Assembly: GCA_964347285.1 (NCBI GenBank)
Contig: CAYFYE010000002.1
Location: 11,075-75,074, forward strand
Direction of reading: 5' to 3'
Source of the DNA: an uncultured Acidimicrobiia bacterium
GTDB taxonomy: Bacteria > Actinomycetota > Acidimicrobiia > Spongiisociales > JAOTWH01
DNA: 64,000 nt
This document shows, one piece after another, positions 1 through 64,000 of this stretch; position 1 is the first letter of the stretch, and each line of letters opens with the position of its first letter. The position numbers and the translations under genes were made by a program. Below the pieces are notes generated by a model. That model was not told where the DNA came from and did not search any database. It saw nothing but the letters and a program-made list of their open reading frames with translations.

Positions 1-381
1 GAGGTGGCAGCCGACGTGGCCGCCTATCCGGAGTGGGCCGACGGGGTCAAAGAAGTCGAGATCCTCTCCACGGACGAAGAGGGAAGGGCGCTGCGCGCCA
101 GGTTCGTGGTTGCGGCGATGATCAGCGAAATCACGTACGTGCTGGCGTACTCCTATCAATACCCCAATCAGATCTCGTGGGTGGCAGAGCCGGGCGCCGA
201 CATCGAGGCCATGGAGGGCTCGTACACCTTCGAGCCCTTGGAAGGGGGTGGCACCCAGGTGGTGTACGCCCTCGCCGTCCGGCCCGCCTTTCGGATTCCG
301 GGTTTCCTCCGCGGGCAGGCGGAGCGCCACATCGTGACCACTGCATTGCGCGGCCTGAAGAGGAAAGCCGAATCGGGCTGA
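1..381 (+). CDS. SRPBCC-superfamily (polyketide cyclase/dehydrase-like) protein, 5'-truncated by window edge
   Basis: Open from nt 1 in frame; motif AAYPEWADGVKEV...YTFEPLEGGGT typical of SRPBCC ligand-binding fold; stop TGA 379-381 overlaps next start. Confidence 0.55.
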   Translation, partial: EVAADVAAYPEWADGVKEVEILSTDEEGRALRARFVVAAMISEITYVLAYSYQYPNQISWVAEPGADIEAMEGSYTFEPLEGGGTQVVYALAVRPAFRIPGFLRGQAERHIVTTALRGLKRKAESG

Positions 382-1550
382 TGCGCATCCTCCTCATCAC
401 CGGCAAGGGAGGAGTCGGCAAGACCACCGTGGCGGCGGCAACCGCTCTGCGAGCAGCCGACCTCGGCCACCGCACCCTGGTCACCTCCACCGATCCCGCC
501 CACAGCCTGGCCGACGCCTTCGCCATGCCCCTCGGCGATGCCCTGGCACCCATCACCGATGGGCTATGGGGTCAGCAGATCGACACGCAGGACCGCCTCC
601 AGCAGCAATGGGGGGCGGTACGCGACTACCTCATCGAGCTCTTCGACTGGAGCGGTCTCGAGGGGGTGGAAGCCGAGGAGCTAACGGTCTTTCCCGGAAT
701 GGATGAGCTGTTCGCTCTGGCCGAGGTGCGAGAGCGGGCTCAGAGCGACGAGTTCGATGCGATCGTCGTGGACTGTGCGCCCACCGCCGAGACGCTTCGG
801 CTGCTCAGCCTTCCCGACATCTTGTCGTGGTACATGGAGAAGCTGTTCCCCACCGGGCGGCGGGTGGTCAAGGCGGTGCGGCCGGTCCTGTCCCGAATGG
901 TCTCGACCCCGATTGCCCGTGACGAGGTGTTCGACGCGGCCCAGCGCTTCTACCAGCGGATTGAGGGGCTGCGCGACCTCCTCACCGATCCCGCCACCAC
1001 CAGCGCCAGGCTGGTCATGAATCCCGAGCGGATGGTGATCAGCGAGGCGAGGCGCACCTATACCTACCTCAGCCTCTTCGGCTATGCGGTGGACGCCGCC
1101 GTCGTGAATCGGGTGCTACCCGAAGCGGTCTCCGATCCCTACTTCAAGCGGTGGCATGAGATCCAGGCCGAGCACCTGGCCACCGTCGAGGAAGGCTTCG
1201 CAGACGTGCCGACGCTCCGTTTGCGGTTGTTCGACGAGGAGATGGTCGGCATCGACAAGTTGCGGCTCGTCGGCGAGGAGCTCTACCAGGGTCGGAATCC
1301 GCTGGCCCGCCTGTCGACAAACCGGCCGTTCACCGTCGAGGAGGAGGACGACCGGGTCGTCTTGGTGATGACCGTGCCCTTCGTGGAGCGGGGCGAGGTC
1401 GACGTGCTCCGTCACGGAGACGAGCTCTACGTGACGGTCGGACCGTATCGGCGCTCGCTCACGCTCCCCGACTCGCTGAAGCGCCGCCAGGTGGGCCGGG
1501 CTCGACTGTCCGGCGGTGTGCTGAGACTGACGTTCGTGGACAAAGCATGA
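381..1550 (+). CDS. ArsA/GET3-family P-loop ATPase with C-terminal HSP20-like (ArsA_HSP20) domain
   Basis: ATG at 381 (aa 117 of ORF 33..1550; upstream part R/G-rich artefact); Walker A ITGKGGVGKTT near N-terminus, DTAPT/DCAPTAET switch region; C-terminal beta-rich VVLVMTVPFVERGEVDV...LRLTFVDKA. Confidence 0.85.
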   Translation: MRILLITGKGGVGKTTVAAATALRAADLGHRTLVTSTDPAHSLADAFAMPLGDALAPITDGLWGQQIDTQDRLQQQWGAVRDYLIELFDWSGLEGVEAEELTVFPGMDELFALAEVRERAQSDEFDAIVVDCAPTAETLRLLSLPDILSWYMEKLFPTGRRVVKAVRPVLSRMVSTPIARDEVFDAAQRFYQRIEGLRDLLTDPATTSARLVMNPERMVISEARRTYTYLSLFGYAVDAAVVNRVLPEAVSDPYFKRWHEIQAEHLATVEEGFADVPTLRLRLFDEEMVGIDKLRLVGEELYQGRNPLARLSTNRPFTVEEEDDRVVLVMTVPFVERGEVDVLRHGDELYVTVGPYRRSLTLPDSLKRRQVGRARLSGGVLRLTFVDKA

Positions 1551-1747
1551 ACGAAGCGGATCTCCCGGTCATCAGGGCCGTGTGGAAGGGCCTGAAGCGC
1601 TCTTCCATCCATCTGATTCGGGCCGGGTACGAGGTGGCGTCGAGTGCGGTCGTGTTCGTGGAAGAGGTGGCGGCTGCGCTGCGGCCGGCCGAGGAAGAGG
1701 CCGAGGCCCGACACGTTCCCGTCGAGGACGACGAGGGAGACGACTAG
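1547..1747 (+). CDS. small hypothetical protein, acidic C-terminus
   Basis: ATGA overlap with upstream ArsA-like stop; 66 aa; no recognisable domain. Confidence 0.3.
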   Translation: MNEADLPVIRAVWKGLKRSSIHLIRAGYEVASSAVVFVEEVAAALRPAEEEAEARHVPVEDDEGDD

Positions 1748-1786
1748 CAGCTCATCGAGGGCCGTCCCACCGAGTACCGTACGCCC

Positions 1787-2182
1787 ATGGCCCGTCCTTC
1801 CCGTCGTTCCGTTCCCGCCACCGACCGGGGCAACCAGGACGTGCTGATGATCCTTCCCAACCTGGTCAAGCTGGTGACTCGCCTTGTCCGTGATCCGCGG
1901 GTGCCGCGCCGCCACCGAATGCTGGCCCTGGGAGCGCTCGCCTACGTTGTCTCTCCCATCGACCTCATTCCCGACGCCGTGCCGCTGCTCGGTCCGCTGG
2001 ACGACGTGCTGGTGGTGGCGCTCGCTCTGCGCCGGCTCATCCATGGGGCCGGGCCCGAGATCGTGGACGAGCACTGGGACGGCGGCGACTCGGCACTCGA
2101 GACCGTCGACACCGTCATCGATTGGGTCGTCGGCCTGGCCCCTCCGCCGTTGCAGAGGGCCATGGATCGCCTCGCTCCGTGA
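1787..2182 (+). CDS. DUF1232 (YkvA-like) membrane protein
   Basis: Motif [29 protein letters not shown] is the DUF1232 signature; alternative start at internal Met (1847). Confidence 0.7.
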
Positions 2183-2889
2183 GCACCGGTCGGGTGTTGG
2201 TGGGGGGAGCCTTCCTGGCACTGGGGATTCTCCTGGCCGTAGGCGGGGCCTCCGACTTCGATGGCGGAGGCCTGGTGGCCCGGTGGTGGCCGGTGGCGGC
2301 GATCGTCTTGGGCATGGCCCAGCTGAGCGCCGGGGGAAGAACCGGCGGTGGGATGCTCATCGGCACCGGTGCAGTGCTGCTCGGGTTCACGACCGGTGTC
2401 CTCGAGGGGATGGCGGCACGGTTGGTGGGCCCACTCGTCCTCGTCCTCGTCGGGTGGTGGGTGCTTTCGGGCCGTCGCCTCCGAGGAGAGGCCGAGGCGG
2501 CCGGGCCGCGCCTGAACGCATTTGCCGCCCTGGGCCGGGGAAGGATGACCTTCACCGGCTCGGTCCTGAACCGCGCCTCGGCAACCGCGATCCTCGCCGG
2601 CCTCGAACTCGATCTCAGAAGGGCCCGGCCGGCCGAGGAGGGGGCCCGGCTCATCGCAACGGTGGTGCTCGGGTCGCTCAACGTCATCGTTCCCGAGGGA
2701 TGGCGGGTGCGGATCAGAGGCCTCCCCCTGCTGGGCGTGTGGGACGATACGACCCGGCGGAACGCGATCCGGCCGGAGGCGCCGGTGCTCGACGTGAACG
2801 CGGTGGTTGCCCTGGGGGGCCTGGAGGTACGGCACGCCTATCGCTGGCAGCGTTCGGAGATCCGCAGGCCGACGGGGAGCGAGGGCTAG
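2179..2889 (+). CDS. LiaF-like / DUF2154-type membrane protein (cell-envelope stress-associated fold)
   Basis: GTG 2179 forms GTGA overlap with upstream stop; N-terminal TM helices then beta-rich C-terminal region ([21 protein letters not shown]...[12 protein letters not shown]); longer ATG start at 2122 would overlap 61 nt. Confidence 0.5.
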
Positions 2890-2905
2890 CCTTTCGGGGA
2901 GAGCC

Positions 2906-4078
2906 ATGGATTTCCGCCGCATCGGCAACCTTCCCCCGTACGTCTTCGCTCAGATCGATCAGCTGAAGCTCGACAAGCGACGCTCGGGTGAGGACATCAT
3001 CGATCTCGGCTTCGGCAATCCAGACATACCGTCACCCCCGGTTGTGGTCGACAAGCTGGTCGAGGCCACCCGCCGGCCGACCAACCACGCCTACTCGGCA
3101 TCGCGGGGAATCCCCAACCTGCGCAAAGGGGTGGCCGACCGCTATCGAAGGCGCTTTGGGGTCGAGATCGATCCGGAGACTGAGGTCATCAACACGATCG
3201 GCGCCAAAGAAGGTCTGTCCCACTTGATGTGGGCGCTCGTCGAGCCGGGTGACGTGGCGTTGGTGCCGGAACCGTCGTATCCGATTCACATCTACGCACC
3301 GGCGCTGGCCGGGGCCGAAGTGTTGCGGGTGCCGCTCTCTCTCGACGTCGACTTCTTCGAACGGATGCGGCATTCGTTCGTGGAGTCGTGGCCCCGCCCT
3401 CGGGTCATTTTGACCTCATTCCCTCACAACCCGACGACGGTTTGTGTAGAGATCGACTTCTTCGAAAAACTGGTGGACTTCGCCGCGACCAATGAAGTGA
3501 TGCTGATACATGACTTCGCCTATGCAGACATCATCTTCGACGACTATCGGCCCCCGAGTCTGCTCGAGGTGCCGGGCGCCAGGGAGGTCGGGGTCGAGCT
3601 CTACACGCTGTCGAAGGGCCATTCGATGCCGGGTTGGCGGGTGGGCTTTGTCGTCGGGAATGCCGAGATGGTGGCAGCCCTGGCCAAGCTCAAGTCGTAC
3701 CTCGACTACGGGACCTTCCAGCCCATCCAAATAGCCTCGATCATCGCTCTCAACGAGTGCGACGACTATCCGAGAGCGGTTTCGGAGGTGTACCGGAGGC
3801 GCCGCGATGCGCTGGTGGAGGGCCTCAATCGCAACGGATGGAAGGTCACCAAGCCACGGGGAACCATGTTCGTCTGGGCCCAGATTCCCGGTCCCTACGA
3901 GAACATGGGGTCGCTCGACTTCGCCGTCTACCTGCTCGAGGAGGCCAAGGTGGCGGTCAGTCCCGGCATCGGCTTCGGGCCGTCCGGCGACGGCTTCGTC
4001 CGGTTCGCTCTCGTCGAGAACGAACAGCGGATCGCCCAGGCCGTCCGGGGCATCCGCAAGAGCCTCGATCGCCTGTAG
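2906..4078 (+). CDS. PLP-dependent aminotransferase, class I/II (alanine/aspartate aminotransferase-like)
   Basis: ATG 2906 (aa 34 of ORF 2807..4078); motifs [19 protein letters not shown] (PLP-lysine region), 390 aa. Confidence 0.85.
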
Positions 4079-4109
4079 GAGGGGCTAGGCCTCGATCGCT
4101 ATAGGAGAC

Positions 4110-6227
4110 CTAGAGGAACTCGTTCGATCCGAGCGGAACGTAGGCGCGACCCGTGTACTCGAGGAGCATGCGGTGGGCCGAGAACGGCGCCACCAGGGTC
4201 GCCAGCGATTCCTTCATGCGCGCCACCCACCCAGTCGGGATGCCGTCGGCGTCTCTTTCGTAGTACAGCGGGATGACGTCCTGCTCCAGCAGGTCGTAAA
4301 GCTCGGCAGCCGCTTCGTCGTCGGTGGCCGCGTCGGCGCCGAATCCCCAGCCGTTGAGACGGTTCCATCCCTCCACCCACCAGCCGTCGAGGACACTCAG
4401 GTTGAGTCCACCGTTGGCCGCCGCCTTCATGCCCGATGTACCGCTCGCTTCGAGCGGCGGTCGGGGCGTGTTGAGCCACACATCGGCCCCGACGACGAGC
4501 ATCCGGGCCAGCTCCATGTTGTAGTCCTCGATGAAGAAGATGTGCTCGCCCAGCTCGTCGGTCAGGGACAGGTCGACAACGCCCCGGATGATCCCCTGGC
4601 CCTCTCGGTCGGCCGGATGGGCCTTGCCGGCGAAGATCACCTGGACCGGGCGCTCGGAGTCGGTGAGCAGGCGGGTGAGTCGATCCGGATCCATGAGCAG
4701 CAGGCCGGCCCGCTTGTAGGAAGCGAATCGCCGGGCGAACACCAGCGTCAGTCGTTCGGGGGGGAGCTGGTCGGCCACATGGCGCAGCCGGCCGGGAGCG
4801 AAGCCGTGCCGGGCTCGCTGGGCCTGGATGCGTCGCCTCAGGTCGCGCACCATCCGCTCCTTCTCGCGAACGTGGGCTCGCCACACCTCGGCGTCGTCGA
4901 CATCGTGGATGGCCTTCCATGCGTCGGGATCTCCGAGCGCCTCCGGCCAATCGGGTCCCAGGGCCCTTTCGAAGACGGTGTGGATTCGAGGGCCGGCCCA
5001 GGTGGGGATGTGAACGCCGTTGGTGATGCCGATCGCCGGACCACCGATCAGCTGGTGCCAGTCGCCGGTGGCAATCTCGGCGTGACGCTGACTGACGGCG
5101 TTGGTGATGGAGGTACTTCGTATGGCCAGACCGCTCATGTTGAAACCGTCGTCGCCGTCGACTCGACCCAGTCGCTCCATCGCAGACCACTCCAGGCCGG
5201 GGATGGCATCTTCGAGGTAGTAGCGCACCAGCGCTGGGTCGAATACCTCGTTGCCGGCCGGGACCGGGGTGTGGAGGGTGAACAGGGTATTGGCTCGAAT
5301 CCGGGCCAATGCTTCCTCCTCGGCCAGGCCCTCTTCTACGTACCGGGAGAGCCTCTCCAGCAGGCTGAAGGCGGCATGTCCTTCGTTGACGTGCCAGACC
5401 TTCGGCTTGAGGCCAAGCGCCTGCAACAGGCGCACCGCCCCGATGCCGAGGACCACTTCCTGACACAGCCTCATTTCCCGGCCACGGACGTAGAGGATGT
5501 GGGAGATGGGTCGATCGGCCGGATCGTTCTCGGCAACATCCGTGTCGAGAAGCAGGAGCGGTACCCGACCGACGTCGATGCGCCAAACCGCGGTGGCGAT
5601 CGTTCGACCGGGGAGGTCGACCTCGATCCGAATGGGTCTGCCATCGGTGCCGATGACCGGGCGCACCGGCCGGCGGGTCATCTCGATGTGGTGGTAGTGG
5701 TGCTGCTGCTCGCCGTCGTGGTCGACCTCCTGACGGAAATAGCCGCGTCGATAGAACAAGCCGATCCCGAGGAGCGGGAGGCCGAGGTCGGAGGCGGCCT
5801 TGGCGTGGTCACCGGCCAGCACGCCCAACCCTCCCGAGTAGAACGGCAGGGTGTGGTCGACGCCGAACTCTGCCGAGAGGTAGGCGATGCCATCGTCGAG
5901 GGCGGGGGCGTGATGGCGCTGATACCAGGTGTTCTGAGAAGACAGATAGAAGTCGAACTGCGCAAGGACCTCGTCGTACAGGTCGAGGAAGCGGGCGTTG
6001 TCCTGGAGCGCTTCCCAGGTTTCCGGTTCGACGCCGGCCATGACGCTGAGCGGGTTGCGGTTGTCGGTCCAGCGGACCGGGTCGATCCGGCTCCACAGGT
6101 CCCGTGCCTTCGGGTTCCACGTCCACCACAGGTTGTGGGAGAGGTCGTACAGGCGCGGGAACGCCCGGGGAACCTGGATCGGGCTGCCTGGTCCCGCTGG
6201 GATGCGATTGAAGAGTCTCTCGGCCAT
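4110..6227 (-). CDS. glgP: alpha-glucan (glycogen/maltodextrin) phosphorylase, GT35 family
   Basis: 705 aa; N-terminal [27 protein letters not shown], lysine/PLP region; convergent with aminotransferase. Confidence 0.9.
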
Positions 6228-6360
6228 GCGGAGTTTTCGCGGGTTGCCGACTCGTCATTTTGGACCCGGCGAGGCCGCGAGGCAAGCAACTCCGGGTAGC
6301 ATCGACCGGAGCCTGCTCGAAAGGTCACAGGGGGCACGAGAAAACGGGCCGAGGGAGAGT

Positions 6361-7404
6361 ATGGCTTTCGACGACGGTGTCGCCGATTTCCGGTCCGACA
6401 CGGTAACCCGGCCGACTGCGGCCATGCGCTCTGCGATGGCGGAGGCCGCCGTGGGCGACGACGTCTTCGGGGACGATCCCACCGTCAACCGCCTCGAGGA
6501 AGAGTCGGCGTCGATGCTCGGCAAAGAGGCGGCTGTGTTCGTTCCCAGCGGGACGATGGGCAACCAGCTGGCGGTGGCGGTGCACACCGAACGGGGCCAG
6601 GACGTCCTCTGCCCGCGCGATGCCCACCTCCGCTACGCCGAGCGCGGAGCGGCCAGTGCCTGGAGCGGCGTGTCCCTGCGCCCGGTCGGAGATGAGCGCG
6701 GGCTGATCCGAGCCGAGGAGGTCGAGTCTGCTGTGGAGGCCGCCCGCTCCTACGTCCCCCCGTTTCCTCCCATCGCCTTGCTCACCTGGGAGAACACCCA
6801 CAACTTCTCCGGCGGTTCCATCGTCCAGATGGACCCGATGGAGGAGACCGTCGCCGCCGCCCGCCGGATCGGCCTGGCCGTCCATCTCGACGGGGCCCGG
6901 CTGTGGAACTCAGTGGCGGCCACCGGGATACCGGCGGAGCGGTACGCGGCGGCGGCAGACTCGGTGATGTTCTGCTTCTCGAAGGGACTGGGGGCGCCGG
7001 TGGGCTCGGTCTTGTGCGGCAATGCTCAATTCGTTGCCGAAGCCAGGGCCTGGCGCAAGAGAATGGGCGGCGGCATGCGCCAGGTCGGCGTGCTGGCGGC
7101 CCCGGCCCTCATCGCCCTGGCCGAGCGGGAGCGGCTGGTCGAAGATCATCACACCGCCCGTCGGTTGGCCGAAGGGATCGCCCAGCGGTATCCCGGTGCA
7201 GTCGACCTCGAGGGCGTGCAAACCAACATGGTCCTGGTGACAGAGGCGGCGCTGCCACATCCTCCCGGGACGTTTCTCGATGCGCTGGAGCGGGCCGCCG
7301 TCCTGGCGACTCCGGTCGCACCGGGGATTCTGCGATTCGTCACTCATCGCGACGTCGATCTCGACGATGTGGGCCGGGTGCTCGAGGTGCTGGACCGGTT
7401 GTGA
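6361..7404 (+). CDS. ltaE: low-specificity L-threonine aldolase
   Basis: ATG 6361 (aa 122 of ORF 5998..7404); [32 protein letters not shown] (PLP-Lys) motifs. Confidence 0.85.
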
Positions 7405-8048
7405 AGAACGAGAGCCTTTACACGGCCGCCGTCATCGGCCTGGTTCGACGGCTGTTCGCACACGAGGATCCGGCCCTGGCGGGGGCTCGGGAGCGGGCCG
7501 CGGCGGCCGGCCTGCCGCTCATCGAAGTGGCGCCCGAAGATGGGGCGCTGCTCGGGTTCCTGGTGGCGTCGATCGGTGCTCGGCGGGTCGTGGAGATCGG
7601 AACGCTGTTCGGCTACTCGGCCATCTGGATGGCCCGGGCACTGCCTCCCGAGGGTCGCATCATCACGCTCGAGGCCAATGCGCGCCATGCCGAGGTGGCC
7701 GAGCGCAATCTGGAGATCGCCGGTGTCGGCGACTTCGTCGAAGTCCGCGTCGGCCCGGCCCTCGAGCTGCTCGCCGGGGTGGAGATGCCGGTGGATTTCG
7801 TCTTCATCGATGCCGACAAGGAGTCCTATCCCGCCTACCTGAAGTGGGCCAGGGGAGGTCTGCGACCGGGCGGACTGGTCGCGGTGGACAACGCCTTTCT
7901 CAGAGGCCAGGTGGCCGACCCGACAGATAGTGAGTCGGCGGCGGTGCGACGTCTCCTCGACGATCTGGCCGGAGATCCGGCCTGGCACCCGGCGATCGTA
8001 CCGACCCTGGCCGGAATGGCGCTGGCCATTCGAACCGCAGCCGACTGA
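7401..8048 (+). CDS. class I SAM-dependent O-methyltransferase (family 3, caffeoyl-CoA OMT-like)
   Basis: GTG 7401 overlaps ltaE stop (GTGA); [11 protein letters not shown] (SAM motif I), DFVFIDADK, 215 aa. Confidence 0.75.
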
Positions 8049-8049
8049 G

Positions 8050-8730
8050 TCAACGGGCCAGGCAGCCGTCGGCCACGACGCCGGCCACGGCGCGCTGGGC
8101 CGCCCGGAAGTGGGTCCCGGACACGACGTCGGTGATCTCGCCGTGGTACTGGGTGTGGGCCTGTACCTCGAGCAGTTCCAGGTGATCGATGACGCTCTCC
8201 ACGAGCGCAGTGCCGGTCCTACCGCGTTCGATCTCGGCTCGGACCACCGCTGCGCTGCACGCCTCGACGACCTCGTTGTTGATGTAGGCGTGGCCGTCCT
8301 CATGGTCCCGGCTGATGCCTTCGTGGCGCCCGCGCGGCAACAGCTCGATCGTCACAGCGATCACGGTGACCGTATCTCCCCGCCCGTACACCGCGTGGCT
8401 GCCGTACGCCAAGGCTGCGGCGTCGGTTTCGAGGCGAGCAAGGCCGTTGGCGGCCAGATCGGTCACGTACTCGTAGTCGTCGGCGAGGTCCACGAGCTCG
8501 GCTGCCATGTCCTCGTCGACCGCCCGATCGGCCGCGTCGAGGAGGGCGGCCCGGATGCCGCGCCGGACGTACTCGACGTCCGGGTCTTCGGTGAGCCACA
8601 CCACCACCGGCTCGGTGGTGAGGACCTGCACCTCGACCCCTTCTCCCGGATCGAAGACGATGGCCCGATCCCACAGGTAGTAGGTGAGCACTCCGGTGAT
8701 CAGCAGTGCTACGGCGAAGAACGGGCGCAT
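8050..8730 (-). CDS. hypothetical protein with single N-terminal TM anchor
   Basis: ATG at 8730 (aa 96 of ORF 8050..9015; upstream R/P-rich artefact); hydrophobic MRPFFAVALLITGVLTYYLW then acidic soluble domain; no recognised family. Confidence 0.45.
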   Translation of the reverse strand: MRPFFAVALLITGVLTYYLWDRAIVFDPGEGVEVQVLTTEPVVVWLTEDPDVEYVRRGIRAALLDAADRAVDEDMAAELVDLADDYEYVTDLAANGLARLETDAAALAYGSHAVYGRGDTVTVIAVTIELLPRGRHEGISRDHEDGHAYINNEVVEACSAAVVRAEIERGRTGTALVESVIDHLELLEVQAHTQYHGEITDVVSGTHFRAAQRAVAGVVADGCLAR

Positions 8731-8807
8731 CGCAACACCATCGGCACCGGTCGGACACCGGTGAAGCGCGCCGGTAACGGAATCGCCCCGGAGTGGGTCT
8801 GAACGGT

Positions 8808-9743
8808 ATGCGCTACGCCGTCCTCTTTCCCGGGCAGGGGAGTCAGTTCGTGGGCATGGGGGCCGACCTGTTCGCGGCTCGTCCCGACCTGCTGGGGCGG
8901 CGAGCCGACGACATCCTCGGATGGTCTCTGGAGTGGCTGTGCCTGGAGGGGCCCGAGGAAGAGCTGACCAGGACCGAGGTGGCCCAGCCGGCCCTGTACG
9001 CCCTGGCCTACGCATTGTGGGATCTGTGGTCGGAACGCGTTGCCGATGTGCCGGCGGCCGCCGCCGGCCACTCCCTCGGCGAGTACACCGCCTTGGCCGC
9101 CTCCGGCCGCTTCAGCTATGAGGAGGGACTCCAGTTGGTCGCCGCCCGCGGGCAGGCCATGGCGGCGGCCGCCCGGCGGGAGCCCTCGGGAATGGCCGCC
9201 CTCGTCGGCGCCGACGTCGATCTGGCCGAGGGCATCGCCGCACAGCGGCGGTCCATGGGGGGACGCTTGTGGGTGGCCAACATCAACGCCCCCGGCCAGG
9301 TGGTGGTGGCCGGCGCGATGGACGACATCGCCTGGCTACAGGCCGAGGGGAGCGCACGGGGGGTGCGGCGGGTCGTGCCCTTGAAGGTGGCCGGAGCCTT
9401 TCACACACCGATGATGGAAACGGCGGGCCCCCGGCTGGCGGAGGCGTTGAGCGGCGTCACCTTTCGAGCGGGCTCGTTTCCCGTCTGGGCCAACACCGAC
9501 GCCTCTCCCCATGGAAGCGGGGTAGCCGATGGACTGTTGACCCAGCTGACGGCTCCGGTCCGCTTCTCCGAGAGCATGACTGCCATGGCGGCGGCTGGAG
9601 TCGAGATGTTCGTGCACGTTGGACCCGGTGACGTCACCGCCGGGCTGGCCAGGCGCTCGGTGGCTGATGCCTCCGTCCTGGTGGTGAACGACGTCGCCTC
9701 GGTCGATGAGGCTGCGGCGGCGATGGGCGCCTCCATAGAATGA
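8808..9743 (+). CDS. fabD: malonyl CoA-ACP transacylase
   Basis: LFPGQGSQ, GHSLGEY (active-site Ser), AFHT motifs; start at Met6 of ORF. Confidence 0.9.
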   Translation: MRYAVLFPGQGSQFVGMGADLFAARPDLLGRRADDILGWSLEWLCLEGPEEELTRTEVAQPALYALAYALWDLWSERVADVPAAAAGHSLGEYTALAASGRFSYEEGLQLVAARGQAMAAAARREPSGMAALVGADVDLAEGIAAQRRSMGGRLWVANINAPGQVVVAGAMDDIAWLQAEGSARGVRRVVPLKVAGAFHTPMMETAGPRLAEALSGVTFRAGSFPVWANTDASPHGSGVADGLLTQLTAPVRFSESMTAMAAAGVEMFVHVGPGDVTAGLARRSVADASVLVVNDVASVDEAAAAMGASIE

Positions 9744-9761
9744 CCCGGCGAAGGGAGCCCC

Positions 9762-10838
9762 ATGCGACACGCCATGATCACCGGTTGGGGTAAGTGTGTT
9801 CCCCCGGCGGTCCTGTCGAACACGGACCTCGAGAAGCTCACCGACACCTCGGACGACTGGATCACCACCCGGACCGGGATCAAAGAGAGGCGAATCAGTC
9901 ACGTAGAGACCTCGGATCTGGCGACGGTCGCCGGCCTGCGGGCCATTGCCGCCGCCGGCCTGGAGCCCAACGACATCGACCTCGTGGTCCTGGCCACCTG
10001 CTCGCCGGATCGCCTCATTCCCAGTGCGGCCTCGTTCGTCCAGGAGAAGCTGGGCGCATCGCGAGCCGGGGCATTCGATATCAACGCCGCCTGTTCGGGC
10101 TTCATCTATGGATATGCCACGGCCGACCAGATGGTGCGGGCCGGCGGCGTCGACCGGGTGGTGGTGATCGGAGCCGAGAAACTGTCCTATTGGCTCGACT
10201 TCTCGGACCGATCCACGGCGGTGCTGTTCGGCGACGGCGCCGGCGCCGTCGTGGTCGAGGCCGCCGAAGGGGAGGGCGGACTGCTCGCGTTCGAGCTGGG
10301 ATCGGATGGATCTGCCGCCGGCATCCTGTGTGTGGCCAATACCGGCACCGAGGGGGTTCCGGCGACGGACCGGCCCCCGCTGTTGCGCATGGACGGCCCG
10401 GAGGTCTTCAAGCGGGCAGTCAAGGCGATGGGAGACACCTCGGTTCGTGTCGTCGAGCGGGCCGGGCTGGGACTCGACGACATCGATCTGCTCATCCCGC
10501 ACCAGGCCAACGTCCGCATCATCGATGCCACTGCCCGTCGCCTCAAGCTGCCCCCGGACAAGGTGTACGTCAACATCGCCTCCTACGGCAACACGTCGGC
10601 CGCCACCATCCCGATCGCACTCACCGAGGCCCTGGATGAGGGGCGCATCTCCCCGGGGGATCACATCGTCTTCGCCGCGTTCGGTGGAGGGCTCACCTGG
10701 GCCGCCTCCGTCATGCAATGGGGGGCGCGGGTGACGCCGTTGGGTCGCAGCAACGCCGAACTCCCGGCCAGCAATGCCGACGCGCTCGATCTGCTCCGCC
10801 CCAACGTCGAGGTCTACGGACCCGGCTTCCAGCCTTGA
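9762..10838 (+). CDS. fabH: 3-oxoacyl-ACP synthase III
   Basis: AACSGF (Cys), HQANVRI (His), GNTSAAT (Asn) catalytic triad context; about 35 aa C-terminal extension beyond usual FabH end. Confidence 0.9.
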   Translation: MRHAMITGWGKCVPPAVLSNTDLEKLTDTSDDWITTRTGIKERRISHVETSDLATVAGLRAIAAAGLEPNDIDLVVLATCSPDRLIPSAASFVQEKLGASRAGAFDINAACSGFIYGYATADQMVRAGGVDRVVVIGAEKLSYWLDFSDRSTAVLFGDGAGAVVVEAAEGEGGLLAFELGSDGSAAGILCVANTGTEGVPATDRPPLLRMDGPEVFKRAVKAMGDTSVRVVERAGLGLDDIDLLIPHQANVRIIDATARRLKLPPDKVYVNIASYGNTSAATIPIALTEALDEGRISPGDHIVFAAFGGGLTWAASVMQWGARVTPLGRSNAELPASNADALDLLRPNVEVYGPGFQP

Positions 10839-11572
10839 GCTCCCGGGTTGCCCTCGTCACCGGGGCGTCGCGAGGGATCGGGCGCAGCATCGCCGAAGTG
10901 CTGGCCGGGGGCGGTCATCGGGTGGCGGTGAACTTCGTAGCGCGTCCCGATGCCGCCGAGGAGGTGGTCCGCTCCATCCAGGCCTCCGGGGGAGAGGCGA
11001 TTGCTGTGGCCGCCGACGTCGGCGACGAGGAGTCGGTGGCCGGCATGTTCGAGGAGGTGGCTGCCAAGCTGGGACCGGTCGAGGTGCTGGTCAACAATGC
11101 CGGGGTGACGCGTGACGGACTGGCGGTCCGGATGTCCAGCGCGGACTGGGACGAGGTGGTGCGCACCGATCTTCGCTCGGTGTTTCTGTGTAGCCGGGCG
11201 GCGCTGCGCAATATGCTGCGGGCCAAATGGGGACGGGTCGTGTCGCTGGCCTCGGTGGCCGGACTGGTGGGCAATGCCGGTCAATCGAACTACGCGGCCG
11301 CCAAGGCCGGCATCGTGGGCTTCTCCAAGTCACTCGCGAAAGAAGTCGGCTCGCGCGGCATCACCGTGAATGTGGTGGCGCCCGGTTTCATCGAGACCGA
11401 TCTCACCTCGGGAATGAGCGACGAATTGACCGAACAGGCCCGGCGAGCTATCAGCGTGGGCCGGTTCGGCGTGCCGAGTGAGGTGGCGTCCCTGGTCGGC
11501 TATCTTGCCTCGGACGAGGCGTCGTACCTCACCGGCCAGGTGCTGCGAGTCGACGGTGGGCTGACGCTGTGA
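10835..11572 (+). CDS. fabG: 3-oxoacyl-ACP reductase (SDR)
   Basis: TTG 10835 overlaps fabH stop; ALVTGASRGIGRSIA, NNAG, YAAAKAG (Y-x3-K). Confidence 0.85.
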   Translation: MSSRVALVTGASRGIGRSIAEVLAGGGHRVAVNFVARPDAAEEVVRSIQASGGEAIAVAADVGDEESVAGMFEEVAAKLGPVEVLVNNAGVTRDGLAVRMSSADWDEVVRTDLRSVFLCSRAALRNMLRAKWGRVVSLASVAGLVGNAGQSNYAAAKAGIVGFSKSLAKEVGSRGITVNVVAPGFIETDLTSGMSDELTEQARRAISVGRFGVPSEVASLVGYLASDEASYLTGQVLRVDGGLTL

Positions 11573-11591
11573 ACACGAGCAAGGAGAGAGG

Positions 11592-11837
11592 ATGGAGCGT
11601 TCCGACATCGAGTCCAAGCTGACCGACCTGCTCGTCGACGAGCTGGGCCTGGACCGGGAGGCTGTGAATCCCGACGCCACCTTCGAGGGAGACCTCGAGG
11701 TCGACTCGCTGGGAGTGGTGGAGCTGCTGATGGCTCTCGAGGACACGTTCGGCATCAAGATCGCCGACGAAGAAGCCGAGCAGATCTCCACGGTCGGCCA
11801 GGCAGTCGACATGGTGCAAGACAAGCTCGGGTCCTGA
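11592..11837 (+). CDS. acpP: acyl carrier protein
   Basis: 81 aa, LEVDSLGVVELLMALED phosphopantetheine-Ser motif (DSL). Confidence 0.9.
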   Translation: MERSDIESKLTDLLVDELGLDREAVNPDATFEGDLEVDSLGVVELLMALEDTFGIKIADEEAEQISTVGQAVDMVQDKLGS

Positions 11838-11838
11838 C

Positions 11839-13089
11839 GTGGAACGGCGGCGGGTAGTCGTCACCGGCCTCGGCACCATCAACCCCCTGGGCTTGGACGT
11901 GGCCGGGTTCTGGAAGAACGCACTCGACGGCGCCTCCGGCATCGCGACCATACGCTCGTTCGACGCTTCCCATCTGCCGGTTCGGTTTGCCGGCGAGGTC
12001 AACGACTTCGATCCGGAGGAGTACCTGTCGCGCCGGGACGCCCGCCATATGGATCGATACGCCCAGCTCTTCTATGCCGCCTCGATGCAGGCCCTCGAAG
12101 ACGCCGGCCTCCGGATCGAAGCCGACTCCGAAGAGGCGACCCGGGCCGGGGTGATGGTGGGTACCGGGATCGGCGGGATCATCGCGTTCCAGGAGAACAT
12201 GGATCTCATGCGAGAGCGGGGACCCGACCGGGTGAGCCCTTACGCCATCACTCAGATCATCGCCAACATGGCCGGAGGGCAGGTGTCGATCGGGTTCAAT
12301 CTCTTCGGCCCGAACGTCGCTACGGTGACCGCCTGTGCCGCGTCTGCGAATGCCATCGGCGAGGCGGCCGAAGTGATCCGCCGTGACGCCGCCGATGTGA
12401 TGGTGGCCGGTGGCTCAGAGGCGGCCGTGTGCGAGTTCGCCATGGCCGGCTTCGCCAGAGCGAGGGCGCTCAGCACCCGGAACGACGACCCGGCGGGCGC
12501 CTCGCGGCCTTTCGATTCGGGAAGGGACGGGTTCGTCCTGGCGGAAGGGGCGGCGGTGCTGATCCTGGAGGAACGCTCGAGGGCCCTCGAGCGGGGGGCG
12601 CGGGTCTACGGCGAAGTGGCCGGCTACGGCATGTCGGCCGACGGATACCACATCACCCTGCCGCGGCCCGGAGGCGGCGGCGCCGCCATGGCCATGGAGC
12701 GGGCGCTCGCCGACGCGGCTCTGGAGCCGGTCGACATCGACTACATCAACGCCCACGGAACGTCGACCCCGGCCAACGACATCACCGAGACCGAGGCTGT
12801 GAAGTCCGTCTTCGGCGACGCCGCCTACCGGATACCGATCTCCTCTACGAAGTCGATGACCGGGCACCTTCTCGGGGGGGCGGGAGCGCTGGAGTCGATC
12901 GTGTGCCTGCTGGCCATGCGGGACGGCATCCTCCCGCCGACGATCAATCACGAAGATCCCGACCCGGAGTGTGATCTGGACTACGTGCCCAACGCCGCCC
13001 GTGAGGCCGAGTCCCGGGCCACGATGACGAACTCGTTCGGCTTCGGCGGGCACAACGTCGCCCTGGTCTTTACCCGGGACGACGCGTAG
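11839..13089 (+). CDS. fabF: 3-oxoacyl-ACP synthase II
   Basis: VVVTGLG, TACAAS (active Cys), NAHGTST (His), GHLLGGAGA (His) motifs; 416 aa. Confidence 0.9.
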   Translation: MERRRVVVTGLGTINPLGLDVAGFWKNALDGASGIATIRSFDASHLPVRFAGEVNDFDPEEYLSRRDARHMDRYAQLFYAASMQALEDAGLRIEADSEEATRAGVMVGTGIGGIIAFQENMDLMRERGPDRVSPYAITQIIANMAGGQVSIGFNLFGPNVATVTACAASANAIGEAAEVIRRDAADVMVAGGSEAAVCEFAMAGFARARALSTRNDDPAGASRPFDSGRDGFVLAEGAAVLILEERSRALERGARVYGEVAGYGMSADGYHITLPRPGGGGAAMAMERALADAALEPVDIDYINAHGTSTPANDITETEAVKSVFGDAAYRIPISSTKSMTGHLLGGAGALESIVCLLAMRDGILPPTINHEDPDPECDLDYVPNAAREAESRATMTNSFGFGGHNVALVFTRDDA

Positions 13090-13098
13090 GCGGCGCGG

Positions 13099-13410
13099 CT
13101 ACTCGCGTTCCTCTTCCTCGACGGGCTCGGCCTCACAACCGGGACCGGGAGCCTCGGGGAGAGCCCCGGAACGATGCTGGTGCCATTCGGCCATCGACCT
13201 GATCACGAGCACGATCACGATGGCCACTCCCACCGCCGCCCCGAGGAAGCCGATCACGGCAAAGGTCACCTCACGCCCCGGGCACGATTCGGCAACGGCG
13301 GACGTCGTGGAGAGGCAGGACACCCGGGCCAGGTTGCGCCCGATCAGGGCTCCGGTGGCGGCCGCCGCCAGCACCGGCACCAGGAACCACGGGTTGGGGT
13401 AGCGCTTCAC
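13099..13410 (-). CDS. small hypothetical membrane protein (2 TM)
   Basis: GTG at 13410 overlapping upstream stop (GTGA); only the C-terminal 104 aa of ORF 13099..14106 look protein-like, rest R/G-rich artefact. Confidence 0.4.
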   Translation of the reverse strand: MKRYPNPWFLVPVLAAAATGALIGRNLARVSCLSTTSAVAESCPGREVTFAVIGFLGAAVGVAIVIVLVIRSMAEWHQHRSGALPEAPGPGCEAEPVEEEERE

Positions 13411-14156
13411 CGGCGCGGCCGCCCCCGCTCGTCGAGGCCGGCGGCCTCGAACACCTCGGGGGGCACGAGCTCGGGCGGTATCGGGTAACCCCGGGCCCGC
13501 TGTGGGAGCAGCGCTACCGCCGAGCGGGCCACGGCCCGACTCCACGACAGGCCGCCCAGGATGATCACGGCGGCCGCCAGGCCCACCCTTCCCGGCATCG
13601 GAGAGAACGCCACGGCGGCGCCCCCGAGCAGCGGTAGGAGGAGCCGCCCCAGCCACAGGCCCAGAGGCCCGCCCCGTCCGAGGAGAAGAGCGAGCACCGG
13701 CCCCGCAGCCGCCGCGACCCAGTGGATCGGTCCCAGGCCGGACGGAACCATCAGCGCCGCCCAGCCTGGCAGGGCCACGAGACCGATCAGCAGTACCACG
13801 GCCTGCGGGGGCGGACCGTCGGCCGAGGGCAGCCGGCGCAGCCAGTGGGCCCGGGCTATGGCGGCGACGGCGGCGGCCGCTGCAACCGTCGTCGACGCGG
13901 CCGGCCACGCGGAGTCGAGGCCCACCACCGCCGCCAGCACCACTTCGGTAGCGACGATGGCGATGGTGAGGCGCAGCGCCCATCGGGCCCGGGCCAGCAG
14001 CACGCCGGCGACGGCGACGACCGTCACGAGGAGGAGGTCGGTACCTAGCAGGATCGCCGAGCCCTCCGAGAAGGGCTCCGGGGCAAAGGCGAGGAGGACC
14101 GACCATGCAGCGGCCGAGATGACGAGTGCTACGGCGGCAATCGCAGGGCGGACCAT
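13407..14156 (-). CDS. hypothetical polytopic membrane protein
   Basis: ATG at 14156 (aa 62 of ORF 13407..14339); about 6 hydrophobic helices, A/L/V-rich; translationally coupled to downstream small membrane gene. Confidence 0.45.
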   Translation of the reverse strand: MVRPAIAAVALVISAAAWSVLLAFAPEPFSEGSAILLGTDLLLVTVVAVAGVLLARARWALRLTIAIVATEVVLAAVVGLDSAWPAASTTVAAAAAVAAIARAHWLRRLPSADGPPPQAVVLLIGLVALPGWAALMVPSGLGPIHWVAAAAGPVLALLLGRGGPLGLWLGRLLLPLLGGAAVAFSPMPGRVGLAAAVIILGGLSWSRAVARSAVALLPQRARGYPIPPELVPPEVFEAAGLDERGRPRR

Positions 14157-14236
14157 GACCCGATTATGGCGCCGGTCCGGGCGTGCCGGATGGGGGTCGG
14201 CAATCGAGGTGGGCGGCTCACCGGAGCCGACGGAGC

Positions 14237-14860
14237 TCATGGAGGCGGTGGGAACGGTGCTCCGCCGAGGTCGGGTGCCGGGGTCCACCGGCCGGCCTCG
14301 CGCCAGAGCGTCCCAGGAGACAACGAGATGATCGTGCAATGGTGCGGCTTGTCGGTCGGGAACTCCGAGGGGGCCCGTCCGGTGAGCATGATCAAACCGG
14401 CTTGGATGGGGTCCTGGTGCGATACCAGCACCAGATCGCCGCCCGGGTGGGCCCGAGCGTGATCGCGTACCGCTGCCGCAACACGTCGTGCCACGTCGGC
14501 GAGCGGCTCGGGCGAGAACGGGAGGCGAAACGGATCACGGTGGTAGGCGTCGATCTCGCCCGGGAACCGATCGGGGATCTCCCCCCAAGGCAGGCCCGCC
14601 CAGCGGTCGGCGAGGCCCCATTCCGTCAGCCGGACGTCCTCGACGACCGCATCGTCGGCGAGGACCACGGCCGTTTCCAGAGCTCGCTGCAGCGGGGACG
14701 AGATCACGGCCACCACCGTTCGCTGGGCGAGATGCCGGGCTGCCGCTTCGGCCTGGAGGCGCCCGGCCCGACTGAGCCCGAAGCCGGGAAGGGAGGCATA
14801 CACGATTCCTCCGGGGTTGTGCACCTCGCCATGGCGGACGAGATGGATGAGCCGTGACAC
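14237..14860 (-). CDS. histidine phosphatase family protein (phosphoglycerate mutase-like)
   Basis: N-terminal LVRHGE (RHG catalytic motif), second His region LVVSHQDPI. Confidence 0.75.
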   Translation of the reverse strand: MSRLIHLVRHGEVHNPGGIVYASLPGFGLSRAGRLQAEAAARHLAQRTVVAVISSPLQRALETAVVLADDAVVEDVRLTEWGLADRWAGLPWGEIPDRFPGEIDAYHRDPFRLPFSPEPLADVARRVAAAVRDHARAHPGGDLVLVSHQDPIQAGLIMLTGRAPSEFPTDKPHHCTIISLSPGTLWREAGRWTPAPDLGGAPFPPPP

Positions 14861-14906
14861 CCGGCGAGTCTATGAATCCGAAGGTGCGCGGCGGTACCGT
14901 GACGCC

Positions 14907-16091
14907 GTGACGACGATCAGCGAACCCATCCTCCACGTCGACATGGACGCCTTCTTCGTGGAGGTGGAGCGCCTGGAGCGTCCCGAGCTGCGGGGTGTCC
15001 CGGTGGTCGTCGGGGGGCTGGGCAACCGGGGGGTGGTTTCGTCGGCGAGCTACGAGGCGCGCCGCCATGGGGTGCGATCGGCCATGCCGACGGTAGAGGC
15101 TCGACGCCGCTGTCCCCAGGCCCGCTTCGTGCCTCCCGATCACGTCAAGTACCGGCGGGCCTCGGCCCGGGTGTTCGCCGTCCTCGAGTCGTTCACGCCG
15201 CACGTGGAGGCGCTGTCGGTCGACGAGGCGTTCCTCGATGTAACCGGACTGTCCCTGCACTTCGAATCGGCTGCCCAGGTGGGCGAGTCGGTTCGGCAGC
15301 GGCTGCGCGCTGAGCTCGGTCTCCCCGCCTCGGTTGGTTCCGCCGCCTCCAAGTTCATCGCCAAGCTTGCCAGCGAGAGGGCCAAGCCCGACGGGCTGGT
15401 CGTGGTCCCGGCCGGGGAAGAACTGGAGTTCCTGCACCCTCTCGGGGTCCGGGCCCTGTGGGGAGTGGGCGAGGCCACCTACGCCGCCCTCGAACAGCTC
15501 GGAGTGGAAACGGTGGGCGACCTGGCCGCCCTACCGCAGGCGCTGATCGTTCGTCGACTGGGCGAGGCCCTGGGCACTCACCTCTATGAGCTGGCATGGG
15601 CCCGGGACGAGCGCCCGGTGGTTCCGCGAGCCGAGCCCAAGTCGATCTCGGTGGAGCACACGTACGACGAGGATCTCAGGGATCCGGACACCATCGATAA
15701 CGAGCTGTTCCGACACTGTGATCGGCTGGCCCGTCGCCTGCGCAGCGCTGGGATGACCGGCCGCACGCTGACTCTCAAGGTCCGCTTCTCGGACTTCGAG
15801 ACCATGACCAGGAGCCACTCGCTCGATGCGCCGGTCGATCGGGCTCACCCGTTGTACCGGGCGGCACGCCGGCTGGCCGATCGAGTCTCGCTGAGCGGAA
15901 GGGCGGTCCGGTTGCTGGGCGTGGGAGCGACGAGTCTCGCTCCGGCCGACGCTCCCCGCCAGCTCGGCTTCGGGGGAGATCAGGGTGAGCGACTGGCCCG
16001 AGCCACCGACGACGTGCGCCGGCGCTTCGGCGAGGAGGCGGTGCGGCCGGCCCGGCTCATCGACGACCCGTCCCGCCCGGCCGAGGATTGA
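14907..16091 (+). CDS. dinB: DNA polymerase IV (Y-family)
   Basis: ILHVDMDAFFVEVE, SVDEAFLDV, SAASKFIAK motifs; GTG 14907 chosen, alternative ATG 14847 would overlap divergent phosphatase start. Confidence 0.85.
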   Translation: MTTISEPILHVDMDAFFVEVERLERPELRGVPVVVGGLGNRGVVSSASYEARRHGVRSAMPTVEARRRCPQARFVPPDHVKYRRASARVFAVLESFTPHVEALSVDEAFLDVTGLSLHFESAAQVGESVRQRLRAELGLPASVGSAASKFIAKLASERAKPDGLVVVPAGEELEFLHPLGVRALWGVGEATYAALEQLGVETVGDLAALPQALIVRRLGEALGTHLYELAWARDERPVVPRAEPKSISVEHTYDEDLRDPDTIDNELFRHCDRLARRLRSAGMTGRTLTLKVRFSDFETMTRSHSLDAPVDRAHPLYRAARRLADRVSLSGRAVRLLGVGATSLAPADAPRQLGFGGDQGERLARATDDVRRRFGEEAVRPARLIDDPSRPAED

Positions 16092-16164
16092 TGCCTCGGC
16101 TACCGAAAACGCTCGCTCGGTATACTGGCGCCCGCTAGCCGCGAGCCGGTGCAGGAAGAAGCCC

Positions 16165-16500
16165 ATGCCGCTGGACGACAGAGAGCAACGGATCCTCGAG
16201 GAGATCGAGCGACAGTTCTATCAAGAGGACCCGAAGCTGGCGGAGACCGTCCGCGACACGACATTGGCCACCGTTACTGCCCGCAGGGTGCGCTGGGCTT
16301 CTCTGGGTCTCATCGTCGGCCTCGTCGTCATGCTGGTGTTCTTCACGCGGAACCGTTTCATCGCATTGGCCGGTTTCCTCGGGATGGTGCTGGCGACGTT
16401 CTGGATCGTGTCTGTTCTCCGTAGCCGGGGAGGAGACGGGCGCGAATCACTGGCGACGCGGCTGAACCGCACTCGGCAGCGGTGGAAGCGCGACGGCTAG
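16165..16500 (+). CDS. DUF3040 family membrane protein
   Basis: N-terminal MPLDDREQRILEEIERQFYQEDPKLA is the DUF3040 signature, followed by two TM helices. Confidence 0.7.
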   Translation: MPLDDREQRILEEIERQFYQEDPKLAETVRDTTLATVTARRVRWASLGLIVGLVVMLVFFTRNRFIALAGFLGMVLATFWIVSVLRSRGGDGRESLATRLNRTRQRWKRDG

Positions 16501-16588
16501 AGTACGGCGCCGCTGGAAGGAGGAGACCAAGCCGGGGAGTCGTCCGGGCGGGCTCGCCTCTCCGCCGGGGAGATCGAGGAAGGGCAAC

Positions 16589-17083
16589 GTGGAGGAAGGG
16601 TTCACCGCACAGCAGGCATCGCGACTCACAGCCTGCACTGCGCATCAGCTGCGTTATTGGGACCGGGTCGGATTGATCCGGCCGAGCATCCAGAGCACCG
16701 GCGGCCGACCGGGTCGCCGTCGCTTGTACTCATTCCGCGACCTGGTCGCCTTGCGGGTGGTGAGGAGTCTCCTGGACAACGGCATGTCGGTGCAGCGAGT
16801 GCGGCGGGCCTGGGACTATTTGCGCCGCACGGCCCACATGGATGATCACCTGGCCGAGGTGAAGCTCGTCACCGACGGCCAATCCATCTTTCGGATCGCC
16901 TCAGACGAAGCCGAGCTCCTCGATGCCCTCAGAGAGGGCCAGCTCGCCTTCTTCGTTGCCATCAACGAGATCACCCAAGAGGTCGCCGAGGACGTGTCGC
17001 GTTTCGAGCTGGACCGGGATCGGTTCCTCGAGATGCTGCGCCGGGTCGAAGAGGACGTCGTCTCCGAAGCCTCCGGGTCCTAA
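16589..17083 (+). CDS. MerR-family transcriptional regulator
   Basis: N-terminal HTH (FTAQQASRLTACTAHQLRYWDRVGLIRP), strong SD GAGGAAGGG before GTG. Confidence 0.7.
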   Translation: MEEGFTAQQASRLTACTAHQLRYWDRVGLIRPSIQSTGGRPGRRRLYSFRDLVALRVVRSLLDNGMSVQRVRRAWDYLRRTAHMDDHLAEVKLVTDGQSIFRIASDEAELLDALREGQLAFFVAINEITQEVAEDVSRFELDRDRFLEMLRRVEEDVVSEASGS

Positions 17084-19452
17084 CGCTTCTTGCGCAGCAA
17101 CGACTTGAGTCGATAAGCGGCCAGGAATCTCTCGGTGGGCCCGTAGCGAGTCCTGAGCTGTTGCTCGGCCTCAGTGAACGACCGGGTCGCAGCGCGCAGT
17201 CCGCCTGAATCGAGAGGCTCTTTGCCGTAGATCGCCTCGCCGTAGTGGGCCGCCAACGGGGCCAGCGTGGGGTGGGTGGCCGCGGCGTATTCGGCCGGCG
17301 TCTGGGAGAGCTCGGGGGCTGCCCCCAGGTCGGTCAGCCGCGAGGTGATCTCTGACCAAGCCGCGGCGACATCGCCCCGGGCCAGCCGCCCCAGCCGCCT
17401 CCGCCGCCGCGCCCACTTGAACGCCGGCAACGCCAGCACCGCGATGCCGCCCAGGACTGCCACGGGCACCACCGACGTGAGCCATCCCGGCAGTCTGATG
17501 GCGATTTCCTCGTCACTCCCGCTCTGACCGACGAGCCGCAGGTTCTCCTCATCGATCAATGGGGGCGGCACGAGCGGAGAGATTGCAAAGGGGACGTTTT
17601 CCACCTCGAGAATCTCGAGATGCGGCGTGATGTCGAACGGCAGCGCACTAGCCGCGGAGGGGTTGACACCGTCGAGGCGCGGCGTGGCGTCGAAGCGGAC
17701 CCAACCCTGGGAGGGCATCCAGAACTCGACCCAGGCATGGGCATTGTTGTCTCGGACTACCACCCGGCCCTCACCGATGTCGGTGCCGGGCGTGAAGCCG
17801 AGCACGATCCGGCTGGGAATGCCCGCCGCTCGCCCCATGACCCCCAATGCTCCGGCGTACTGTTCGCAGTAGCCGGATCGCCAATCGGGGTTGGTGTCAT
17901 CGAACAGCCAGGTGCCCAGATCCTCGGCACCACCGGCGGGAGCGACCGTGGTGTCGTAGCGAAAGCCGTTGGACGGGTTGCGCAGGTAGCTCTCGAGTGC
18001 CAGGGCCTTCTCGTAGTCGGAGTCGAGGCCATTCGTGATGTCTTCGGCCAGCTCGGTGATGCGGGGATCGAGTTCTTCCGGCAGTGCCAGGAACCGGTCG
18101 CGGTCCGGGGGACCATCGCGAAGGGGCGGGGCCTCGACGAACTCGGGCGGCTCGTAGTCACCCTCTTCGATCGCCGCTTGAAAGACCCGGGTCGGCTCGC
18201 CCTCGGCGTCGACGGCCAGGGCCGCCAGATCGGGGACCGGGACCTCCGACGTTACCCGGTAGGTCATGCTCTCGAAGCTGAGGGATCCGAAGCGCAGGGA
18301 GCCGTCTCCGGCGACCCGGATTCCTCGATCGACCTGGCGGATGGAAGAGGAAACCTCCACCGGCGCGTACGCAGCCGGGAGCCAATCCATGCTCAAGCCC
18401 AGGATCGTGATCTCCTGGCCGACGGTTTCGGTCGGGCCGGCGAAGGCGTGGTCCGAATCCTCGAGCGGACCGTCGTCGTCGGGGAGTGACAGCTCGGGCC
18501 CCGAGGCGAACCACCAGGCTCCGTTGAATGTGTCCAGGGTGAGCAACCGCCAATAGAGCTCGTCGCCATCGATATTGCCTTCGGTCTGGGCGACGAACAC
18601 CGGGGTGTTGGTGGGGTTGATCAGGTCCTTCTGAACGTTGACGAACGGGTTGTAGGAAACGCTCCCGTAGAAATCGCCGGTGAGACCGCTCTGGTACCTC
18701 CACGAGACGACGCCTGTGGGCGGCACGGAGCCGCTCAAACCTGCTGTGGTGAGCAGCGCCAGTGCTCCTACGCCGGCTGCCACAGCCAGCGACCAGCCCG
18801 GCAAGGCAAACCAGTTCGCTCCCCGGGCGGCTCCCGCCAGTCTCCCCACCCCAGCGGTTCGCTCGTCGAGGGTCACCGCAGCCAGCCCGACGGCGATGAG
18901 CGCCAGGAGGCCGAGCGACCAACTCAACCGCAATCCGATCCGATCGACCGTTGCCAGATGCAGGTACAGGGCAGCCGGCGGAATCAGTGCTACGAAGGGA
19001 TGGCCCCTCTGCAGACCCCAGACGGCCAGGGCTCCGATCGCCCAGAAGACCACCATGAGCAGGACCATCAGCCCTGTGGAGGGGAGCACCGGTGCCGACC
19101 CGCTGCGGATGATGTCGGCGGCGTACCTCAGCTCGGTGGCCAGGGTCCGGGCCGTCTCCCACGTCGGGATGATGAACCAGGTAGTGGCGGGGGCGGCGAT
19201 ACGAACGACGACCAGGAGCGCCGCGGCCAGGTTCGCGGCGATGAGGAGGGGGAGCTTCTTGCGAAAAGCGAGAACGGTCCAGGTGACCGCCCCGCCGAGC
19301 AGGAGCGCCGCCACCAGGAGCAACTGCCAGGGCGCTCCCTCCACCGACGGGCGAATCAGTCGGTTCAGCCTGGCGAGGGCCAGGAGTACTCCGAGCGCGG
19401 CGGCTAGCCAGCTGAAGCGGTAGACCATGGCGCTTCGGTCACTCGGGTCCAC
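17080..19452 (-). CDS. transglutaminase-domain membrane protein (TgpA-like: DUF3488 N-term, transglutaminase core, DUF4129 C-term)
   Basis: Multi-TM N-terminus, core with GYCEQYAGALGVMGRAAGIPSRIVLGF...NNAHAWVEFW (Cys-His-Asp transglutaminase triad context); start 19452 or Met9 19428. Confidence 0.85.
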   Translation of the reverse strand: MDPSDRSAMVYRFSWLAAALGVLLALARLNRLIRPSVEGAPWQLLLVAALLLGGAVTWTVLAFRKKLPLLIAANLAAALLVVVRIAAPATTWFIIPTWETARTLATELRYAADIIRSGSAPVLPSTGLMVLLMVVFWAIGALAVWGLQRGHPFVALIPPAALYLHLATVDRIGLRLSWSLGLLALIAVGLAAVTLDERTAGVGRLAGAARGANWFALPGWSLAVAAGVGALALLTTAGLSGSVPPTGVVSWRYQSGLTGDFYGSVSYNPFVNVQKDLINPTNTPVFVAQTEGNIDGDELYWRLLTLDTFNGAWWFASGPELSLPDDDGPLEDSDHAFAGPTETVGQEITILGLSMDWLPAAYAPVEVSSSIRQVDRGIRVAGDGSLRFGSLSFESMTYRVTSEVPVPDLAALAVDAEGEPTRVFQAAIEEGDYEPPEFVEAPPLRDGPPDRDRFLALPEELDPRITELAEDITNGLDSDYEKALALESYLRNPSNGFRYDTTVAPAGGAEDLGTWLFDDTNPDWRSGYCEQYAGALGVMGRAAGIPSRIVLGFTPGTDIGEGRVVVRDNNAHAWVEFWMPSQGWVRFDATPRLDGVNPSAASALPFDITPHLEILEVENVPFAISPLVPPPLIDEENLRLVGQSGSDEEIAIRLPGWLTSVVPVAVLGGIAVLALPAFKWARRRRRLGRLARGDVAAAWSEITSRLTDLGAAPELSQTPAEYAAATHPTLAPLAAHYGEAIYGKEPLDSGGLRAATRSFTEAEQQLRTRYGPTERFLAAYRLKSLLRKKR

Positions 19453-20582
19453 GCCGCCGCCCAGCTCTCGCCGGGTTCGACGACCACGGTCGTAGCCCCA
19501 CTGCGGCGGATCATGGCCAGTGAGGCCTCGCCGGCGTCGGTCACGGCCAGGACCGTCGACCTTCCGAACGATCTGGTGAGGTTGCGGTAGCCGGCCAGGA
19601 TCGCCTCATCGGGCTCTCCCGTGAGCAGATAGAGGGCCCCCCCGCCGATATCGCCCTGACGGAGCCGGAACAGCTCTCGGCGCAAGTCCAGTTTCACCGG
19701 TTGCACCGTGGCCAGGCTGCTCATCGCAGCCAGGTAGCCGATCTGTGTCGGCGTGCTGCCGTGGGGAACGCCGCTCCACAAGTGTGGGCTGAAACCGCCT
19801 TCGTGGAGGTGGCGCACCACTGAAGCAGCGCCGCGCACCGCGTGCTCGAAGGCTTCCGGGGAGCCGTAGGAAGAGGAGCGCGGATCGAACACGATCAGCG
19901 CCCGGGACTGCCATGGGATCTCGAGCTGGCGGATCATCAGCTCGTCCCGTTTCGCCGTGCTCGGCCAGTGAACTCGACGCAGGTCGTCGCCGACCTGGTA
20001 CTCGCGGAGCGTGAAGAACTCCTCTCCTCCATAGGGCGAGTAGCTGGGCCGATTCGACTGGACGGACGGGTCTCGTCCCCGTACCTGCGGGAAGCCCTCC
20101 AGCTCTTCGACGGCGGGGAAGACGATCAAGTGATCCACCAGCCCGGCCCGGCCTCCGGCCTCGGCGAGACCGAACGGGTCACCGGCGGCAACAGTCGCCG
20201 GACCAACCTGGTAGACGCCCCGAGGGCGGCACAGCACCTCGTACCGGGCTACGAGGGGAGTATGAGCGTCGATGCGAGCGGCGGCGAACCTGGCCGTGCC
20301 CAACCCACCGACGGTGTCGTCGACGATGACGTTCCGCAGAGTCGTGGGCGAGGTGATGGTGACCTCGACGACGGCCCGGTCCCCCTCGTGGACGTTCTCG
20401 GGGGCGATGCGGCGGTGTACGTCGACTCGAGGGGATCTCATTCTGACCAGGGCGACTCCGGCGAGCGTGGCGGCTGCCAGAAAGAGAGCGGCGGCCAGCA
20501 ACTCCCTCTCCCCGAAGGCGACCCAGAGGATCACCAATGCGACGGCGGCCCCGAGGGCCGCCCATCCACGACCGCTAGGCAC
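19404..20582 (-). CDS. DUF58 domain protein (MoxR partner)
   Basis: Hallmark REYQVGDDLRRVHWPSTAKRDELMIRQLE; N-terminal TM. Confidence 0.8.
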   Translation of the reverse strand: MPSGRGWAALGAAVALVILWVAFGERELLAAALFLAAATLAGVALVRMRSPRVDVHRRIAPENVHEGDRAVVEVTITSPTTLRNVIVDDTVGGLGTARFAAARIDAHTPLVARYEVLCRPRGVYQVGPATVAAGDPFGLAEAGGRAGLVDHLIVFPAVEELEGFPQVRGRDPSVQSNRPSYSPYGGEEFFTLREYQVGDDLRRVHWPSTAKRDELMIRQLEIPWQSRALIVFDPRSSSYGSPEAFEHAVRGAASVVRHLHEGGFSPHLWSGVPHGSTPTQIGYLAAMSSLATVQPVKLDLRRELFRLRQGDIGGGALYLLTGEPDEAILAGYRNLTRSFGRSTVLAVTDAGEASLAMIRRSGATTVVVEPGESWAAAWTRVTEAPWSTASAG

Positions 20583-20591
20583 GTTTGACCC

Positions 20592-21557
20592 TCATGTCAC
20601 CGTTCCCGGTACGGGTACTCCCTGGGCGATGGCTTCGACGATCTTCTGCACCTGGACGCCGCGCATCTGCGCCTCCGGGCGCAGGATGAGCCGGTGGGAG
20701 AGGATCGGCTGCAACACGGCTTTGACATCGTCGGGAGACACGAAGTCGCGTCCCAGCGTCGCCGCCCGGGCCCGGGCCGCCCGTTGCAGAAACAGCGTGG
20801 TCCGGGGTGATGCGCCCAGCAACAAATCGGGGTCGTACCGGGTGGCCTCGGCCACGTCGACGAGGTAGCCCTTCACTGCATCGGAAACGTGTACCGACTT
20901 CACGACTTCGGTCATGACGGCCACGTCTTCAGCAGACACGACCGGCTTGAGGTCCTCGTATGTGGATCGGATGCCGTGGATGTCCAACATCTCCAGCTCT
21001 TTGGAGCGGTCCGGGTAGCCGACGATGAGGCGCATCATGAAGCGATCCAGCTGGGCCTCAGGCAGGGGATAAGTGCCTTCATGCTCGATCGGGTTCTGGG
21101 TGGCGACGACCATGAACGGCACGGGTAGGGGCCTGGTGGCAGCGTCGACCGTGACCTGGCGTTCCTCCATGGCTTCGAGGAGGGCCGACTGGGTCTTGGG
21201 GCTGGCCCGGTTGATCTCGTCGCCGAGCACGATGTTGGCAAATACCGGCCCGGCCCGGAACACGAAGTCGCCCCGCTCCCGATCCCACACCGACACTCCG
21301 GTCACGTCCGAGGGGAGAAGGTCGGGGGTGAACTGGAGGCGATGGAAGGTGCAGTCGATGGACCGGGCCAGGGATTTCGCCAGCAGGGTCTTGCCGACCC
21401 CGGGAACGTCTTCGACGAGGGCATGACCCTGGGCGAGGAGGCAAAGAGCGGTCAGTTCGATGACTTCTCGCTTGCCCTGGATGACCCGCTCGATGTTCGA
21501 CGCAATCTCATCGAAACGCTCAGCGAACCACGCTGTGCCGGGCAGGGGCGTCGTCAC
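20592..21557 (-). CDS. moxR: MoxR-family AAA+ ATPase
   Basis: Walker A GVPGVGKT, Walker B DEINRASP, 321 aa. Confidence 0.9.
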   Translation of the reverse strand: MTTPLPGTAWFAERFDEIASNIERVIQGKREVIELTALCLLAQGHALVEDVPGVGKTLLAKSLARSIDCTFHRLQFTPDLLPSDVTGVSVWDRERGDFVFRAGPVFANIVLGDEINRASPKTQSALLEAMEERQVTVDAATRPLPVPFMVVATQNPIEHEGTYPLPEAQLDRFMMRLIVGYPDRSKELEMLDIHGIRSTYEDLKPVVSAEDVAVMTEVVKSVHVSDAVKGYLVDVAEATRYDPDLLLGASPRTTLFLQRAARARAATLGRDFVSPDDVKAVLQPILSHRLILRPEAQMRGVQVQKIVEAIAQGVPVPGTVT

Positions 21558-21670
21558 CAGTTCCTCCAGGCTCGGGTGGGGACCGATGGTCAGCCTAATA
21601 GTGGCCGCTGGTTGCGCGTTCCGGCCGGTGATGGGACGGCGGGTACCATGCCGGATCCGGAAAGGGCGAG

Positions 21671-22309
21671 ATGATCGACGCCGACGAGCTCCGCGGCCAA
21701 CTCCTGAGCGTCGGGGGTGTGACCGAAGCCGAGGTGACTACTTCTGCGGATGGCGGCCTGGCCGGTATTCGCATCAGGCTCGAGGAAGGCGCAGACGGCG
21801 AGGACGTCGGCCGTCGCGTTCAAGAGATACTGGCCGGCCACAGGGTCCGGGGCCGAATGGAAGGCTCGGGACAGCAGTCGGGCCCCCCACCTCCTCCCGG
21901 GGCCCCGACGGAGACTCCGACAATTGTTGCCCTGGCCGACTTCGAGCAGGCCTCCCGGCCGGTGCCGGCCCCGGTGACGGATGCAGCGTTGGACTCGGTG
22001 ACGGTGGAAGAGTCTCCGGAAGGCCTTGTGGTTACGGCATCGGCCGTCGACGGCCGGACCGTTGTCCGCCCGGCGCGCTCGCACGACACCGGGACGGTCG
22101 AGGCGGTGGTCGCCGCTGCCGCCGAGCTGGCGGGTGGACCTCAGCCCACCCTCTCCGGATGGCACGACGCCGAGGTGGGCGGTGTGCGGGTGGTGACGGT
22201 CGTTCTGGAACTCTCCGCCGGTCGTCGGGCTGCCGGGGCCGCGGTGGTGAGTGGGGGTCTTCCTTTTGCGGTGGCCGCGGCCGTTTGGCAGGCCCTCGAT
22301 TCAGCGTGA
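21671..22309 (+). CDS. hypothetical protein
   Basis: 212 aa, D/E/A/V-rich, low Arg unlike surrounding artefact frames; no recognised domain. Confidence 0.4.
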   Translation: MIDADELRGQLLSVGGVTEAEVTTSADGGLAGIRIRLEEGADGEDVGRRVQEILAGHRVRGRMEGSGQQSGPPPPPGAPTETPTIVALADFEQASRPVPAPVTDAALDSVTVEESPEGLVVTASAVDGRTVVRPARSHDTGTVEAVVAAAAELAGGPQPTLSGWHDAEVGGVRVVTVVLELSAGRRAAGAAVVSGGLPFAVAAAVWQALDSA

Positions 22310-22819
22310 ACGCCGCCGCCGCCCCGCCTTCGTTTGGGCAGGGATGATCTCTACCGGGACCTCAGGCGGCGCCTCGCTGATCGGAAGGGGCCGGCCAGTG
22401 CCGTGAGCCACGGCGTCCAGGTACTGGCCGACTCGTGCCAGGACGTCGCGAACCAGCTGCCGGCTGCGATCGAGGGGAGGGTCCGACAGGGCCGGAACGT
22501 CATCGGGCTCGGCCGACAACACCTTGACTCGTCGCGAGCGCAGATCCCACATCATGATCTCCTGGACGATCTTGTCCGGGGAAAGGGTTTGGAGGGAGGC
22601 GATGAGCACTCCATCGACCTGACCGGCGTCGACGATGCCGACCAGCGCCTGGTACCCATCCCGGTTCAGGGCCGAACCCGGCTGACGAAGATCCTGGCAG
22701 ACCGCCACCAGTTGATGACCGCCCTCGGCAACGGCCCGCCGGACCTTTTCGGCCTGGGCGTAGGCGGTATCGGCGTCCTGCGGGCTTGGGGATTCGCGCA
22801 CGTAGCCGACCACTCGCAC
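22301..22819 (-). CDS. serine-recombinase (resolvase) catalytic-domain protein lacking a C-terminal DNA-binding domain
   Basis: GTG start; N-terminal VVGYVRESPSPQD aligns to resolvase AIYARVSTDEQ (Ser retained), central GYQALVGIVDAGQVDGVLIASLQTLS matches resolvase helix; no HTH after aa 120. Confidence 0.55.
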   Translation of the reverse strand: MRVVGYVRESPSPQDADTAYAQAEKVRRAVAEGGHQLVAVCQDLRQPGSALNRDGYQALVGIVDAGQVDGVLIASLQTLSPDKIVQEIMMWDLRSRRVKVLSAEPDDVPALSDPPLDRSRQLVRDVLARVGQYLDAVAHGTGRPLPISEAPPEVPVEIIPAQTKAGRRRRSR

Positions 22820-22938
22820 GGCTCACCTTTCCCGCTCGGCAGCACCTCCAGTTTGGTCGCCGTCACCAAAAGCGTCAACAGTTCACCCAGAGTGTCAACA
22901 CCTTTGCCGGCTCCACCACCTGGTACTCTCGCCGCCGT

Positions 22939-23439
22939 ATGGGACGTGCCCTCGTTCTCAACGCCACATACGAGCCGCTCTCGATCGTTTCGTCGCGGCG
23001 GGCGGTGGTGCTCGTGCTGCGACAGAAGGCCGATATGGTGGAACCGGGCGACGGGGACTGGCGCTCGGCCCGTATGTCGCTTCCAGTGCCGGCGGTCATC
23101 CGTCTCCGTACGTTCGTCAAGGTCCCCTACGCCCGGCGGGTGCCGCTCAACCGGAAGGCGGTGTTCGCCCGGGACAGAGGACGCTGTCAGTACTGCAGAA
23201 AGGCGGCCGAGAACCTCGACCACGTCGTGCCGCGCTCCCGGGGCGGTACCCACACCTGGGAAAACGTGGTGGCGGCGTGTCGGCGCTGCAATACCCGCAA
23301 AGGCAACCGCACCCCCTCCGAGTCCGGTCTCAGTCTTCAACGGGCTCCCACTGCGCCTCGTCGGCATGGCTGGGTCCTGGTGACCGTTGGGGGCGCTCCC
23401 CACCCCAGCTGGCAGCGCTATCTCTTCGACGGGTTCTAG
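22939..23439 (+). CDS. HNH endonuclease
   Basis: ATG 22939; C-x2-C...H-x...N...C-x2-C HNH core (RCQYCRK...LDHVVPRSRGGTHTWENVVAACRRCN). Confidence 0.8.
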   Translation: MGRALVLNATYEPLSIVSSRRAVVLVLRQKADMVEPGDGDWRSARMSLPVPAVIRLRTFVKVPYARRVPLNRKAVFARDRGRCQYCRKAAENLDHVVPRSRGGTHTWENVVAACRRCNTRKGNRTPSESGLSLQRAPTAPRRHGWVLVTVGGAPHPSWQRYLFDGF

Positions 23440-23454
23440 CGGGCCTGCCGGCTG

Positions 23455-25128
23455 CTACGTTCCGGCCTCGTCCCCGTCGGTACCGCCGGTTCCGGCCCCT
23501 TCTGTTCCTTCGGTCCCCTCTTCGGCCGGCGGCTCCTCTTCTTCGGCCGGCGGCTCCTCTTCGACTTGCGGCAAGAGACAGGTGTCGCGGGCTGCGGCCT
23601 CGTCTTCAGCCGACAACAGTTCGACCTGGCCGTCCGGGTTGGCGACGTCGCAGAACCAGGTGCCGGTAGCGCTGACGGTGATCAGCACCACCCGGGCGGG
23701 CTCCTGGACGACACCTTCGTCGTCGACGACCGGCGCCTGGCGGTCCACGCCGACCACCCCGACACCGGCACCGGCGAAGCCCTGGTTGAAGTCCACACCG
23801 CTCCACAAGGGTTGGAGGGCTGCCGCGCTCACCTGGTCGTACGTACCGACTTCGGCAACATAGTCGCCGGCCACCACCAGGGCGGTACTCAGGAGCTCTT
23901 GAGCGGCGTTGTCCGCGGCGACCGGATCCACCGGCACCAGGCCGGGCGCCACCTCGAAGGCCGGGCCCGGTCCGAAGGCATAGGGGATGGGAAAGTCGAA
24001 GTTGCCGGTATCGCAGTAGGCCGGATTGATGGCGAGTTCCCCCGGACCGCTCATTTCCAGCCATCTCTGGGTGCCGTCGGGGATGTTGAGCAGCACCCCG
24101 GCCGGAGGGTCCGCCACCGGCCCCAAGCGCCCATCGCGGGGCACCCCGAATATGAAGGCCCGCGAATAGCGGACCGAAGCGCTGTCCGGCTGGCCCGGGA
24201 CGCCCGAGGCGGGGATGGTGACGGCATCGATGGCCCACTTGAAGAGAAGCTCGGCATCGCCTGCGAACGTGTCGCTGTGCAGCCGGGCCGATGCTCCGTT
24301 GGGCCATTGCGCCACTGCGGCGACGTCCGGGTACCGGGCGCCGGGCCAGGTGGCATCGATGTCGGTGACGTTTCCGACGTCGATAGCCAGGGCAAACACT
24401 TGGGTGACGACCTCGCTATCGGGGTCACCGCACACCACGGATCCGTATTCGACGGCCCGGGCCACGAACGTTTCTCCCCAGGAGATGTCCTGACCCATGG
24501 CCACGGCCGGCACCTGCGGAGGCTCGAAGGTCTGCTCCTCGATCGGGGATTCGAGGTCGAACTCGGCCGCGGTCCCCTCCGAGCGGGCAATCAGCGTCAA
24601 GTCTCCCGAGTAGACGGTGGGGACCTGGAAGCCGACCGTCCAGCGCCCGGACAGGCCCACCGGGATGTCGATCAGCATCGAACCCGTGGTCAGGGCCTGG
24701 GTGCCCAATTCCTCCGGCAGCGGGTACTCCACTCCGGCCGCGTCGCGTACCGCCAACCGGGGGTACACGGAGGGAGATGACCCGAAGCCGTCGGCCAGAT
24801 ACGGCAAGGGCTCTGGTCCCAGGCTGCGCAGGGTGATCGCGATGCGGACGTCGGTGTAGCCGGCCCGGGTCGGCGACGGAGCCAGGAACACGTCGCCCAC
24901 GGCCAGTTCCCAGGCCTCGGCTGTGAATCGGTCGCCCCGAGTCAGGGGGACGACCTCTTCGCCGGGAGTCTCGATCTCCTCGGCCTGGACGCTCTCGGTC
25001 TGTTCCGGCTCCTCGTCCTGCGCCAGCACGCCGGGAGGGCCGATGGCAATCAGCAGCGCGGCGACGAGGGCGCAGGCAAGCGCAACGGCGAGTGTTGCCT
25101 TGCGACGGGCGACAGGGTCTTCGGGCAT
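23455..25128 (-). CDS. secreted/exported hypothetical protein with acidic repeat C-terminus
   Basis: ATG 25128 (aa 154 of ORF; upstream R/P-rich artefact); N-terminal RRKATLAVALACALVAALLIAIGPPGVLAQ signal/anchor; C-terminal EEEPPAE x2 then TEGTEG... Confidence 0.6.
   Translation of the reverse strand: MPEDPVARRKATLAVALACALVAALLIAIGPPGVLAQDEEPEQTESVQAEEIETPGEEVVPLTRGDRFTAEAWELAVGDVFLAPSPTRAGYTDVRIAITLRSLGPEPLPYLADGFGSSPSVYPRLAVRDAAGVEYPLPEELGTQALTTGSMLIDIPVGLSGRWTVGFQVPTVYSGDLTLIARSEGTAAEFDLESPIEEQTFEPPQVPAVAMGQDISWGETFVARAVEYGSVVCGDPDSEVVTQVFALAIDVGNVTDIDATWPGARYPDVAAVAQWPNGASARLHSDTFAGDAELLFKWAIDAVTIPASGVPGQPDSASVRYSRAFIFGVPRDGRLGPVADPPAGVLLNIPDGTQRWLEMSGPGELAINPAYCDTGNFDFPIPYAFGPGPAFEVAPGLVPVDPVAADNAAQELLSTALVVAGDYVAEVGTYDQVSAAALQPLWSGVDFNQGFAGAGVGVVGVDRQAPVVDDEGVVQEPARVVLITVSATGTWFCDVANPDGQVELLSAEDEAAARDTCLLPQVEEEPPAEEEEPPAEEGTEGTEGAGTGGTDGDEAGT
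23520..23561. repeat. perfect 2 x 21-nt tandem repeat (cttcggccggcggctcctctt) encoding EEEPPAE x2
   Basis: Read directly from sequence at 23520-23540 and 23541-23561. Confidence 0.8.
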
Positions 25129-25187
25129 GGTGTGTGGGTTGTGGATCGTCAGCCTAACCAAGCTTCGGCCGTCGCCACCGGACGATT

Positions 25188-25217
25188 GAGGAAAAACCTC
25201 GGCGCCTGCCACCGAGG
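25188..25217 (-). terminator. candidate rho-independent terminator downstream of usp
   Basis: On minus strand CCUCGG-UGGCAGGCG-CCGAGG hairpin followed by UUUUUCCUC. Confidence 0.4.
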
Positions 25218-25277
25218 GTCGCCTACCAAGCCATTCCGGCGACGTTGAGTGGGGATGGGCACCCACCGGGGGCCGGG

Positions 25278-25811
25278 TCAGCGGGTCGATGAACCTCGTG
25301 CCTCGAGCGGCACCAGCAGCACCGGGCAGGGGGCATGGCGCATCAGCTTGGTCCCGGTGCCCCCGATGAGGTCGGGGAAGAGGCCTCGGCCGTGGCTGCC
25401 GACGCAGACGACATCGGGTTGCAGGTCGTCGATGGTTTCCAGGATCGTAGCCGCCGCGTTCTCCCCTTCGCGCGCCTCTATGACCACGTCGAGGCCGGCC
25501 GTCCGCAAGGCGTGGCCCAGCGCTGCCGTGCGCCGATCGCGCTGGTCGTCCAGATAGCGGGAGAGGATGGCATCGTCCCCCGGCCATCTCTGGGCAGAGG
25601 CTCCACCGCTCGGAGCCTGTACGTACTCGGCGTCTCGGTCGATGGGGGGATCCACCTGCTCGCCGAAGACCTCGCGCAGCTCGGCCAAGAGAGTGCGCGG
25701 TATCTCGACCACCGTGAGGACGGTTACCGGGCTGCCACCGGCCAGGCCGGCGACGAAGGGCACGACCCTATCGGGCTCGAGTCGGCCGTCGGTGGCAATC
25801 AACACGTGCAT
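25278..25811 (-). CDS. universal stress protein (UspA family)
   Basis: ATG 25811 with GAGGAG SD; HVLIATDG...VCVGSHGRG...PCPVLLV Usp motifs. Confidence 0.75.
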   Translation of the reverse strand: MHVLIATDGRLEPDRVVPFVAGLAGGSPVTVLTVVEIPRTLLAELREVFGEQVDPPIDRDAEYVQAPSGGASAQRWPGDDAILSRYLDDQRDRRTAALGHALRTAGLDVVIEAREGENAAATILETIDDLQPDVVCVGSHGRGLFPDLIGGTGTKLMRHAPCPVLLVPLEARGSSTR

Positions 25812-25836
25812 GGGCTCATCTCCTCGTCGAGCGAGC

Positions 25837-26625
25837 TTAGGCGACCGGCTCGGGGCGGCGCCGCTCCCGGATGGCCCGGAGGCCGGGAACATCCAGGCCG
25901 AGAGTATCGGCATGTGACAGGGCGCGGGCCAGACGCTCCGGTCCGCTGCGGCCCATCGCCTGGTGCTCTGGATCGGCGGCAAAGGCCTCGGCCATTCCCT
26001 CGATGAGGATCTCTCGGGGAAGCTCTCGTTCCACGAGCCGTTCCTGGATGTCGAGTATCTCCTCGGTCACGCGCCGGGCCAGATCCTGGTGTTGAGTCCA
26101 CAGCTCGCCGACCGTACCCCCAGTCTCCAAGCCGACGATGTTGGCAACCAGGACGTACAGGTTCTTGCGCACCAACTCGAGCGTCATCGCCTCCGAATCC
26201 ATCACCGGCACAGACGGAACGCCGATGGCCGAGAGAGCCTCGACCACGAGACCGGCAGTGGGCCCACCGACCCGGGTGGGCAGGATCACCCGGACGTCAC
26301 GTCCCGGCTTCTTCTCGAACCACACCGCCATCACGGTGGGCTCCTCGATGTGGTGAGCCTTCCAGTCACGGGGCAGGAGCTCGTTCTGGAGGAGACCGAC
26401 CCGGGGTCGCCACGGGGCCGGCAACCCGCCGAGCACTTCGTGGAGGTCCTTCTCGGCCACCGCCACGAGTACCAGTGCTGGTCCGGGTAGCTCGGCGGCC
26501 ATCGATCCGGGGTCGGTCTCCCGGGTGACCGGGTAGATCGGCCGACCGATACGGAGGAAGCCTCGGGCAAACACGCCGGCCATCTCTCCGATACCGATGA
26601 TGACGATGGGTGCGTGCCGCTTCAC
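25837..26625 (-). CDS. NAD(P)-binding Rossmann-fold protein (ketopantoate reductase/ProC-like)
   Basis: N-terminal IVIIGIGEMAG Rossmann motif; overall family uncertain. Confidence 0.55.
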   Translation of the reverse strand: MKRHAPIVIIGIGEMAGVFARGFLRIGRPIYPVTRETDPGSMAAELPGPALVLVAVAEKDLHEVLGGLPAPWRPRVGLLQNELLPRDWKAHHIEEPTVMAVWFEKKPGRDVRVILPTRVGGPTAGLVVEALSAIGVPSVPVMDSEAMTLELVRKNLYVLVANIVGLETGGTVGELWTQHQDLARRVTEEILDIQERLVERELPREILIEGMAEAFAADPEHQAMGRSGPERLARALSHADTLGLDVPGLRAIRERRRPEPVA

Positions 26626-26703
26626 CGGTCCCTCGAGTGCTGTTGCCCCGACACTAGCCCCGCAGTTCCGCGAGTCGCCCTGCTTCGGACGTCAGTGAGC
26701 CGA

Positions 26704-26790
26704 TGGCGGGCGGTGGCGACATGGGCCATAAAGTGGTTGACATGGGTAACAAAATGGGGCAAAGTGGTTGATCAATGGAGGACGATGGAC
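26704..26790 (+). promoter_or_regulatory. candidate MraZ operator / dcw promoter region: nine phased (A/G)TGG(G) repeats at about 10-11 bp spacing
   Basis: TGG cores at 26704, 26714, 26722, 26734, 26743, 26755, 26765, 26776, 26786; includes repeated GTGGTTGA; immediately upstream of mraZ. Confidence 0.45.
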
Positions 26791-26801
26791 GGGGCTGAGC
26801 A

Positions 26802-27233
26802 GTGTTTCTCGGCGAGTTCCAGCACAACCTGGACGGCAAGGGTCGCCTCGTGCTGCCCCGCAAGTTTCGTGACGCCCTGGCGGGCGGATGCGTCATCACC
26901 AAAGGCCAGGAGCGCTGCCTCTACCTGTTCCCCATGTCGCGTTGGGACGAAGAGGTGGAAAGGGTGAAGAAGCTGCCCCGCACCGACCGCAAGGCCCGCA
27001 ACTTCGCCCGTTCCTTCTTTGCCGGAGCCAGCGATCAGGTACCGGACGGGCAGGGGAGGATCGCCGTCCCCCCGGCGCTGCGCGCCTATGCGTCGTTGGA
27101 GAAAGAAATCACGGTCGTCGGCGTCGCCGAGCGGGTAGAGATCTGGTCCACGCCGAACTGGGAGCGGCTCTCCGCCGAGGCCGACGAGTACTACGCCGAT
27201 ATCGAGGAGACACTGACCGAGGAAGGAATCTGA
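26802..27233 (+). CDS. mraZ: transcriptional regulator MraZ
   Basis: GTG start; FLGEFQHNLDGKGRLVLP and second SpoVT/AbrB-like repeat DGQGRIAVP. Confidence 0.9.
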   Translation: MFLGEFQHNLDGKGRLVLPRKFRDALAGGCVITKGQERCLYLFPMSRWDEEVERVKKLPRTDRKARNFARSFFAGASDQVPDGQGRIAVPPALRAYASLEKEITVVGVAERVEIWSTPNWERLSAEADEYYADIEETLTEEGI

Positions 27234-27333
27234 GCGGCGATGCCTGGTCCATCGTCAGCCCCCCGGATGCCATATGGAAGGCCCCTTACTCCGCCCGCTT
27301 CCATGTTGGCGCCAGCGCTCCGGGGGGCTGACC

Positions 27334-28281
27334 ATGGATCAGAGCACTCAGCACGAACCGGTGATGGTGGCCGAAGTGGTCGCCCTCCTGCGGCCGATCG
27401 GGAGCGGCCCGGTAGTGGACGCGACGTTCGGCGGAGGCGGTCACACCCGGGCACTCGTCGCATCGATCCCCGACGTCCAGATCCTGGCTCTCGATCGCGA
27501 CCCGGAGAGCCGATTCCGAACCGCGGGATTGCCGGCACGGGTGCACTTCGTGCAGGCAAACTTCGCCGCCCTGGTCTCGGTGTGCGCCCAGGAGGGTATC
27601 GATGAGTTGGGGGGCGCACTCTTCGACTTGGGTGTCTCCTCTTTCCAACTGGAGCAACCGGAACGGGGATTCTCGTTTCGGGAAAAGGGCCGGCTCGACA
27701 TGCGCATGGGGCCGGATGCAGCTCGGACCGCCTCCGACGTCGTCAACACCCTCGCTCGCGACGATCTGGCCGAGATCATCCGCCGCTTCGGTGAAGAGCC
27801 GAATGCCGGCCGCATCGCCGGCGCCATCGTGGCGGCTCGGCCCATCGAGGACACCGCCCGGCTGGCCGAGGTCGTTGCCAGTGCCGTACCGACCTCGGCC
27901 CGCCGGCGAAGGCATCCGGCCCGCCGCACCTTCCAGGCGATCCGCATCTTCGTTAACGACGAGCTCGAGGCTTTACAGCGAGGGCTCGACGGTGCGATCG
28001 ATCTGCTTCGACCGGGAGGCCGCATCGTGGTGATCTCCTACCACTCGCTCGAGGACCGCATCGCCAAACGGAGGTTGGCCGCTGGTTCCAAGGACTGCTC
28101 GTGTCCCCCCGACCTCCCCGAATGTCGGTGTGAGCAGGTCGCCGAGCTGCGACTGCTGACGCGCAAGGGCCTGCAGCCGTCCGCAGAGGAGGTGGCCGCC
28201 AATCCACGAGCCCGAAGTGCCCGCTTGCGGGCTGCGGAGAAGCTGGGGACGCTGCCGTCAGGCAGCGGCGATGCGGCGTGA
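27334..28281 (+). CDS. rsmH: 16S rRNA (cytosine1402-N4)-methyltransferase
   Basis: HEPVMVAEVV, DATFGGGGHT, ISYHSLEDR motifs. Confidence 0.9.
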   Translation: MDQSTQHEPVMVAEVVALLRPIGSGPVVDATFGGGGHTRALVASIPDVQILALDRDPESRFRTAGLPARVHFVQANFAALVSVCAQEGIDELGGALFDLGVSSFQLEQPERGFSFREKGRLDMRMGPDAARTASDVVNTLARDDLAEIIRRFGEEPNAGRIAGAIVAARPIEDTARLAEVVASAVPTSARRRRHPARRTFQAIRIFVNDELEALQRGLDGAIDLLRPGGRIVVISYHSLEDRIAKRRLAAGSKDCSCPPDLPECRCEQVAELRLLTRKGLQPSAEEVAANPRARSARLRAAEKLGTLPSGSGDAA

Positions 28282-28679
28282 GCGCTCTTCCCCGGGCCGC
28301 CCCCGCACGGGGTTTGGAGCTGGTGGTCAACCGCAGACCGAGGCCGGCGCCTCGATTGCGGGGCTGGGTGATGTTCACTGCTGCAGTAATCGCCTGCTTC
28401 CTGGCGATCATCTACTCCCGGGTTGCCCTGGATCGGACGGCATTCGTGCTCCAGGAAATCGAGACTGCCTCGCTCGCCGAGGAGACCCGGTATTGGCAGC
28501 TGCGCCTGGAGGTGGCCGAGTTGGAGTCTCCCGATCGGGTCATTCGGGCCGCCGAGGGCATGGGGATGGTGTACCCGGAGGGGCGCCGCACCCTGCACGT
28601 GTCGGGCATGTCGCCGGAGGCCCCCGACATCGATCAGGGCTGGATCGAGCTCAAGACTCTGCTGAGCGCCCAGCCATGA
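28278..28679 (+). CDS. ftsL: cell division protein FtsL-like (septum formation initiator)
   Basis: GTG overlapping rsmH stop; single TM then coiled-coil (RYWQLRLEVAELES); position in dcw cluster. Confidence 0.65.
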   Translation: MSALPRAAPARGLELVVNRRPRPAPRLRGWVMFTAAVIACFLAIIYSRVALDRTAFVLQEIETASLAEETRYWQLRLEVAELESPDRVIRAAEGMGMVYPEGRRTLHVSGMSPEAPDIDQGWIELKTLLSAQP

Positions 28680-28743
28680 GCGACCGGTCGAGCGCTGGCG
28701 ACCTGAGGAGTGGGGGCTTCTCGGCTCGTCCCGGCGGCTAGCT

Positions 28744-30441
28744 ATGGGCCGTCCGGCCCGACGCGCACTGAACATTCGATTGCTGGCGATCGGGACCGTG
28801 CTGCTGCTGGCCTGGATCGCGGTAGCTGCTCGTTTGTTCGAGGTGCAGGCGGTACGTGCCGAGGCATACGCAGCTCGTGGCATGGAGCAGCGTCTGCGCC
28901 GGGAGGTCCTGGCCGCCGACCGGGGGACGATCTTCGATCGGGACGGCAACGAGCTGGCCGTCACCGTGGATGCCATCACGGTGTACGCCAACCCGCTCCA
29001 GGTGGAAGATCCAGCCGCAGCGGCTCGGCTGATTGCGCCATTCGCCGGCGTCGAAACCGAGGACCTGGAGGAGCGCCTGCGGCGCGACGCCGGGTTCGTC
29101 TACGTAACCCGCCAGCTGGACCGGCGCCGGGCCGAGGTGATCGGTGATTTCGATCTGCCCGGTATCTATCTCACTCAGGAGCCACGTCGGACTTACCCAT
29201 CGGGTCGGCTGGCAGCCAACGTCATCGGGTTCGTGCGCAAGGACGACAACGTCGGACTGGAGGGCCTGGAGCTGGCGCACAATGAGGTACTCCAGGGACG
29301 TCCTGGGGAGCTGCTCGTCGAAAAGGACCGGGCCGGGGAGGTGGATATTCCCTTGGGGGAATACGAACTCGTGCCACCGGAGCCGGGAGGAGACCTGGTG
29401 CTCACCATCGATCGTGAAATCCAGTTCCAGGCCGAGCAGACGCTGGCTCGGACGGTGGATCGATTCGGGGCGGCCGGGGGCTCGGTGGTCGTTCTCCAGC
29501 CCGAGACCGGTGAGATCCTGGCGATGGCTAACCTGCCGACGTTCGATCCCAACGAGCGTTCCGGAGTGGATCCGGAGGCGTTTCGCAATCGAGCCGTCAC
29601 CGACCTGTATGAGCCGGGATCGACGCAGAAGCTGATCACGGTGACCGCAGCCATCGAAGAGGGCCTCGTCAAGCCCGCTGATGTGTTTCACATTCCCGAC
29701 GAGCTGGTGATCAACGACAAGGTGTACGAGGACGTTGGTGGTCATCCACCCGACCTGACTGTGTCCGACATCGTGACCTACTCCTCGAACGTGGGGACGA
29801 TCCTCCTTCAGCGCCGGGTGGGTAACGAGGTGCTCCACCGCTATCTGGCCGATTTCGGCTTCGGGCGGCCGTCCGGGGTGGGGTTTCCGGGCGAGGCCCG
29901 AGGCGTGCTCCACTCGCCCGAGGATTGGTGCCACTCCACCTGTGGCGCCAGCACCGCCATTGGCTACGGCGTCTCGGTCACTGCGCTGCAGATGGCCTCG
30001 GCGTTTGCAATCATCGCCAACGACGGTGTCTGGGTCGGCCCGCAACTCGTTGCCGAGATCGTGAACGGGGACGGCAGCCGGGAGAGCGGACCCCGCCTGG
30101 AGCGACGGGTGGTCTCGGAGGAGACCGCGGTACAGATGCGGGTGATGCTGGGAGGGGTGGTCGAACGGGGTACCGGGGTCAACGCCCGGATCACCGGCTA
30201 TCAGGTGGGCGGCAAGACCGGGACCACCGAGAAGTTCGTTGCCGAGCTCGGCGAGTACGGGGACGACGTCGTGTCCAGTTTCATCGGAATGGCTCCGCTC
30301 GACGACCCGAAGGTCGTGATTGCGGTGACAATCGACGCGCCGGCCGGCGGCGAGTTCGGTGGGACGGTCGCCGCGCCGGCCTTTGCCGAGATCGCCCTTT
30401 CGTCGCTACACCAGCTGGGGGTACCTCCCGATGCTGACTGA
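28744..30441 (+). CDS. ftsI: peptidoglycan D,D-transpeptidase FtsI (class B PBP)
   Basis: N-terminal TM, PBP dimerisation domain, SxxK (PGSTQK), SSN, KTGT motifs. Confidence 0.9.
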   Translation: MGRPARRALNIRLLAIGTVLLLAWIAVAARLFEVQAVRAEAYAARGMEQRLRREVLAADRGTIFDRDGNELAVTVDAITVYANPLQVEDPAAAARLIAPFAGVETEDLEERLRRDAGFVYVTRQLDRRRAEVIGDFDLPGIYLTQEPRRTYPSGRLAANVIGFVRKDDNVGLEGLELAHNEVLQGRPGELLVEKDRAGEVDIPLGEYELVPPEPGGDLVLTIDREIQFQAEQTLARTVDRFGAAGGSVVVLQPETGEILAMANLPTFDPNERSGVDPEAFRNRAVTDLYEPGSTQKLITVTAAIEEGLVKPADVFHIPDELVINDKVYEDVGGHPPDLTVSDIVTYSSNVGTILLQRRVGNEVLHRYLADFGFGRPSGVGFPGEARGVLHSPEDWCHSTCGASTAIGYGVSVTALQMASAFAIIANDGVWVGPQLVAEIVNGDGSRESGPRLERRVVSEETAVQMRVMLGGVVERGTGVNARITGYQVGGKTGTTEKFVAELGEYGDDVVSSFIGMAPLDDPKVVIAVTIDAPAGGEFGGTVAAPAFAEIALSSLHQLGVPPDAD

Positions 30442-31882
30442 CGGCCCCACCCTCGAGGCCCTGGCCGCCATGGTGGAGGGGAGGGTGATCGGCGACCCCG
30501 ATCGCCGGGTGACCGATGTCACCCACGACAGTCGGCAATGCTCCGCTGCGACTCTGTTCGTCGCTGTGCGGGGACACACGTCCGACGGCCACACCTTCGC
30601 CGCTCGGGCCGCAGACGCCGGCGCTGCATTGTGCGTCGATCACGAGATGGAGGGAGTGGCCGCCGATCAGCTGATCGTGGCCGACACCAGGCGATCGATG
30701 GGGCCCCTGGCGTCCGCCGTACACGGCGATCCCTGGATGCAGCTCGAGATGGTCGGGGTGACCGGCACCAATGGGAAGACGATGGTCACGCATCTGCTGG
30801 AGTCCATCGCCGGTGCGGCCGGCCGCAGGGCGGCGGTGGTAGGCACGCTCGGCGCGCGAATCGGAGGGCGGGCGGTGCCCATCGCCCGAACGACCCCGGA
30901 AGCAACCGATCTCCAGAGGCTGTTGGCGGGAATGGTCTCCGCCGGGGTCGAGCTGGCGGCCATCGAGGTCTCGTCCCACGGCTTGGCCCTGCGAAGGGTG
31001 GATGGGATGCGCTTCGACGTCGCCGCGTTCACCAACCTGAGCCAGGACCATCTGGATTTCCACGGAGACCTGGAAACCTACTTCGCCGCCAAGGCCTCGA
31101 TGTTCGAAGAGGAGCGGGCGGCCCGGGCGGTGGTGTGGATCGATGATCCGTGGGGGGAACGGCTGGCGGCCACGACGGCCCTGCCGGTGACCACTGTTGG
31201 TTTGACCGCTGCCGACGTCGGCGCCCGGGACGTGGAGTTGCGTCTAGACGGCAGCCGGTTCACGCTCGACGCTCCCGCCGGAAGGGCACCGATCGACTTC
31301 TCGCTGGGTGGTGACTTCAACGTGGCCAACGCCCTGGTTGCCGCTGCTTGTGCTCTGGAGTTGGGGATATCGCTCGAGGAGGTGGTGAGCGGACTCGAGG
31401 CCCTGGACCGGGTCCCGGGGAGGTTTGATCGGGTCGATGTCGGCCAACCCTTCGACGTGATCGTGGACTATGCCCACACCCCGGACGGCATCGCAGCGGT
31501 ATTGGGAGCGGTGCGCCGCATGGGTCCCCGGCAAGTGGTCGCGGTCGTGGGCGCCGGTGGGGATCGCGATCCCGACAAGAGGCCCCGGATGGGAGCAGCG
31601 GCCGCCGGCGCCGACCTCGTTGTGGTGACGTCCGACAACCCGCGCAGCGAAGACCCCCTCGACATCATCAGCGCCGTGGCGGCAGGAGCACGCGCCGCCG
31701 GTGCCGAGGTGCTGGAGGATCCCGATCGGCGGACGGCCATCCGGGCCGCCGTGCACCGAGCCCGCCCCGGCGATGTGGTCCTGATTCTCGGCAAGGGGCA
31801 CGAGGAGGGGCAGGAGTTCGCCGATCACGTCGAACCCTTCAGCGATCGCACCGTGGCGCAGGAGGAGGTCTTAGCTCTGTGA
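30431..31882 (+). CDS. murE: UDP-N-acetylmuramoyl-L-alanyl-D-glutamate--2,6-diaminopimelate ligase
   Basis: GVTGTNGKT, DYAHTPD, DNPR motifs. Confidence 0.9.
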   Translation: MLTDGPTLEALAAMVEGRVIGDPDRRVTDVTHDSRQCSAATLFVAVRGHTSDGHTFAARAADAGAALCVDHEMEGVAADQLIVADTRRSMGPLASAVHGDPWMQLEMVGVTGTNGKTMVTHLLESIAGAAGRRAAVVGTLGARIGGRAVPIARTTPEATDLQRLLAGMVSAGVELAAIEVSSHGLALRRVDGMRFDVAAFTNLSQDHLDFHGDLETYFAAKASMFEEERAARAVVWIDDPWGERLAATTALPVTTVGLTAADVGARDVELRLDGSRFTLDAPAGRAPIDFSLGGDFNVANALVAAACALELGISLEEVVSGLEALDRVPGRFDRVDVGQPFDVIVDYAHTPDGIAAVLGAVRRMGPRQVVAVVGAGGDRDPDKRPRMGAAAAGADLVVVTSDNPRSEDPLDIISAVAAGARAAGAEVLEDPDRRTAIRAAVHRARPGDVVLILGKGHEEGQEFADHVEPFSDRTVAQEEVLAL

Positions 31883-33228
31883 ACCGGCTGGTGGCGACGC
31901 CCTTGGAGTGGAATCTGGCCACGGTGGTCGATGCCACCGGCGGCGATGCTCACGGCAGCCTGCTGGTCCCGGTGCACGCCATTGTGACCGATTCCCGCTC
32001 GGTGACCCCCGATGCCGTCTTCGTGGCACTGCGTGGTGAACACCGCGACGGGCACGACTTCGCCGGTGCGGCGCTGGAGGCCGGAGCCGCGGCCGTCATC
32101 GTCGGCACCGGTAGGGGAGGCGGTCTCGAGCCGCGCATCGAGGTGGACGATCCTCTCCAGGCGCTGATCGACCTGGCCGTCCGCCGCCGGGCCGAGATCG
32201 ACGCCCGGGTGGTGGCAATCACCGGGAGCACCGGAAAGACGTCCACGAAGGATTTGCTGGCCGCCGGACTCGGTCCTGATACCTGGGCATCTCCATACTC
32301 GTACAACAACGAGATCGGCGTGCCGCTCACGGTCCTGGGGACCCCGGAAGGCTGCCGTCGTCTGGTGATCGAGGTGGGCAGCAGAGGGCTGGGGCACATT
32401 GCCCGACTGGCGCCGGCGGTACGGCCCCATGTGGCTGTGATCACCAACCTCGGTTTGGTGCATCTCGAGACGTTCGGTACCCCCGAGGCCCTGGCCGCGG
32501 CCAAATGGGAGTTGGTCGCTTCGCTCGGTCCGAACGGCGTGGCCGTCTTGCCCGAGGGAGAGGAGCGGCTGCCCGACCATCGGGGACGGTGCCTCACCTT
32601 CGGTCTCGATGGAGGCGACGTTGCGGTGCGGGATCTCGTTTTGGACAGCGACGGCCGGCCGGCCTTCACCGTGCACACGCCACAAGGACGGCACCGTATG
32701 CGGCTCCGCCTGTCGGGGGCCCACCATGCTCTCAACGCTGCTGCCGCCTGCGCCGCCGTTGCCGGCCTCGGCGAGGATCTGGCCGCCGCCTGCGCCGCAA
32801 TGGAATCGGCCTCGGGATCGCCCTGGCGGATGGAGGTCCACCACGGTTCTTTCACGATCGTCAACGACGCGTACAACGCCAATCCCACCTCTACCGAGTC
32901 GGCCCTGCGGACCGTGGCCGCCATGCCGGGACGGCACATGGCCGTGCTCGGCCTCATGGCAGAGCTGGGTGTGGCCGAGGAAGAGCAGCACCTGCGGATC
33001 GGTCGGCTGGCCGCCGAACTGGGCTTCAACCCGGTGGTCGTGGTAGGTACCGATCCGGGATTGGCCGCCGGTGCCGGAGACGTTGCCGTTCCGGTGGCGA
33101 CGATGGCCGAGGCCCGAGCCGTCGTGTTGGAGGCAGTTACTCCCGGCGACGTCGTGCTGGTGAAGGGCTCGCGGGTGGTGGGCCTCGAGGCATTGGCCGC
33201 CGGTCTCGCCGAGGAGGCGTCCCAGTGA
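31879..33228 (+). CDS. murF: UDP-N-acetylmuramoyl-tripeptide--D-alanyl-D-alanine ligase
   Basis: GTG overlapping murE stop; ITGSTGKTSTK, DAYNANP. Confidence 0.9.
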   Translation: MNRLVATPLEWNLATVVDATGGDAHGSLLVPVHAIVTDSRSVTPDAVFVALRGEHRDGHDFAGAALEAGAAAVIVGTGRGGGLEPRIEVDDPLQALIDLAVRRRAEIDARVVAITGSTGKTSTKDLLAAGLGPDTWASPYSYNNEIGVPLTVLGTPEGCRRLVIEVGSRGLGHIARLAPAVRPHVAVITNLGLVHLETFGTPEALAAAKWELVASLGPNGVAVLPEGEERLPDHRGRCLTFGLDGGDVAVRDLVLDSDGRPAFTVHTPQGRHRMRLRLSGAHHALNAAAACAAVAGLGEDLAAACAAMESASGSPWRMEVHHGSFTIVNDAYNANPTSTESALRTVAAMPGRHMAVLGLMAELGVAEEEQHLRIGRLAAELGFNPVVVVGTDPGLAAGAGDVAVPVATMAEARAVVLEAVTPGDVVLVKGSRVVGLEALAAGLAEEASQ

Positions 33229-34277
33229 TCGCCCTCCTGGTATCCGGGAGCGTGGCATTCGGGATTGCCATCCTGCTGACGCCCTGGGCAATGCGGCTGC
33301 TGCGTCGCTTGGACATCGGACAGTTCATTCGTGAAGAGGTGGAAGATCACTTCCACAAGCGGGGTACCCCCACCATGGGCGGACTGGTGGTGTTGGCGGC
33401 GCTGGGCATCGGCTATCTCGTCGGCCACCTCAGCATGTGGACCCCGGGCGAGGGCTTCGACTTCTCGGTGCGGCCGTTCACCGCTCCGGGAGGCCTTGCG
33501 TTGGGTGCCGTTGCCGGCATGGGATTCATCGGCTTCCTGGACGACTTTTCCAAGGTTCGCCGGGAGCGCAACCTCGGTCTCAACAAACGGTGGAAATTCC
33601 TCGGCCAGGTGGTCGTCGCCGGTCTGTTTGCGTGGGGCGCAGTCGAAGCGGGGGTGAGCACCGAGCTCTCCTTCACGCGCGAGCTCGGATTCGATCTCGG
33701 TCCCTTCTACGTTGTCTGGGTGCTCGTCATGCTCATTGCCACCGCCAACGCGGTCAATCTCACCGACGGTCTGGATGGCCTGGCCGCCGGGTCCGGATCG
33801 CTCGTGTTCGGCGCCTTCGTGATCATGGCTTTCTGGCAATTCCGGAATCCGGACTTCTACCCCATCTCCGGAGGCCTCGACCTGGCGGTGATGGCAGCGG
33901 CATTGCTGGGAGCCACCCTCGGGTTCCTGTGGTGGAACGCGGCGCCGGCACAGATCTTCATGGGCGATACCGGTTCGCAGGCTCTGGGCGGCGCCATGGC
34001 CGCCCTGGCCCTGCTCACCAATACCCACCTGCTGCTCGTCGTGCTCGGCGGCCTCTACGTGATCGAGACCGGCTCGGTCATTCTTCAAGTGATTTCGTTC
34101 CGGGGGTGGGGCAAACGCATCTTCCGGATGGCGCCGATCCACCACCACTTCGAGTTGGCGGGGTGGCCGGAGACGATGATCATCGTTCGCTTCTGGATCC
34201 TGGCCGCGCTCTTCGTGGCGGTGGGCCTAGGCCTCTTCTACGGCGACTTCATCACCACAACAGGGGGTCTCGAATGA
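33225..34277 (+). CDS. mraY: phospho-N-acetylmuramoyl-pentapeptide-transferase
   Basis: GTG 33225 (GTGA overlap); NAVNLTDGLDGLA, PIHHHFE motifs. Confidence 0.9.
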   Translation: MIALLVSGSVAFGIAILLTPWAMRLLRRLDIGQFIREEVEDHFHKRGTPTMGGLVVLAALGIGYLVGHLSMWTPGEGFDFSVRPFTAPGGLALGAVAGMGFIGFLDDFSKVRRERNLGLNKRWKFLGQVVVAGLFAWGAVEAGVSTELSFTRELGFDLGPFYVVWVLVMLIATANAVNLTDGLDGLAAGSGSLVFGAFVIMAFWQFRNPDFYPISGGLDLAVMAAALLGATLGFLWWNAAPAQIFMGDTGSQALGGAMAALALLTNTHLLLVVLGGLYVIETGSVILQVISFRGWGKRIFRMAPIHHHFELAGWPETMIIVRFWILAALFVAVGLGLFYGDFITTTGGLE

Positions 34278-35560
34278 GGTATCTGGTGCTCGGGGCCGGG
34301 GTGAGCGGCACCGCGGCAGCCGGCCTGGCTCGTCGCCGGGGCTATGAGGCGGTCGTGTTCGACGAAGATCCTGCGGCCCTCGGCCCGTTGCGATCCGACG
34401 GTTTCGAGGTGCACGGCGGCGTCTGGTCCCGCCGTCTGCTGGCCAGGGCGGATGCGGTGGTTGCCAGCCCCGGCATCCGGGAGCACTCCCCGCTGATCCA
34501 GGACACGCTTCGGTCCGGGCTCCCGTTGTGGAGCGAGCTCGAATTCGGCTTCCGGCACCTCTCGGCGCCCCTGGTGGCGGTGACCGGAACAAACGGCAAG
34601 ACGACGGTTACCGGTCTCGTGGCCGGCATGGCGCACCGCGCCGGGCTGAGGAGCGCCGCCGCCGGAAACATCGGTACGGCCTTGTCTGAGGTGGCCGACG
34701 GCGACTGGGATCTCGTGGTGGCCGAGGCCTCGAGTTTTCAGCTCCGCTTCGTCGAAGCGTTTCGACCGGTGGTGGCGGTCCTCCTGAACGTCGCCCCCGA
34801 TCACCTCGATTGGCACGGCGGCTTCGAGGCTTACGCTGCCGCCAAGGCCAACGTGTTCGCCGCCCAGGGCCCCAATGACGTGCTCGTCTATGACGGCGAC
34901 GACGTCGGGGCGGCCGAGCTGGCTGCAGGAGCACCGTCCCGGCGTGTTCCGGTGAGCGGAGTACGCCGTCTCGAGGCAGGAGGCGTGGAGGGGGGCAAGC
35001 TCTGGCTGGGGGATGTGGCTCTCGAAGTGGCCACCGCCGACGCCGCCTATGGAGTCGACCTGGTTGCCGCCGGCGTCGCCGCCTCGGAAGCGGGTATCCC
35101 GGACGATGCGGTGGAGGCCGCAATCTCGGCCTTTCGCCCCGGTCCCCACCGCCGAACGGTGGTCGAAGAGCGGGGCGGGGTGACGTTCGTAGATGATTCG
35201 AAGGCCACCAATCCGCATGCCGCCCTGGCCTCGCTTGCGGCGTACGGTCCGGTGGTGCTGATCGCCGGGGGACGCAACAAAGGTCTCGACCTGACGCCTC
35301 TGGTCACCGCAGCGAACGTGCGTGCGGTGGTGGCCCTGGGGGAGGCGGCCGGAGAGCTGGTGGCGGCCGACCCCTCCAAGGTGACGCGGGCAGCCGACAT
35401 GGCTGAAGCGGTTGCGGTGGCCGCTGCAATGGCCGAGGCGGGCGACACCGTTCTCCTGGCACCGGGCTGCGCCAGCTTCGACATGTTCGAGTCGTATGCC
35501 GCCCGCGGCGAAGCCTTTGCCGCCGCAGTGGTTGGGAGGAATCCGTGGCCGGACGGGTGA
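34274..35560 (+). CDS. murD: UDP-N-acetylmuramoylalanine--D-glutamate ligase
   Basis: ATGA overlap; VTGTNGKTT, DDSKATN motifs. Confidence 0.9.
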   Translation: MRYLVLGAGVSGTAAAGLARRRGYEAVVFDEDPAALGPLRSDGFEVHGGVWSRRLLARADAVVASPGIREHSPLIQDTLRSGLPLWSELEFGFRHLSAPLVAVTGTNGKTTVTGLVAGMAHRAGLRSAAAGNIGTALSEVADGDWDLVVAEASSFQLRFVEAFRPVVAVLLNVAPDHLDWHGGFEAYAAAKANVFAAQGPNDVLVYDGDDVGAAELAAGAPSRRVPVSGVRRLEAGGVEGGKLWLGDVALEVATADAAYGVDLVAAGVAASEAGIPDDAVEAAISAFRPGPHRRTVVEERGGVTFVDDSKATNPHAALASLAAYGPVVLIAGGRNKGLDLTPLVTAANVRAVVALGEAAGELVAADPSKVTRAADMAEAVAVAAAMAEAGDTVLLAPGCASFDMFESYAARGEAFAAAVVGRNPWPDG

Positions 35561-36705
35561 TCTCGATTACGTCGGCCCGCCGTCTGGCCCGGACCAGGTC
35601 GGAACGAGCCGGTTACAGGGCCCGCCTCATCGTTTTCGTGTTGGTACCGGTGGCACTCCTGGTGATCGTCGGACTGGGCACCCTGCTGTCGGCTTCGTCG
35701 GTGACTTCGATCCGGGAGACGGGAGACTCTCTCTATTACTTCAAGCGACAGGCACTATGGGCCATTCTCGGTGTGGTTGCTCTGCTGGTTGTGGCCCGCA
35801 TTCCCTACCGCACCTATCAGCACCTGGCCGTACCGCTGCTCTTCGCCACCATCGCCGCCCTGGTCGTCGTGTTGGCCGTCGGAGACGTTCGAGGGGGATC
35901 GCAGCGTTGGCTCTCGATCGGTTCGATGAGCGTACAGCCCTCCGAATTCGCCAAGTTCAGCGTGGTCGCCTTCTTGGCCATGATCATGACGCGGCGAGAA
36001 GGCTCACTGCGGAGCTTCGGGGACTTCTTCTGGCCGGTATTGCTGTCGCTGGGCGTCGTGGGAGCGCTGGTGATGAAGCAGCCCGATATGGGAACGACCC
36101 TCATCATCGGAGGAGCAGCCTTTGCGGTTCTGATGGCCTCTGCGGCTCCCTTTCGGTACGTGTTCGGCTCGGCGGCGCTGGCTTCGGTAGCCGCCGCCGT
36201 GCTGGCGGCCGTGGCTCCGTATAGATGGGCCCGCATCACCAGCTTCCTCGATCCCTTCGCCGACAGTCTCGACACGGGTTTCCAGGCGGTCCAGAGCCTC
36301 GTGGCGCTGGGGACGGGGGGTATCTTCGGCGTCGGTCTTGGTCTGAGTCGGGCCCGGTGGTCCTTTCTCCCCAATGCTCACACCGATTTCATCTTCGCCA
36401 TCATCGGCGAAGAAACCGGCTTTGTCGGGGTCCTCGGCGTGATCGTGCTCTTCGTCTCTTTCACGGTGGCCGGAACGCTCATCGCCTTGCGGGCCGCCGA
36501 CCGCTTCGGCCGACTCTTGGGGATAGGCATCGTGGCTTGGTTGTCGCTTCAGGCGGTGGTCAATATCGGCGGCGTCGCCGGGATCGTTCCGATCACGGGC
36601 GTTCCGCTGCCCTTCATGTCGTTCGGCGGCAGCGCTTTGATGACCAACCTGGCAGCCGTGGGCGTGCTGGTGGCCATCGCCAGGGAGTCCCGGGAGGCGC
36701 GATGA
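35545..36705 (+). CDS. ftsW: peptidoglycan glycosyltransferase FtsW (SEDS family)
   Basis: GTG start; 10-TM SEDS pattern, QPSEFAKF, PFMSFGGSA motifs. Confidence 0.9.
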   Translation: MAGRVISITSARRLARTRSERAGYRARLIVFVLVPVALLVIVGLGTLLSASSVTSIRETGDSLYYFKRQALWAILGVVALLVVARIPYRTYQHLAVPLLFATIAALVVVLAVGDVRGGSQRWLSIGSMSVQPSEFAKFSVVAFLAMIMTRREGSLRSFGDFFWPVLLSLGVVGALVMKQPDMGTTLIIGGAAFAVLMASAAPFRYVFGSAALASVAAAVLAAVAPYRWARITSFLDPFADSLDTGFQAVQSLVALGTGGIFGVGLGLSRARWSFLPNAHTDFIFAIIGEETGFVGVLGVIVLFVSFTVAGTLIALRAADRFGRLLGIGIVAWLSLQAVVNIGGVAGIVPITGVPLPFMSFGGSALMTNLAAVGVLVAIARESREAR

Positions 36706-37781
36706 GTTACGCCATCGCCGCCGCCGGCACGGGCGGCCATGTCTATCCGGGCCTGGCCGTCGCCGACGCGTTGGTGGCCGAGGGGATCGATCAGGACGAC
36801 ATCGTGTTCTTCGGCGGCGATCGACTGGCCGCAGATGTGGTCCCCCCTGCCGGGTACCCCTATGTGCGGCTGACGCTCCAGGGTCTGCGCCGCTCGTTGA
36901 GCCCCGCCAATTTCCGGCTCCCGGGCGTGGTCGTGGCCGCGGCGAAACGGATACGCGAAGAGTTGGTCGAACGGAAAGTGGGCGCTCTCCTCGCCGTGGG
37001 AAGCTACGTGACGGTGAGCGCCGCCTTGGCGGCCCGGCGGGCCCGGGTCCCGCTGGTGATCCACGAACAAAACGCGTCGCCGGGCCTTGCCAATCGGCTG
37101 AGTGCCCCCTTGGCGAGCCGGGTCCTCGTAGCCTTTGCTCCGGCAGCCGCTCGCCTCAAGCGGGCCGAGGTGGTCGGGAACCCACTCCGGCCTCAATTCA
37201 TGGACTTCAACAGAGAAGCCCTGCGTCTCGGAGCCCGGGCTCGTTACGGACTCCCCTCGGACGCCATGGTCGTGGGCGTGCTGGGCGGAAGCCTGGGAGC
37301 CAGGGTTCTCAATGATGCGGCGGCGGCGCTGGTCGCTGGGCGCTTGCCGGGCCGTGCCGCCGTTCTCCATGTGGCCGGCCCGTCCGCCGCTGCCGAGATG
37401 CAACGGCGCGCTGAAGGCGCGTCGGTACCCTGGGTCGTTCTCTCGTTCGAGGAGGCGATGCAGGACTTCTACGCGGCATCAGACTTGGTCGTAGCCCGCG
37501 CCGGCGCTATGACCGTGAGCGAGCTGGCCGCAACCGGCACACCTTCGGTGCTCGTGCCGTTGGCCGCAGTGGCCCAGGAAGGAAATGCCGAAGTGCTGGC
37601 CGAGACGGACGGTGCCCGGATCGTCGCCGAGGACGAGGTGGAGTCGCTGCCGGAGGTGGTGGCCGAGCTGTTGGCCGATGCCGAGAGATTACGGGAGATG
37701 TCGTCCGGCGCCCTCGCCGTTGCCAGGAGCGACGCGGCACGCTGCGTGGCCGACGTGATGATCGAGGTGGCGGGTGACTGA
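36702..37781 (+). CDS. murG: undecaprenyldiphospho-muramoylpentapeptide beta-N-acetylglucosaminyltransferase
   Basis: ATGA overlap with ftsW; GGTGGHV N-terminal motif, HEQN. Confidence 0.9.
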   Translation: MSYAIAAAGTGGHVYPGLAVADALVAEGIDQDDIVFFGGDRLAADVVPPAGYPYVRLTLQGLRRSLSPANFRLPGVVVAAAKRIREELVERKVGALLAVGSYVTVSAALAARRARVPLVIHEQNASPGLANRLSAPLASRVLVAFAPAAARLKRAEVVGNPLRPQFMDFNREALRLGARARYGLPSDAMVVGVLGGSLGARVLNDAAAALVAGRLPGRAAVLHVAGPSAAAEMQRRAEGASVPWVVLSFEEAMQDFYAASDLVVARAGAMTVSELAATGTPSVLVPLAAVAQEGNAEVLAETDGARIVAEDEVESLPEVVAELLADAERLREMSSGALAVARSDAARCVADVMIEVAGD

Positions 37782-39141
37782 GCTCGGAGGCTTCCACCAC
37801 ATTCACCTGGTCGGCGTGGGGGGCGCCGGAATGAGCGGCCTTGCCAAGCTGCTGGCTCAGAAGGGTTACTCGGTGAGCGGCTCCGATTTGAAGCCGGCCG
37901 CCGCCCTCGACGCCCTCAGGGACCTGGGGGTGGATACCTGGGTGGGGCACCGCCCCGAAGAGGCCCGGCGGTGGGATCTGGTGGTGTCTTCTTCGGCGGT
38001 GCCCGCTTCCGATCCCGAGCTGGTTGCCGCCGAGGTCGCCGGGATCCCCTCCTGGAAGCGGCCTCGGCTGCTTGGCGTGCTCAGCAGAGAGACCCCGGCT
38101 CTGGGATTTGCCGGCACGCACGGAAAGACCACCAGCACGGCCATGGCGGTGGCCGGGCTCAGGGGTTTGGGTCGTGACCCGTCCTTCCTGGTGGGAGGGG
38201 ATCTGGTCGACCTCAACACCAACGCCCATCTCGGCGAGCCCGGGCTTTTCGTCGTCGAAGCGGACGAGGCGTTTGGGACCTTCTTGGAGCTTCGTTTGGC
38301 GGCGCTGATGGTGTCCAACGTCGAAGCCGACCACCTGGATCACTACGGATCGGTCGGCGCCTTGGAGGAGGCTTTTGCCGAGGTCGGTGGCGGAGTCGAG
38401 GGTCCGGTGGTGGTGTGCATCGATGATCCGGGGGGACGCCGTCTGGCTAATCGGATCGGGGCCGTTACCTACGGCATCAGCCCCGAGGCAGACTGGACGA
38501 TCGAGATCGCCGAGCACGGGCCGTCTCAGGCTCGTTTCACGTTGCGGGGACGGGGGGAGGCGGCCGACGTAGAGGTGCCCCGCCCCGGCCTTCACGTCGT
38601 GCAGAATGCCGCCGGCGTGTTGGCCACTCTGGCCGAAGTGGGCCATGACCTGGGAGCCACAGCCGCCGGGCTCAAGGATTTCATGGGCGTACGCCGTCGT
38701 TTCGAGGTCCGGGCCAGGATCGCCGGGGTCACCGTCGTCGACGACTATGCCCACCATCCCACCGAGGTCGAAGCCACCCTGGCCGCTGCCCGTCTCGGAC
38801 CGTGGCACACGATCTGGGCGGTGTTCCAGCCGCATCGGTATTCCCGAACCGCCGAGCTGGCGAGCGCCTTCGGACCGGCCCTGGCCCGAGCCGATCGAGT
38901 CGTCGTAACCGACGTCTACGGAGCCGGCGAGGCCCCGGTGCCGGGAATCACCGGAAGGCTGGTGGCCGACGCCGTTACGGCCGCCGGGACCCCGCGGGTG
39001 GTGTACGTCCCCAAGCGGCGAGAGCTCGCCTCCTACCTGTCCCGGCGGACCGAGGAGGGCGATCTCGTGGTCCTGCTCGGTGCCGGAGACGTCACGGCTG
39101 TGGCCGACGAACTGGCCGCCCTGTTGGCTGAGCGGCGATGA
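37774..39141 (+). CDS. murC: UDP-N-acetylmuramate--L-alanine ligase
   Basis: GTG start overlapping murG by 8 nt; HLVGVGGAGMSGLA, GTHGKTTST, DDYAHHP. Confidence 0.9.
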   Translation: MTELGGFHHIHLVGVGGAGMSGLAKLLAQKGYSVSGSDLKPAAALDALRDLGVDTWVGHRPEEARRWDLVVSSSAVPASDPELVAAEVAGIPSWKRPRLLGVLSRETPALGFAGTHGKTTSTAMAVAGLRGLGRDPSFLVGGDLVDLNTNAHLGEPGLFVVEADEAFGTFLELRLAALMVSNVEADHLDHYGSVGALEEAFAEVGGGVEGPVVVCIDDPGGRRLANRIGAVTYGISPEADWTIEIAEHGPSQARFTLRGRGEAADVEVPRPGLHVVQNAAGVLATLAEVGHDLGATAAGLKDFMGVRRRFEVRARIAGVTVVDDYAHHPTEVEATLAAARLGPWHTIWAVFQPHRYSRTAELASAFGPALARADRVVVTDVYGAGEAPVPGITGRLVADAVTAAGTPRVVYVPKRRELASYLSRRTEEGDLVVLLGAGDVTAVADELAALLAERR

Positions 39142-40064
39142 CGACGCTGGCTGACCTCGTGGGCGCCGGTCGGGTGGCCGAGGACGTGCCGCTGGCCCCA
39201 TTGACTACCTACAAGTTCGGGGGGCCGGCCGACTACTTCGCCGAGGTCGACTCCGAGGAGGATCTGTTGGAGCTCACGGAGGCCGCTGCAGAAGAGGGGC
39301 TGGCCGTGCTGGTGGTGGGGCGGGGCAGCAATCTGGTCATCGCCGACGATGGATTCCGGGGCCTGGCAATGCGCCTCGGCACCGGCCTGGGGAGGGTGGA
39401 GGTGACCGACGGTGGCGAGGTCGTGGCCGGCGGGGCGGCTTCGCTTCCGACCTTGGCCAGGACGTCGGTACGGGCGGGACGTTTGGGATTGGAGTGGTGT
39501 GTCGGCGTGCCCGGTTCGGTGGGGGGAGCGGTGCGCATGAACGCCGGTTGTCACGGAAGCGATATCTCGAAGTGCCTGACGGCGGCCCGGGTCGTGGACA
39601 TCGACCGATCCCGTGCCGAGGAGCGGACCGTGGACGACCTGGGCTTGGGCTATCGCACCAGCCGCCTCACCGACAACGATGTGGTCACGTCGGCCCGGTT
39701 CCATACCGTTCCCGGCAGCAGCGAGGAGGGCGAGCGACGCATACGCGAGGTCACTCAGTGGCGGCGTAAGCACCAGCCCGGGGGCACGCTGAACGCTGGG
39801 AGTGTGTTCAAGAATCCGCCGGGCGACGCGGCCGGTCGGATCATCGACGAGACGGGCCTGAAGGGATTCCGGGTCGGCTCGGTAGCCGTATCCGACAAGC
39901 ATGCCAACTTCTTCGTCGCCGACCCCGGCGCCCGCGCTCAAGACCTCTTCGACTTGGTGTGGGCGGTCCGCTCCCGGGTGGGCCGGGCCACCGGAACATG
40001 GCTCGAGCCCGAGATCCACTTTGCCGGCGCGTTCCGCCCTTCTCCGGACCGGGCCGATCCATGA
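39138..40064 (+). CDS. murB: UDP-N-acetylenolpyruvoylglucosamine reductase
   Basis: ATGA overlap; FAD-binding VVGRGSNL, GSVFKNP motifs. Confidence 0.9.
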   Translation: MTTLADLVGAGRVAEDVPLAPLTTYKFGGPADYFAEVDSEEDLLELTEAAAEEGLAVLVVGRGSNLVIADDGFRGLAMRLGTGLGRVEVTDGGEVVAGGAASLPTLARTSVRAGRLGLEWCVGVPGSVGGAVRMNAGCHGSDISKCLTAARVVDIDRSRAEERTVDDLGLGYRTSRLTDNDVVTSARFHTVPGSSEEGERRIREVTQWRRKHQPGGTLNAGSVFKNPPGDAAGRIIDETGLKGFRVGSVAVSDKHANFFVADPGARAQDLFDLVWAVRSRVGRATGTWLEPEIHFAGAFRPSPDRADP

Positions 40065-40861
40065 CCATCACCATGGACCCGCGTCTCCAACAGCGTCGCC
40101 GCCGGGTGGCCGAGCACGGGGCGCGCCGGCGGCTGCGGGCCATGGCATGGATGGCGATGATCCTGGTGGTCGTCGGCCTCGCAGTTTGGGTTTCGCAGTC
40201 GACGCTGCTCGACGTCGATGAAGTGACATCGAGCGGCATCGAGAATTCTGATGCATTGCGGCTGCTCGAGGAAGCGGGGATCTCACCAGGTACGCCGATC
40301 GTATCGGCTATTTGGCGGGCGGGCCGAGCGGAGCGGGCCATCGAGGAGGATCCGTGGGTCAGCGACGCCGCGGTGTCGGCTGTTTTGCCCGATAGGGTGG
40401 AACTGGTCGTGGTCGAGCGGCATCCGGCGGCGTGGGCGGAAGCCGATGACGGCTGGCTGCTGCTCGGGGGCGATGGCGTGGTGGTCGAGCAGGCGGCGGC
40501 CCCCCGGTCCGGCCTGGCGACGATCCGGCTTCCCGGGGTGACGGGTTCGGTGGGGGAGGCCGTGCAGCATGCCGAGGCCGCCGGCGTCCTCGAATTTGCC
40601 AACACCCTGGTCCCCGACGTGGCCGCCGATCTGGAAGTCGGGGTCCGGGACGGGGCCCTGTGGGCCGAGGCCGGCGCTCTCTCCGCGAAGCTGGGCCGGG
40701 CCCGGGAGATGACGGCCAAGGCCACGGCGTTCATGGCCTTCCTAGCCGAGGACGTGCCTGAGGGGTGGGCCGTCAATCTGGTCGCCCCGAGTCGGCCGGC
40801 CTTGTTCGAGCACGCATTGGGAGACGGGGCCGGGGGCGGGGAGCAGACGCCGGATCAGTAA
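40061..40861 (+). CDS. ftsQ: cell division protein FtsQ/DivIB
   Basis: ATG 40061 (ATGA overlap with murB); single TM then POTRA-like region; cluster position. Confidence 0.8.
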   Translation: MTITMDPRLQQRRRRVAEHGARRRLRAMAWMAMILVVVGLAVWVSQSTLLDVDEVTSSGIENSDALRLLEEAGISPGTPIVSAIWRAGRAERAIEEDPWVSDAAVSAVLPDRVELVVVERHPAAWAEADDGWLLLGGDGVVVEQAAAPRSGLATIRLPGVTGSVGEAVQHAEAAGVLEFANTLVPDVAADLEVGVRDGALWAEAGALSAKLGRAREMTAKATAFMAFLAEDVPEGWAVNLVAPSRPALFEHALGDGAGGGEQTPDQ

Positions 40862-40953
40862 AGTGAGGGTCGACCCTGGACTCTCAACCTGAAGTTGAAG
40901 GTGAGTCGGCCACGTTTTTTCGCGTTCTTGTATCGGGTAACCTGGCGGGCATC

Positions 40954-42012
40954 ATGACGAGTGAGCGAAGGACCCCGCAAACGTACCTAGCGGTGATCAA
41001 AGTAGTCGGCGTTGGTGGGGGAGGCGTCAATGCCGTCAACCGAATGCTCGACGCCGGAGTGGGTGGTGTGGAGTTCGTTGCCATCAACACCGATGCTCAG
41101 GCGTTGCTCATGTCCGACGCCGATATCAAGCTCGACATCGGCAGGGATCTGACTCGCGGCCTGGGCTCGGGGGCCGACCCCGAGCTGGGGCGCCAAGCCG
41201 CCGAGTCCCACCGCGCCGACATCGAGGACGCCCTCAAGGGTGCCGATATGGTGTTCATCACGGCCGGGGAGGGAGGCGGTACCGGTACCGGTGGTGCTCC
41301 GGTCGTGGCGGAAATCGCCCGGGAACTCGGAGCGCTGTCTGTTGGTGTGGTCACCCGCCCATTCGGTTTCGAGGGCCGTCGCCGTTCGGTGCAGGCCGAA
41401 CAGGGGATACAGGATCTCAAGCAGGCGGTCGACACCCTGATCATCATTCCCAACGATCGACTGCTGGAGGTGGCCGAGCCCAGCACGACGGTGGTCGAGG
41501 CTTTCCAGCTGGCCGACGAGGTGCTTACGAGCGGGGTCGCCGGCATCACCGGCATCATCACGACCCCTGGGTTGATCAATGTCGACTTCGCCGACGTCAA
41601 GGCGGTGATGCAGGGGGCCGGATCCGCGGTGATGGGTATCGGCCGCTCGACGGGGGAGCAGCGGGCCCAGCAGGCTGCCGACAAAGCCATCTCGAGTCCG
41701 CTGTTGGAGACATCGATGGAGGGTGCCACCGGTGTGCTCATGTCGGTGGCCGGTCCCACCGATTTGACCTTGCTCGAGGTGAATCAAGCCGCCGGGGCCA
41801 TCGCCGAACATTGCGATCCAGACGCCAATGTGATCTTCGGGGCCGTCATCGATGATGCGTTCGATGACGAGGTACGGGTGACGGTCATCGCCGCCGGATT
41901 CGAGGCGGGCCGTCCTTCCCGGCTGTGGAGCTATGAGGACCTGGAAGAGGAACCCGGCTTCGCACCGGGCCGGGAAGACGACCTCGACATTCCATCCTTC
42001 GTAGAAGGATGA
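40954..42012 (+). CDS. ftsZ: cell division GTPase FtsZ
   Basis: GGGGVNA, tubulin signature GGGTGTG, NTDAQAL. Confidence 0.95.
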
Positions 42013-42638
42013 TCCGCCCGCCCGGGTTCCGTGGGGCGGCCTTTGGCACCGCCCGAGACGGCGACGCCCGCGCCTCTGCCGAGGCTCGTGCTGCCATTTC
42101 CCGAGAGCTGGGCATCAGCTCGAAATGGGCCTTCGCTCGGCAGGTCCATGGAACCGATGTGTTGACGGCTCGGGGTCCGGGGTTGGCGGGAGAGGGTGAC
42201 GCCCTGATGACGAGCACACCGGGGTTGCCGCTGGTGGTGGGAACGGCCGACTGCGTCCCGGTGATCGTGGAGGGTCGGGCGGTCGTAGCGGTGATCCACG
42301 CCGGGTGGAGGGGTCTGGCGGCCGGCGTGATCGGCGCGACCCTCGACCACATGGCCCGATCGGGCGCGGAACCGGAACGGGCCGCCGTCGGGCCGGCCAT
42401 AGGACCATGTTGCTACGAGGTGGGAGAGGAAGTTCTGGCCGCCCTGGAGGGGTACGCCGTCACGACTCGCTCCGGCGCCCCGGGGGTGAATCTTTCGTCG
42501 GCGGCCGTAGCGCAGTTGGGGAGCCTGGCCGTGTGGAGGGATGAGCACTGCACCAGTTGTGGCGCCGGCTTCCACTCGTACCGGCGCACCGGAACGCCAT
42601 CGCGCCAGGTGGCGGTAGGTTGGTTGCCGAGCGCCTGA
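42009..42638 (+). CDS. pgeF: peptidoglycan editing factor PgeF (YfiH/laccase-domain family)
   Basis: ATGA overlap with ftsZ; QVHGTDV, TADCVPV, HAGWRG, C..H Zn-site motifs. Confidence 0.85.
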
Positions 42639-43285
42639 AGCAGGTACTGGAGCGGATCGGAGCGGCCGCGATCCGAGGCGGCCGAAACCCCGACGAGATC
42701 ACCCTGGTGGCGGTCACCAAAGGGCGATCCGTCGACCAGGTCCTCGAAGCCTATGGAGCCGGCCAGCGCCACTTCGGAGAGAATCGGGCCCAAGAGTTGG
42801 TGGCCAAGGCGCCGCTGCTTCCCTCCGACATCCACTGGCATTTCATCGGACCCCTACAGCGCAACAAGGTGGGGAAGGTCCGTCCGCTGACCGTGCTCCT
42901 GCACTCGCTGGACCGGATTTCCCTGGCCCAGAGCTGGGCCCGTGGTGGCGCCGCGCCGCCGGCTCTGCTGGAGGTCAATGTCGGGGGGGAGCCTCAAAAG
43001 CACGGCTTTCGTCCCCTAGAGGCCCGGGAAGCGGCCTCGATCTGTATCGATCTCGGCATCGATCTGTTGGGGGTGATGACGATGCCGCCCCAGGTGGCCA
43101 GCCCGGATCAGGCCCGGCCATGGTTCGAGGCCTTGGTGGGCGTGCGCGATCAGTTGGCCAAGGAGTGGCCCGAAGTCCGGGAGCTCTCGATGGGTATGAC
43201 CGACGATTTCGAGGTGGCCGTGGAGATGGGAGCCACACTCGTCCGCGTGGGACGGGCTATCTTTGGCGCCGCACGGGGAACGTGA
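42620..43285 (+). CDS. yggS: YggS-family PLP-binding (PLP homeostasis) protein
   Basis: TTG 42620 chosen by alignment to E. coli YggS N-terminus; AVTKGR (PLP-Lys), HFIGPLQRNK, SMGMTDD motifs. Confidence 0.85.
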   Translation: MVAERLKQVLERIGAAAIRGGRNPDEITLVAVTKGRSVDQVLEAYGAGQRHFGENRAQELVAKAPLLPSDIHWHFIGPLQRNKVGKVRPLTVLLHSLDRISLAQSWARGGAAPPALLEVNVGGEPQKHGFRPLEAREAASICIDLGIDLLGVMTMPPQVASPDQARPWFEALVGVRDQLAKEWPEVRELSMGMTDDFEVAVEMGATLVRVGRAIFGAARGT

Positions 43286-43318
43286 TGCCGGCGGGCCCTG
43301 GCCACGACGAACCGGAAG

Positions 43319-43912
43319 GTGAACATGGCATCACTCTGGCAGAAGACCCTCTACTACTTGGGGTTGGTCGACGAGGAAGAGGGGCCCGAAGCCGAGCCGG
43401 GGGACGGCGAGGTGCCGGCCAAAGCACCCCCGCCGCAAGCGCCGCCACGACGGACCGCGAAGAGTGTGCAGCACGTCGGAACACCCACCGGAACGATTCC
43501 CGGTCAGCGAGTCGAGCCGCCGCCCCGGTCCCGGCGGCGAATCGCTGCCGATCCGGCGTTGGCCGAGGCGGGTGTGTACATTTCCAACGAGAGCGAAGAG
43601 TCGGCGGTGCGCCCCACCTCGACGACCGCCGAGTCGGAGGTCATTTCCGCCAACAGCTTCTCGGATGCCCAATTACTCGCCGACCTGATTCGGGAGAGGA
43701 CTCCGGTGGTCCTCGATTTGCGGACGACCGAGCCGGAAATGGTGCGGCGGCTCGTGGACTTTGCCTCCGGTCTGACCTATGCCCTCGACGGCACGATGAG
43801 GCGGGTCGCACAAGGTGTGATATTGGTGACTCCGCCCCGGGTGACTGTGAGCCGCGACGAGCGGCGCCGCCTGGCCTCTCTCGGTCTCTACGAAGGCCGC
43901 GACCTGAGCTGA
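43319..43912 (+). CDS. sepF: cell division protein SepF
   Basis: N-terminal SLWQKTLYYLGLVDEEE, P-rich linker, conserved C-terminal SepF domain. Confidence 0.85.
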   Translation: MNMASLWQKTLYYLGLVDEEEGPEAEPGDGEVPAKAPPPQAPPRRTAKSVQHVGTPTGTIPGQRVEPPPRSRRRIAADPALAEAGVYISNESEESAVRPTSTTAESEVISANSFSDAQLLADLIRERTPVVLDLRTTEPEMVRRLVDFASGLTYALDGTMRRVAQGVILVTPPRVTVSRDERRRLASLGLYEGRDLS

Positions 43913-43918
43913 GCCGGT

Positions 43919-44182
43919 TTGGACCTCGTCTGCTCGCTTCTTCGCATCTACTACTTCGTAGTCATAGGGCGCATCGTGCTGCGCCTGATCGTCGACTTCG
44001 GACGGATGCCGTGGGGGCACCCCGTTCGGCGCGTCGAGGAGCTGTTCGGTAAGGCGGTCGATCCCTTGCTACGGCCGATCAGAGCCGTGGTCCCGGCCGT
44101 GCCGGTGGGCGGGATCTCATTGGACCTCTCACCATTGATCCTCATCGTCGGATTGAGCATCGTCGTAGGAGTAGTGTGCTGA
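43919..44182 (+). CDS. yggT: YggT-family membrane protein
   Basis: 87 aa, two TM helices; conserved position after sepF. Confidence 0.7.
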   Translation: MDLVCSLLRIYYFVVIGRIVLRLIVDFGRMPWGHPVRRVEELFGKAVDPLLRPIRAVVPAVPVGGISLDLSPLILIVGLSIVVGVVC

Positions 44183-44186
44183 GCCG

Positions 44187-47100
44187 CTAGCCACCGGCCG
44201 GTGCCAGCTCGAGCAGCAGCCGCCTTCCCCCTATTTCGACGGTGCTCGCTTCGGGCCCGGTGCCTTCAGAGATTCGCTGAGCCAGGATCTCGGCTGCGAT
44301 GAACGCCTGGTGGCTCCGGATGGCGGCCGCCAGCGCATCATCATCGGTGGCCCAGCGCAGCTCGATGCGGTCGCTCACGGCCAGTCCGGCTTCCCTGCGC
44401 AGCGCTTGAGTGCGGTTGACGACCTCGCGGGCCAAGCCCTCGGAGATCAGCTCGTCCGAGAGGGCGCAATCGAGGACCACCACCAACGAGCCTTCCGCTG
44501 CAACGACCTGGCCCCGACGCGGGATCCTGGTCACCACCACATCGCCTCCGCTGATGGTTTCGCCCTCTACTTGGACGGCCCCTCCTTCGACGAGCCGATC
44601 GACGTCCTCGTCGCCCAGGGCGGCAATAGCGGCGGCCACTTGCTTCACCCGGGCGCCCAGGCGGGGTCCGAGCACCCTGAAGTCGGCCTTGGCGCTGAGG
44701 TGAACCAGATCCGCCTCGTGCTCGCCGAGGCGCACCTCCTTGACGTTGAGCTCTTCGCCGATGAGGTCGAGATGGCCGGCGATTGCGGCGCGGGACGCCG
44801 GGTCTCTGGTCACCACGGTCATGCTGGGAAGCGGCTGGCGGACCCGGATCCTCTCGGATACCCGCAGGCCCCGACCCAGATTGACCACCCGGCGGACGAC
44901 GGCCATTGACCGTTCGAGCTGGGCATCGATGAGTGCCGGGTCGGCTTCCGGATAGTCGGTGTGGTGGACGCTGTCGGGGCCATCACCGTCCTCCGGCCGC
45001 TGCCGGACCACGAGGTGGAGGAAGATCTCTTCGGTGACGAACGGAAGGAGGGGTGCCAGGACGCCGGCGAACGTCACCAGCACCTCGTACAGGGTGGCGA
45101 AGGCGGCCGTCTTGTCCCTGTCGTCGCCGGTCTTGGTGCGCCAGAACCGGCGGCGAGAACGGCGGATGTACCAATTGGTGAGGTCGTCGATGAAGGCCAG
45201 CATCGGCGGGACGACCGCATACAGGTAGTAGCCCTCCATCTGCTCGTTTACCCGTTTGATGAGGCTCTGGAGCACGGAAAGGATCCAGCGGTCCACTTCG
45301 GGCCGCTCTGCCGGGGGCGGGGCCGAGGCGAGGTCCTCGGGACCGATGCGGTCGGCCTCGGCATACGTCGTGAAGAACGAATAAGCGTTCCAAAGCGGAA
45401 GCATGACGGTGCGCACCACCTCACGCACACCCTTCTCCGAGAAACGCAGGGTCTCGGCCCGCATCACCGGTGAGTTGATCAGGAAGGCCCGCAAGGCATC
45501 GGCGCCGTTGCGGTTGATGACGTCGATCGGATCCTCGTAGTTCCTCAGGCTCTTCGACATCTTCCGCCCGTCCTCGGCCAGGATCAGCCCGTTGACCACG
45601 CAGTTGCGAAACGGCACCTCGTCGAACAACGCCGTTGCCAAGACCACCAGCGTGTAGAACCACCCGCGGGTCTGGTCGAGGCCCTCGGCGATGTAGTCGG
45701 CCGGAAACAGGGCGGCGAACTCCTCTCGGTTTTCGAAGGGGTAGTGCTGCTGGGCGTAAGGCATCGAGCCCGATTCAAACCAGCAATCCAACACCTCCGG
45801 TATCCGCCTCATCGTTCCGTCGCACCGGGTGCACGGGAAGGTGACCGGATCCACGAAGTGCTTGTGGAGGTCGGTCAGCCGGATCCCCGAGCGCTCTTCC
45901 AGCTCGTCGATCGAGCCGATGCAAACCGTCTCGTCGCACTCCTCACATTCCCATATCGGTATGCAGCTTCCCCAGTAACGGTTGCGACTGATGGCCCAAT
46001 CGCGGGCCTCCTCGAGCCAGTTGCCGAAGCGGCGGGTGCCCACGTAGCCGGGCACCCAGTGAATGGTCTTGTTCAGCTCGACCATGCGGTCCCGGAACGC
46101 CTCGACTCGGACGTACCAGGTGGGAATGGCCTTGTAGATGAGGGGCGTTTCGGTGCGCCAGCAGAACGGGTAGGAGTGGACCAATCGCTCGGAGCGCACC
46201 AGGAGATCGGCCTCGTCCAGCATCTCGACCAGTCGGGCGTCGGCGTCCTTGACGTTCTGGCCGGCTACGTCGGGGACGGCGTCGGTGAACCGACCCTCGG
46301 CATCGACCGGATCGAGCATCACGTCGAGGCCGGCGTCCTGGAGGGCGAAGAAGTCGGCCTCGCCGTAGGCCGGCGCCATGTGCACGAGGCCGGTTCCCTC
46401 TTCCGTGTTTACGTCGTCGGAGGCGATGATCCGAAATGCCCCCCGGTCGCGCTCTTCGGCGAAATACTCGAAAGGCGGCTGGTAGGCCACTCCCAGCAAC
46501 TCGGCGCCGGTGGCCTCATCTGTGATCAGGCCCCCATTCGTGAAATAGCGTTCCACTAGGTCGGCAGCGATCCAGTAGGTGCCCGGATGCCCGTCGATGG
46601 GGCCCTCGACCCGGGCGTACCGGACGTCTTCGGCGACTGCGATGGCCAGATTGCCCGGAAGTGTCCAGGGCGTCGTGGTCCAGATGAGCAGGTGGTCCCC
46701 GGGGCGGACCGGACCGGGGCCGGCGACGACCGGCAGCCGCACGGTGATCGATGGATCCTCGACGTCGCGGTAGTCAAGGTTGGCCTCGAAGTTGGACAGA
46801 GGGGTGGTGGCCCCCCACGAGTAGGGGACGACCTTGAAGTCCTTGTAGATCAGTCCCTTGTTCCACAACTGCTTGAACACCCACCACACCGATTCCATGA
46901 AGTCGACGTCCATGGTCTTGAAGTCGTTCTCGAAATCGACCCAACGGCCGATCCGGCGGGTGACCCTCTCCCAATTCTCGGTGTTGGCCTGGACACGGAG
47001 GCGGCACGCCTCGTTGAACCGATCCTCGCCGAAGGAGGCGATGGCGCTCGGACCGGACAGGCCGAGATCCTGCTGCACCTCCATCTCGATGGGCAGGCCG

Positions 47101-47375
47101 TGCGTGTCCCAGCCGAACCGGCGCTCGATGCGATAGCCGCGCATCGTCCAGTAGCGGGGGACGACGTCCTTGAGTACCCCGGCCAGCAGGTTTCCAAAGT
47201 GAGGACTTCCGGTTGGGAAGGGCGGGCCGTCGTAGAAGGTGTATTCCCGCCCCGGCGGACGCAGTTCCACCGACCGGGCAAAGGCGTCGATCTCGTCCCA
47301 GAACTCGAGGATGCGCTCTTCGAGCGCGGGAAAGTCGACGTCGGGAGCGACTCGACGAAACGGTGTACTGCTCAT
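44187..47375 (-). CDS. ileS: isoleucine--tRNA ligase
   Basis: 1062 aa; HIGH-class (PTGSPHFGN), KMSKS, Zn-finger C-x2-C motifs; actinobacterial/type-2 length. Confidence 0.95.
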   Translation of the reverse strand: MSSTPFRRVAPDVDFPALEERILEFWDEIDAFARSVELRPPGREYTFYDGPPFPTGSPHFGNLLAGVLKDVVPRYWTMRGYRIERRFGWDTHGLPIEMEVQQDLGLSGPSAIASFGEDRFNEACRLRVQANTENWERVTRRIGRWVDFENDFKTMDVDFMESVWWVFKQLWNKGLIYKDFKVVPYSWGATTPLSNFEANLDYRDVEDPSITVRLPVVAGPGPVRPGDHLLIWTTTPWTLPGNLAIAVAEDVRYARVEGPIDGHPGTYWIAADLVERYFTNGGLITDEATGAELLGVAYQPPFEYFAEERDRGAFRIIASDDVNTEEGTGLVHMAPAYGEADFFALQDAGLDVMLDPVDAEGRFTDAVPDVAGQNVKDADARLVEMLDEADLLVRSERLVHSYPFCWRTETPLIYKAIPTWYVRVEAFRDRMVELNKTIHWVPGYVGTRRFGNWLEEARDWAISRNRYWGSCIPIWECEECDETVCIGSIDELEERSGIRLTDLHKHFVDPVTFPCTRCDGTMRRIPEVLDCWFESGSMPYAQQHYPFENREEFAALFPADYIAEGLDQTRGWFYTLVVLATALFDEVPFRNCVVNGLILAEDGRKMSKSLRNYEDPIDVINRNGADALRAFLINSPVMRAETLRFSEKGVREVVRTVMLPLWNAYSFFTTYAEADRIGPEDLASAPPPAERPEVDRWILSVLQSLIKRVNEQMEGYYLYAVVPPMLAFIDDLTNWYIRRSRRRFWRTKTGDDRDKTAAFATLYEVLVTFAGVLAPLLPFVTEEIFLHLVVRQRPEDGDGPDSVHHTDYPEADPALIDAQLERSMAVVRRVVNLGRGLRVSERIRVRQPLPSMTVVTRDPASRAAIAGHLDLIGEELNVKEVRLGEHEADLVHLSAKADFRVLGPRLGARVKQVAAAIAALGDEDVDRLVEGGAVQVEGETISGGDVVVTRIPRRGQVVAAEGSLVVVLDCALSDELISEGLAREVVNRTQALRREAGLAVSDRIELRWATDDDALAAAIRSHQAFIAAEILAQRISEGTGPEASTVEIGGRRLLLELAPAGG

Positions 47376-47650
47376 AGGGGCTCACGCCTCCTGCCCGGCT
47401 CTCTGCCGGGACGGGGCGGCAGCCCCGCGGTACCACCCGGCTTGCCGGGCCGAGGCCCGGCCGCTCGTTGCGCCCGGATGTCGGTGGGCCACCGGCGGGT
47501 TCTACTCCCTACTCCATTTGGCGGAGGGTTTCTTCCCGCGGCTCGGGGATGATGTCCGCCCGGGGCCGCGGCACCGTCCTCGCACCAAGCGACGGCTCGC
47601 TGGGCCGGGTGATCCCGGGCGGCGCCGTTCCCGTCGACGCCGTGGTCGGA
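47376..47650 (-). promoter_or_regulatory. T-box riboswitch leader (isoleucine specifier) upstream of ileS
   Basis: Minus-strand sequence AAGCCGGGUGGUACCGCGGGGC (T-box consensus GGGUGGUACCGCGG) ends about 50 nt upstream of AUG; downstream GGGGC...GCCCC alternative helix, no U-tract, SD GGAGG; upstream GACAUCAUCC offers AUC-A specifier. Confidence 0.6.
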
Positions 47651-47759
47651 AGAGTACCGCGGGAGCACGTGGAAATCAGAGGAAGAAACCTCTGGGTGGG
47701 CGCGTTGCCTAGGGGTCGGGCCGACCGGTGCTATGGTCCGCCCGCTCCGGAGATTGTCG

Positions 47760-48131
47760 ATGGCCAGAAAACTCGCCAAATCAACCGTGAACCGTTTCCG
47801 CAGGAAGTTGGACGACGAAGCCGAGCGGCTCTCGGCAATGATCGAGGAGCTGGAGCAGGAGCGCGAGGAGGTACGTATCTCGGAAACCTCCTCGGAGCGC
47901 AGTCCCGATCCCAACACCGCCGAAGGGGGCTCCTTGGCATTCGAGCTGGAGAAGGAGCTCTCGATCGCCCAGAACGCGGTGGACCTGCTCGCCAAGGTGA
48001 ATAGGGCCAAGGAACGCCTCGAGGCGGGTAAGTTCGGCGTGTGCGAGGTGTGCGGGAAATCGATCCCGGTGGCCCGGTTGGACGTGCTTCCCTACGCCAC
48101 CACCTGCGTTGAGTGCGCCGCCGAGCGTTGA
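47760..48131 (+). CDS. DksA/TraR-family C4 zinc-finger protein
   Basis: ATG 47760; C-terminal CEVCGKSI...CVECA C4 finger; coiled-coil N-terminal part. Confidence 0.75.
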   Translation: MARKLAKSTVNRFRRKLDDEAERLSAMIEELEQEREEVRISETSSERSPDPNTAEGGSLAFELEKELSIAQNAVDLLAKVNRAKERLEAGKFGVCEVCGKSIPVARLDVLPYATTCVECAAER

Positions 48132-48612
48132 GCGCAGGAGCGCGCGACTCTCGGCACTCCTGATCGCCGCCGGCGTCGTCGCCCTTGACCAAGCCACCAA
48201 GGCCTGGGCCCTGGCCGCTCTCGACGAGGGCCCCATCCGTCTGATCGATGACTTCCTACGCCTGGCGCTGGCCCGCAATTCCGGAGCCGCCTTCGGACTC
48301 CTGCGCGGAGTCGGGTCGTGGCTGGCTCTCCTGGCCGTGATCATCATCGTCACTATCTTCATGGGCCTCCGAGTCGACCTCGACCGCCCCTCCACGATTG
48401 CGCTTGGTCTCATCCTGGGGGGAGCGATCGGCAATCTCATCGATCGACTGTTTCGGGGCTCGGGCCTCGCCGACGGGCTGGTCGTCGATTTCATCGACTT
48501 CAATTTCTGGCCCACCTTCAACGTGGCCGACAGCGCCATTACGGTGGGCGCCTTGATCATCGTGTGGGAGGGCCTACGGAGCTTTGCCGCTACACCGTCG
48601 GAGCCGAGCTAG
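48109..48612 (+). CDS. lspA: lipoprotein signal peptidase II
   Basis: TTG start; 4 TM, NSGAAFG, FNVAD motifs. Confidence 0.85.
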   Translation: MSAPPSVERRSARLSALLIAAGVVALDQATKAWALAALDEGPIRLIDDFLRLALARNSGAAFGLLRGVGSWLALLAVIIIVTIFMGLRVDLDRPSTIALGLILGGAIGNLIDRLFRGSGLADGLVVDFIDFNFWPTFNVADSAITVGALIIVWEGLRSFAATPSEPS

Positions 48613-49505
48613 CCGGCGAGCGCCTCGACAAAGCCGTGGCCGTGCTGGCCGGTCTCAGCCGGACCCAAGCACGTAGGCTCGTCGAAGACCACGCCGCCCT
48701 TGTCGATGGCTCTCCGGCCCGGCCCACCGATCGGGTGACGCCCGGGGCGGTGATCGAGGTGGGGCTTCCCCCAGCCCCGGGCCGCCTCCTGCCCGAGCCG
48801 GTGCCGTTCGACGTGATCTGGGAAGACGAGTACTTGGCGATCGTCGCCAAGCCCTCCGGGGTCGTCGTGCATCCGGGTTCAGGCGCCCGGCGGGGCACCC
48901 TGGCGGCCGGATTGCTGCACCGTTGGCCCCAGCTGGAGGGGGTGGGGGAGCCGGATCGATGGGGCATCGTCCACCGCCTCGATCGGGAGACTTCGGGATG
49001 CCTGCTGGTGGCGAAGACCTCCGAGACGCTCGGAGCGTTGCGGGCGGCGCTGGCGCGCCGCGAGATCGAACGATCGTATTGGGTGCTCGTGCGAGGAGGA
49101 TTCGATGTCCCGGCCGGCACGGTGGATGCTCCGATCGGCCGCGACCGCCGTCATCCGACCCGCTTTGCCGTCGACCCGGCCGGCCGGCCGGCCCGCACCC
49201 ACTACCGGGTGGCGGCGCAATGGGATGAGCCGGCGGTTTCGCTCCTCGAGGTGCACCCCGAAACCGGGCGGACCCATCAGATCCGGGTACACCTGCTGTC
49301 CATCGGGCACCCCGTCGTCGGCGACCGCACCTACGGACGGGTCCCCGGCCTGGGCTCGAAACGGGTATGGCTCCACGCCTTCCGCCTGGAACTGAGGCAC
49401 CCGATCAGCGGCCAACCCATCGACGCCGGCGCACCTCTCCCCGACGAATTGCGCGACGATCTCCGCAATCTGGGTCCCCCCGACCGGGGTGAGCTGCCCG
49501 ACTAG
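48564..49505 (+). CDS. rluD: RluA-family 23S rRNA pseudouridine synthase (RluD-like)
   Basis: GTG 48564 aligns with E. coli RluD N-terminus (TVGAELAGERLDKAV vs TVSENQLGQRLDQAL); HRLDRETSG catalytic Asp motif; S4 domain; overlaps lspA by 49 nt. Confidence 0.85.
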   Translation: MGGPTELCRYTVGAELAGERLDKAVAVLAGLSRTQARRLVEDHAALVDGSPARPTDRVTPGAVIEVGLPPAPGRLLPEPVPFDVIWEDEYLAIVAKPSGVVVHPGSGARRGTLAAGLLHRWPQLEGVGEPDRWGIVHRLDRETSGCLLVAKTSETLGALRAALARREIERSYWVLVRGGFDVPAGTVDAPIGRDRRHPTRFAVDPAGRPARTHYRVAAQWDEPAVSLLEVHPETGRTHQIRVHLLSIGHPVVGDRTYGRVPGLGSKRVWLHAFRLELRHPISGQPIDAGAPLPDELRDDLRNLGPPDRGELPD

Positions 49506-50527
49506 CCGAAGAAGGTGCGGGCCACGTCGTAGAGGCTCTGGGGCACGCCCCGCACCTCGGCACAGGCCTCCTCGAGTGGAACGGCCGTGATGTTCGGGCC
49601 GCGCGAGGCGACCATGACGCCCGAGGCTCCGTCGGCGGCGAAATCGGCGGCCCATACTCCGAGGCGAGTGGCTAGGACTCGGTCGAACGCGGTCGGGACC
49701 CCGCCCCGTTGCACGTGCCCGAGAACGGTGACCCGGCTCTCAAAGCCGGTCAGCTTTTCCAGCTCGGGGGCGATCTGGTAGGCGACCCCGCCGAGGCGGG
49801 CGAAGCCGAAGACGTCGGTCTCCACCGCCCGCTCGTGGCCCGGGGGCGGCTCGACCCCTTCGGCAACGACGACGATCGAGTACGTCCGGCCCCGGCGGTG
49901 CCGCCTCTTGATCGTGGTGGCCACCTCGTCGAGGTCGTAGGGGATCTCCGGGACGAGAATGGCATCGGCCCCGGCTGCGATACCGGAGTGGACGGCAATC
50001 CAACCCTTGGTGCGGCCCATCACCTCCACGATCATCAGGCGGTTGTGCGCCTCGGCGGTGGTGGTGATGCGGTCGATCGCCTCGGTAGCGATCTCCACGG
50101 CGGTGGTGAAGCCGAAGGTGATGTCCGTGCCGGCGATGTCGTTGTCGATGGTCTTGGGGACTCCGACGACGGCCAGGCCCTCTTTGGCGAGGCGAAGGGC
50201 GGTGCGCAGGGTGCCGTCACCTCCGATCACGATGAGACGCTCGATGCCGTTGCGCTCGATCGTGGCCCGGATGCTCTCATAGCCTTCGCCCTGCTCGTAG
50301 GGGTCGCGACGCGATGTGCCCAGGATCGTTCCGCCCCGCTGCAGGATGCCCCGCACGTCATCGCGATCGAGTGGACGGACGTTCCCCTCCATGAGGCCGT
50401 CCCAGCCGTTCAGTACGCCGACCACCTCGGCGTCGTGGACCTCGGTGGCGCGCGATACCACCCCGCGGATGACGGCGTTCAGACCGGGGCAGTCCCCGCC
50501 GGCTGTGAGTACCCCGATGACATCCAT
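49502..50527 (-). CDS. pfkA: 6-phosphofructokinase, actinobacterial ATP-type signature (Gly104/Lys124 equivalents)
   Basis: GGDGT and PKTIDND motifs, 341 aa. Confidence 0.85.
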   Translation of the reverse strand: MDVIGVLTAGGDCPGLNAVIRGVVSRATEVHDAEVVGVLNGWDGLMEGNVRPLDRDDVRGILQRGGTILGTSRRDPYEQGEGYESIRATIERNGIERLIVIGGDGTLRTALRLAKEGLAVVGVPKTIDNDIAGTDITFGFTTAVEIATEAIDRITTTAEAHNRLMIVEVMGRTKGWIAVHSGIAAGADAILVPEIPYDLDEVATTIKRRHRRGRTYSIVVVAEGVEPPPGHERAVETDVFGFARLGGVAYQIAPELEKLTGFESRVTVLGHVQRGGVPTAFDRVLATRLGVWAADFAADGASGVMVASRGPNITAVPLEEACAEVRGVPQSLYDVARTFFG

Positions 50528-50535
50528 CGGTCGGT

Positions 50536-51684
50536 CTAATACAGGAACATGGGCTTGCCGGGGACGTGGCGCACCTTGGGCCGATACTGCCGGACGTCGT
50601 AGAGCTCTTCGACATCGACGTGCTTGGCCCCCGCGCCGGTCACGGTGATGGGCACGTTCGTGTAGATGCCGCTGCGCAGTGAGACCATCCGCCCCGCCGA
50701 GCCCTCGACGGCCAGATCGGCCGCCATGACCGCATAGTTGGAAGCCACCATCAGATCGAGCGAGTCGGGACTCCCGGACCGCATGAGGTAGGCGAGCCGC
50801 TGATTGATGACGTTGACCCCGGTCAGCTCCTTGATCATCTCCCCGCAGATGACCCCGATGCCGCCCAGCTTGCGATGCCCAAAGGCGTCTTCCTCGCCCG
50901 AAAGGACCAGGTCTCCTCCCTCGATGACGGCGCCCTCGGAGATCGTCAGCATCGCATAGTTCGACGGGTTGGCCGCCCGGTCTTCCATGAGGAGGTCGGA
51001 CAGCCGCTTGATGTCCACGGGCACTTCCGAGATCACGGCTCGATCGACTCCGGCCAGGTAGGCGGTGACCAGGGAGGTCTCGCCGCTGTACCGGCCGAAC
51101 AGCTCGACGACTGCGATGCGCTCGTGGGACCCGGCGCTGGTCCGCAGGTTGTGGATGAACTCCACGCCGCGGGTGATGGCGGTGGAGAAGCCGATGCAGT
51201 AGTCGGTGCCGTGGACGTCGTTGTCCATGGTCTTGGGGATGCCCACGATCGGCACGCCCTCCTGGTGGAGGCGGAGCGCGTACGACAGGGTGTCGTCCCC
51301 ACCGATGGGGATCAGGACGTCGAGCTTCAGTGACTCGATGACCGCCAAAACGTGGTCGGTGAAGTCGAAGGGACCCTCTCCGGTCGCCTCGTCCGCCAGG
51401 AACTCGGGGACCTCGGCGGGGCGTACGTTGCTCGGGTTGGTGCGCGAAGTGTGAAGAACGGTCCCGCCGCTGCGATCGATCGTGCGCACCACTCCTTTGT
51501 CGAGAGGGACGATGTTGGCCGCAGCACTGTCCGGGTCGTCGAGGTTGGTGCTCAGCAGCCCGTCCCAGCCCCGGCGGATGCCGATGGTCTCGTGTTCGTC
51601 GTCGGTCACGCGGTACACCGCCGCCTTGATGCAGGCATTCAGGCCGGGCACGTCACCGCCTCCGGTGAGGATCCCGATGCGCAT
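50536..51684 (-). CDS. phosphofructokinase paralog with PPi-type signature (Asp104/Lys124 equivalents)
   Basis: ATG 51684 (aa 40 of ORF); GGDDT and PKTMDND motifs, 382 aa. Confidence 0.8.
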
Positions 51685-52604
51685 TAGCCGGCCGCCTCTT
51701 CGTATACGGCGTGGAAGCGGCGGTAGGCCTCGCCGATCTTGGCGGCCGCCGCCTCGCGTCCCAGGTCGCCCTTGACGAACTCGTCTATTCCCGGGCCCCA
51801 AATCGTCCTTCCTATGGCGAACCCGATATAGCCGTCGACCCCGGCTCCCATCTTCAGCCAGTGCTCGACGGCCCCATCATCGGCTCCCCGGCCGAGCACG
51901 ACCGCCTTGACATCGTCCCGGCCCCCACCTCGGATCAGCCCGGCCAGGAGTTCGCAGCTGCGGCTGCGGTCGAGGCCCTCGATCTTCCAGATGTCGGGTT
52001 CGATGCCGGCCGTCTGGATCTCGCTGATCGACTCCAGGGTGAGGGCGGGACGGAGCTCGGTGTCGTAGGCGGCGGCATCGCCTCCCACCAGCTCGAGCTG
52101 GCGGTCGCTGGCGGGCACCAACAGCTCGAAGAGGAACTTGCGGTCGTGCTGATGAAGCCAATCCGACAGGCGCTTGAGCCGTTCCGACTGGGCCGACTTG
52201 TCGGCAGGGTCGTCGTCCGGATTCCATCGCACCAGCACTTTGGCAAACGAGGGGTCGTACTTCTCGATGTGAGCCGCGAAGTCCTCTCCGAACTCGAAGT
52301 CGAAGACGTCTTGGCCCGACTTCTCCACGGGCATGGCCAGCGTGATGTCCAGCTCCTTGGCCCGGAAGGCGACGTCGGCTCCCATCTCTTCGTCGACCAG
52401 GATGCCGGCACCGGGAAGGGAGCCGTTTCCGGCTGCCGTCAGGAAACCCTCGAAGACGAGCATCTTGGCGTCGCGCAACCTCTCCTGATCCTCGGCTGAT
52501 GGTGTTCCTTCGATGCCGAAGCGCTTGCGAAAACTGCCCCGATGGTCGAACGCGAGGATGAAGAGCTTGCCCTGGTACCCGAGTTGCATGTCCCACTCCT
52601 TCAT
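51684..52604 (-). CDS. class I aldolase-fold protein (LacD/DUF2090-like)
   Basis: N-terminal [14 protein letters not shown] resembles LacD ISALAFDQRGAL region; TIM-barrel-like composition; 4-nt overlap (ATGA) with downstream PFK paralog. Confidence 0.5.
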
Positions 52605-52745
52605 CGAGTGCGGCGCCGAGGATACCGCCGTCGAGAGCGGCGACTGGGACCGGGCCCCTCAGATGATGGAGCCTCGACCCGAGGAGGGGGTGGGGGCCTG
52701 GTAGCCTCGAATTGCCCGACCGGGCACGGATGACTGTGGGGAACG

Positions 52746-52883
52746 GTGGAAGGCGAGGCCGAGCCGACCGAGGCCAGTGAGGAGGAGCATCCCAAGGGCA
52801 CGCTGGTGCTGCTCGTCGGCTTCATTCTCCTCATCGTCGTGCTCTGGCTGTGGACGTACGCCACCTTGCTGGTGCGGGCTTAG
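52746..52883 (+). CDS. cbaD: cytochrome ba3 oxidase subunit IIa (CbaD-like) small single-TM protein; not in supplied ORF track (sub-threshold length, most likely)
   Basis: Frame opened after TGA 52731-33; EEEHPKGTLVLLVGFILLIVVLWLWTYATLLVRA closely parallels Thermus CbaD MEEKPKGALAVILVLTLTILVFWLGVYAVFFARG (from memory); stop TAG 52881-83 is 2 nt before subunit II ATG; start codon uncertain (GTG 52746 or downstream). Confidence 0.55.
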   Translation: MEGEAEPTEASEEEHPKGTLVLLVGFILLIVVLWLWTYATLLVRA

Positions 52884-52885
52884 AC

Positions 52886-53359
52886 ATGGCCCTCAAGGTG
52901 GAGAGATACGAGCGGATCTTCCTCTACCTCACCGTGGTCGTGCTCGTCGCCGGCATCGTTGCGATCGTCCTCAGCGTCGCCGAGGCCAACATCCACCTCC
53001 CCTCGACCGAAGACCGGATCGATCCGCGCCGGGTCGAGGAGACGCCGCCATTCGACGACCCCGGCGTCTTCCAGGCCGGGCCCGACGAGTTTCAGGCGGT
53101 CGTCATCGCTCGGGCCTGGTCATTCGAACCGGCTGAAGTGCGGGTCCCGGCCGGGGCGGAGGTGGAATTCGTCATCACCTCGGCCGACGTCCTGCACGGG
53201 TTTCTGATCCTGGACACCTCGGTCAATGCGATGGTGATCCCCGGCCAGGTGACCAGGGTGACTACGACGTTCGACGAAGCCGGTGAGTACGAGATCGTGT
53301 GCCACGAGTACTGCGGGATCGGCCATCAAGGTATGTTCGGAAAGGTGGTGGCGGAATGA
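52886..53359 (+). CDS. cbaB: cytochrome ba3-type oxidase subunit II (CuA)
   Basis: Single TM then cupredoxin domain; CuA ligands H...CHEYCGIGHQGM; about 157 aa like Thermus CbaB. Confidence 0.85.
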   Translation: MALKVERYERIFLYLTVVVLVAGIVAIVLSVAEANIHLPSTEDRIDPRRVEETPPFDDPGVFQAGPDEFQAVVIARAWSFEPAEVRVPAGAEVEFVITSADVLHGFLILDTSVNAMVIPGQVTRVTTTFDEAGEYEIVCHEYCGIGHQGMFGKVVAE

Positions 53360-55020
53360 CGTCGGCCGCCCCGGCGGCATCGTCTGTCCTGGACACGCTC
53401 GACGTCGACCAGCGGAAGTGGATTCGCCGGCAGCTCTACCTCGCCTTCGCCGGACTGGCGGTGGGCGTGCTGATGGGGCTGCTCCAGGTGCTGGAACGTC
53501 TCAACATAGACCTGTACGACGAGGTCCAGCTACAGAGCTACTACCAGGGCCTCACCATGCACGGCGTGGCGACGGCCATCGTGTTCACGTTTACGTTCTC
53601 CAATGCGTTCCTGGCGCTCGCCACGGCTCGGGGACTGGGCCGGCCCCTCGCCTCCACCAACCTCGTCATCGGTTCGTTCGTCACGGCGGCCCTGGGCCTG
53701 GTGCTGGCACTGGCGGCGATGGTGACCAACTCGGCCACCGTCCTCTACACGTTCTACGCCCCCTTGGAAGCCAGTTCGCTGTTCTATCTGGGGGCGGTGC
53801 TGTTGGTGGTGTCGACGTGGCTGGTCTCGGTCAATCAGCTGCTCACCCTCCGGGCCTGGCGGCGCCAGCATCCCGGTGAGCGAATCCCGCTCCTGGCTTT
53901 CACGTCGATCGTCACCTATTTGATGTGGGATCTGGCTTCGGTGGGAATCGCCGTCGAGGTGGTGGTCTTCCTGTTGCCGTGGGCCCTGGGCTGGGTGGCG
54001 GGCACCGATCCCTTGCTGACCAGGACCCTGTTCTGGTTCACCGGCCATCCGATCGTCTACTTCTGGCTGCTGCCCGCCTACGTGAGCTGGTACATGATGG
54101 TGCCCCGGCGGGCCGGAGGGAAGCTGTACAGCGACGCCATCGTGAGAGCGGTCTTCATCATGTTCCTCTTGCTCTCCACGCCGGTCGGCCTGCACCACCA
54201 GTTCACCGACCCGGGCGTGGACAGCGGCTTGAAGTTCGTGCACGCCATCCTCACCTTCGCCGTCTTTTTCCCGTCCATGGTCACCGCCTTCACCCTCCTC
54301 GCCGCATTCGAGAACGGGGGCCGGGCCCGGGGGGGCAAGGGATTGTTCGGCTGGATCCGCAAGCTTCCTTGGCGGGAGCCCTTCGTCGCCCCACAGCTGC
54401 TGGCCATGCTGGCCTTCACGGTGGGAGGGGCTACCGGGCTCATCAACGCCAGCTTTACCGTCAATCTCGTGGTCCACAACACCGCGTACATACCGGGCCA
54501 CCTCCATCTGACCGTCGGCACGGCGGTGGCCCTGTCGTTCATGGGCATCTCCTACTGGCTGGTGCCTCACCTCACCGGTCGGCGGCTGTTCTCCGATGGG
54601 ATGGCCGTTCTCCAGGCCTGGCTCTATTTCGCGGGGGTGCTGTTGATGTCCCGGGGTCTGATGGGTGCCGGCCTCGAAGGGCAGCCCCGGCGGGTGCCCG
54701 CCAACTCCATTCCCTACCGCCAGGAGGGCTGGTCGACGTTCGATGCGCTCACCGGCCTCGGGGGCGTGCTCATGGTGATCAGCGCCGCCCTGTTCTTCTG
54801 GAACATCATCGCTACGGTGCGCAACCGGGAGCCGGCCCAGGGTGAGGAGCTCACGTTCTCCCTCAGCGAGACCATTCACGGTGCCGACGTGGCTCCTCCA
54901 GCGTTGGATCGCCTCGGCGTGTGGGTCCTGGCGGCGGTCGCCCTGGTGCTCGTTGCCTATCTGCCGGCGCTGGTCACCCAAGGCATCGATCTGAGCTCGC
55001 CCGGCTTCTCCCTGTTCTGA
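53356..55020 (+). CDS. cbaA: cytochrome ba3-type (B-family) oxidase subunit I
   Basis: ATGA overlap with cbaB; 554 aa 13-TM; heme/CuB His motifs (WFTGHP, HHQF, HNTAYIPGHLHL). Confidence 0.9.
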   Translation: MTSAAPAASSVLDTLDVDQRKWIRRQLYLAFAGLAVGVLMGLLQVLERLNIDLYDEVQLQSYYQGLTMHGVATAIVFTFTFSNAFLALATARGLGRPLASTNLVIGSFVTAALGLVLALAAMVTNSATVLYTFYAPLEASSLFYLGAVLLVVSTWLVSVNQLLTLRAWRRQHPGERIPLLAFTSIVTYLMWDLASVGIAVEVVVFLLPWALGWVAGTDPLLTRTLFWFTGHPIVYFWLLPAYVSWYMMVPRRAGGKLYSDAIVRAVFIMFLLLSTPVGLHHQFTDPGVDSGLKFVHAILTFAVFFPSMVTAFTLLAAFENGGRARGGKGLFGWIRKLPWREPFVAPQLLAMLAFTVGGATGLINASFTVNLVVHNTAYIPGHLHLTVGTAVALSFMGISYWLVPHLTGRRLFSDGMAVLQAWLYFAGVLLMSRGLMGAGLEGQPRRVPANSIPYRQEGWSTFDALTGLGGVLMVISAALFFWNIIATVRNREPAQGEELTFSLSETIHGADVAPPALDRLGVWVLAAVALVLVAYLPALVTQGIDLSSPGFSLF

Positions 55021-55802
55021 TGAAAAGGGGAACAACTGCGCTGGTGTTGGCCCTCGTGGCGGTGCTCTCTGGGGCCTCGCCCGCCGCCGGTCAGGACGGG
55101 GAGGAGGTCTACCGGACGAACTGTGCCGGCTGTCACGGCCCCGATGGAGAGGGAGCGGAGGGAGTGTTCCCGCCCTTGGCCGGCAATGAGCGTATCCAGG
55201 ATTCCTCCTATGTGGGCCGGGTGCTGGCAGAGGGCCTGGCCGGCGAGCTCGAGGTAGATGGCGTCACCTACGACGGACAGATGCCGGCGTTCCCCACCCT
55301 GGGCCCGGCCGAGGTCGATGCGGTCATCGCCTACATCCAGGGTTTCGAAGCGGCGGTACCGGCCACCACCGCCGCTCAGGCCATCGTCGTCGATGGCGTC
55401 GGGGACGCTGCCCGGGGCCGAAATTTGTTCGAGGGCCGGGACGGATTGGTCAACGGGGGACCGGCGTGCGTCGCCTGTCATACCGCCGGCGACGTCGGCA
55501 ACCCGGCCGGGGGAGGCTTTGGGGGAGACCTCACCGACGCCTTCGAGCGTCTCGGCAGCGACGCGCTGGCGGCCGCAATCGTCCAGCCGGCGGGGGGCTC
55601 GATGGAGACGCTGTACGGGCCCGACCCGGCGACGCCCCAGGAGGTGGCCGACCTGGTGGCCTTCCTCGGAGGAGCAGCCACCCAGGGGCGAGGGCTCGAC
55701 GCAATCGTGCTGATCGGATTGATCGGACTCGGGGTCGCCCTTGCTGCCACCGCCTTCGCGCTGAAACCGCCACGGACTGAATCGGTGGGAGCAGAGCGAT
55801 GA
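55020..55802 (+). CDS. membrane-anchored diheme cytochrome c
   Basis: Signal peptide; two CxxCH (CAGCHG, CVACHT); C-terminal TM IVLIGLIGLGVALAATAFAL; start overlaps cbaA stop (TGATG). Confidence 0.8.
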   Translation: MKRGTTALVLALVAVLSGASPAAGQDGEEVYRTNCAGCHGPDGEGAEGVFPPLAGNERIQDSSYVGRVLAEGLAGELEVDGVTYDGQMPAFPTLGPAEVDAVIAYIQGFEAAVPATTAAQAIVVDGVGDAARGRNLFEGRDGLVNGGPACVACHTAGDVGNPAGGGFGGDLTDAFERLGSDALAAAIVQPAGGSMETLYGPDPATPQEVADLVAFLGGAATQGRGLDAIVLIGLIGLGVALAATAFALKPPRTESVGAER

Positions 55803-56692
55803 CCGGCGACGAGCTCCTCTACGGGGCCCTGCCCGGCGCGGCGATGATCGTCGCCTTGGTCACCTTGTTGTGGCGGCTGTTCGTCTCGGAGCAACCGCTG
55901 ACGGAGCGAATCCCGCCCGGCGACGACCGGGCGGCGCGGTGGGGATGGTTCTCGGTGCGATGGGGGCTGGGGCTGGCGCTGGCCACCCATCTGGTGGCGC
56001 TGGTGGTTCCCCGGAGCATCGCCGGGTGGAATGCCGTCGAGGCCCGCTTGTATCTCCTCGAAGGCACCGGCCTGGCCATAGGACTGTGGGCCGCAGTGGG
56101 CATCGTCATCCTCGGGGTGCGCTTCGTTCGGGGCCGGGCATCGAAACCGTCCTGGGCCGACTCAGTCGTGGTGGGCCTGGTGGTCGTCGTCGTGTTTTCC
56201 GGGATCGTCATCGCCGTCTTCCACCGCTTCGGATCGTTCTGGGGGGTCGAGGTGATGGTGCCCTACCTCTTTTCGCTGGCAGGTGGCGAACCCCGCCCCG
56301 AGCTGGTCGCCGACCTGCCGGTGGCGGCGAGGATCCACCTACTGGCCGGCTTCGCCCTGGTGGCGGTGTTCCCGTTGTCGCGGTGGCTGGCCGTGCCCGC
56401 TTCCTACGTGGTCGGGGCGTGGCAGATGCTGGCCGGGCCGATCCCGGCCGAAATCCCCCCCGAGGGTCGACGGGGAGGCGATCGTCTCGGCTGGGCGGCG
56501 GCCTGGGTGCGGGGGATCGCCATCGTGGCCTACTTCATCGTGGCCACGGTGTGGCTGCCCTCGTTGGTGTTCGATCGCATGGCCGACGCTCCCCAGTGGG
56601 CCCGCGATGTTGCCGGGTCAGGAGTGTGGCTGGTGGCGGTCGCGATCGGGGTGGCCCTGCTGAGGCGGTTGCAGCAGGCCGCCGAGATCTGA
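55799..56692 (+). CDS. hypothetical polytopic membrane protein (possible heme-b or oxidase-assembly subunit)
   Basis: ATGA overlap with cytochrome c gene; 6-7 TM, conserved His in helices (HLVALVVP, RIHLLAGF). Confidence 0.5.
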   Translation: MTGDELLYGALPGAAMIVALVTLLWRLFVSEQPLTERIPPGDDRAARWGWFSVRWGLGLALATHLVALVVPRSIAGWNAVEARLYLLEGTGLAIGLWAAVGIVILGVRFVRGRASKPSWADSVVVGLVVVVVFSGIVIAVFHRFGSFWGVEVMVPYLFSLAGGEPRPELVADLPVAARIHLLAGFALVAVFPLSRWLAVPASYVVGAWQMLAGPIPAEIPPEGRRGGDRLGWAAAWVRGIAIVAYFIVATVWLPSLVFDRMADAPQWARDVAGSGVWLVAVAIGVALLRRLQQAAEI

Positions 56693-56735
56693 CCGGCTCC
56701 GCCGGCGGTGCTACCGTTGCTTACACTCGTGTAAC

Positions 56736-59700
56736 TTGACCGTACGGAGGACCGTGGCCGACACCTTCGCCCACCTGCACCTGCATACCGAGTTCTCGAT
56801 GCTCGACGGAGCGGCCCGGGTCCGGGATGTCGTGGCCGCCGCCGCGGCCGATGGTCAGCCGGCGGTGGCCATCACCGATCACGGCGTCCTCTACGGAGCC
56901 GTCGACTTCTATCAGGCGGCAGTAGCCGCGGGGGTGAAGCCGATCATCGGCATCGAGGCCTATGTGACTCCCGGATCGCGCTACGACCGTCCGCCTCGGC
57001 GCGACGACATCCGCTATCACGTGACGTTGCTGGCCGAGAACGACGCCGGCTACCGCAACCTCATCGCCCTCGCCTCCCGCGGCTATCTCGACGGCTTCTA
57101 CTACAAGCCCCGCATCGACCTCGAGCTGCTCGCCGAGCATGCCGAGGGCCTCATCGGCACGTCGGGCTGCTTGGGAGGGCCGGTGGCCCAGCACCTGGCT
57201 CCGGACGCCTCCCGCGAGGAGGGCAACGTCGGGGGCGAACCCGACTACCGGGCCGCCCTCGAGGCGGCGGCGACCTACCAGGACATCCTCGGCAAGGACT
57301 CCTTCTTCATAGAGATCCAGGATCACGGTCTCGAGCCGCAGCGGCGCATCATGGGCGACCTCCTCTCTATCTCTGCCGAGATCGGCGCCCCCCTGCTGGC
57401 AACCAACGACTGCCACTACACCCAGGCCGACGAGGCCGAGGCCCACGACGTGTTGTTGTGCATTCAGACCGGAACGACGATGGACGACCAGGACCGTTTC
57501 CGGTTCGACGCCCAGGAGTTCTACCTGAAGAGCGCCGCCCAGATGAGGGCTCTCTTCCCCGACGACCAGTACCCGGGCGCCTGCGACAACACGCTCCTCG
57601 TGGCGGAGCGAGCCCAGGTGGAGCTGGAGTTCGGGCAGATCTTGCTTCCCCATTTTCCCGTGCCGGAGGGAGAGACCGAGGCCAGTTACCTGCGCCGCCT
57701 CGTCTACGAGGGGGCCGAGGCCCGCTACGGGGATCCGGCTCCGGAGGCGGTCGTCGAGCGCATCGAGCACGAGCTGGCGGTCATCGAGGAGATGGGCTTC
57801 CCGGCCTACTTCCTGGTGGTGTGGGATCTCATCCGCTACGCCAGGAGCCGCAACATCCGGACCGGACCGGGGCGGGGCAGTGCTCCGGGAGCGATCGTCT
57901 CCTACTGCCTGGGCATCACCGGCCTCGATCCGCTCCAGTACGGGCTCATCTTCGAGCGCTTCCTCAATCCGGGCCGAAGACAGATGCCCGACATCGACAT
58001 GGACTTCGACGAGCGCTATCGGGGCGAGATGATCCGGTACTGCGCCGAGCGCTACGGCACCGATCACGTCGCCCAGATCGTGACCTTCTCGACGATCAAG
58101 GGGCGCCAGTCGGTGCGCGACGCGGCCCGGGTGCTCGGCTATCCCTACGGGCTGGGCGATCGAATCGCCAAGCTGATGCCGCCCCCGATTCTGGGCATAG
58201 AGGCGTCACTGACCCAATGCCTGGAGGCCCCCGGCGCCGACGCCGAACCGGCCGTCAAAGACTTCTACTCCAACGCCGCCGGGCTACGGGAGCTCTACGC
58301 CACCGATCCCGATGCGGCGCGGGTCATCGACACGGCGCGGGGGCTCGAAGGCCTGCGGCGCCAGGACTCCATCCATGCGGCAGCCGTGGTCATCTCCCCC
58401 AAGCCCCTCATCGAGATCGTTCCCGTGCAGCGCAAGGGCGACGGCGGTGAGGTCGTCACCCAGTACGAGATGCACGCCATCGAGGATCTCGGCCTCCTCA
58501 AGATGGACTTCCTGGGATTGCGCAACCTGTCGACGATCGAGAGGGCGCTAGAGCTCATCGCGGCCAATCGAGGGCAACAGGTGGACATCGACGCCGTCGA
58601 CCTCGACGACGAGGCCGTGTACGAAATGCTGCAGCACGGCGACTCGATGGGAGTGTTCCAGCTGGAGGGTCCGGCGATGCGCTCCCTGATGCGCAACCTG
58701 CGCCCCGACCGGTTCACGGACCTGGTCGCTCTGGTGGCCCTGTATCGGCCCGGGCCTCTGGGCGCCGGCATGCATACCGAGTACGCCGACCGCAAGAACG
58801 GCCGCACCGAGGTCGACTACCTCCACCCCGACCTCGAGGAGATCCTTGCCGACACCTACGGGATCATGGTGTTCCAGGAGCAGGTCATGCAGGTGGCCCA
58901 GAAGATGGCCGGCTTCTCGATGGCGGAGGCCGACGATCTCCGCAAGGCCATGGGCAAGAAGATTCCTGAAGTCATGGCTGCTCAGGAGGACAAGTTCGTT
59001 CGCGGCTGTGCCGCTCGGGGGTACGCAGAGCAATTGGGCCGCGAGCTCTTCGGGTTCATCGAGCACTTCGCCGGCTACGGTTTCAACAAGCCCCATTCGG
59101 CCGCGTACGCGCTCGTCGCCTACCAGACCGCGTGGCTCAAGGCCCATTACCCCGCCGAGTACATGGCGGCGCTGCTCACGGCGGTCAAGCGCGACAAGGA
59201 CCGCACCGCCCTCTATCTGAACGAATGTCGGACCATGGGGGTGAGGGTCCTGGCGCCCGACGTCAACCGCTCCGAGACGGATTTCACGGCCGACGACGAG
59301 GCCATCACCTTCGGCCTGAGCGCCATCCGCAACGTGGGGGAGGGCGTCGTCGAGCTGATTCTCCAGGAGCGCAGCAAGAATGGCCCCTTTGCCGACTTCG
59401 GGGATTTCGTCAATCGGGTCGACGTTGCCGTCCTCAACCGGCGGACGATCGAGTCCCTGATCAAAGCCGGGGCGTTCGACGGCCTGGGCCATACCCGTCG
59501 CGGCCTCACCGAGACGTTCGAGGCGATGCTCGATGCAGTCCTGGCCCGCCGGCGAGCCGAAGAGATGGGCCAGTATTCGCTCTTCGGTGAGGACGAGGCC
59601 GCCGTGCAGAACGGTGTCGTCGAGATCCCCGAGATCTCCTGGGACCGCAAGATCCGACTCGGCTTCGAGAAGGAGATGCTGGGCCTTTATGTGAGCGACC

Positions 59701-60260
59701 ACCCGCTCTTCGGGGTCAACGACGTGCTGCAGTCGATGGCCACCACCACAATGGCCGGATTGTGGGAGCTCGAGGACGGCGCCACGGTCAAAGTGGGCGG
59801 CATCGTGGGCCCGATCATGCGCCGCTACACCCGGAACGGCGAACCGATGCTGTTCTTCCAGCTGGAGGATCTGGACGGCTCCGCCGAGGTGGTGTGCTTC
59901 CCAAGGGTGGTGGTCGAGTCCGGACCGCTGATCCGTGAGGACGCCGTGCTGCTGGTGGGCGGTCGCCTGGATCACCGGGGCGATTCGGTCAAGCTGGTTG
60001 CCGACGAGATCCGAGAGCCCGATCTCGGTTCGGAGGCCACGGTGCGGCTCCGCGTCCCGGCGACGAGGCTGTCGCGGGCCATGGTCGATAGCCTCAAGAC
60101 GGCGCTCGCCAACCATCCCGGCCGGGCGGCGGTGATCCTGCACATGACCGGAGAGCAGGGCGAGAAGGTGATCCGCTTGGGCGACGAGTTCCGGGTCGAG
60201 CCCCGCAGTGCCCTCTACGCCGAGCTCCGCGAGTTGCTGGGACCGTCGGCAGTGGTCTGA
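56736..60260 (+). CDS. dnaE: DNA polymerase III alpha subunit
   Basis: N-terminal PHP FAHLHLHTEFSMLDGA, polymerase core, OB-fold; 1174 aa; start TTG 56736 or GTG 56751. Confidence 0.95.
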   Translation: MTVRRTVADTFAHLHLHTEFSMLDGAARVRDVVAAAAADGQPAVAITDHGVLYGAVDFYQAAVAAGVKPIIGIEAYVTPGSRYDRPPRRDDIRYHVTLLAENDAGYRNLIALASRGYLDGFYYKPRIDLELLAEHAEGLIGTSGCLGGPVAQHLAPDASREEGNVGGEPDYRAALEAAATYQDILGKDSFFIEIQDHGLEPQRRIMGDLLSISAEIGAPLLATNDCHYTQADEAEAHDVLLCIQTGTTMDDQDRFRFDAQEFYLKSAAQMRALFPDDQYPGACDNTLLVAERAQVELEFGQILLPHFPVPEGETEASYLRRLVYEGAEARYGDPAPEAVVERIEHELAVIEEMGFPAYFLVVWDLIRYARSRNIRTGPGRGSAPGAIVSYCLGITGLDPLQYGLIFERFLNPGRRQMPDIDMDFDERYRGEMIRYCAERYGTDHVAQIVTFSTIKGRQSVRDAARVLGYPYGLGDRIAKLMPPPILGIEASLTQCLEAPGADAEPAVKDFYSNAAGLRELYATDPDAARVIDTARGLEGLRRQDSIHAAAVVISPKPLIEIVPVQRKGDGGEVVTQYEMHAIEDLGLLKMDFLGLRNLSTIERALELIAANRGQQVDIDAVDLDDEAVYEMLQHGDSMGVFQLEGPAMRSLMRNLRPDRFTDLVALVALYRPGPLGAGMHTEYADRKNGRTEVDYLHPDLEEILADTYGIMVFQEQVMQVAQKMAGFSMAEADDLRKAMGKKIPEVMAAQEDKFVRGCAARGYAEQLGRELFGFIEHFAGYGFNKPHSAAYALVAYQTAWLKAHYPAEYMAALLTAVKRDKDRTALYLNECRTMGVRVLAPDVNRSETDFTADDEAITFGLSAIRNVGEGVVELILQERSKNGPFADFGDFVNRVDVAVLNRRTIESLIKAGAFDGLGHTRRGLTETFEAMLDAVLARRRAEEMGQYSLFGEDEAAVQNGVVEIPEISWDRKIRLGFEKEMLGLYVSDHPLFGVNDVLQSMATTTMAGLWELEDGATVKVGGIVGPIMRRYTRNGEPMLFFQLEDLDGSAEVVCFPRVVVESGPLIREDAVLLVGGRLDHRGDSVKLVADEIREPDLGSEATVRLRVPATRLSRAMVDSLKTALANHPGRAAVILHMTGEQGEKVIRLGDEFRVEPRSALYAELRELLGPSAVV

Positions 60261-60269
60261 GAGGTGGCC

Positions 60270-61277
60270 TCAGCGCTCACGGATGGTGGCACTGATCTCG
60301 AGGACCCGCCGGCCCCGGACGACCTCGAGGGCCAACGTAGCGCCCACATCGGCCCTTTCGATCTCGGCGACCACATCGTCGACATCGCCGACCTCCTTCC
60401 CATCGATGCCCACGATGATGTCGCCGATCCGGAGTCCGGCGTCGGCGGCCGGCGTCCCCCCGAACACTTCGACCACGAGGACCCCCACGTCGACCGGCAG
60501 GCCGAACTGCGCAGCCGTGCCCGGGCTGTTGGGGAACATCTGGATACCCAGATAGGGCTGGCCTTGGCGGGCCACAGCGGCTTCGACGAACGGCATCGCT
60601 TCGTCGATGAGAATGGCGAATCCGATGTTCTCGGCGCCGCCGGCTACTGCGGTGTTGATGCCGATCACCTCCCCGGCAGCGTTCAGGAGGGGGCCGCCGG
60701 AGTTGCCGGGGTTGATGGCCGCATCGGTCTGGAGGAGATTGCGCAGTGGACCGGTATCGGTCGAGACGGCCCTCCCCAGCGCGGAGACGATACCCACCGA
60801 GACCGAGATGCCGAGGCCGAGTGCGTTGCCGATGGCCACCACCGGATCACCGACCCGGAGTTGCGACGAGCTTCCCAGCGGGATCGGTTCGAGCCCTTCG
60901 TTCTGTTCCACCAGGAGGAGCGCCAGATCGTTGTCGGGAAAAGCGGTGCCGACCACGACGCCGTCCCGTTGGCTGCCGTCGGCTCCGATGACGATCACAT
61001 TGCGAGCCCCGGTGATCACATGGTCGTTGGTGAGTACGTGGCCCTGATCGTCGATGACGATGCCGGTGCCGGTTCCGGCCGGCACCTCGGTGGGCTGCAG
61101 CAGAGCGTCGAGCTGGATCTGGGTACTGGTCACGGTCACCACCCCGTTGCCGACCCGCTCGACGAGATCGGACACGTCGGTGAGCACCAGGTCCCCGCCC
61201 GGCCCGGGTGCATCCGTCGTGGTACTGGTCGAGCACGCGACAGCGGCGACACAGAGGACCACGACGGCACGCTTCAC
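60270..61277 (-). CDS. htrA: HtrA/DegP-family (S1C) serine protease with PDZ domain
   Basis: GTG 61277 (aa 50 of ORF); signal peptide VVLCVAAVAC; triad contexts HVLTNDHVI, DLALL, GNSGGPL; C-terminal PDZ. Confidence 0.85.
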   Translation of the reverse strand: MKRAVVVLCVAAVACSTSTTTDAPGPGGDLVLTDVSDLVERVGNGVVTVTSTQIQLDALLQPTEVPAGTGTGIVIDDQGHVLTNDHVITGARNVIVIGADGSQRDGVVVGTAFPDNDLALLLVEQNEGLEPIPLGSSSQLRVGDPVVAIGNALGLGISVSVGIVSALGRAVSTDTGPLRNLLQTDAAINPGNSGGPLLNAAGEVIGINTAVAGGAENIGFAILIDEAMPFVEAAVARQGQPYLGIQMFPNSPGTAAQFGLPVDVGVLVVEVFGGTPAADAGLRIGDIIVGIDGKEVGDVDDVVAEIERADVGATLALEVVRGRRVLEISATIRER

Positions 61278-61287
61278 GATCGGCAGG

Positions 61288-62319
61288 CTAGGGGAGTCCC
61301 AGTCGGTCGATGTCCAAGCCGGCGGCCGCTTCGACGAGCCCGGCCAGATCCTCCAGTCCGGTGGGAGCCTCCGGCAGCCACGGGATGGTGGCCGGGGCCA
61401 CGCCGTAGCGGGCCGCCAGCTCACGGCGGGCGTGCTCTTGACGAAGCGCTTCTGATCCCCACCGGTCCAGATTGGTGCGCAGGGCCTCCGACGAGCTCGT
61501 TGCTTCGCCGGGGTGAGCCCAGGTCACCGGGAGCGTTCTATTGAAGACGACGAGAGCGGGGGGAGCGGCCACCTCCGGCAGCGCCGTGAAGAACCGGACC
61601 GTCTCCGCCAGCGGGGCCGGGTCGGCGGTGGTGATCACGATCGTGGTGGCGCCCCTCAGTCGACGTTCGACGTGACGAGCCCGGCGGGTCACCCCGTCGT
61701 AGGCAGAGCGCAGATCGAGGAGGAATTCGGCCACCTCTTCCAAAAGCCGGCTTCCCAGGACGGCGTCCGCCAGGCGGAGAGCCGGCCCGGCGGTGAGGCG
61801 GTACAGGCGCCGGCGGGCCGGGAGGCGGGCGCCGGTCAGCCAGCGGAGCAGGCGTCCTCCTACGAGCTTGCGGATGCCGGCGGGAGCCTGGAAGAAGTCG
61901 ATGCCTCCTCCGGCCGGGGGGGTGTCCACGACGACCAGGTCCCATCGTCCCTCCTCGAGGTGGGCGGTCATCTGCTCGGCGGCGGCGTAGGCCTGACCGG
62001 CCGGGAAGCGGGCCGCAATCGCCTGGAAGAAAGGGCTGGCCACGATCCGCTCCGCTGCTTCCGGCGGGGCGTTGCGGCGAATGACGTCGTGCCACGACGA
62101 CTCGGCGTCGAGCATGGCCGCCTGCAGCCCCGGCTGCGGAGTGTCGGTCGGGTCGTTGCCGATGTCGGCCAGGCCCATGGCATCCGCCAATCGCCGGGCC
62201 GGGTCCACCGTCAGGACCAGCGTCCGGCTCCCGGTTCGCGAGGCGGCGACGCCCAGAGCGGCGGCCAGGGTCGTTTTGCCGACGCCGCCGGCCCCGGTCA
62301 CGATCACCGCCCGGGTCAT
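61288..62319 (-). CDS. ArsA/GET3-family ATPase (Rv3679-like member of paired ATPases)
   Basis: ATG 62319 (aa 35 of ORF); IVTGAGGVGKTT, DTPPAG. Confidence 0.8.
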   Translation of the reverse strand: MTRAVIVTGAGGVGKTTLAAALGVAASRTGSRTLVLTVDPARRLADAMGLADIGNDPTDTPQPGLQAAMLDAESSWHDVIRRNAPPEAAERIVASPFFQAIAARFPAGQAYAAAEQMTAHLEEGRWDLVVVDTPPAGGGIDFFQAPAGIRKLVGGRLLRWLTGARLPARRRLYRLTAGPALRLADAVLGSRLLEEVAEFLLDLRSAYDGVTRRARHVERRLRGATTIVITTADPAPLAETVRFFTALPEVAAPPALVVFNRTLPVTWAHPGEATSSSEALRTNLDRWGSEALRQEHARRELAARYGVAPATIPWLPEAPTGLEDLAGLVEAAAGLDIDRLGLP

Positions 62320-63221
62320 GCGTCCTCCCACAGCTCGGCGAGGCGGGCGGCCACCTCGCCCGGTGTGAGCAGGCCGAACAGGTGGGGCAGGGCGGGTCCC
62401 GGCGGCAGGCGCTTGCGCCACAGCTCCTGCTCGCGCTGGAGGCCCAGATGGAGCCGGGCGGCGGCTCCGTAGGGATCGTCGCCCAGAGCGGCCTCATCGA
62501 CATCGAGGGGCTCCAGCATTCGATTGACGACCACGGCAGCCACGTCGATGGCCTGCTCGGCGTCAACCTCTTCGAGCGCTTCGAGGGTCTCGGCGACCGG
62601 GAGCTCCTCGGGAGTGGTGGTGATGACCAGACCGGCGGCACTGCGATCTTCGAGCAATGCCCGCATTCGGGCGGCCTGGTCGCGCACCGGTCCGGCCGGG
62701 ACCAGGCCGGCGATCACCGTCGGGGCCCGCAGGTAGGAGGTCACCTGGCCGAGGGGGGGTCCGTCGGCCACCACGAGGTCCCACTGATCCTCCCAGGTCT
62801 CGAAGATCACCTTGCCCACAGTGATGATGTCGCGTATTCCGGGCACGGTGTCGGCGAGAACGTTCAGCGCCCGGCCCAGCGGTCCCAGCGGGGCGAAGCG
62901 AGGGGCGTGCAGCTGGACGTGGAGATACTCGTCGAGGGCGCTGGAACGGTCGATCGCCATGGCCCACAATCCGGGACGGACCTGGGCGGCGTTGTACCGC
63001 AACTCGGGAGCTCCCAGGTGGAGTCCGAGGCCCTCCCGTTCGAGCATGGCCACGGCCAGCACTCGCTTGCCCTCCGCCGCGGCCCTGATGGCCAGGGCTG
63101 CGGTAGCGGCCGACCGGCCGGTTCCGCCCTTTCCGGTGACGATGAGGAGGCGCCGCTCGAGCACGACCCGGAGCGTAGATCGATCGATACTCTGGTGCGG
63201 GCACGGCGAGCCAAGGAGCAA
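62316..63221 (-). CDS. ArsA/GET3-family ATPase (Rv3680-like member of paired ATPases)
   Basis: IVTGKGGTGRS deviant Walker A, ADGPPLG; ATGA overlap with downstream paralog; alternative GTG start 63164. Confidence 0.8.
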   Translation of the reverse strand: MLLGSPCPHQSIDRSTLRVVLERRLLIVTGKGGTGRSAATAALAIRAAAEGKRVLAVAMLEREGLGLHLGAPELRYNAAQVRPGLWAMAIDRSSALDEYLHVQLHAPRFAPLGPLGRALNVLADTVPGIRDIITVGKVIFETWEDQWDLVVADGPPLGQVTSYLRAPTVIAGLVPAGPVRDQAARMRALLEDRSAAGLVITTTPEELPVAETLEALEEVDAEQAIDVAAVVVNRMLEPLDVDEAALGDDPYGAAARLHLGLQREQELWRKRLPPGPALPHLFGLLTPGEVAARLAELWEDA

Positions 63222-63223
63222 GC

Positions 63224-63439
63224 GTGGCGGAGTTCGACGTAGACGCGTTCATCTCCCGATTCCGGAGCCGGGCCGAGGCGGTGCGGGAACGGGGGATCCC
63301 GCCCCTGGAGGGCGAGGCCCGGCGCAAGTTCATCGAGCAGGCCGAGCTGGACCACACCGACTACAGCCTCGTCGGGTCGGCATCGTGGAGCGTCGAGGAG
63401 GGGGACCTGGTGCTGAGGATCACGCTCGGCGGCGAGTAG
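63224..63439 (+). CDS. small hypothetical protein
   Basis: 71 aa; start only 2 nt from divergent ArsA-like start if the latter begins at 63221. Confidence 0.35.
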   Translation: MAEFDVDAFISRFRSRAEAVRERGIPPLEGEARRKFIEQAELDHTDYSLVGSASWSVEEGDLVLRITLGGE

Positions 63440-63507
63440 AAACCGAGCTCCGCCGGGAACTACTCTCCTTCTTCGGTGTCTTACTGACGAAATCGAGAGG
63501 AGGGAAC

Positions 63508-64000
63508 ATGTCCTTTTGGGACCAGCTCCGCGACGGGTTAGAGGAGATCGGCAGCAAGATCGCCGATTTCCTTCCCAAGCTCGTCGCCGCAGTTCTGATC
63601 CTGCTTGTTGGATGGTGGATTGCGCGCTGGATCCGACGTCTGGCGCATCGCCTTCTGGAGAGCTCGCCGGTGAAAGCCGTGCTCGATCGGGCCGGAATAA
63701 CCGGCCTGATGGAGAACGCCGGTTACTCGGCCTCGGCACTGGTGGCGAACATCATCTATTTCGTGGCGTTGCTCATCGTCTTTTTGCTGGCGGCCCAAGC
63801 GCTGGGTGCGGACACACTCACGACCCTGATCCAGGATTTGATCGCGTACCTGCCCCTGGTGATCGCCGGCATACTGATCTTGGTGCTGGCCGGCTGGGTG
63901 GGAGCCTTCCTGGCCGACCTGGTCAGGCCGTGGGCCCAGCAGCGTCAGATGGGGTGGATCGCCGAGGCCGCCAAGTACGCAGTGCTGGTGTTCGGCGTTC
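63508..64000 (+). CDS. mechanosensitive-channel-like membrane protein (conserved TM-helix repeats), 3'-truncated by window end
   Basis: Strong SD GAGAGGAGGG before ATG 63508; open to end of window; repeated hydrophobic helices with AxxLxxAAxxLI pattern; not in ORF track because no stop. Confidence 0.45.
   Translation, partial: MSFWDQLRDGLEEIGSKIADFLPKLVAAVLILLVGWWIARWIRRLAHRLLESSPVKAVLDRAGITGLMENAGYSASALVANIIYFVALLIVFLLAAQALGADTLTTLIQDLIAYLPLVIAGILILVLAGWVGAFLADLVRPWAQQRQMGWIAEAAKYAVLVFGV

Follow-up and report, generated by a model that had tools for sequence, protein, structure and literature searches.

A short open reading frame directly upstream of two oxidase genes raises three questions: which family of haem-copper oxidase these genes encode, whether the short frame is itself a gene, and where the operon ends. 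The 64,000-nucleotide stretch that we analyzed (here referred to as the window) derives from an uncultured marine-sediment actinobacterium, probably of the Acidimicrobiia. The original prediction described a three-gene operon ending at position 55020, which proved too short, since two more translationally coupled genes carry it to 56692. We assign a probability of about 0.88 to the reading that 52746-56692 is a single five-gene respiratory operon of the actinobacterial core chromosome, in which oxidase genes are combined with recruited NarC and NarI paralogues. The features of the region are as follows:

51684-52604, minus strand: DUF2090 gene, the divergent neighbor.
52605-52745, no strand: intergenic region between the divergent DUF2090 gene and the oxidase operon, presumed promoter or leader (from reading the sequence).
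52746-52883, plus strand: cbaD, subunit IIa, 45 aa (Pfam CoxIIa, Thermus 1xme_C, 79/80 loci, GC3, signature).
52886-53359, plus strand: cbaB, subunit II, 157 aa (COX2 and Cupredoxin_1 domains, CuA motif).
53356-55020, plus strand: cbaA, subunit I, 554 aa (COX1 E 5e-89, Thermus ba3 450 bits, residue mapping).
55020-55802, plus strand: narC', NarC-like dihaem cytochrome c, 260 aa (two Cytochrom_C domains, 47% identity to Thermus NarC).
55799-56692, plus strand: narI', NarI-derived membrane protein, 297 aa (Nitrate_red_gam E 7e-23), the last gene of the operon.

The gene order on the plus strand is thus cbaD-cbaB-cbaA-narC'-narI', and all four junctions are either a 2-nt gap or an overlap of 1 to 4 nt. 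Two bases (ac) separate the cbaD stop from the cbaB ATG at 52886, the cbaA ATG at 53356 overlaps the end of cbaB by ATGA, the NarC-like start shares 1 nt with the cbaA stop (TGATG), and the NarI-like start overlaps the cytochrome c stop (ATGA). The next gene, dnaE, starts at 56736. The intergenic region ahead of the operon contains a single 10-nt inverted repeat (52649-52658/52693-52702). A scan for the sigma-70 consensus promoter gave no match, a terminator scan returned three terminator-like matches, all within coding sequence and at chance level, and an Rfam search of the whole 64 kb gave no match. The window also contains the dcw cluster, fab genes, and ileS in addition to dnaE. A horizontal-transfer island was considered and rejected because the GC content is uniform (0.66 to 0.70) and the housekeeping flanks stand in typical actinobacterial order.

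The oxidase family was assigned from scores and from residue mapping. Subunit I scored 450 bits against Thermus ba3 and 355 bits against Aquifex ba3, compared to 65 bits or less against any A-family chain, and no C-family subunit I appeared in its match list at an E value of ≤1e-3. It is 47.9% identical to the Thermus protein over 514 columns and retains all of the metal ligands: H69 and H384 for the low-spin haem, H382 for the high-spin haem, and H231, H280, and H281 for CuB, along with the cross-link tyrosine Y235 of the His-Tyr pair. The D-channel glutamate is missing, with I233 in GHPIVY in place of the glutamate of GHPEVY, while the K-path residues Y242, Y246, S259, S307, and T310 are all kept; GHPIVY together with the K-path residues is the published criterion for a B-family subunit I (PMC3128077). 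Subunit I is therefore expected, from its residues, to have a single K-path-type proton channel, a low-spin haem, and a high-spin haem/CuB site. The Asn found at the position of Thermus Asp372 was entertained as a lineage-specific proton-loading change and dismissed, as Asn occupies this position in all 80 related loci. The partner subunit I is labeled "cbb3-type" by NCBI.

Subunit II, like its Thermus counterpart, has one predicted N-terminal transmembrane (TM) helix (residues 11 to 29) and CuA ligands, which lie in a cupredoxin domain (H104...C139-x3-C143-x3-H147-x2-M150). Its E9 is equivalent to Thermus II-Glu15 at the K-path entrance. It matched Thermus ba3 subunit II with an E value of 3e-35, compared to 3e-9 or weaker for A-family subunit II. 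The gene order IIa, II, I is also that of Thermus thermophilus ba3 (CbaD-CbaB-CbaA; PDB 1EHK and 1XME). By their sequences, the first three genes encode a B-family haem-copper cytochrome c oxidase of Thermus-like build, not an actinobacterial aa3 CtaCDE enzyme, where "ba3" is a family label, since sequence does not reveal the haem types (b, a3, o3) and none of the scanned proteins of the 64-kb window was a homologue of ctaA or ctaB (haem A/haem O synthase). This agrees with the original prediction, including its description of a 157-aa subunit II with one TM helix and a CuA site and of a 554-aa subunit I. A grouping of subunit I with the A-family oxidases had been named as the outcome that would speak against it; by score comparison, subunit I is far closer to the B family.

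Upstream of subunit II, a reading frame of about 45 codons had been proposed to encode subunit IIa. The frame opens after a TGA at 52731-52733 and runs from GTG at 52746, its sole canonical start, to TAG at 52881-52883; a weak, closely spaced Shine-Dalgarno-like sequence (GGGGA, 52738-52742) precedes the GTG. The predicted peptide consists of an acidic N-terminal tail (residues 1 to 15), P16-K17-G18-T19, a TM helix at about residues 18 to 36, and W34. In a phmmer search of the PDB, it matched Thermus IIa (1xme_C) with an E value of 0.0012; E values for a peptide this short stay near 1e-3. With the scores given above for the two larger subunits, the homology check that had been suggested for the three proteins came out in favor of the proposal. 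The claimed parallel between the C-terminal stretch and Thermus CbaD also held, the alignment being gapless over 32 columns with 14 identities, although the string in question has 34 residues and not 33. The Gly-to-Trp spacing of 16 is the same as in Thermus IIa. Compared to the Thermus subunit, the acidic N-terminal tail is about 11 residues longer, as is typical of non-Thermus homologues. The peptide thus shows the published signature of IIa, as defined for Aquifex aeolicus ba3 and bacterial B-type oxidases (PMC3128077; PDB 7DEG), namely, P-X(1-3)-G-T/A, a conserved Gly and Trp, one TM helix, and an open reading frame upstream of a one-helix subunit II.

Could the frame nevertheless be a chance, untranslated one, leaving a two-subunit oxidase? 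Short open reading frames are plentiful in this DNA: 61 of at least 25 aa overlap the surrounding 6 kb, which is 67% GC, so that a 45-codon frame by itself is not beyond chance. The GTG start and the weak Shine-Dalgarno-like sequence would also suit a chance frame, as would the score against Pfam CoxIIa (PF08113), which at 19.9 bits for the full frame and 20.5 bits for the trimmed one falls just below the gathering cutoff of 20.7. However, only 12 of 42 homologues reach an E value of <0.01 with this model, which misses about 70% of subunit IIa peptides; because it was built mainly on Thermus-like sequences, we read the subthreshold score as a limit of sensitivity and not as counterevidence. 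What raises the frame above chance is its codon bias, its matches in PDB and Pfam, its conservation, and an orthologue of equal length (45 aa) in a relative (L166), with an ATG at the position of GTG 52746 in the window. The GC3/GC2 values are of the coding type, at 0.89/0.37 for the frame compared to 0.85/0.39 for subunit II and 0.88/0.46 for subunit I. Of the 80 best species-level loci, 79 have a co-oriented IIa-like frame immediately ahead of subunit II according to an iterated hidden Markov model (HMM); the remaining locus is without upstream DNA, and the model gave zero off-target matches in 14,514 stop-to-stop segments. These frames encode 35 to 55 aa, occur in at least 8 phyla, and in about 74 of the 79 loci end within −4 to +16 nt of subunit II; G18 and W34 are at least 90% conserved in 42 sequences. 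The top three PDB matches of the resulting profile are exactly the three solved IIa chains, and a one-TM subunit II is the very condition under which IIa is expected (PMC3128077). We consider a chance frame extremely improbable. On this evidence, the micro-ORF is a genuine, conserved subunit IIa gene, and the conservation in orthologous operons on which the proposal had been made to depend is borne out. As in the solved Thermus and Aquifex enzymes, the subunit would lie beside the subunit II helix, at the site that the first subunit II helix takes in A-family enzymes, and would stabilize the complex.

The kind of system is not new. Prunetti et al. generalized subunit IIa of bacterial B-type oxidases in 2011 (PMC3128077), and this locus is a further member. 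The sole actinobacterial entry in that survey, Nocardioides, has a two-helix subunit II and no IIa (PMC3128077), whereas the present locus and those of related Acidimicrobiia carry the one-helix-plus-IIa form into Actinomycetota. The claim that such an oxidase is uncommon against a high-GC actinobacterial background is true only in comparison with model actinobacteria: 12 of the 80 best species-level loci belong to Acidimicrobiia, Actinomycetota, or Nitriliruptoraceae, including the isolate Salinilacustrithrix flava, and the operon is common in Acidimicrobiia. Likewise, the statement that IIa is routinely missed by gene callers was too strong. Nine of 10 tested exact IIa peptides are present in public protein collections, mostly under the name "hypothetical protein," and 6 of 27 IIa genes were unannotated in the 2011 survey (PMC3128077). 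The 45-aa gene had already been called on an identical public contig, and its absence from the list of open reading frames, though correctly noted, reflects only the 60-aa threshold of that list. When the 45-aa peptide and the NarI-like protein were used as queries in word-indexed protein searches, each matched only itself; the relatives were found by locus scans, local iterated HMMs, and an exhaustive representative search.

We then turned to the two genes that follow cbaA. The first encodes a protein with a signal-like N terminus, two haem-binding motifs (C35-AG-C-H and C150-VA-C-H), and a C-terminal TM anchor (residues 228 to 246). Over both haem domains it is 47% identical (E 2e-48) to the product of the first gene of the Thermus thermophilus JL-18 narCGHJI operon, NarC, and about 30 metagenomic narGHJI operons open with a homologous dihaem cytochrome c. 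Its match to NCBIfam QcrC was 32.8 bits, against a cutoff of 200. Since the gene follows cbaA and narG, narH, and narJ are absent from the 64-kb window, we call the product NarC-like and not NarC. The best match of its N-terminal haem domain is Thermus cytochrome c552 (2fwl_A; E 1e-12). Soluble cytochrome c552 is the natural donor of Thermus ba3, whereas here a membrane-anchored dihaem cytochrome is encoded with the oxidase.

The last gene encodes a protein with seven predicted TM helices, corresponding to the five of the NarI fold and two more in a C-terminal extension. Its identity to Thermus NarI is 37%, the GC3 of the gene is 0.88, and the protein's profile matched Escherichia coli NarI (1q16_C) with an E value of 8e-23. 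An AlphaFold model (pLDDT of 85.8) had only NarI chains as PDB matches, with TM-scores of 0.73 to 0.75. In contrast, the score with NCBIfam narI, 23.2 bits, is below the cutoff of 105.6. An apparent 167-nt difference between the window and a public contig (L001) in this gene, which might have indicated a pseudogene or strain variant, is a run of N in that contig; a sister assembly (L084) is the same as the window. When the haem ligands were mapped by profile alignment with 1q16_C (proximal H56/H205 and distal H66/H187 in E. coli NarI), the distal His pair was found to be kept (H64 and H180), and the proximal positions are occupied by an Arg and a gap. His142 was examined as a replacement haem ligand and ruled out, as it is not conserved in the clade.

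That clade consists of seven ba3-linked NarI' proteins, which are exclusive of all others among 75 NarI sequences. Both proximal-haem histidines are missing from all of its members (0/7 and 0/7), compared to 68/68 and 66/68 in NarI from nar operons, while the distal pair is present in 5/7 and 7/7. The order cbaDBA-narC'-narI' also occurs in four other loci (L002, L165, L166, and L168), and the cytochrome c-NarI' pair lies on two fragmentary contigs (L082 and P0155), where any cbaDBA genes are beyond the contig or were not found. Like Thermus-type NarCGHI (narCGHJIK operon), the downstream pair combines a C-terminal anchor on the cytochrome, the NarI fold, and adjacency of the two genes; it differs in the lack of narG, narH, and narJ, the loss of the proximal-haem His, the extra two-helix extension, and translational coupling to cbaA. 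Based on gene order, we infer that these genes are paralogues of Thermus-type nitrate reductase NarC and NarI that were recruited to the oxidase. In L170, a close relative, a genuine narC-narG-narH operon adjoins the ba3-narC'-narI' operon.

From gene order within this one clade, NarC' and NarI' may form an electron-input module for the oxidase. As a membrane-anchored protein on the outer face, the NarC-like dihaem cytochrome c is, with somewhat better than even odds, the direct donor to CuA. By homology, electrons would pass from cytochrome c through CuA and the low-spin haem to the binuclear center and O2, with protons taken up via the K-path. The arrangement shares a logic with the actinobacterial bc1-aa3 supercomplex (QcrCAB-CtaCDEF), where dihaem QcrC is a built-in electron bridge: in a Gram-positive-type envelope, the part of a soluble carrier is taken over by a membrane-anchored dihaem cytochrome c. 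Here, by comparison, the oxidase is of the B family, the cytochrome is a NarC homologue, and the window has no bc genes next to the operon. The NarI-like protein would be the membrane partner of the NarC-like cytochrome, either oxidizing menaquinol itself or only docking the cytochrome, and the cytoplasm-side haem needed for a connection with NarGH would be missing from it. The Thermus proteins NarC and NarI interact and are required for assembly; NarC has been proposed to stand in for complex III by passing electrons on to acceptors in the periplasm (PMC7694296).

If NarI' does oxidize menaquinol, the two proteins would constitute a self-contained menaquinol:cytochrome c oxidoreductase, with electrons passing from an outer-face quinone site by the distal haem b through the two c haems to CuA, and the operon would encode a quinol oxidase bypassing Rieske/cytochrome b. 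Only cytoplasm-side ligands were selectively lost, the outer-face pair being kept in the window and in 5/7 of the clade; a 40-sequence NarI alignment shows no variation at H64 and H180, and the NarI fold is intact. There is a precedent as well in Thermus, where the NarC-containing nitrate reductase takes the place of complex III when the cells denitrify (PMC7694296), and in the window no bc genes follow the operon. Nevertheless, two of the seven NarI' proteins lack one distal ligand (Tyr in L002 and Asn in L168), which argues against an essential haem b, and a full Rieske/cytochrome b set within the same operon of relatives makes a bypass less necessary. We regard the bypass as possible but rather unlikely.

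In those relatives (L166 and L168/L170), the operon reads cbaDBA-narC'-narI'-GltD-like-cytochrome b-Rieske-cytochrome c. Because genes for a GltD-like flavoprotein and for an entire Rieske/cytochrome b complex follow narI' there, NarC' may simply bridge the bc complex and the oxidase. It would then be only a membrane-tethered, QcrC-like shuttle to the oxidase from a bc complex encoded elsewhere, and NarI', with little or no redox activity, would serve as its partner in docking and assembly. The erosion of the NarI' haem ligands on both sides fits such a role, as does the binding of Thermus NarC to NarI that assembly requires. To our knowledge, moreover, actinobacteria generally lack a soluble cytochrome c. 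Against this stand the strict retention of the distal His pair in the window protein, the monohaem cytochrome c that the relatives' bc complex carries for itself, and the outcome of a tblastn search of the 64-kb window, in which no Rieske/cytochrome b (bc) or GltD-like flavoprotein genes were found. We consider the tethered shuttle a plausible account, if somewhat short of an even chance.

The origin of the accessory genes from nitrate reductase also bears on the substrate. The enzyme might serve mainly in nitrogen-oxide metabolism, in NO reduction or as a sink coregulated with denitrification, instead of being a dedicated O2 reductase. In relatives, narCGH, an Rrf2-family regulator, or cd1 nitrite reductase lies beside the operon, and Thermus ba3 reportedly has low NO-reductase activity. 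However, the full O2-reductase set is present (three CuB histidines, the cross-link Tyr, the K-path, and a CuA subunit), and neither denitrification genes nor an Rrf2 regulator was found near the operon in the window. A main role in nitrogen-oxide metabolism is improbable, and we favor O2 reduction by an oxidase with a NarC'/NarI' input module.

For the finding as originally predicted, the value lies mostly in annotation. The 2011 rule, by which a IIa gene is to be expected immediately ahead of a one-helix subunit II gene, is confirmed for Actinomycetota and across about 80 species-level lineages, and the "cbb3-type" label misleads metabolic reconstructions of sediment metagenome-assembled genomes. 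B-family oxidases are reportedly regarded as high-affinity, low-O2 enzymes, so their presence in marine-sediment Acidimicrobiia bears on respiration at oxic-anoxic interfaces. The NarC'/NarI' extension could matter more than IIa. A limited literature collection held nothing relevant on ba3 with NarC/NarI or on "NarI-like" with an oxidase, which is no proof of novelty. We tentatively raise the idea, with the odds against it, that narC/narI duplication in a sediment Acidimicrobiia clade gave rise to a previously undescribed assembly, a bc-independent menaquinol oxidase in which a B-family oxidase would be permanently wired to a NarC descendant and to a single-haem NarI descendant that takes menaquinol at the outer face. 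If NarC' and NarI' feed the oxidase, they would clearly exemplify the reuse of respiratory modules between nitrate and oxygen respiration, with the loss of one haem as the mark of the new partnership.

The original prediction placed a 45-codon micro-ORF, absent from an ORF track with a 60-aa minimum, immediately upstream of genes for a 157-aa subunit II and a 554-aa subunit I of a ba3-type oxidase. Re-reading of the coordinates showed that this layout matches the sequence:

52746-52883, + strand: micro-ORF, 45 codons, GTG at 52746 to TAG at 52881-52883
52886-53359, + strand: subunit II ORF, 157 aa, with its ATG at 52886, 2 nt past the micro-ORF stop
53356-55020, + strand: subunit I ORF, 554 aa, with its ATG at 53356 (ATGA overlap with subunit II)

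When subunit I was compared with all PDB sequences, the ba3 enzymes of Thermus thermophilus and Aquifex aeolicus scored 450 bits (E = 1e-133) and 355 bits, respectively, versus at most 65 bits for any A-family subunit I, including those of the mycobacterial and corynebacterial aa3 enzymes. Subunit II matched Thermus ba3 subunit II at an E value of 3e-35 and A-family subunit II at 3e-9 or weaker, and the NCBIfam aa3 and CtaD models missed their cut-offs by hundreds of bits. Alignment mapping of subunit I onto the Thermus protein (47.9% identity) showed that the haem ligands (H69, H384, and H382), the CuB ligands (H231, H280, and H281), the cross-link tyrosine (Y235), and the K-path residues (Y242, Y246, S259, S307, and T310) are kept, and that the B-family motif GHPIVY is present, with isoleucine at the D-channel glutamate position of A-family enzymes. 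Subunit II combines a single predicted TM helix with the CuA ligands H104, C139, C143, H147, and M150 and a glutamate (Glu9) in the place of Thermus II-Glu15. Scores and motifs thus agree on a B-family rather than an A-family oxidase; "ba3" is used here as a family label, because haem types are not readable from sequence. Asn370 of subunit I (54463-54465) replaces Asp372 of Thermus ba3, a residue discussed as belonging to the proton-loading region. The same asparagine occurs in all 80 related loci, which makes Thermus the exception in this set.

With 61 ORFs of 25 aa or more touching these 6 kb of 67% GC DNA, a short ORF is by itself unremarkable. The micro-ORF frame opens behind a TGA at 52731-52733 and has GTG 52746 as its sole canonical start, and its codon bias is like that of the neighbouring genes (GC3 0.89, GC2 0.37). 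Its 45-aa peptide matched Thermus IIa in the PDB at an E value of 0.0012, with 14 identities over 32 gap-free columns; the match to Pfam CoxIIa reached 19.9 bits, below the cut-off of 20.7. Subunit I relatives turned up at more than 560 loci when one genome per species was scanned. The best 80 were taken, and the window peptide served as the seed of an HMM that was iterated over the 14,514 stop-to-stop segments of both strands of these loci. In 79 of the 80 loci, the HMM gave a single match, on the + strand directly upstream of subunit II, and it gave no off-target match among the 14,514 segments. The 80th locus is a contig without DNA upstream of subunit II. The predicted conservation of the micro-ORF in orthologous operons was thereby borne out.

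In approximately 74 of the 79 loci, the IIa stop lies anywhere from 4 nt inside the subunit II start to 16 nt ahead of it. The homologues are of plausible length (35 to 55 aa), and their starts are preceded by good Shine-Dalgarno sequences. Among 42 diverse members, conservation of Gly18 and Trp34 (window numbering) reaches at least 90%, and the consensus, PxGTL...W, is exactly the signature described by Prunetti et al. in 2011, who reported IIa to be general to bacterial B-type oxidases having a one-helix subunit II (PMC3128077). A profile of the 42 sequences ranked all three IIa chains (two Thermus constructs and Aquifex 7DEG_C) as the top three of 177,635 PDB sequences. The orthologue in L166, one of the related loci from public databases, is likewise 45 aa long and has ATG where the window has GTG, which speaks for the start of the window protein and for its acidic N-terminal tail. 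The Thermus IIa match, codon bias, conserved position, signature, and profile ranking together identify the micro-ORF as subunit IIa; the original finding is real and its interpretation correct. Homology establishes the predicted product as a three-subunit B-family oxidase, in which electrons would pass from CuA through the low-spin haem to the high-spin-haem/CuB site and O2, protons would be taken up via a single K-type path, and IIa would form a single helix alongside that of subunit II.

The three oxidase genes are as predicted, but the operon does not end at 55020, and two overlapping genes follow:

55020-55802, + strand: 260-aa NarC-like dihaem cytochrome c, its start overlapping the subunit I stop (TGATG)
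55799-56692, + strand: 297-aa NarI-like protein with 7 TM helices, its start overlapping the cytochrome c stop (ATGA)

The cytochrome has a signal-like N terminus, two CxxCH motifs, and a C-terminal TM anchor. Across its two haem domains it shares 47% identity with NarC, the first gene product of the narCGHJI operon in Thermus thermophilus JL-18, and the nearest PDB match of its N-terminal domain is Thermus cytochrome c552, the natural ba3 donor. Thermus NarC, a dihaem cytochrome bound to the membrane on the periplasmic side, interacts with NarI and is thought to feed periplasmic acceptors with electrons, replacing complex III (PMC7694296). The 7-TM protein matches Pfam Nitrate_red_gam (E = 7e-23), is 37% identical to Thermus NarI, and, in a profile search, hits E. 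coli NarI at E = 8e-23; its AlphaFold model (pLDDT 85.8) matched only NarI chains in the PDB. In L001, a public contig from the same population, a run of N (8920-8995, corresponding to window 56275-56517) lies inside this gene, which is why it is uncalled there and a spurious opposite-strand ORF is called instead.

An exhaustive search of 1.84 billion representatives found only six full-length relatives of the NarI-like protein at E ≤ 1e-30. The order cbaD-cbaB-cbaA-cytochrome c-NarI-like is repeated in L002, L165, L166, and L168, the closest relatives by window subunit I (68 to 73% identity), and the last two genes also occur on two fragmentary contigs (L082 and the P0155 contig). Next nearest are NarI proteins of narGHJI operons (35 to 44% identity), many of these operons having a NarC homologue first. 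A neighbour-joining tree built from 75 NarI sequences groups the seven ba3-linked proteins in a clade of their own. Four histidines, no more, occur in Thermus NarI; they are equivalent to E. coli H56/H205 (proximal haem) and H66/H187 (distal haem), and the two groups differ at these positions.

Haem ligands retained in nar-operon NarI and in ba3-linked NarI-like proteins
Proximal, helix II (E. coli H56): nar-operon 68/68; ba3-linked 0/7
Proximal, helix V (E. coli H205): nar-operon 66/68; ba3-linked 0/7
Distal, helix II (E. coli H66): nar-operon 68/68; ba3-linked 5/7
Distal, helix V (E. coli H187): nar-operon 68/68; ba3-linked 7/7

The window protein retains H64 and H180. Thermus-type narCGHJI operons, with the NarC gene just 5' of narG, are common in environmental metagenomes beyond Thermus. 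A NarC homologue (E = 1e-16 to 1e-57) occurs in some 30 of the 80 loci fetched, the narCGHJI loci being L090, L099-L103, L111, L112, L116, L117, L119-L121, L128-L137, L145-L149, L154, L157, L159, L162, and L163. In L083 (2-6288) and L113, where the gene order is narGHJ-narI-GltD-like-cytochrome b-Rieske-cytochrome c, a NarI with all four haem histidines has the two-helix C-terminal extension of the window protein; this extension may be tied to the GltD-like neighbour rather than to ba3.

We infer that the NarC-like cytochrome, tethered at the outer face, donates electrons to CuA (probability roughly 0.6). The NarI-like protein would have lost the haem connecting to cytoplasmic NarGH and would no longer serve nitrate reduction. 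It could instead oxidise menaquinol at an outer-face site, making the assembly a bc-independent quinol oxidase, but we regard this as the less likely of two readings. A distal ligand is also lost in two clade members, and in relatives the operon runs on past the NarI-like gene into genes for a GltD-like flavoprotein (~600 aa, Fer4_20/Pyr_redox_2/2x[4Fe-4S]), a split cytochrome b (~240 plus 178 aa), a Rieske protein, and a 152-aa monohaem cytochrome c:

L165, 6708-10179: operon extension
L166, 6834-11683: operon extension
L170, 11675-17407: operon extension

With this extension, the operon unites complex III and complex IV genes in one super-operon. The ligand loss and the Rieske/cytochrome b genes of the relatives lead us to favour, at somewhat less than even odds, a docking or assembly partner, with electrons coming from a Rieske/cytochrome b complex. 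None of the four kinds of extension gene lies within the 64-kb window, where dnaE directly follows the NarI-like gene.

In L170, a genuine, divergent narC-narG-narH operon adjoins the ba3 operon, an arrangement that fits an origin of the NarC/NarI-like pair by duplication. This flank (1-9070, minus strand) also holds a divergent Rrf2-family regulator and two MFS transporters, and L165 (267-4248) encodes a cd1 nitrite reductase, an Rrf2 regulator, and a NiFe hydrogenase. These neighbours suggest that the oxidase clade is linked to nitrogen-oxide respiration, a link absent from the window. The oxidase and IIa are themselves of a known kind, a B-family oxidase plus the 2011 IIa rule. A literature search of limited reach found no description of a NarC/NarI-derived pair attached to a B-family oxidase, and this pair is the only part with some novelty.

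The operon is flanked by an lspA/PFK region and dnaE, and the housekeeping genes around it follow an otherwise typical actinobacterial order:

8793-13089: fab cluster (fabD, fabH, fabF)
27274-43912: complete dcw cluster (mraW, ftsI, murE, murF, ftsW, murC, murB, ftsZ, YggS-like, sepF)
44187-47375: ileS
56736-60260: dnaE

Because housekeeping genes surround it at uniform GC, the operon belongs to the core chromosome and not to an island. Upstream of it, a 10-nt GC-rich inverted repeat (52649-52658/52693-52702; 90% complementary, 34-nt spacer) could be a regulator site or chance. L169 (1392-3678), from a sister sample, shares an identical IIa gene and upstream region with the window, yet its subunit I is just 83% identical; strain mosaicism or a chimeric assembly may account for this. 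No Pfam match at E ≤ 1e-5 was obtained for several long ORFs with coding-type GC3, one of them 710 aa long:

7930-8802, + strand: long ORF
13407-14339, - strand: long ORF
23455-25587, - strand: long ORF
25837-26625, - strand: long ORF
34238-35218, - strand: long ORF, coinciding with the expected place of mraY/murD on the + strand

Some of these may be wrong-strand shadows.

The enzyme had been considered uncommon in a high-GC actinobacterial background, a view that is not supported: 12 of the best 80 loci are from Acidimicrobiia, Actinomycetota, or Nitriliruptoraceae, among them the isolate Salinilacustrithrix flava, and subunit I has over 4,000 matching database proteins at E ≤ 1e-30. The supposition that gene callers routinely miss the IIa gene is likewise not supported. 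The window contig is identical in sequence to part of GCA_012974985.1, which was assembled from pooled metagenomes of Gulf of Cambay sediment, and on that public contig the 45-aa gene is called. The actinobacterial MAGs from the same study belong to Microtrichales and have 66-67% GC, like this window, a resemblance that is no more than suggestive. Nine of 10 reconstructed exact IIa peptides are already in public collections, mostly as "hypothetical protein"; only those of Sphaerobacter (NCBI) and Chloroflexus aggregans (UniProt) carry the correct name. B-family subunit I homologues are labelled "cbb3-type cytochrome c oxidase subunit I" by the NCBI pipeline, which is the wrong family, and this label would mislead metabolic reconstructions.

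Follow-up and report, generated by a model that had tools for sequence, protein, structure and literature searches.

Two overlapping genes in a 64-kb stretch of DNA from an uncultured Acidimicrobiia lineage (hereafter, the window) encode ATPases of the family to which arsenite pumps and tail-anchored protein chaperones also belong. This raises the question of whether their products move metalloids, deliver membrane proteins or belong to another kind of ATPase altogether. The genes and their junction are as follows.

63164..62316, minus strand: gene A, bagA-like (A subunit), 282 aa, from the open reading frame and sequence
62319..61288, minus strand: gene B, bagB-like (B subunit), 343 aa, from the open reading frame and sequence
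62319..62316, minus strand: ATGA overlap of the A stop and B start codons, read directly from the sequence as 'gacgcATGAcccgg'

The most likely start of gene A is the GTG at 63164 (282 aa) rather than the TTG at 63221, because it agrees with the database gene call (protein P0001, 282 aa, 100% identical to gene A) and with the conserved N-terminus of its homologues. Gene B starts at the ATG at 62319 (343 aa) and not at the first GTG of its open reading frame (62421). The codon-usage scores of both genes match those of adjacent housekeeping genes. Furthermore, both products have the Pfam ArsA_ATPase domain (E = 1.2e-19 in A and 2e-24 in B), so that open reading frames, overlap and domain matches all agree with the adjacent pair of ArsA-family P-loop ATPases overlapping by ATGA that an earlier note on this DNA had described. 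A tight junction is also found in the closest related loci, where the distance from the A stop to the start of the B P-loop is 20 nt.

Relationship to mycobacterial BagA and BagB

Sequence and structure comparisons relate each gene to a different chain of the same Mycobacterium tuberculosis (Mtb) complex. The best PDB sequence match of A is 6bs3_A (Rv3679/BagA; E = 2.1e-26, versus 1.5e-11 for 6bs3_B) and that of B is 6bs3_B (Rv3680/BagB; E = 1.7e-48, versus 3.9e-5 for 6bs3_A). The same chains are the top Foldseek matches of the AF2 models of A (pLDDT 90.6; 6bs3_A, 5.2e-18) and B (pLDDT 87.7; 6bs3_B, 1.7e-20). The best NCBIfam models are BagA for A (NF053622, 126.4 bits) and BagB for B (NF053621, 196.9 bits). 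The NCBIfam equivalogs denote strict Mtb orthologues with whole-protein scores of at least 400 (BagA) or 521 (BagB) bits, and because both scores fall far under these cut-offs, the pair is a divergent Acidimicrobiia member of a wider BagAB-like family rather than a strict orthologue. The likeness to Rv3679/Rv3680 that the earlier note had proposed is thus borne out by chain-specific matches to 6BS3, with far weaker cross-matches, and by predicted folds and NCBIfam models that concur. The proposed gene order also holds, with the Rv3679-type gene first; the Acidimicrobiia products are ~15% shorter.

The Acidimicrobiia and Mtb pairs (Rv3679/Rv3680; PDB 6BS3–6BS5) both consist of neighbouring genes that run in the same direction, with the A type leading, and encode single-domain Get3/ArsA folds with chain-specific best sequence and fold matches. 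Both also have a signature lysine in the A subunit (GKGGTGKS in Mtb BagA) and none in the B subunit (GAGGVGKT in both), the switch I DPA(K/R)RL of BagB, and no metalloid- or zinc-binding cysteine motif in either subunit. They differ in the host, here an uncultured Acidimicrobiia lineage, and in sequence (~29–34% identity). Gene A, unlike Mtb BagA, has an arginine in place of the P-loop lysine and a leucine where Mtb BagA has a glutamate. The flanks differ as well: thyX, a gene for a 71-aa protein and MscS lie on one side and HtrA and dnaE on the other, whereas Mtb bagAB has DUF3107 upstream and whiB4 and ponA2 downstream.

The locus represents no new kind of system but one that is already known and poorly understood. 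BagA/BagB is a conserved M. tuberculosis pair tied to glycerol/methylglyoxal and nitric-oxide toxicity, citrate killing and streptomycin survival. For example, bagAB mutants are sensitive to glycerol and nitric oxide and tolerant to citrate (PMC10597346), and they have a streptomycin survival phenotype (PMC12216072). By extension from mycobacteria, the Acidimicrobiia pair may be an ATPase with a stress-protection or an envelope- or lipid-linked role.

We compared the pair with 80 related loci from several phyla, 77 of which hold upstream DNA. The loci are spread over Acidimicrobiia, Actinomycetes, Dormibacterota, Myxococcota, Desulfobacterota, Planctomycetota and further groups; the BagAB-like family thus reaches well beyond the Actinobacteria. 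An A-type gene lies directly upstream of the B-type gene in 72 of the 77. The typical, though not strictly defining, actinobacterial bagAB setting has DUF3107 upstream and, downstream and in the opposite orientation, a WhiB-family gene; 34 of the related loci contain WhiB and 20 contain DUF3107. This WhiB, DUF3107 and PdtaS neighbourhood is missing at the Acidimicrobiia locus, and the pair has neither WhiB nor DUF3107 close by, whether in the window or across the window-type clade (L001 and L004–L012). No genome in the set gave two loci, a weak indication that the window-type pair has no second copy in its lineage.

Asymmetry of the nucleotide sites

Dimers of the Get3, ArsA, MinD and NifH type have an intradimeric Walker A lysine with an established role. 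The Walker A motif of A (GKGGTGRS) keeps this signature lysine (Lys12) and has an arginine (Arg17) in place of the canonical P-loop lysine; A also has no DPA switch I, with Leu41 at the position of the aspartate. B carries the complementary set, with a Walker A motif (GAGGVGKT) that keeps the P-loop lysine (Lys15) and is missing the signature lysine, a switch I of TVDPARR (Asp39) and a switch II of DTPP (Asp132). Leu41 was placed at the catalytic aspartate position by alignment register and AF2 secondary structure.

The same division of motifs is seen across 63 A and 74 B sequences from the related loci. The signature lysine is present in every A (63/63; GKGG) and in no B (0/74), whose motif reads G[SAP]GG. 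The P-loop lysine is invariant in B (74/74), and in A it is a lysine in 61 sequences and an arginine in two. The switch I motif TxDPAxR is invariant across the B sequences, while the A residue at the switch I aspartate position varies (aspartate in 23, glutamate in 14, glycine in 11, asparagine in seven and others in the rest). The switch II aspartate is invariant in both subunits. The two nucleotide sites are, thus, non-equivalent family-wide, and the A site is furthest gone in the lineage of the window, which has neither the P-loop lysine nor an acidic switch I residue.

The motif asymmetry between A and B suggests a single catalytic site in B. We assign a probability of about 70% to the reading that the two genes encode the subunits of a BagA/BagB-type, Get3-like heterodimeric P-loop ATPase with one hydrolytic site, located in B. 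Judging from the crystal structure of the homologous Mtb BagA-BagB, A and B would form a nucleotide-sandwich dimer, and translational coupling through the ATGA overlap would supply them in matched amounts. B holds the full cis catalytic set (Lys15, Asp39 and Asp132) and lacks the intradimeric signature lysine, which A could donate in trans (Lys12). The A site would receive no such lysine from B, lacks a DPA switch I and, in this lineage, has an arginine at position 17; it may therefore bind nucleotide in a structural or regulatory role, with hydrolysis confined to the B site and activated when A docks. We infer heterodimer formation and single-site catalysis from 6BS3 and the complementary motifs; asymmetric sites have a precedent in the ArsA of E. 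coli (PDB 1F48), whose two non-equivalent nucleotide-binding halves form a pseudo-dimer.

The motif data also bear on the idea that A and B are independent, homodimeric ATPases of the ParA/MinD type, adjacent merely through an old tandem duplication. Both proteins have weak matches to ParA/MinD/CbiA-type models, and they share just 28% identity with each other across ~150 residues. However, the complementary motifs (signature lysine in A only, invariant switch I in B only) recur in every examined pair across phyla, adjacency is retained in the 72 loci noted above, the genes are translationally coupled, and the Mtb homologues were crystallised as an A-B complex (title of 6BS3). Independent homodimers are, consequently, very improbable.

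A could, on the other hand, be a decaying pseudo-enzyme in this lineage, leaving B as the only functional protein, as might be expected from Arg17 and Leu41 at positions that are catalytic in relatives. Yet A is intact, has a codon-usage score equal to that of B and a confident AF2 model, is 53–61% identical to many homologues and retains 45 invariant columns that include the signature lysine. The arginine is carried by 38 of the 119 close A homologues in an otherwise conserved protein, and arginine- and lysine-type homologues differ at four positions only. We therefore give decay little credence and favour the heterodimer with a single hydrolytic site in B, with the caveat that the arginine-containing P-loop of A may still allow nucleotide binding and even hydrolysis. 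Whitaker et al. in 2020 reportedly found that both Mtb subunits need intact ATP-binding motifs, and the A site would for this reason not be dispensable in Mtb.

A broader proposal, which we advance tentatively and rate well below the assignment of the pair itself, is that BagAB-type proteins are ancient, multi-phylum and obligately asymmetric Get3-fold ATPases in which A is a non-catalytic activator and B is the sole hydrolytic subunit and also the basic, client-binding one. If so, A would donate the intradimeric lysine and bind nucleotide for structural purposes only. The replacement of the P-loop lysine by arginine, found at this locus and in roughly one in three close Acidimicrobiia homologues, would in that case amount to a natural experiment indicating that A need not hydrolyse ATP. 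Under the same proposal, a role in redox or lipid-storage homeostasis would be suggested by the genes that recur beside the pairs, namely WhiB and PdtaS in Actinomycetota and PhaR/phasin-like regulators in Myxococcota and Desulfobacterota.

Arsenic and the putative client

The Pfam family of both genes is ArsA_ATPase and several source databases label their homologues 'arsenite-transporting ATPase', as would be expected if A and B were the A1 and A2 halves of an ArsA arsenite/antimonite pump split into separate genes to power an ArsB or ACR3 exporter. E. coli ArsA shares the Pfam family with the pair. It differs from the pair in joining A1 and A2 in a single chain of ~583 aa, in carrying a DTAPTGHT signal motif and three cysteines that bind metalloids, and in being encoded beside ArsB and ArsD in an ars operon. 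A and B are single-domain proteins (282 and 343 aa) rather than fused A1-A2 chains of ~580 aa, their scores against the ArsA model TIGR04291 (27.5 and 36.4 bits) are far from its cut-off of 650, and their nearest structures are BagA and BagB, not 1F48. Furthermore, neither protein contains a single cysteine, which makes a thiolate metalloid site impossible.

The gene neighbourhood leads to the same answer. No ArsB/ACR3, ArsC, ArsD or ArsR domain was found among the scanned called genes of the window, a scan that covered all but ~14 dcw/mur genes (28.8–40.9 kb and 42.0–43.3 kb), ileS, COX1 and dnaE, which were recognised by context or otherwise. The flanks outside the window, recovered from sibling contigs (L001, 94% DNA identity; L084, 99.9%), have no ars genes either. 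The earlier note had remarked on the lack of arsB, arsC and arsR partners, had proposed a non-arsenic role and had named two observations that would speak against it, ars genes just outside the window and duplicated A1/A2 halves; the lack of partners stands in the scanned genes and recovered flanks, neither of the two observations was made, and the non-arsenic role agrees with the single domains and the missing cysteines. Because A and B are cysteine-free and no ars genes are nearby, we conclude that the pair is not an arsenic pump and is unconnected to arsenite. The split pump is effectively refuted already, and the routine database label 'arsenite-transporting ATPase' is hereby corrected for genes of the A and B type.

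Get3/TRC40 is the ATPase that targets tail-anchored (TA) proteins in eukaryotes and archaea. The pair has its fold and its switch I/II logic and is predicted to share its dimeric arrangement, a nucleotide sandwich with an intradimeric Walker A motif (a term used in PMC10248533). Beyond switch II, B alone has the inserted helical subdomain as well. This insert spans ~70 residues and occupies the place where Get3 has its client-binding helices, whereas A is missing the ~55–60-residue helical insert found in B and in canonical Get3 relatives. Get3/TRC40 is a symmetric homodimer with a zinc-CXXC clamp and a methionine-rich hydrophobic groove contributed by both subunits. The pair, in contrast, is predicted to be an asymmetric, cysteine-free heterodimer with an arginine-rich insert in one subunit.

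These differences weigh on the possibility that the pair is a bacterial Get3, a chaperone whose composite groove takes up hydrophobic tail anchors or transmembrane segments for delivery to the membrane. Both AF2 models have the Get3 fold (TM-scores of ~0.6–0.76 against Get3 structures), the helical subdomain of B is in the right place, and binding of TA proteins is known for some Get3 homologues from archaea and from cyanobacteria/plants (PMC6593721, PMC10248533). However, A is missing the second half of the helical subdomain, which leaves half a groove at most, and the B insert contains 16 arginines, no methionine and seven aspartates and glutamates, with many invariant polar columns and conserved positions that are mostly polar or charged. 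The CXXC motif is absent from A and B, and the scores against TIGR00345 (65.6 bits for A and 73.0 for B) are below the cut-off of 135. To our knowledge, bacteria have no Get1/Get2-like receptor, which also counts against delivery of this kind. We consider a bacterial Get3 unlikely, if somewhat less so than independent homodimers or a decaying A. The sequence argues against a role of the pair in membrane insertion because the client subdomain is present only in B and is arginine-rich and methionine-free. For the BagA/BagB-type heterodimer, only B would bear the equivalent of the Get3 client groove; as its subdomain is rich in arginine, free of methionine and marked by invariant polar residues, its client is probably a specific, anionic ligand or partner rather than a hydrophobic tail anchor.

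Neighbouring genes and the distant ArsA-HSP20 gene

Two genes adjoin the pair in the window.

60270..61277, minus strand: HtrA/DegP-type serine protease with a PDZ domain (Pfam Trypsin_2 and PDZ_2; NCBIfam degP_htrA_DO, 3.4e-74)
63224..63439, plus strand, divergent from A: conserved 71-aa protein with no Pfam or NCBIfam match

The HtrA gene is probably co-transcribed with the pair because it starts 10 nt past the B stop. We rejected it as a conserved partner: it is found at this position only in the near-identical contigs L001–L003 and is missing after B in L004–L012 and L088. The linkage is, thus, specific to this lineage. The scan for promoters and terminators (59.8–64 kb) found none, as did the searches for Rfam families at gathering thresholds and for tRNAs.

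The 71-aa protein is represented by 178 clusters and its gene is next to A both in the window and in eight related loci (L001, L005–L010 and L088). It was considered as a dedicated third component and rejected, as the gene tracks thymidylate-synthase genes among relatives: it adjoins thyX or thyA-folA in L001, L005–L010 and L088–L091, with a 551-aa ThyX, a ThyA-FolA or, on short contigs with no visible A or B gene, a 226-aa ThyX as the partner. Adjacency to A is therefore best read as lineage synteny. Nor is the protein a counterpart of DUF3107, the small protein encoded upstream of canonical bagA, to which it is unrelated (hhalign probability 0.03).

A third ArsA-family gene is part of a cluster at the start of the window.

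4..381, plus strand: SRPBCC/polyketide-cyclase-like gene (Pfam), cut by the window start; full length 144 aa
381..1550, plus strand: Get3/ArsA-family ATPase with a C-terminal HSP20/alpha-crystallin-like domain, 389 aa (Pfam)
1547..1747, plus strand: 66-aa open reading frame with no family match
1841..2182, plus strand: DUF1232 membrane protein (Pfam, 1.2e-13)
2194..2889, plus strand: membrane protein with a marginal LiaF-TM match (Pfam, 28.1 bits against a cut-off of 27)

The fusion that the earlier note had recognised at 381..1550 is confirmed by the Pfam domains ArsA_ATPase (4e-87, residues 1–302) and ArsA_HSP20 (9e-18, residues 323–385). The active site is intact (GKGGVGKTT and DPAHS), the score against TIGR00345 (GET3_arsA_TRC40; 265 bits) exceeds the cut-off of 135, and the best PDB matches are 5zme (1e-53) and the archaeal TRC40 3zq6 (3e-46). 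Its homologues are 70–80% identical, and all 120 listed share the architecture. This architecture matches 'Group 6' of the bacterial Get3 homologues, in which an alpha-crystallin domain forms the C-terminus (PF17886; Bodensohn et al., 2019, PMC6593721) and which is reported from Actinobacteria among other phyla. Counting this gene together with the pair as three ArsA-like ATPases, as the earlier note had done, is unjustified: it belongs to a different Get3-like group and lies 60 kb away. It was also considered as a member of Get3d, a photosynthesis-associated clade (PMC10248533), and rejected, since it matches 3IGF (1.4e-21) and 8ELF (4.7e-11) far more weakly than 5zme and 3zq6, and its P-loop and switch I are intact.

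Of the two membrane proteins that the earlier note had placed downstream, DUF1232 is clear and follows the 66-aa open reading frame, in a position kept in L084 and L086; the LiaF-like assignment is marginal, and the gene is missing from L086, a 74%-identical relative. What sets the gene apart from 'Group 6' as described is its conserved cluster of SRPBCC, ArsA-HSP20, small open reading frame and DUF1232. The SRPBCC stop and the ArsA-HSP20 start share 1 nt (TGATG), an arrangement kept in L084 and L086, and the 66-aa open reading frame overlaps the ArsA-HSP20 stop by ATGA (1547..1550), where a relative has a 60-aa gene.

The BagAB-like gene pair

Two ArsA-family genes, A and B, follow one another in the same direction on the minus strand (61288..63221) in high-GC DNA (67.5% G+C) of an uncultured Acidimicrobiia bacterium:

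62316..63164, minus strand: gene A (bagA-like), 282 amino acids
61288..62319, minus strand: gene B (bagB-like), 343 amino acids

The earlier note described an adjacent ArsA-family pair with overlapping stop and start codons. We confirmed both features: the A stop codon overlaps the B ATG in 'gacgcATGAcccgg' at 62316..62319, as read from the sequence, and both products match Pfam ArsA_ATPase (1.2e-19 for A and 2e-24 for B). The coordinates proposed for the pair also stand, except for the right-hand end, which was placed 57 nt too far. A most likely starts at GTG 63164, because the resulting 282-aa product is identical to a database protein (P0001) and has the N-terminus MLDRRLL.V(S/T)GKGG common to its homologues. 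For B, which starts at ATG 62319 (343 aa), recorded gene calls are identical and the homologues have the consensus N-terminus MTRA.LVTGAGGVGKTT. Codon-usage scores for A and B equal those of their neighbors in a model trained on the window's housekeeping genes, and the closest homologues of each gene examined are proteins from Acidimicrobiia MAGs.

The identity of the pair was predicted correctly as Rv3679/Rv3680-like, with the gene order of Mycobacterium tuberculosis (Mtb), and chain-specific matches to the solved BagA-BagB complex (PDB 6BS3) bear this out in sequence and fold. Against all PDB sequences, A matched chain A (Rv3679) best (2.1e-26), followed by chain B (1.5e-11), whereas B matched chain B (Rv3680) at 1.7e-48 and chain A at only 3.9e-5. 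AlphaFold models built from 30-sequence alignments were confident (pLDDT 90.6 for A and 87.7 for B), and their top Foldseek hits in the PDB were 6bs3_A for A (5.2e-18, TM 0.79) and 6bs3_B for B (1.7e-20); both chains ranked above archaeal and eukaryotic Get3 and E. coli ArsA. The best NCBIfam models were the BagA and BagB equivalogs, yet the scores (126 and 197 bits) fell far under the cut-offs (400 and 521, respectively). Thus, sequence places the pair in a wider BagAB-like family with the Mtb gene order and not among strict orthologues. The family is already known and structurally solved, though functionally obscure, and as one of its divergent members the locus adds little new.

An arsenic pump is ruled out on several grounds. 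A and B are single-domain proteins, not duplicated A1/A2 halves, with TIGR04291 (ArsA equivalog) scores of 27 and 36 bits (cut-off 650). ArsA has a thiolate metalloid site and Get3 a Zn-CXXC clamp; neither A nor B contains a single cysteine, which excludes both. As first reported for arsB, arsC and arsR, the window revealed no lookalike of ArsB/ACR3, ArsC, ArsD or ArsR among the Pfam-scanned genes (all those called window-wide, minus obvious dcw/mur, ileS, COX1 and dnaE genes). Genes recovered from sibling contigs outside both window ends were also non-ars, with no arsB, arsD or arsR immediately adjacent. The left flank, on L084 (99.9% identical to the window start), carries a QueG-like gene and an unknown 252-aa gene, then the SRPBCC gene. 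The right flank, on L001 (94% identical to the window end), has the rest of MscS followed by a 551-aa ThyX, an EamA transporter and an ABC ATPase. Overall, the observation and main interpretation of the earlier note were correct.

Complementary motifs and a proposed single-site model

We ran a B-homologue alignment against one genome per GTDB species and used the best 80 of 416 confirmed loci. These came from Acidimicrobiia, other Actinomycetota, Dormibacterota, Myxococcota, Desulfobacterota, Bdellovibrionota, Planctomycetota, Gemmatimonadota and Acidobacteriota. Upstream DNA was present in 77 loci, and in 72 of these the gene immediately before the B-type gene was of A type and co-directional; the five exceptions were Polyangiaceae or deltaproteobacterial.

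In Get3/ArsA/MinD/NifH-type dimers, a signature lysine from one protomer contacts the nucleotide bound to the other. We tallied the motif positions in 63 A and 74 B sequences. The signature lysine (first K of GKGGxGK[ST]) of this intradimeric Walker A motif (PMC10248533) is present in 63/63 A sequences and 0/74 B sequences, which have Ser, Ala or Pro there. The canonical P-loop lysine is invariant in B (74/74) and replaced by Arg in two A sequences (61 Lys). Switch I is an invariant TxDPAxR in B, whereas the Asp position varies in A (D23, E14, G11, N7 and others); the switch II Asp is invariant in both. Mtb BagA (GKGGTGKS) and BagB (GAGGVGKT) have the same Walker A pattern.

Because this pattern leaves only the B site complete, with its own P-loop Lys and switch I Asp plus the signature Lys from A, we propose that A and B form an obligate heterodimer in which B holds the one hydrolytic site and A docking would switch it on. 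The A site, with its relaxed switch I, no signature lysine supplied by B and, here, an altered P-loop, would then be a nucleotide-dependent structural or regulatory site. The non-equivalent A1 and A2 halves of E. coli ArsA are a precedent for such asymmetry. Whitaker et al. (2020) reportedly found that both subunits require intact ATP-binding motifs, which speaks for a role of the A site, at least in binding.

The altered P-loop of the window A (GKGGTGRS) has Arg17 in place of the lysine, and alignment register and predicted secondary structure suggest that Leu41 occupies the catalytic Asp position. Arg17 is genuine, since it recurs in the 94%-identical strain (L001) and in 38 of the 119 closest homologues. 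Only three further positions distinguish Arg-type from Lys-type homologues, and A is well conserved (45 invariant columns across 30 homologues). The A-type gene of a Dormibacterota locus (L021) also encodes GKGGTGRS, so the substitution apparently arose more than once. The multi-phylum spread, strictly complementary subunit motifs and natural Arg variant are useful by-products of the survey and make single-site catalysis a testable model.

B also has a ~55–60-residue helical insert after switch II that A lacks and that the window's canonical Get3-like protein contains. In B, this region (residues ~153–224) has 16 Arg, 7 acidic residues and no Met, and many invariant polar columns (W160, T162, G163, R169, D185, D202, R204 and D208). 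It bears little resemblance to a promiscuous hydrophobic groove; its composition and invariant columns point to a specific, probably anionic, ligand or partner. A physiological role can be suggested only by analogy to mycobacteria, where bagAB is protective against glycerol-derived and nitric-oxide toxicity, and where citrate tolerance results from insertions in M. smegmatis (PMC10597346). Furthermore, transposon mutants of Rv3679/Rv3680 survive streptomycin better (PMC12216072).

Genomic neighborhoods of the pair

A rough neighbor-joining tree of B grouped the window-type pairs (L001, L004–L012) in their own clade, adjoining an Acidimicrobiales clade with the order DUF3107–A–B–PdtaS-like kinase–WhiB. 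An Actinomycetes clade with WhiB and a class A PBP, which is the arrangement of Mtb (whiB4, ponA2), was placed elsewhere. The window-type clade has no DUF3107, PdtaS-like kinase, WhiB or class A PBP neighbors. Among the best 80 of 416 loci, a WhiB-family gene lay on the opposite strand in 34, and actinobacterial pairs were followed by a PdtaS-type GAF/PAS histidine kinase (17 loci) or a response regulator (11). DUF3107 was upstream in 20 loci of this recurrent actinobacterial neighborhood (L013–L040, L046–L078 and others). Elsewhere, a PhaR-like gene (PHB_acc_N plus phasin-like region) directly precedes the pair, ~1.3 kb before the A-type gene on the same strand (L042, L051, L057, L065, L069, L071, L072 and L081, from Myxococcota, Desulfobacterota, Gemmatimonadota and Thermoanaerobaculia), which hints at a link to storage-lipid (PHA) granules.

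In the window, an HtrA-type protease gene starts 10 nt past B and is probably co-transcribed with it; this linkage is confined to near-identical contigs. Divergently transcribed upstream of A is a small gene with several related copies:

Copies of the ~70-aa gene
Window, 63224..63439, plus strand (71 aa)
L001, 7381-7596
L088, 6769-6981
L005–L010
L089–L091

Its adjacency to A is kept in the window-type clade. As a part of the A/B system it was rejected, for more distant relatives carry it beside thyX without any visible A/B gene; nor is it related to DUF3107. The protein is conserved (178 representative clusters at E<=1e-3), has no Pfam or NCBIfam match and adjoins thymidylate-synthase genes (551-aa ThyX, ThyA-FolA or 226-aa ThyX) in every contig examined. 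It may be an uncharacterized thyX/thyA-associated small protein. The 551-aa product (Thy1 match; L001 4935-6590, just past the window's right end) is about twice the usual ThyX length (226 aa in L090) and may be a tandem fusion. It has homologues in L005–L010, with 56–61% identity in related Acidimicrobiia.

The ArsA-HSP20 gene and other window features

A third ArsA-family gene lies near the window start:

381..1550, plus strand: ArsA-HSP20 fusion, 389 amino acids

Pfam bore out the predicted fusion, a full ArsA/Get3 domain plus an ArsA_HSP20 domain. Its GKGGVGKTT/DPAHS site is intact, and it scores 265 bits against TIGR00345 (Get3/ArsA/TRC40; cut-off 135). Among solved structures it is nearest to Chlamydomonas ArsA1 and archaeal TRC40 rather than photosynthetic Get3d, and homologues across Acidimicrobiia are 70–80% identical, far above A or B conservation. 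The protein corresponds to the alpha-crystallin-bearing 'Group 6' of bacterial Get3 homologues, already catalogued with Actinobacteria included (PMC6593721). It belongs to a conserved cluster (window 4..2182, L084 and L086) of SRPBCC, ArsA-HSP20, a small ORF (60–66 aa) and DUF1232, with overlaps of 1 nt with SRPBCC (TGATG) and 4 nt with the small ORF (ATGA). Because this order persists in a relative with 74% identity in the ArsA-HSP20 protein, the genes may form a functional module around a Get3-like chaperone. The LiaF-like gene after DUF1232 is not conserved in the relative's contig. In a related organism, both ArsA-family loci are present on one 436-kb contig, ~50 kb apart and in unchanged order; we found nothing that ties this gene to the A/B pair in function.

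Other genes of the window
fabD-fabH-fabG-acpP-fabF cluster
dinB
MoxR-DUF58-TgpA
mraZ, dcw cluster, ftsZ
sepF
44187..47375, minus strand: ileS
Two PFK genes
Cytochrome oxidase cluster
dnaE
22301..22813, minus strand: small serine recombinase (resolvase)
22939..23439, plus strand: HNH endonuclease
23455..25161, minus strand: 568-aa product, no Pfam match

L001 and the window are collinear over the last part of the window alone, from ~57.3 kb onwards. Past dnaE, L001 has a 209-aa gene, a single PFK gene and a WS/DGAT wax-ester synthase (13602-16982), in place of which the window carries a nitrate-reductase-gamma-like gene, cytochrome c and a COX1/COX2 cluster (52886..56692); the divergence is either a strain-level rearrangement or an assembly chimera. 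The tandem phosphofructokinase-family genes (49502..52604, minus strand) differ from each other (341 and 382 aa) and are preceded by a DUF2090 gene, a trio also kept in L088. Upstream of ileS, the 411-nt gap holds a weak match over the full length of the T-box leader (47404..47646, minus strand; 30.4 bits versus a gathering score of 93; E=5.6e-5 in a local search), consistent with a divergent ileS T-box, a kind of leader known in Actinobacteria. Finally, the resolvase, HNH and 568-aa genes (22301..25161), flanked by the MoxR-DUF58-TgpA cluster and a Usp gene, could together constitute a small mobile or defence islet.
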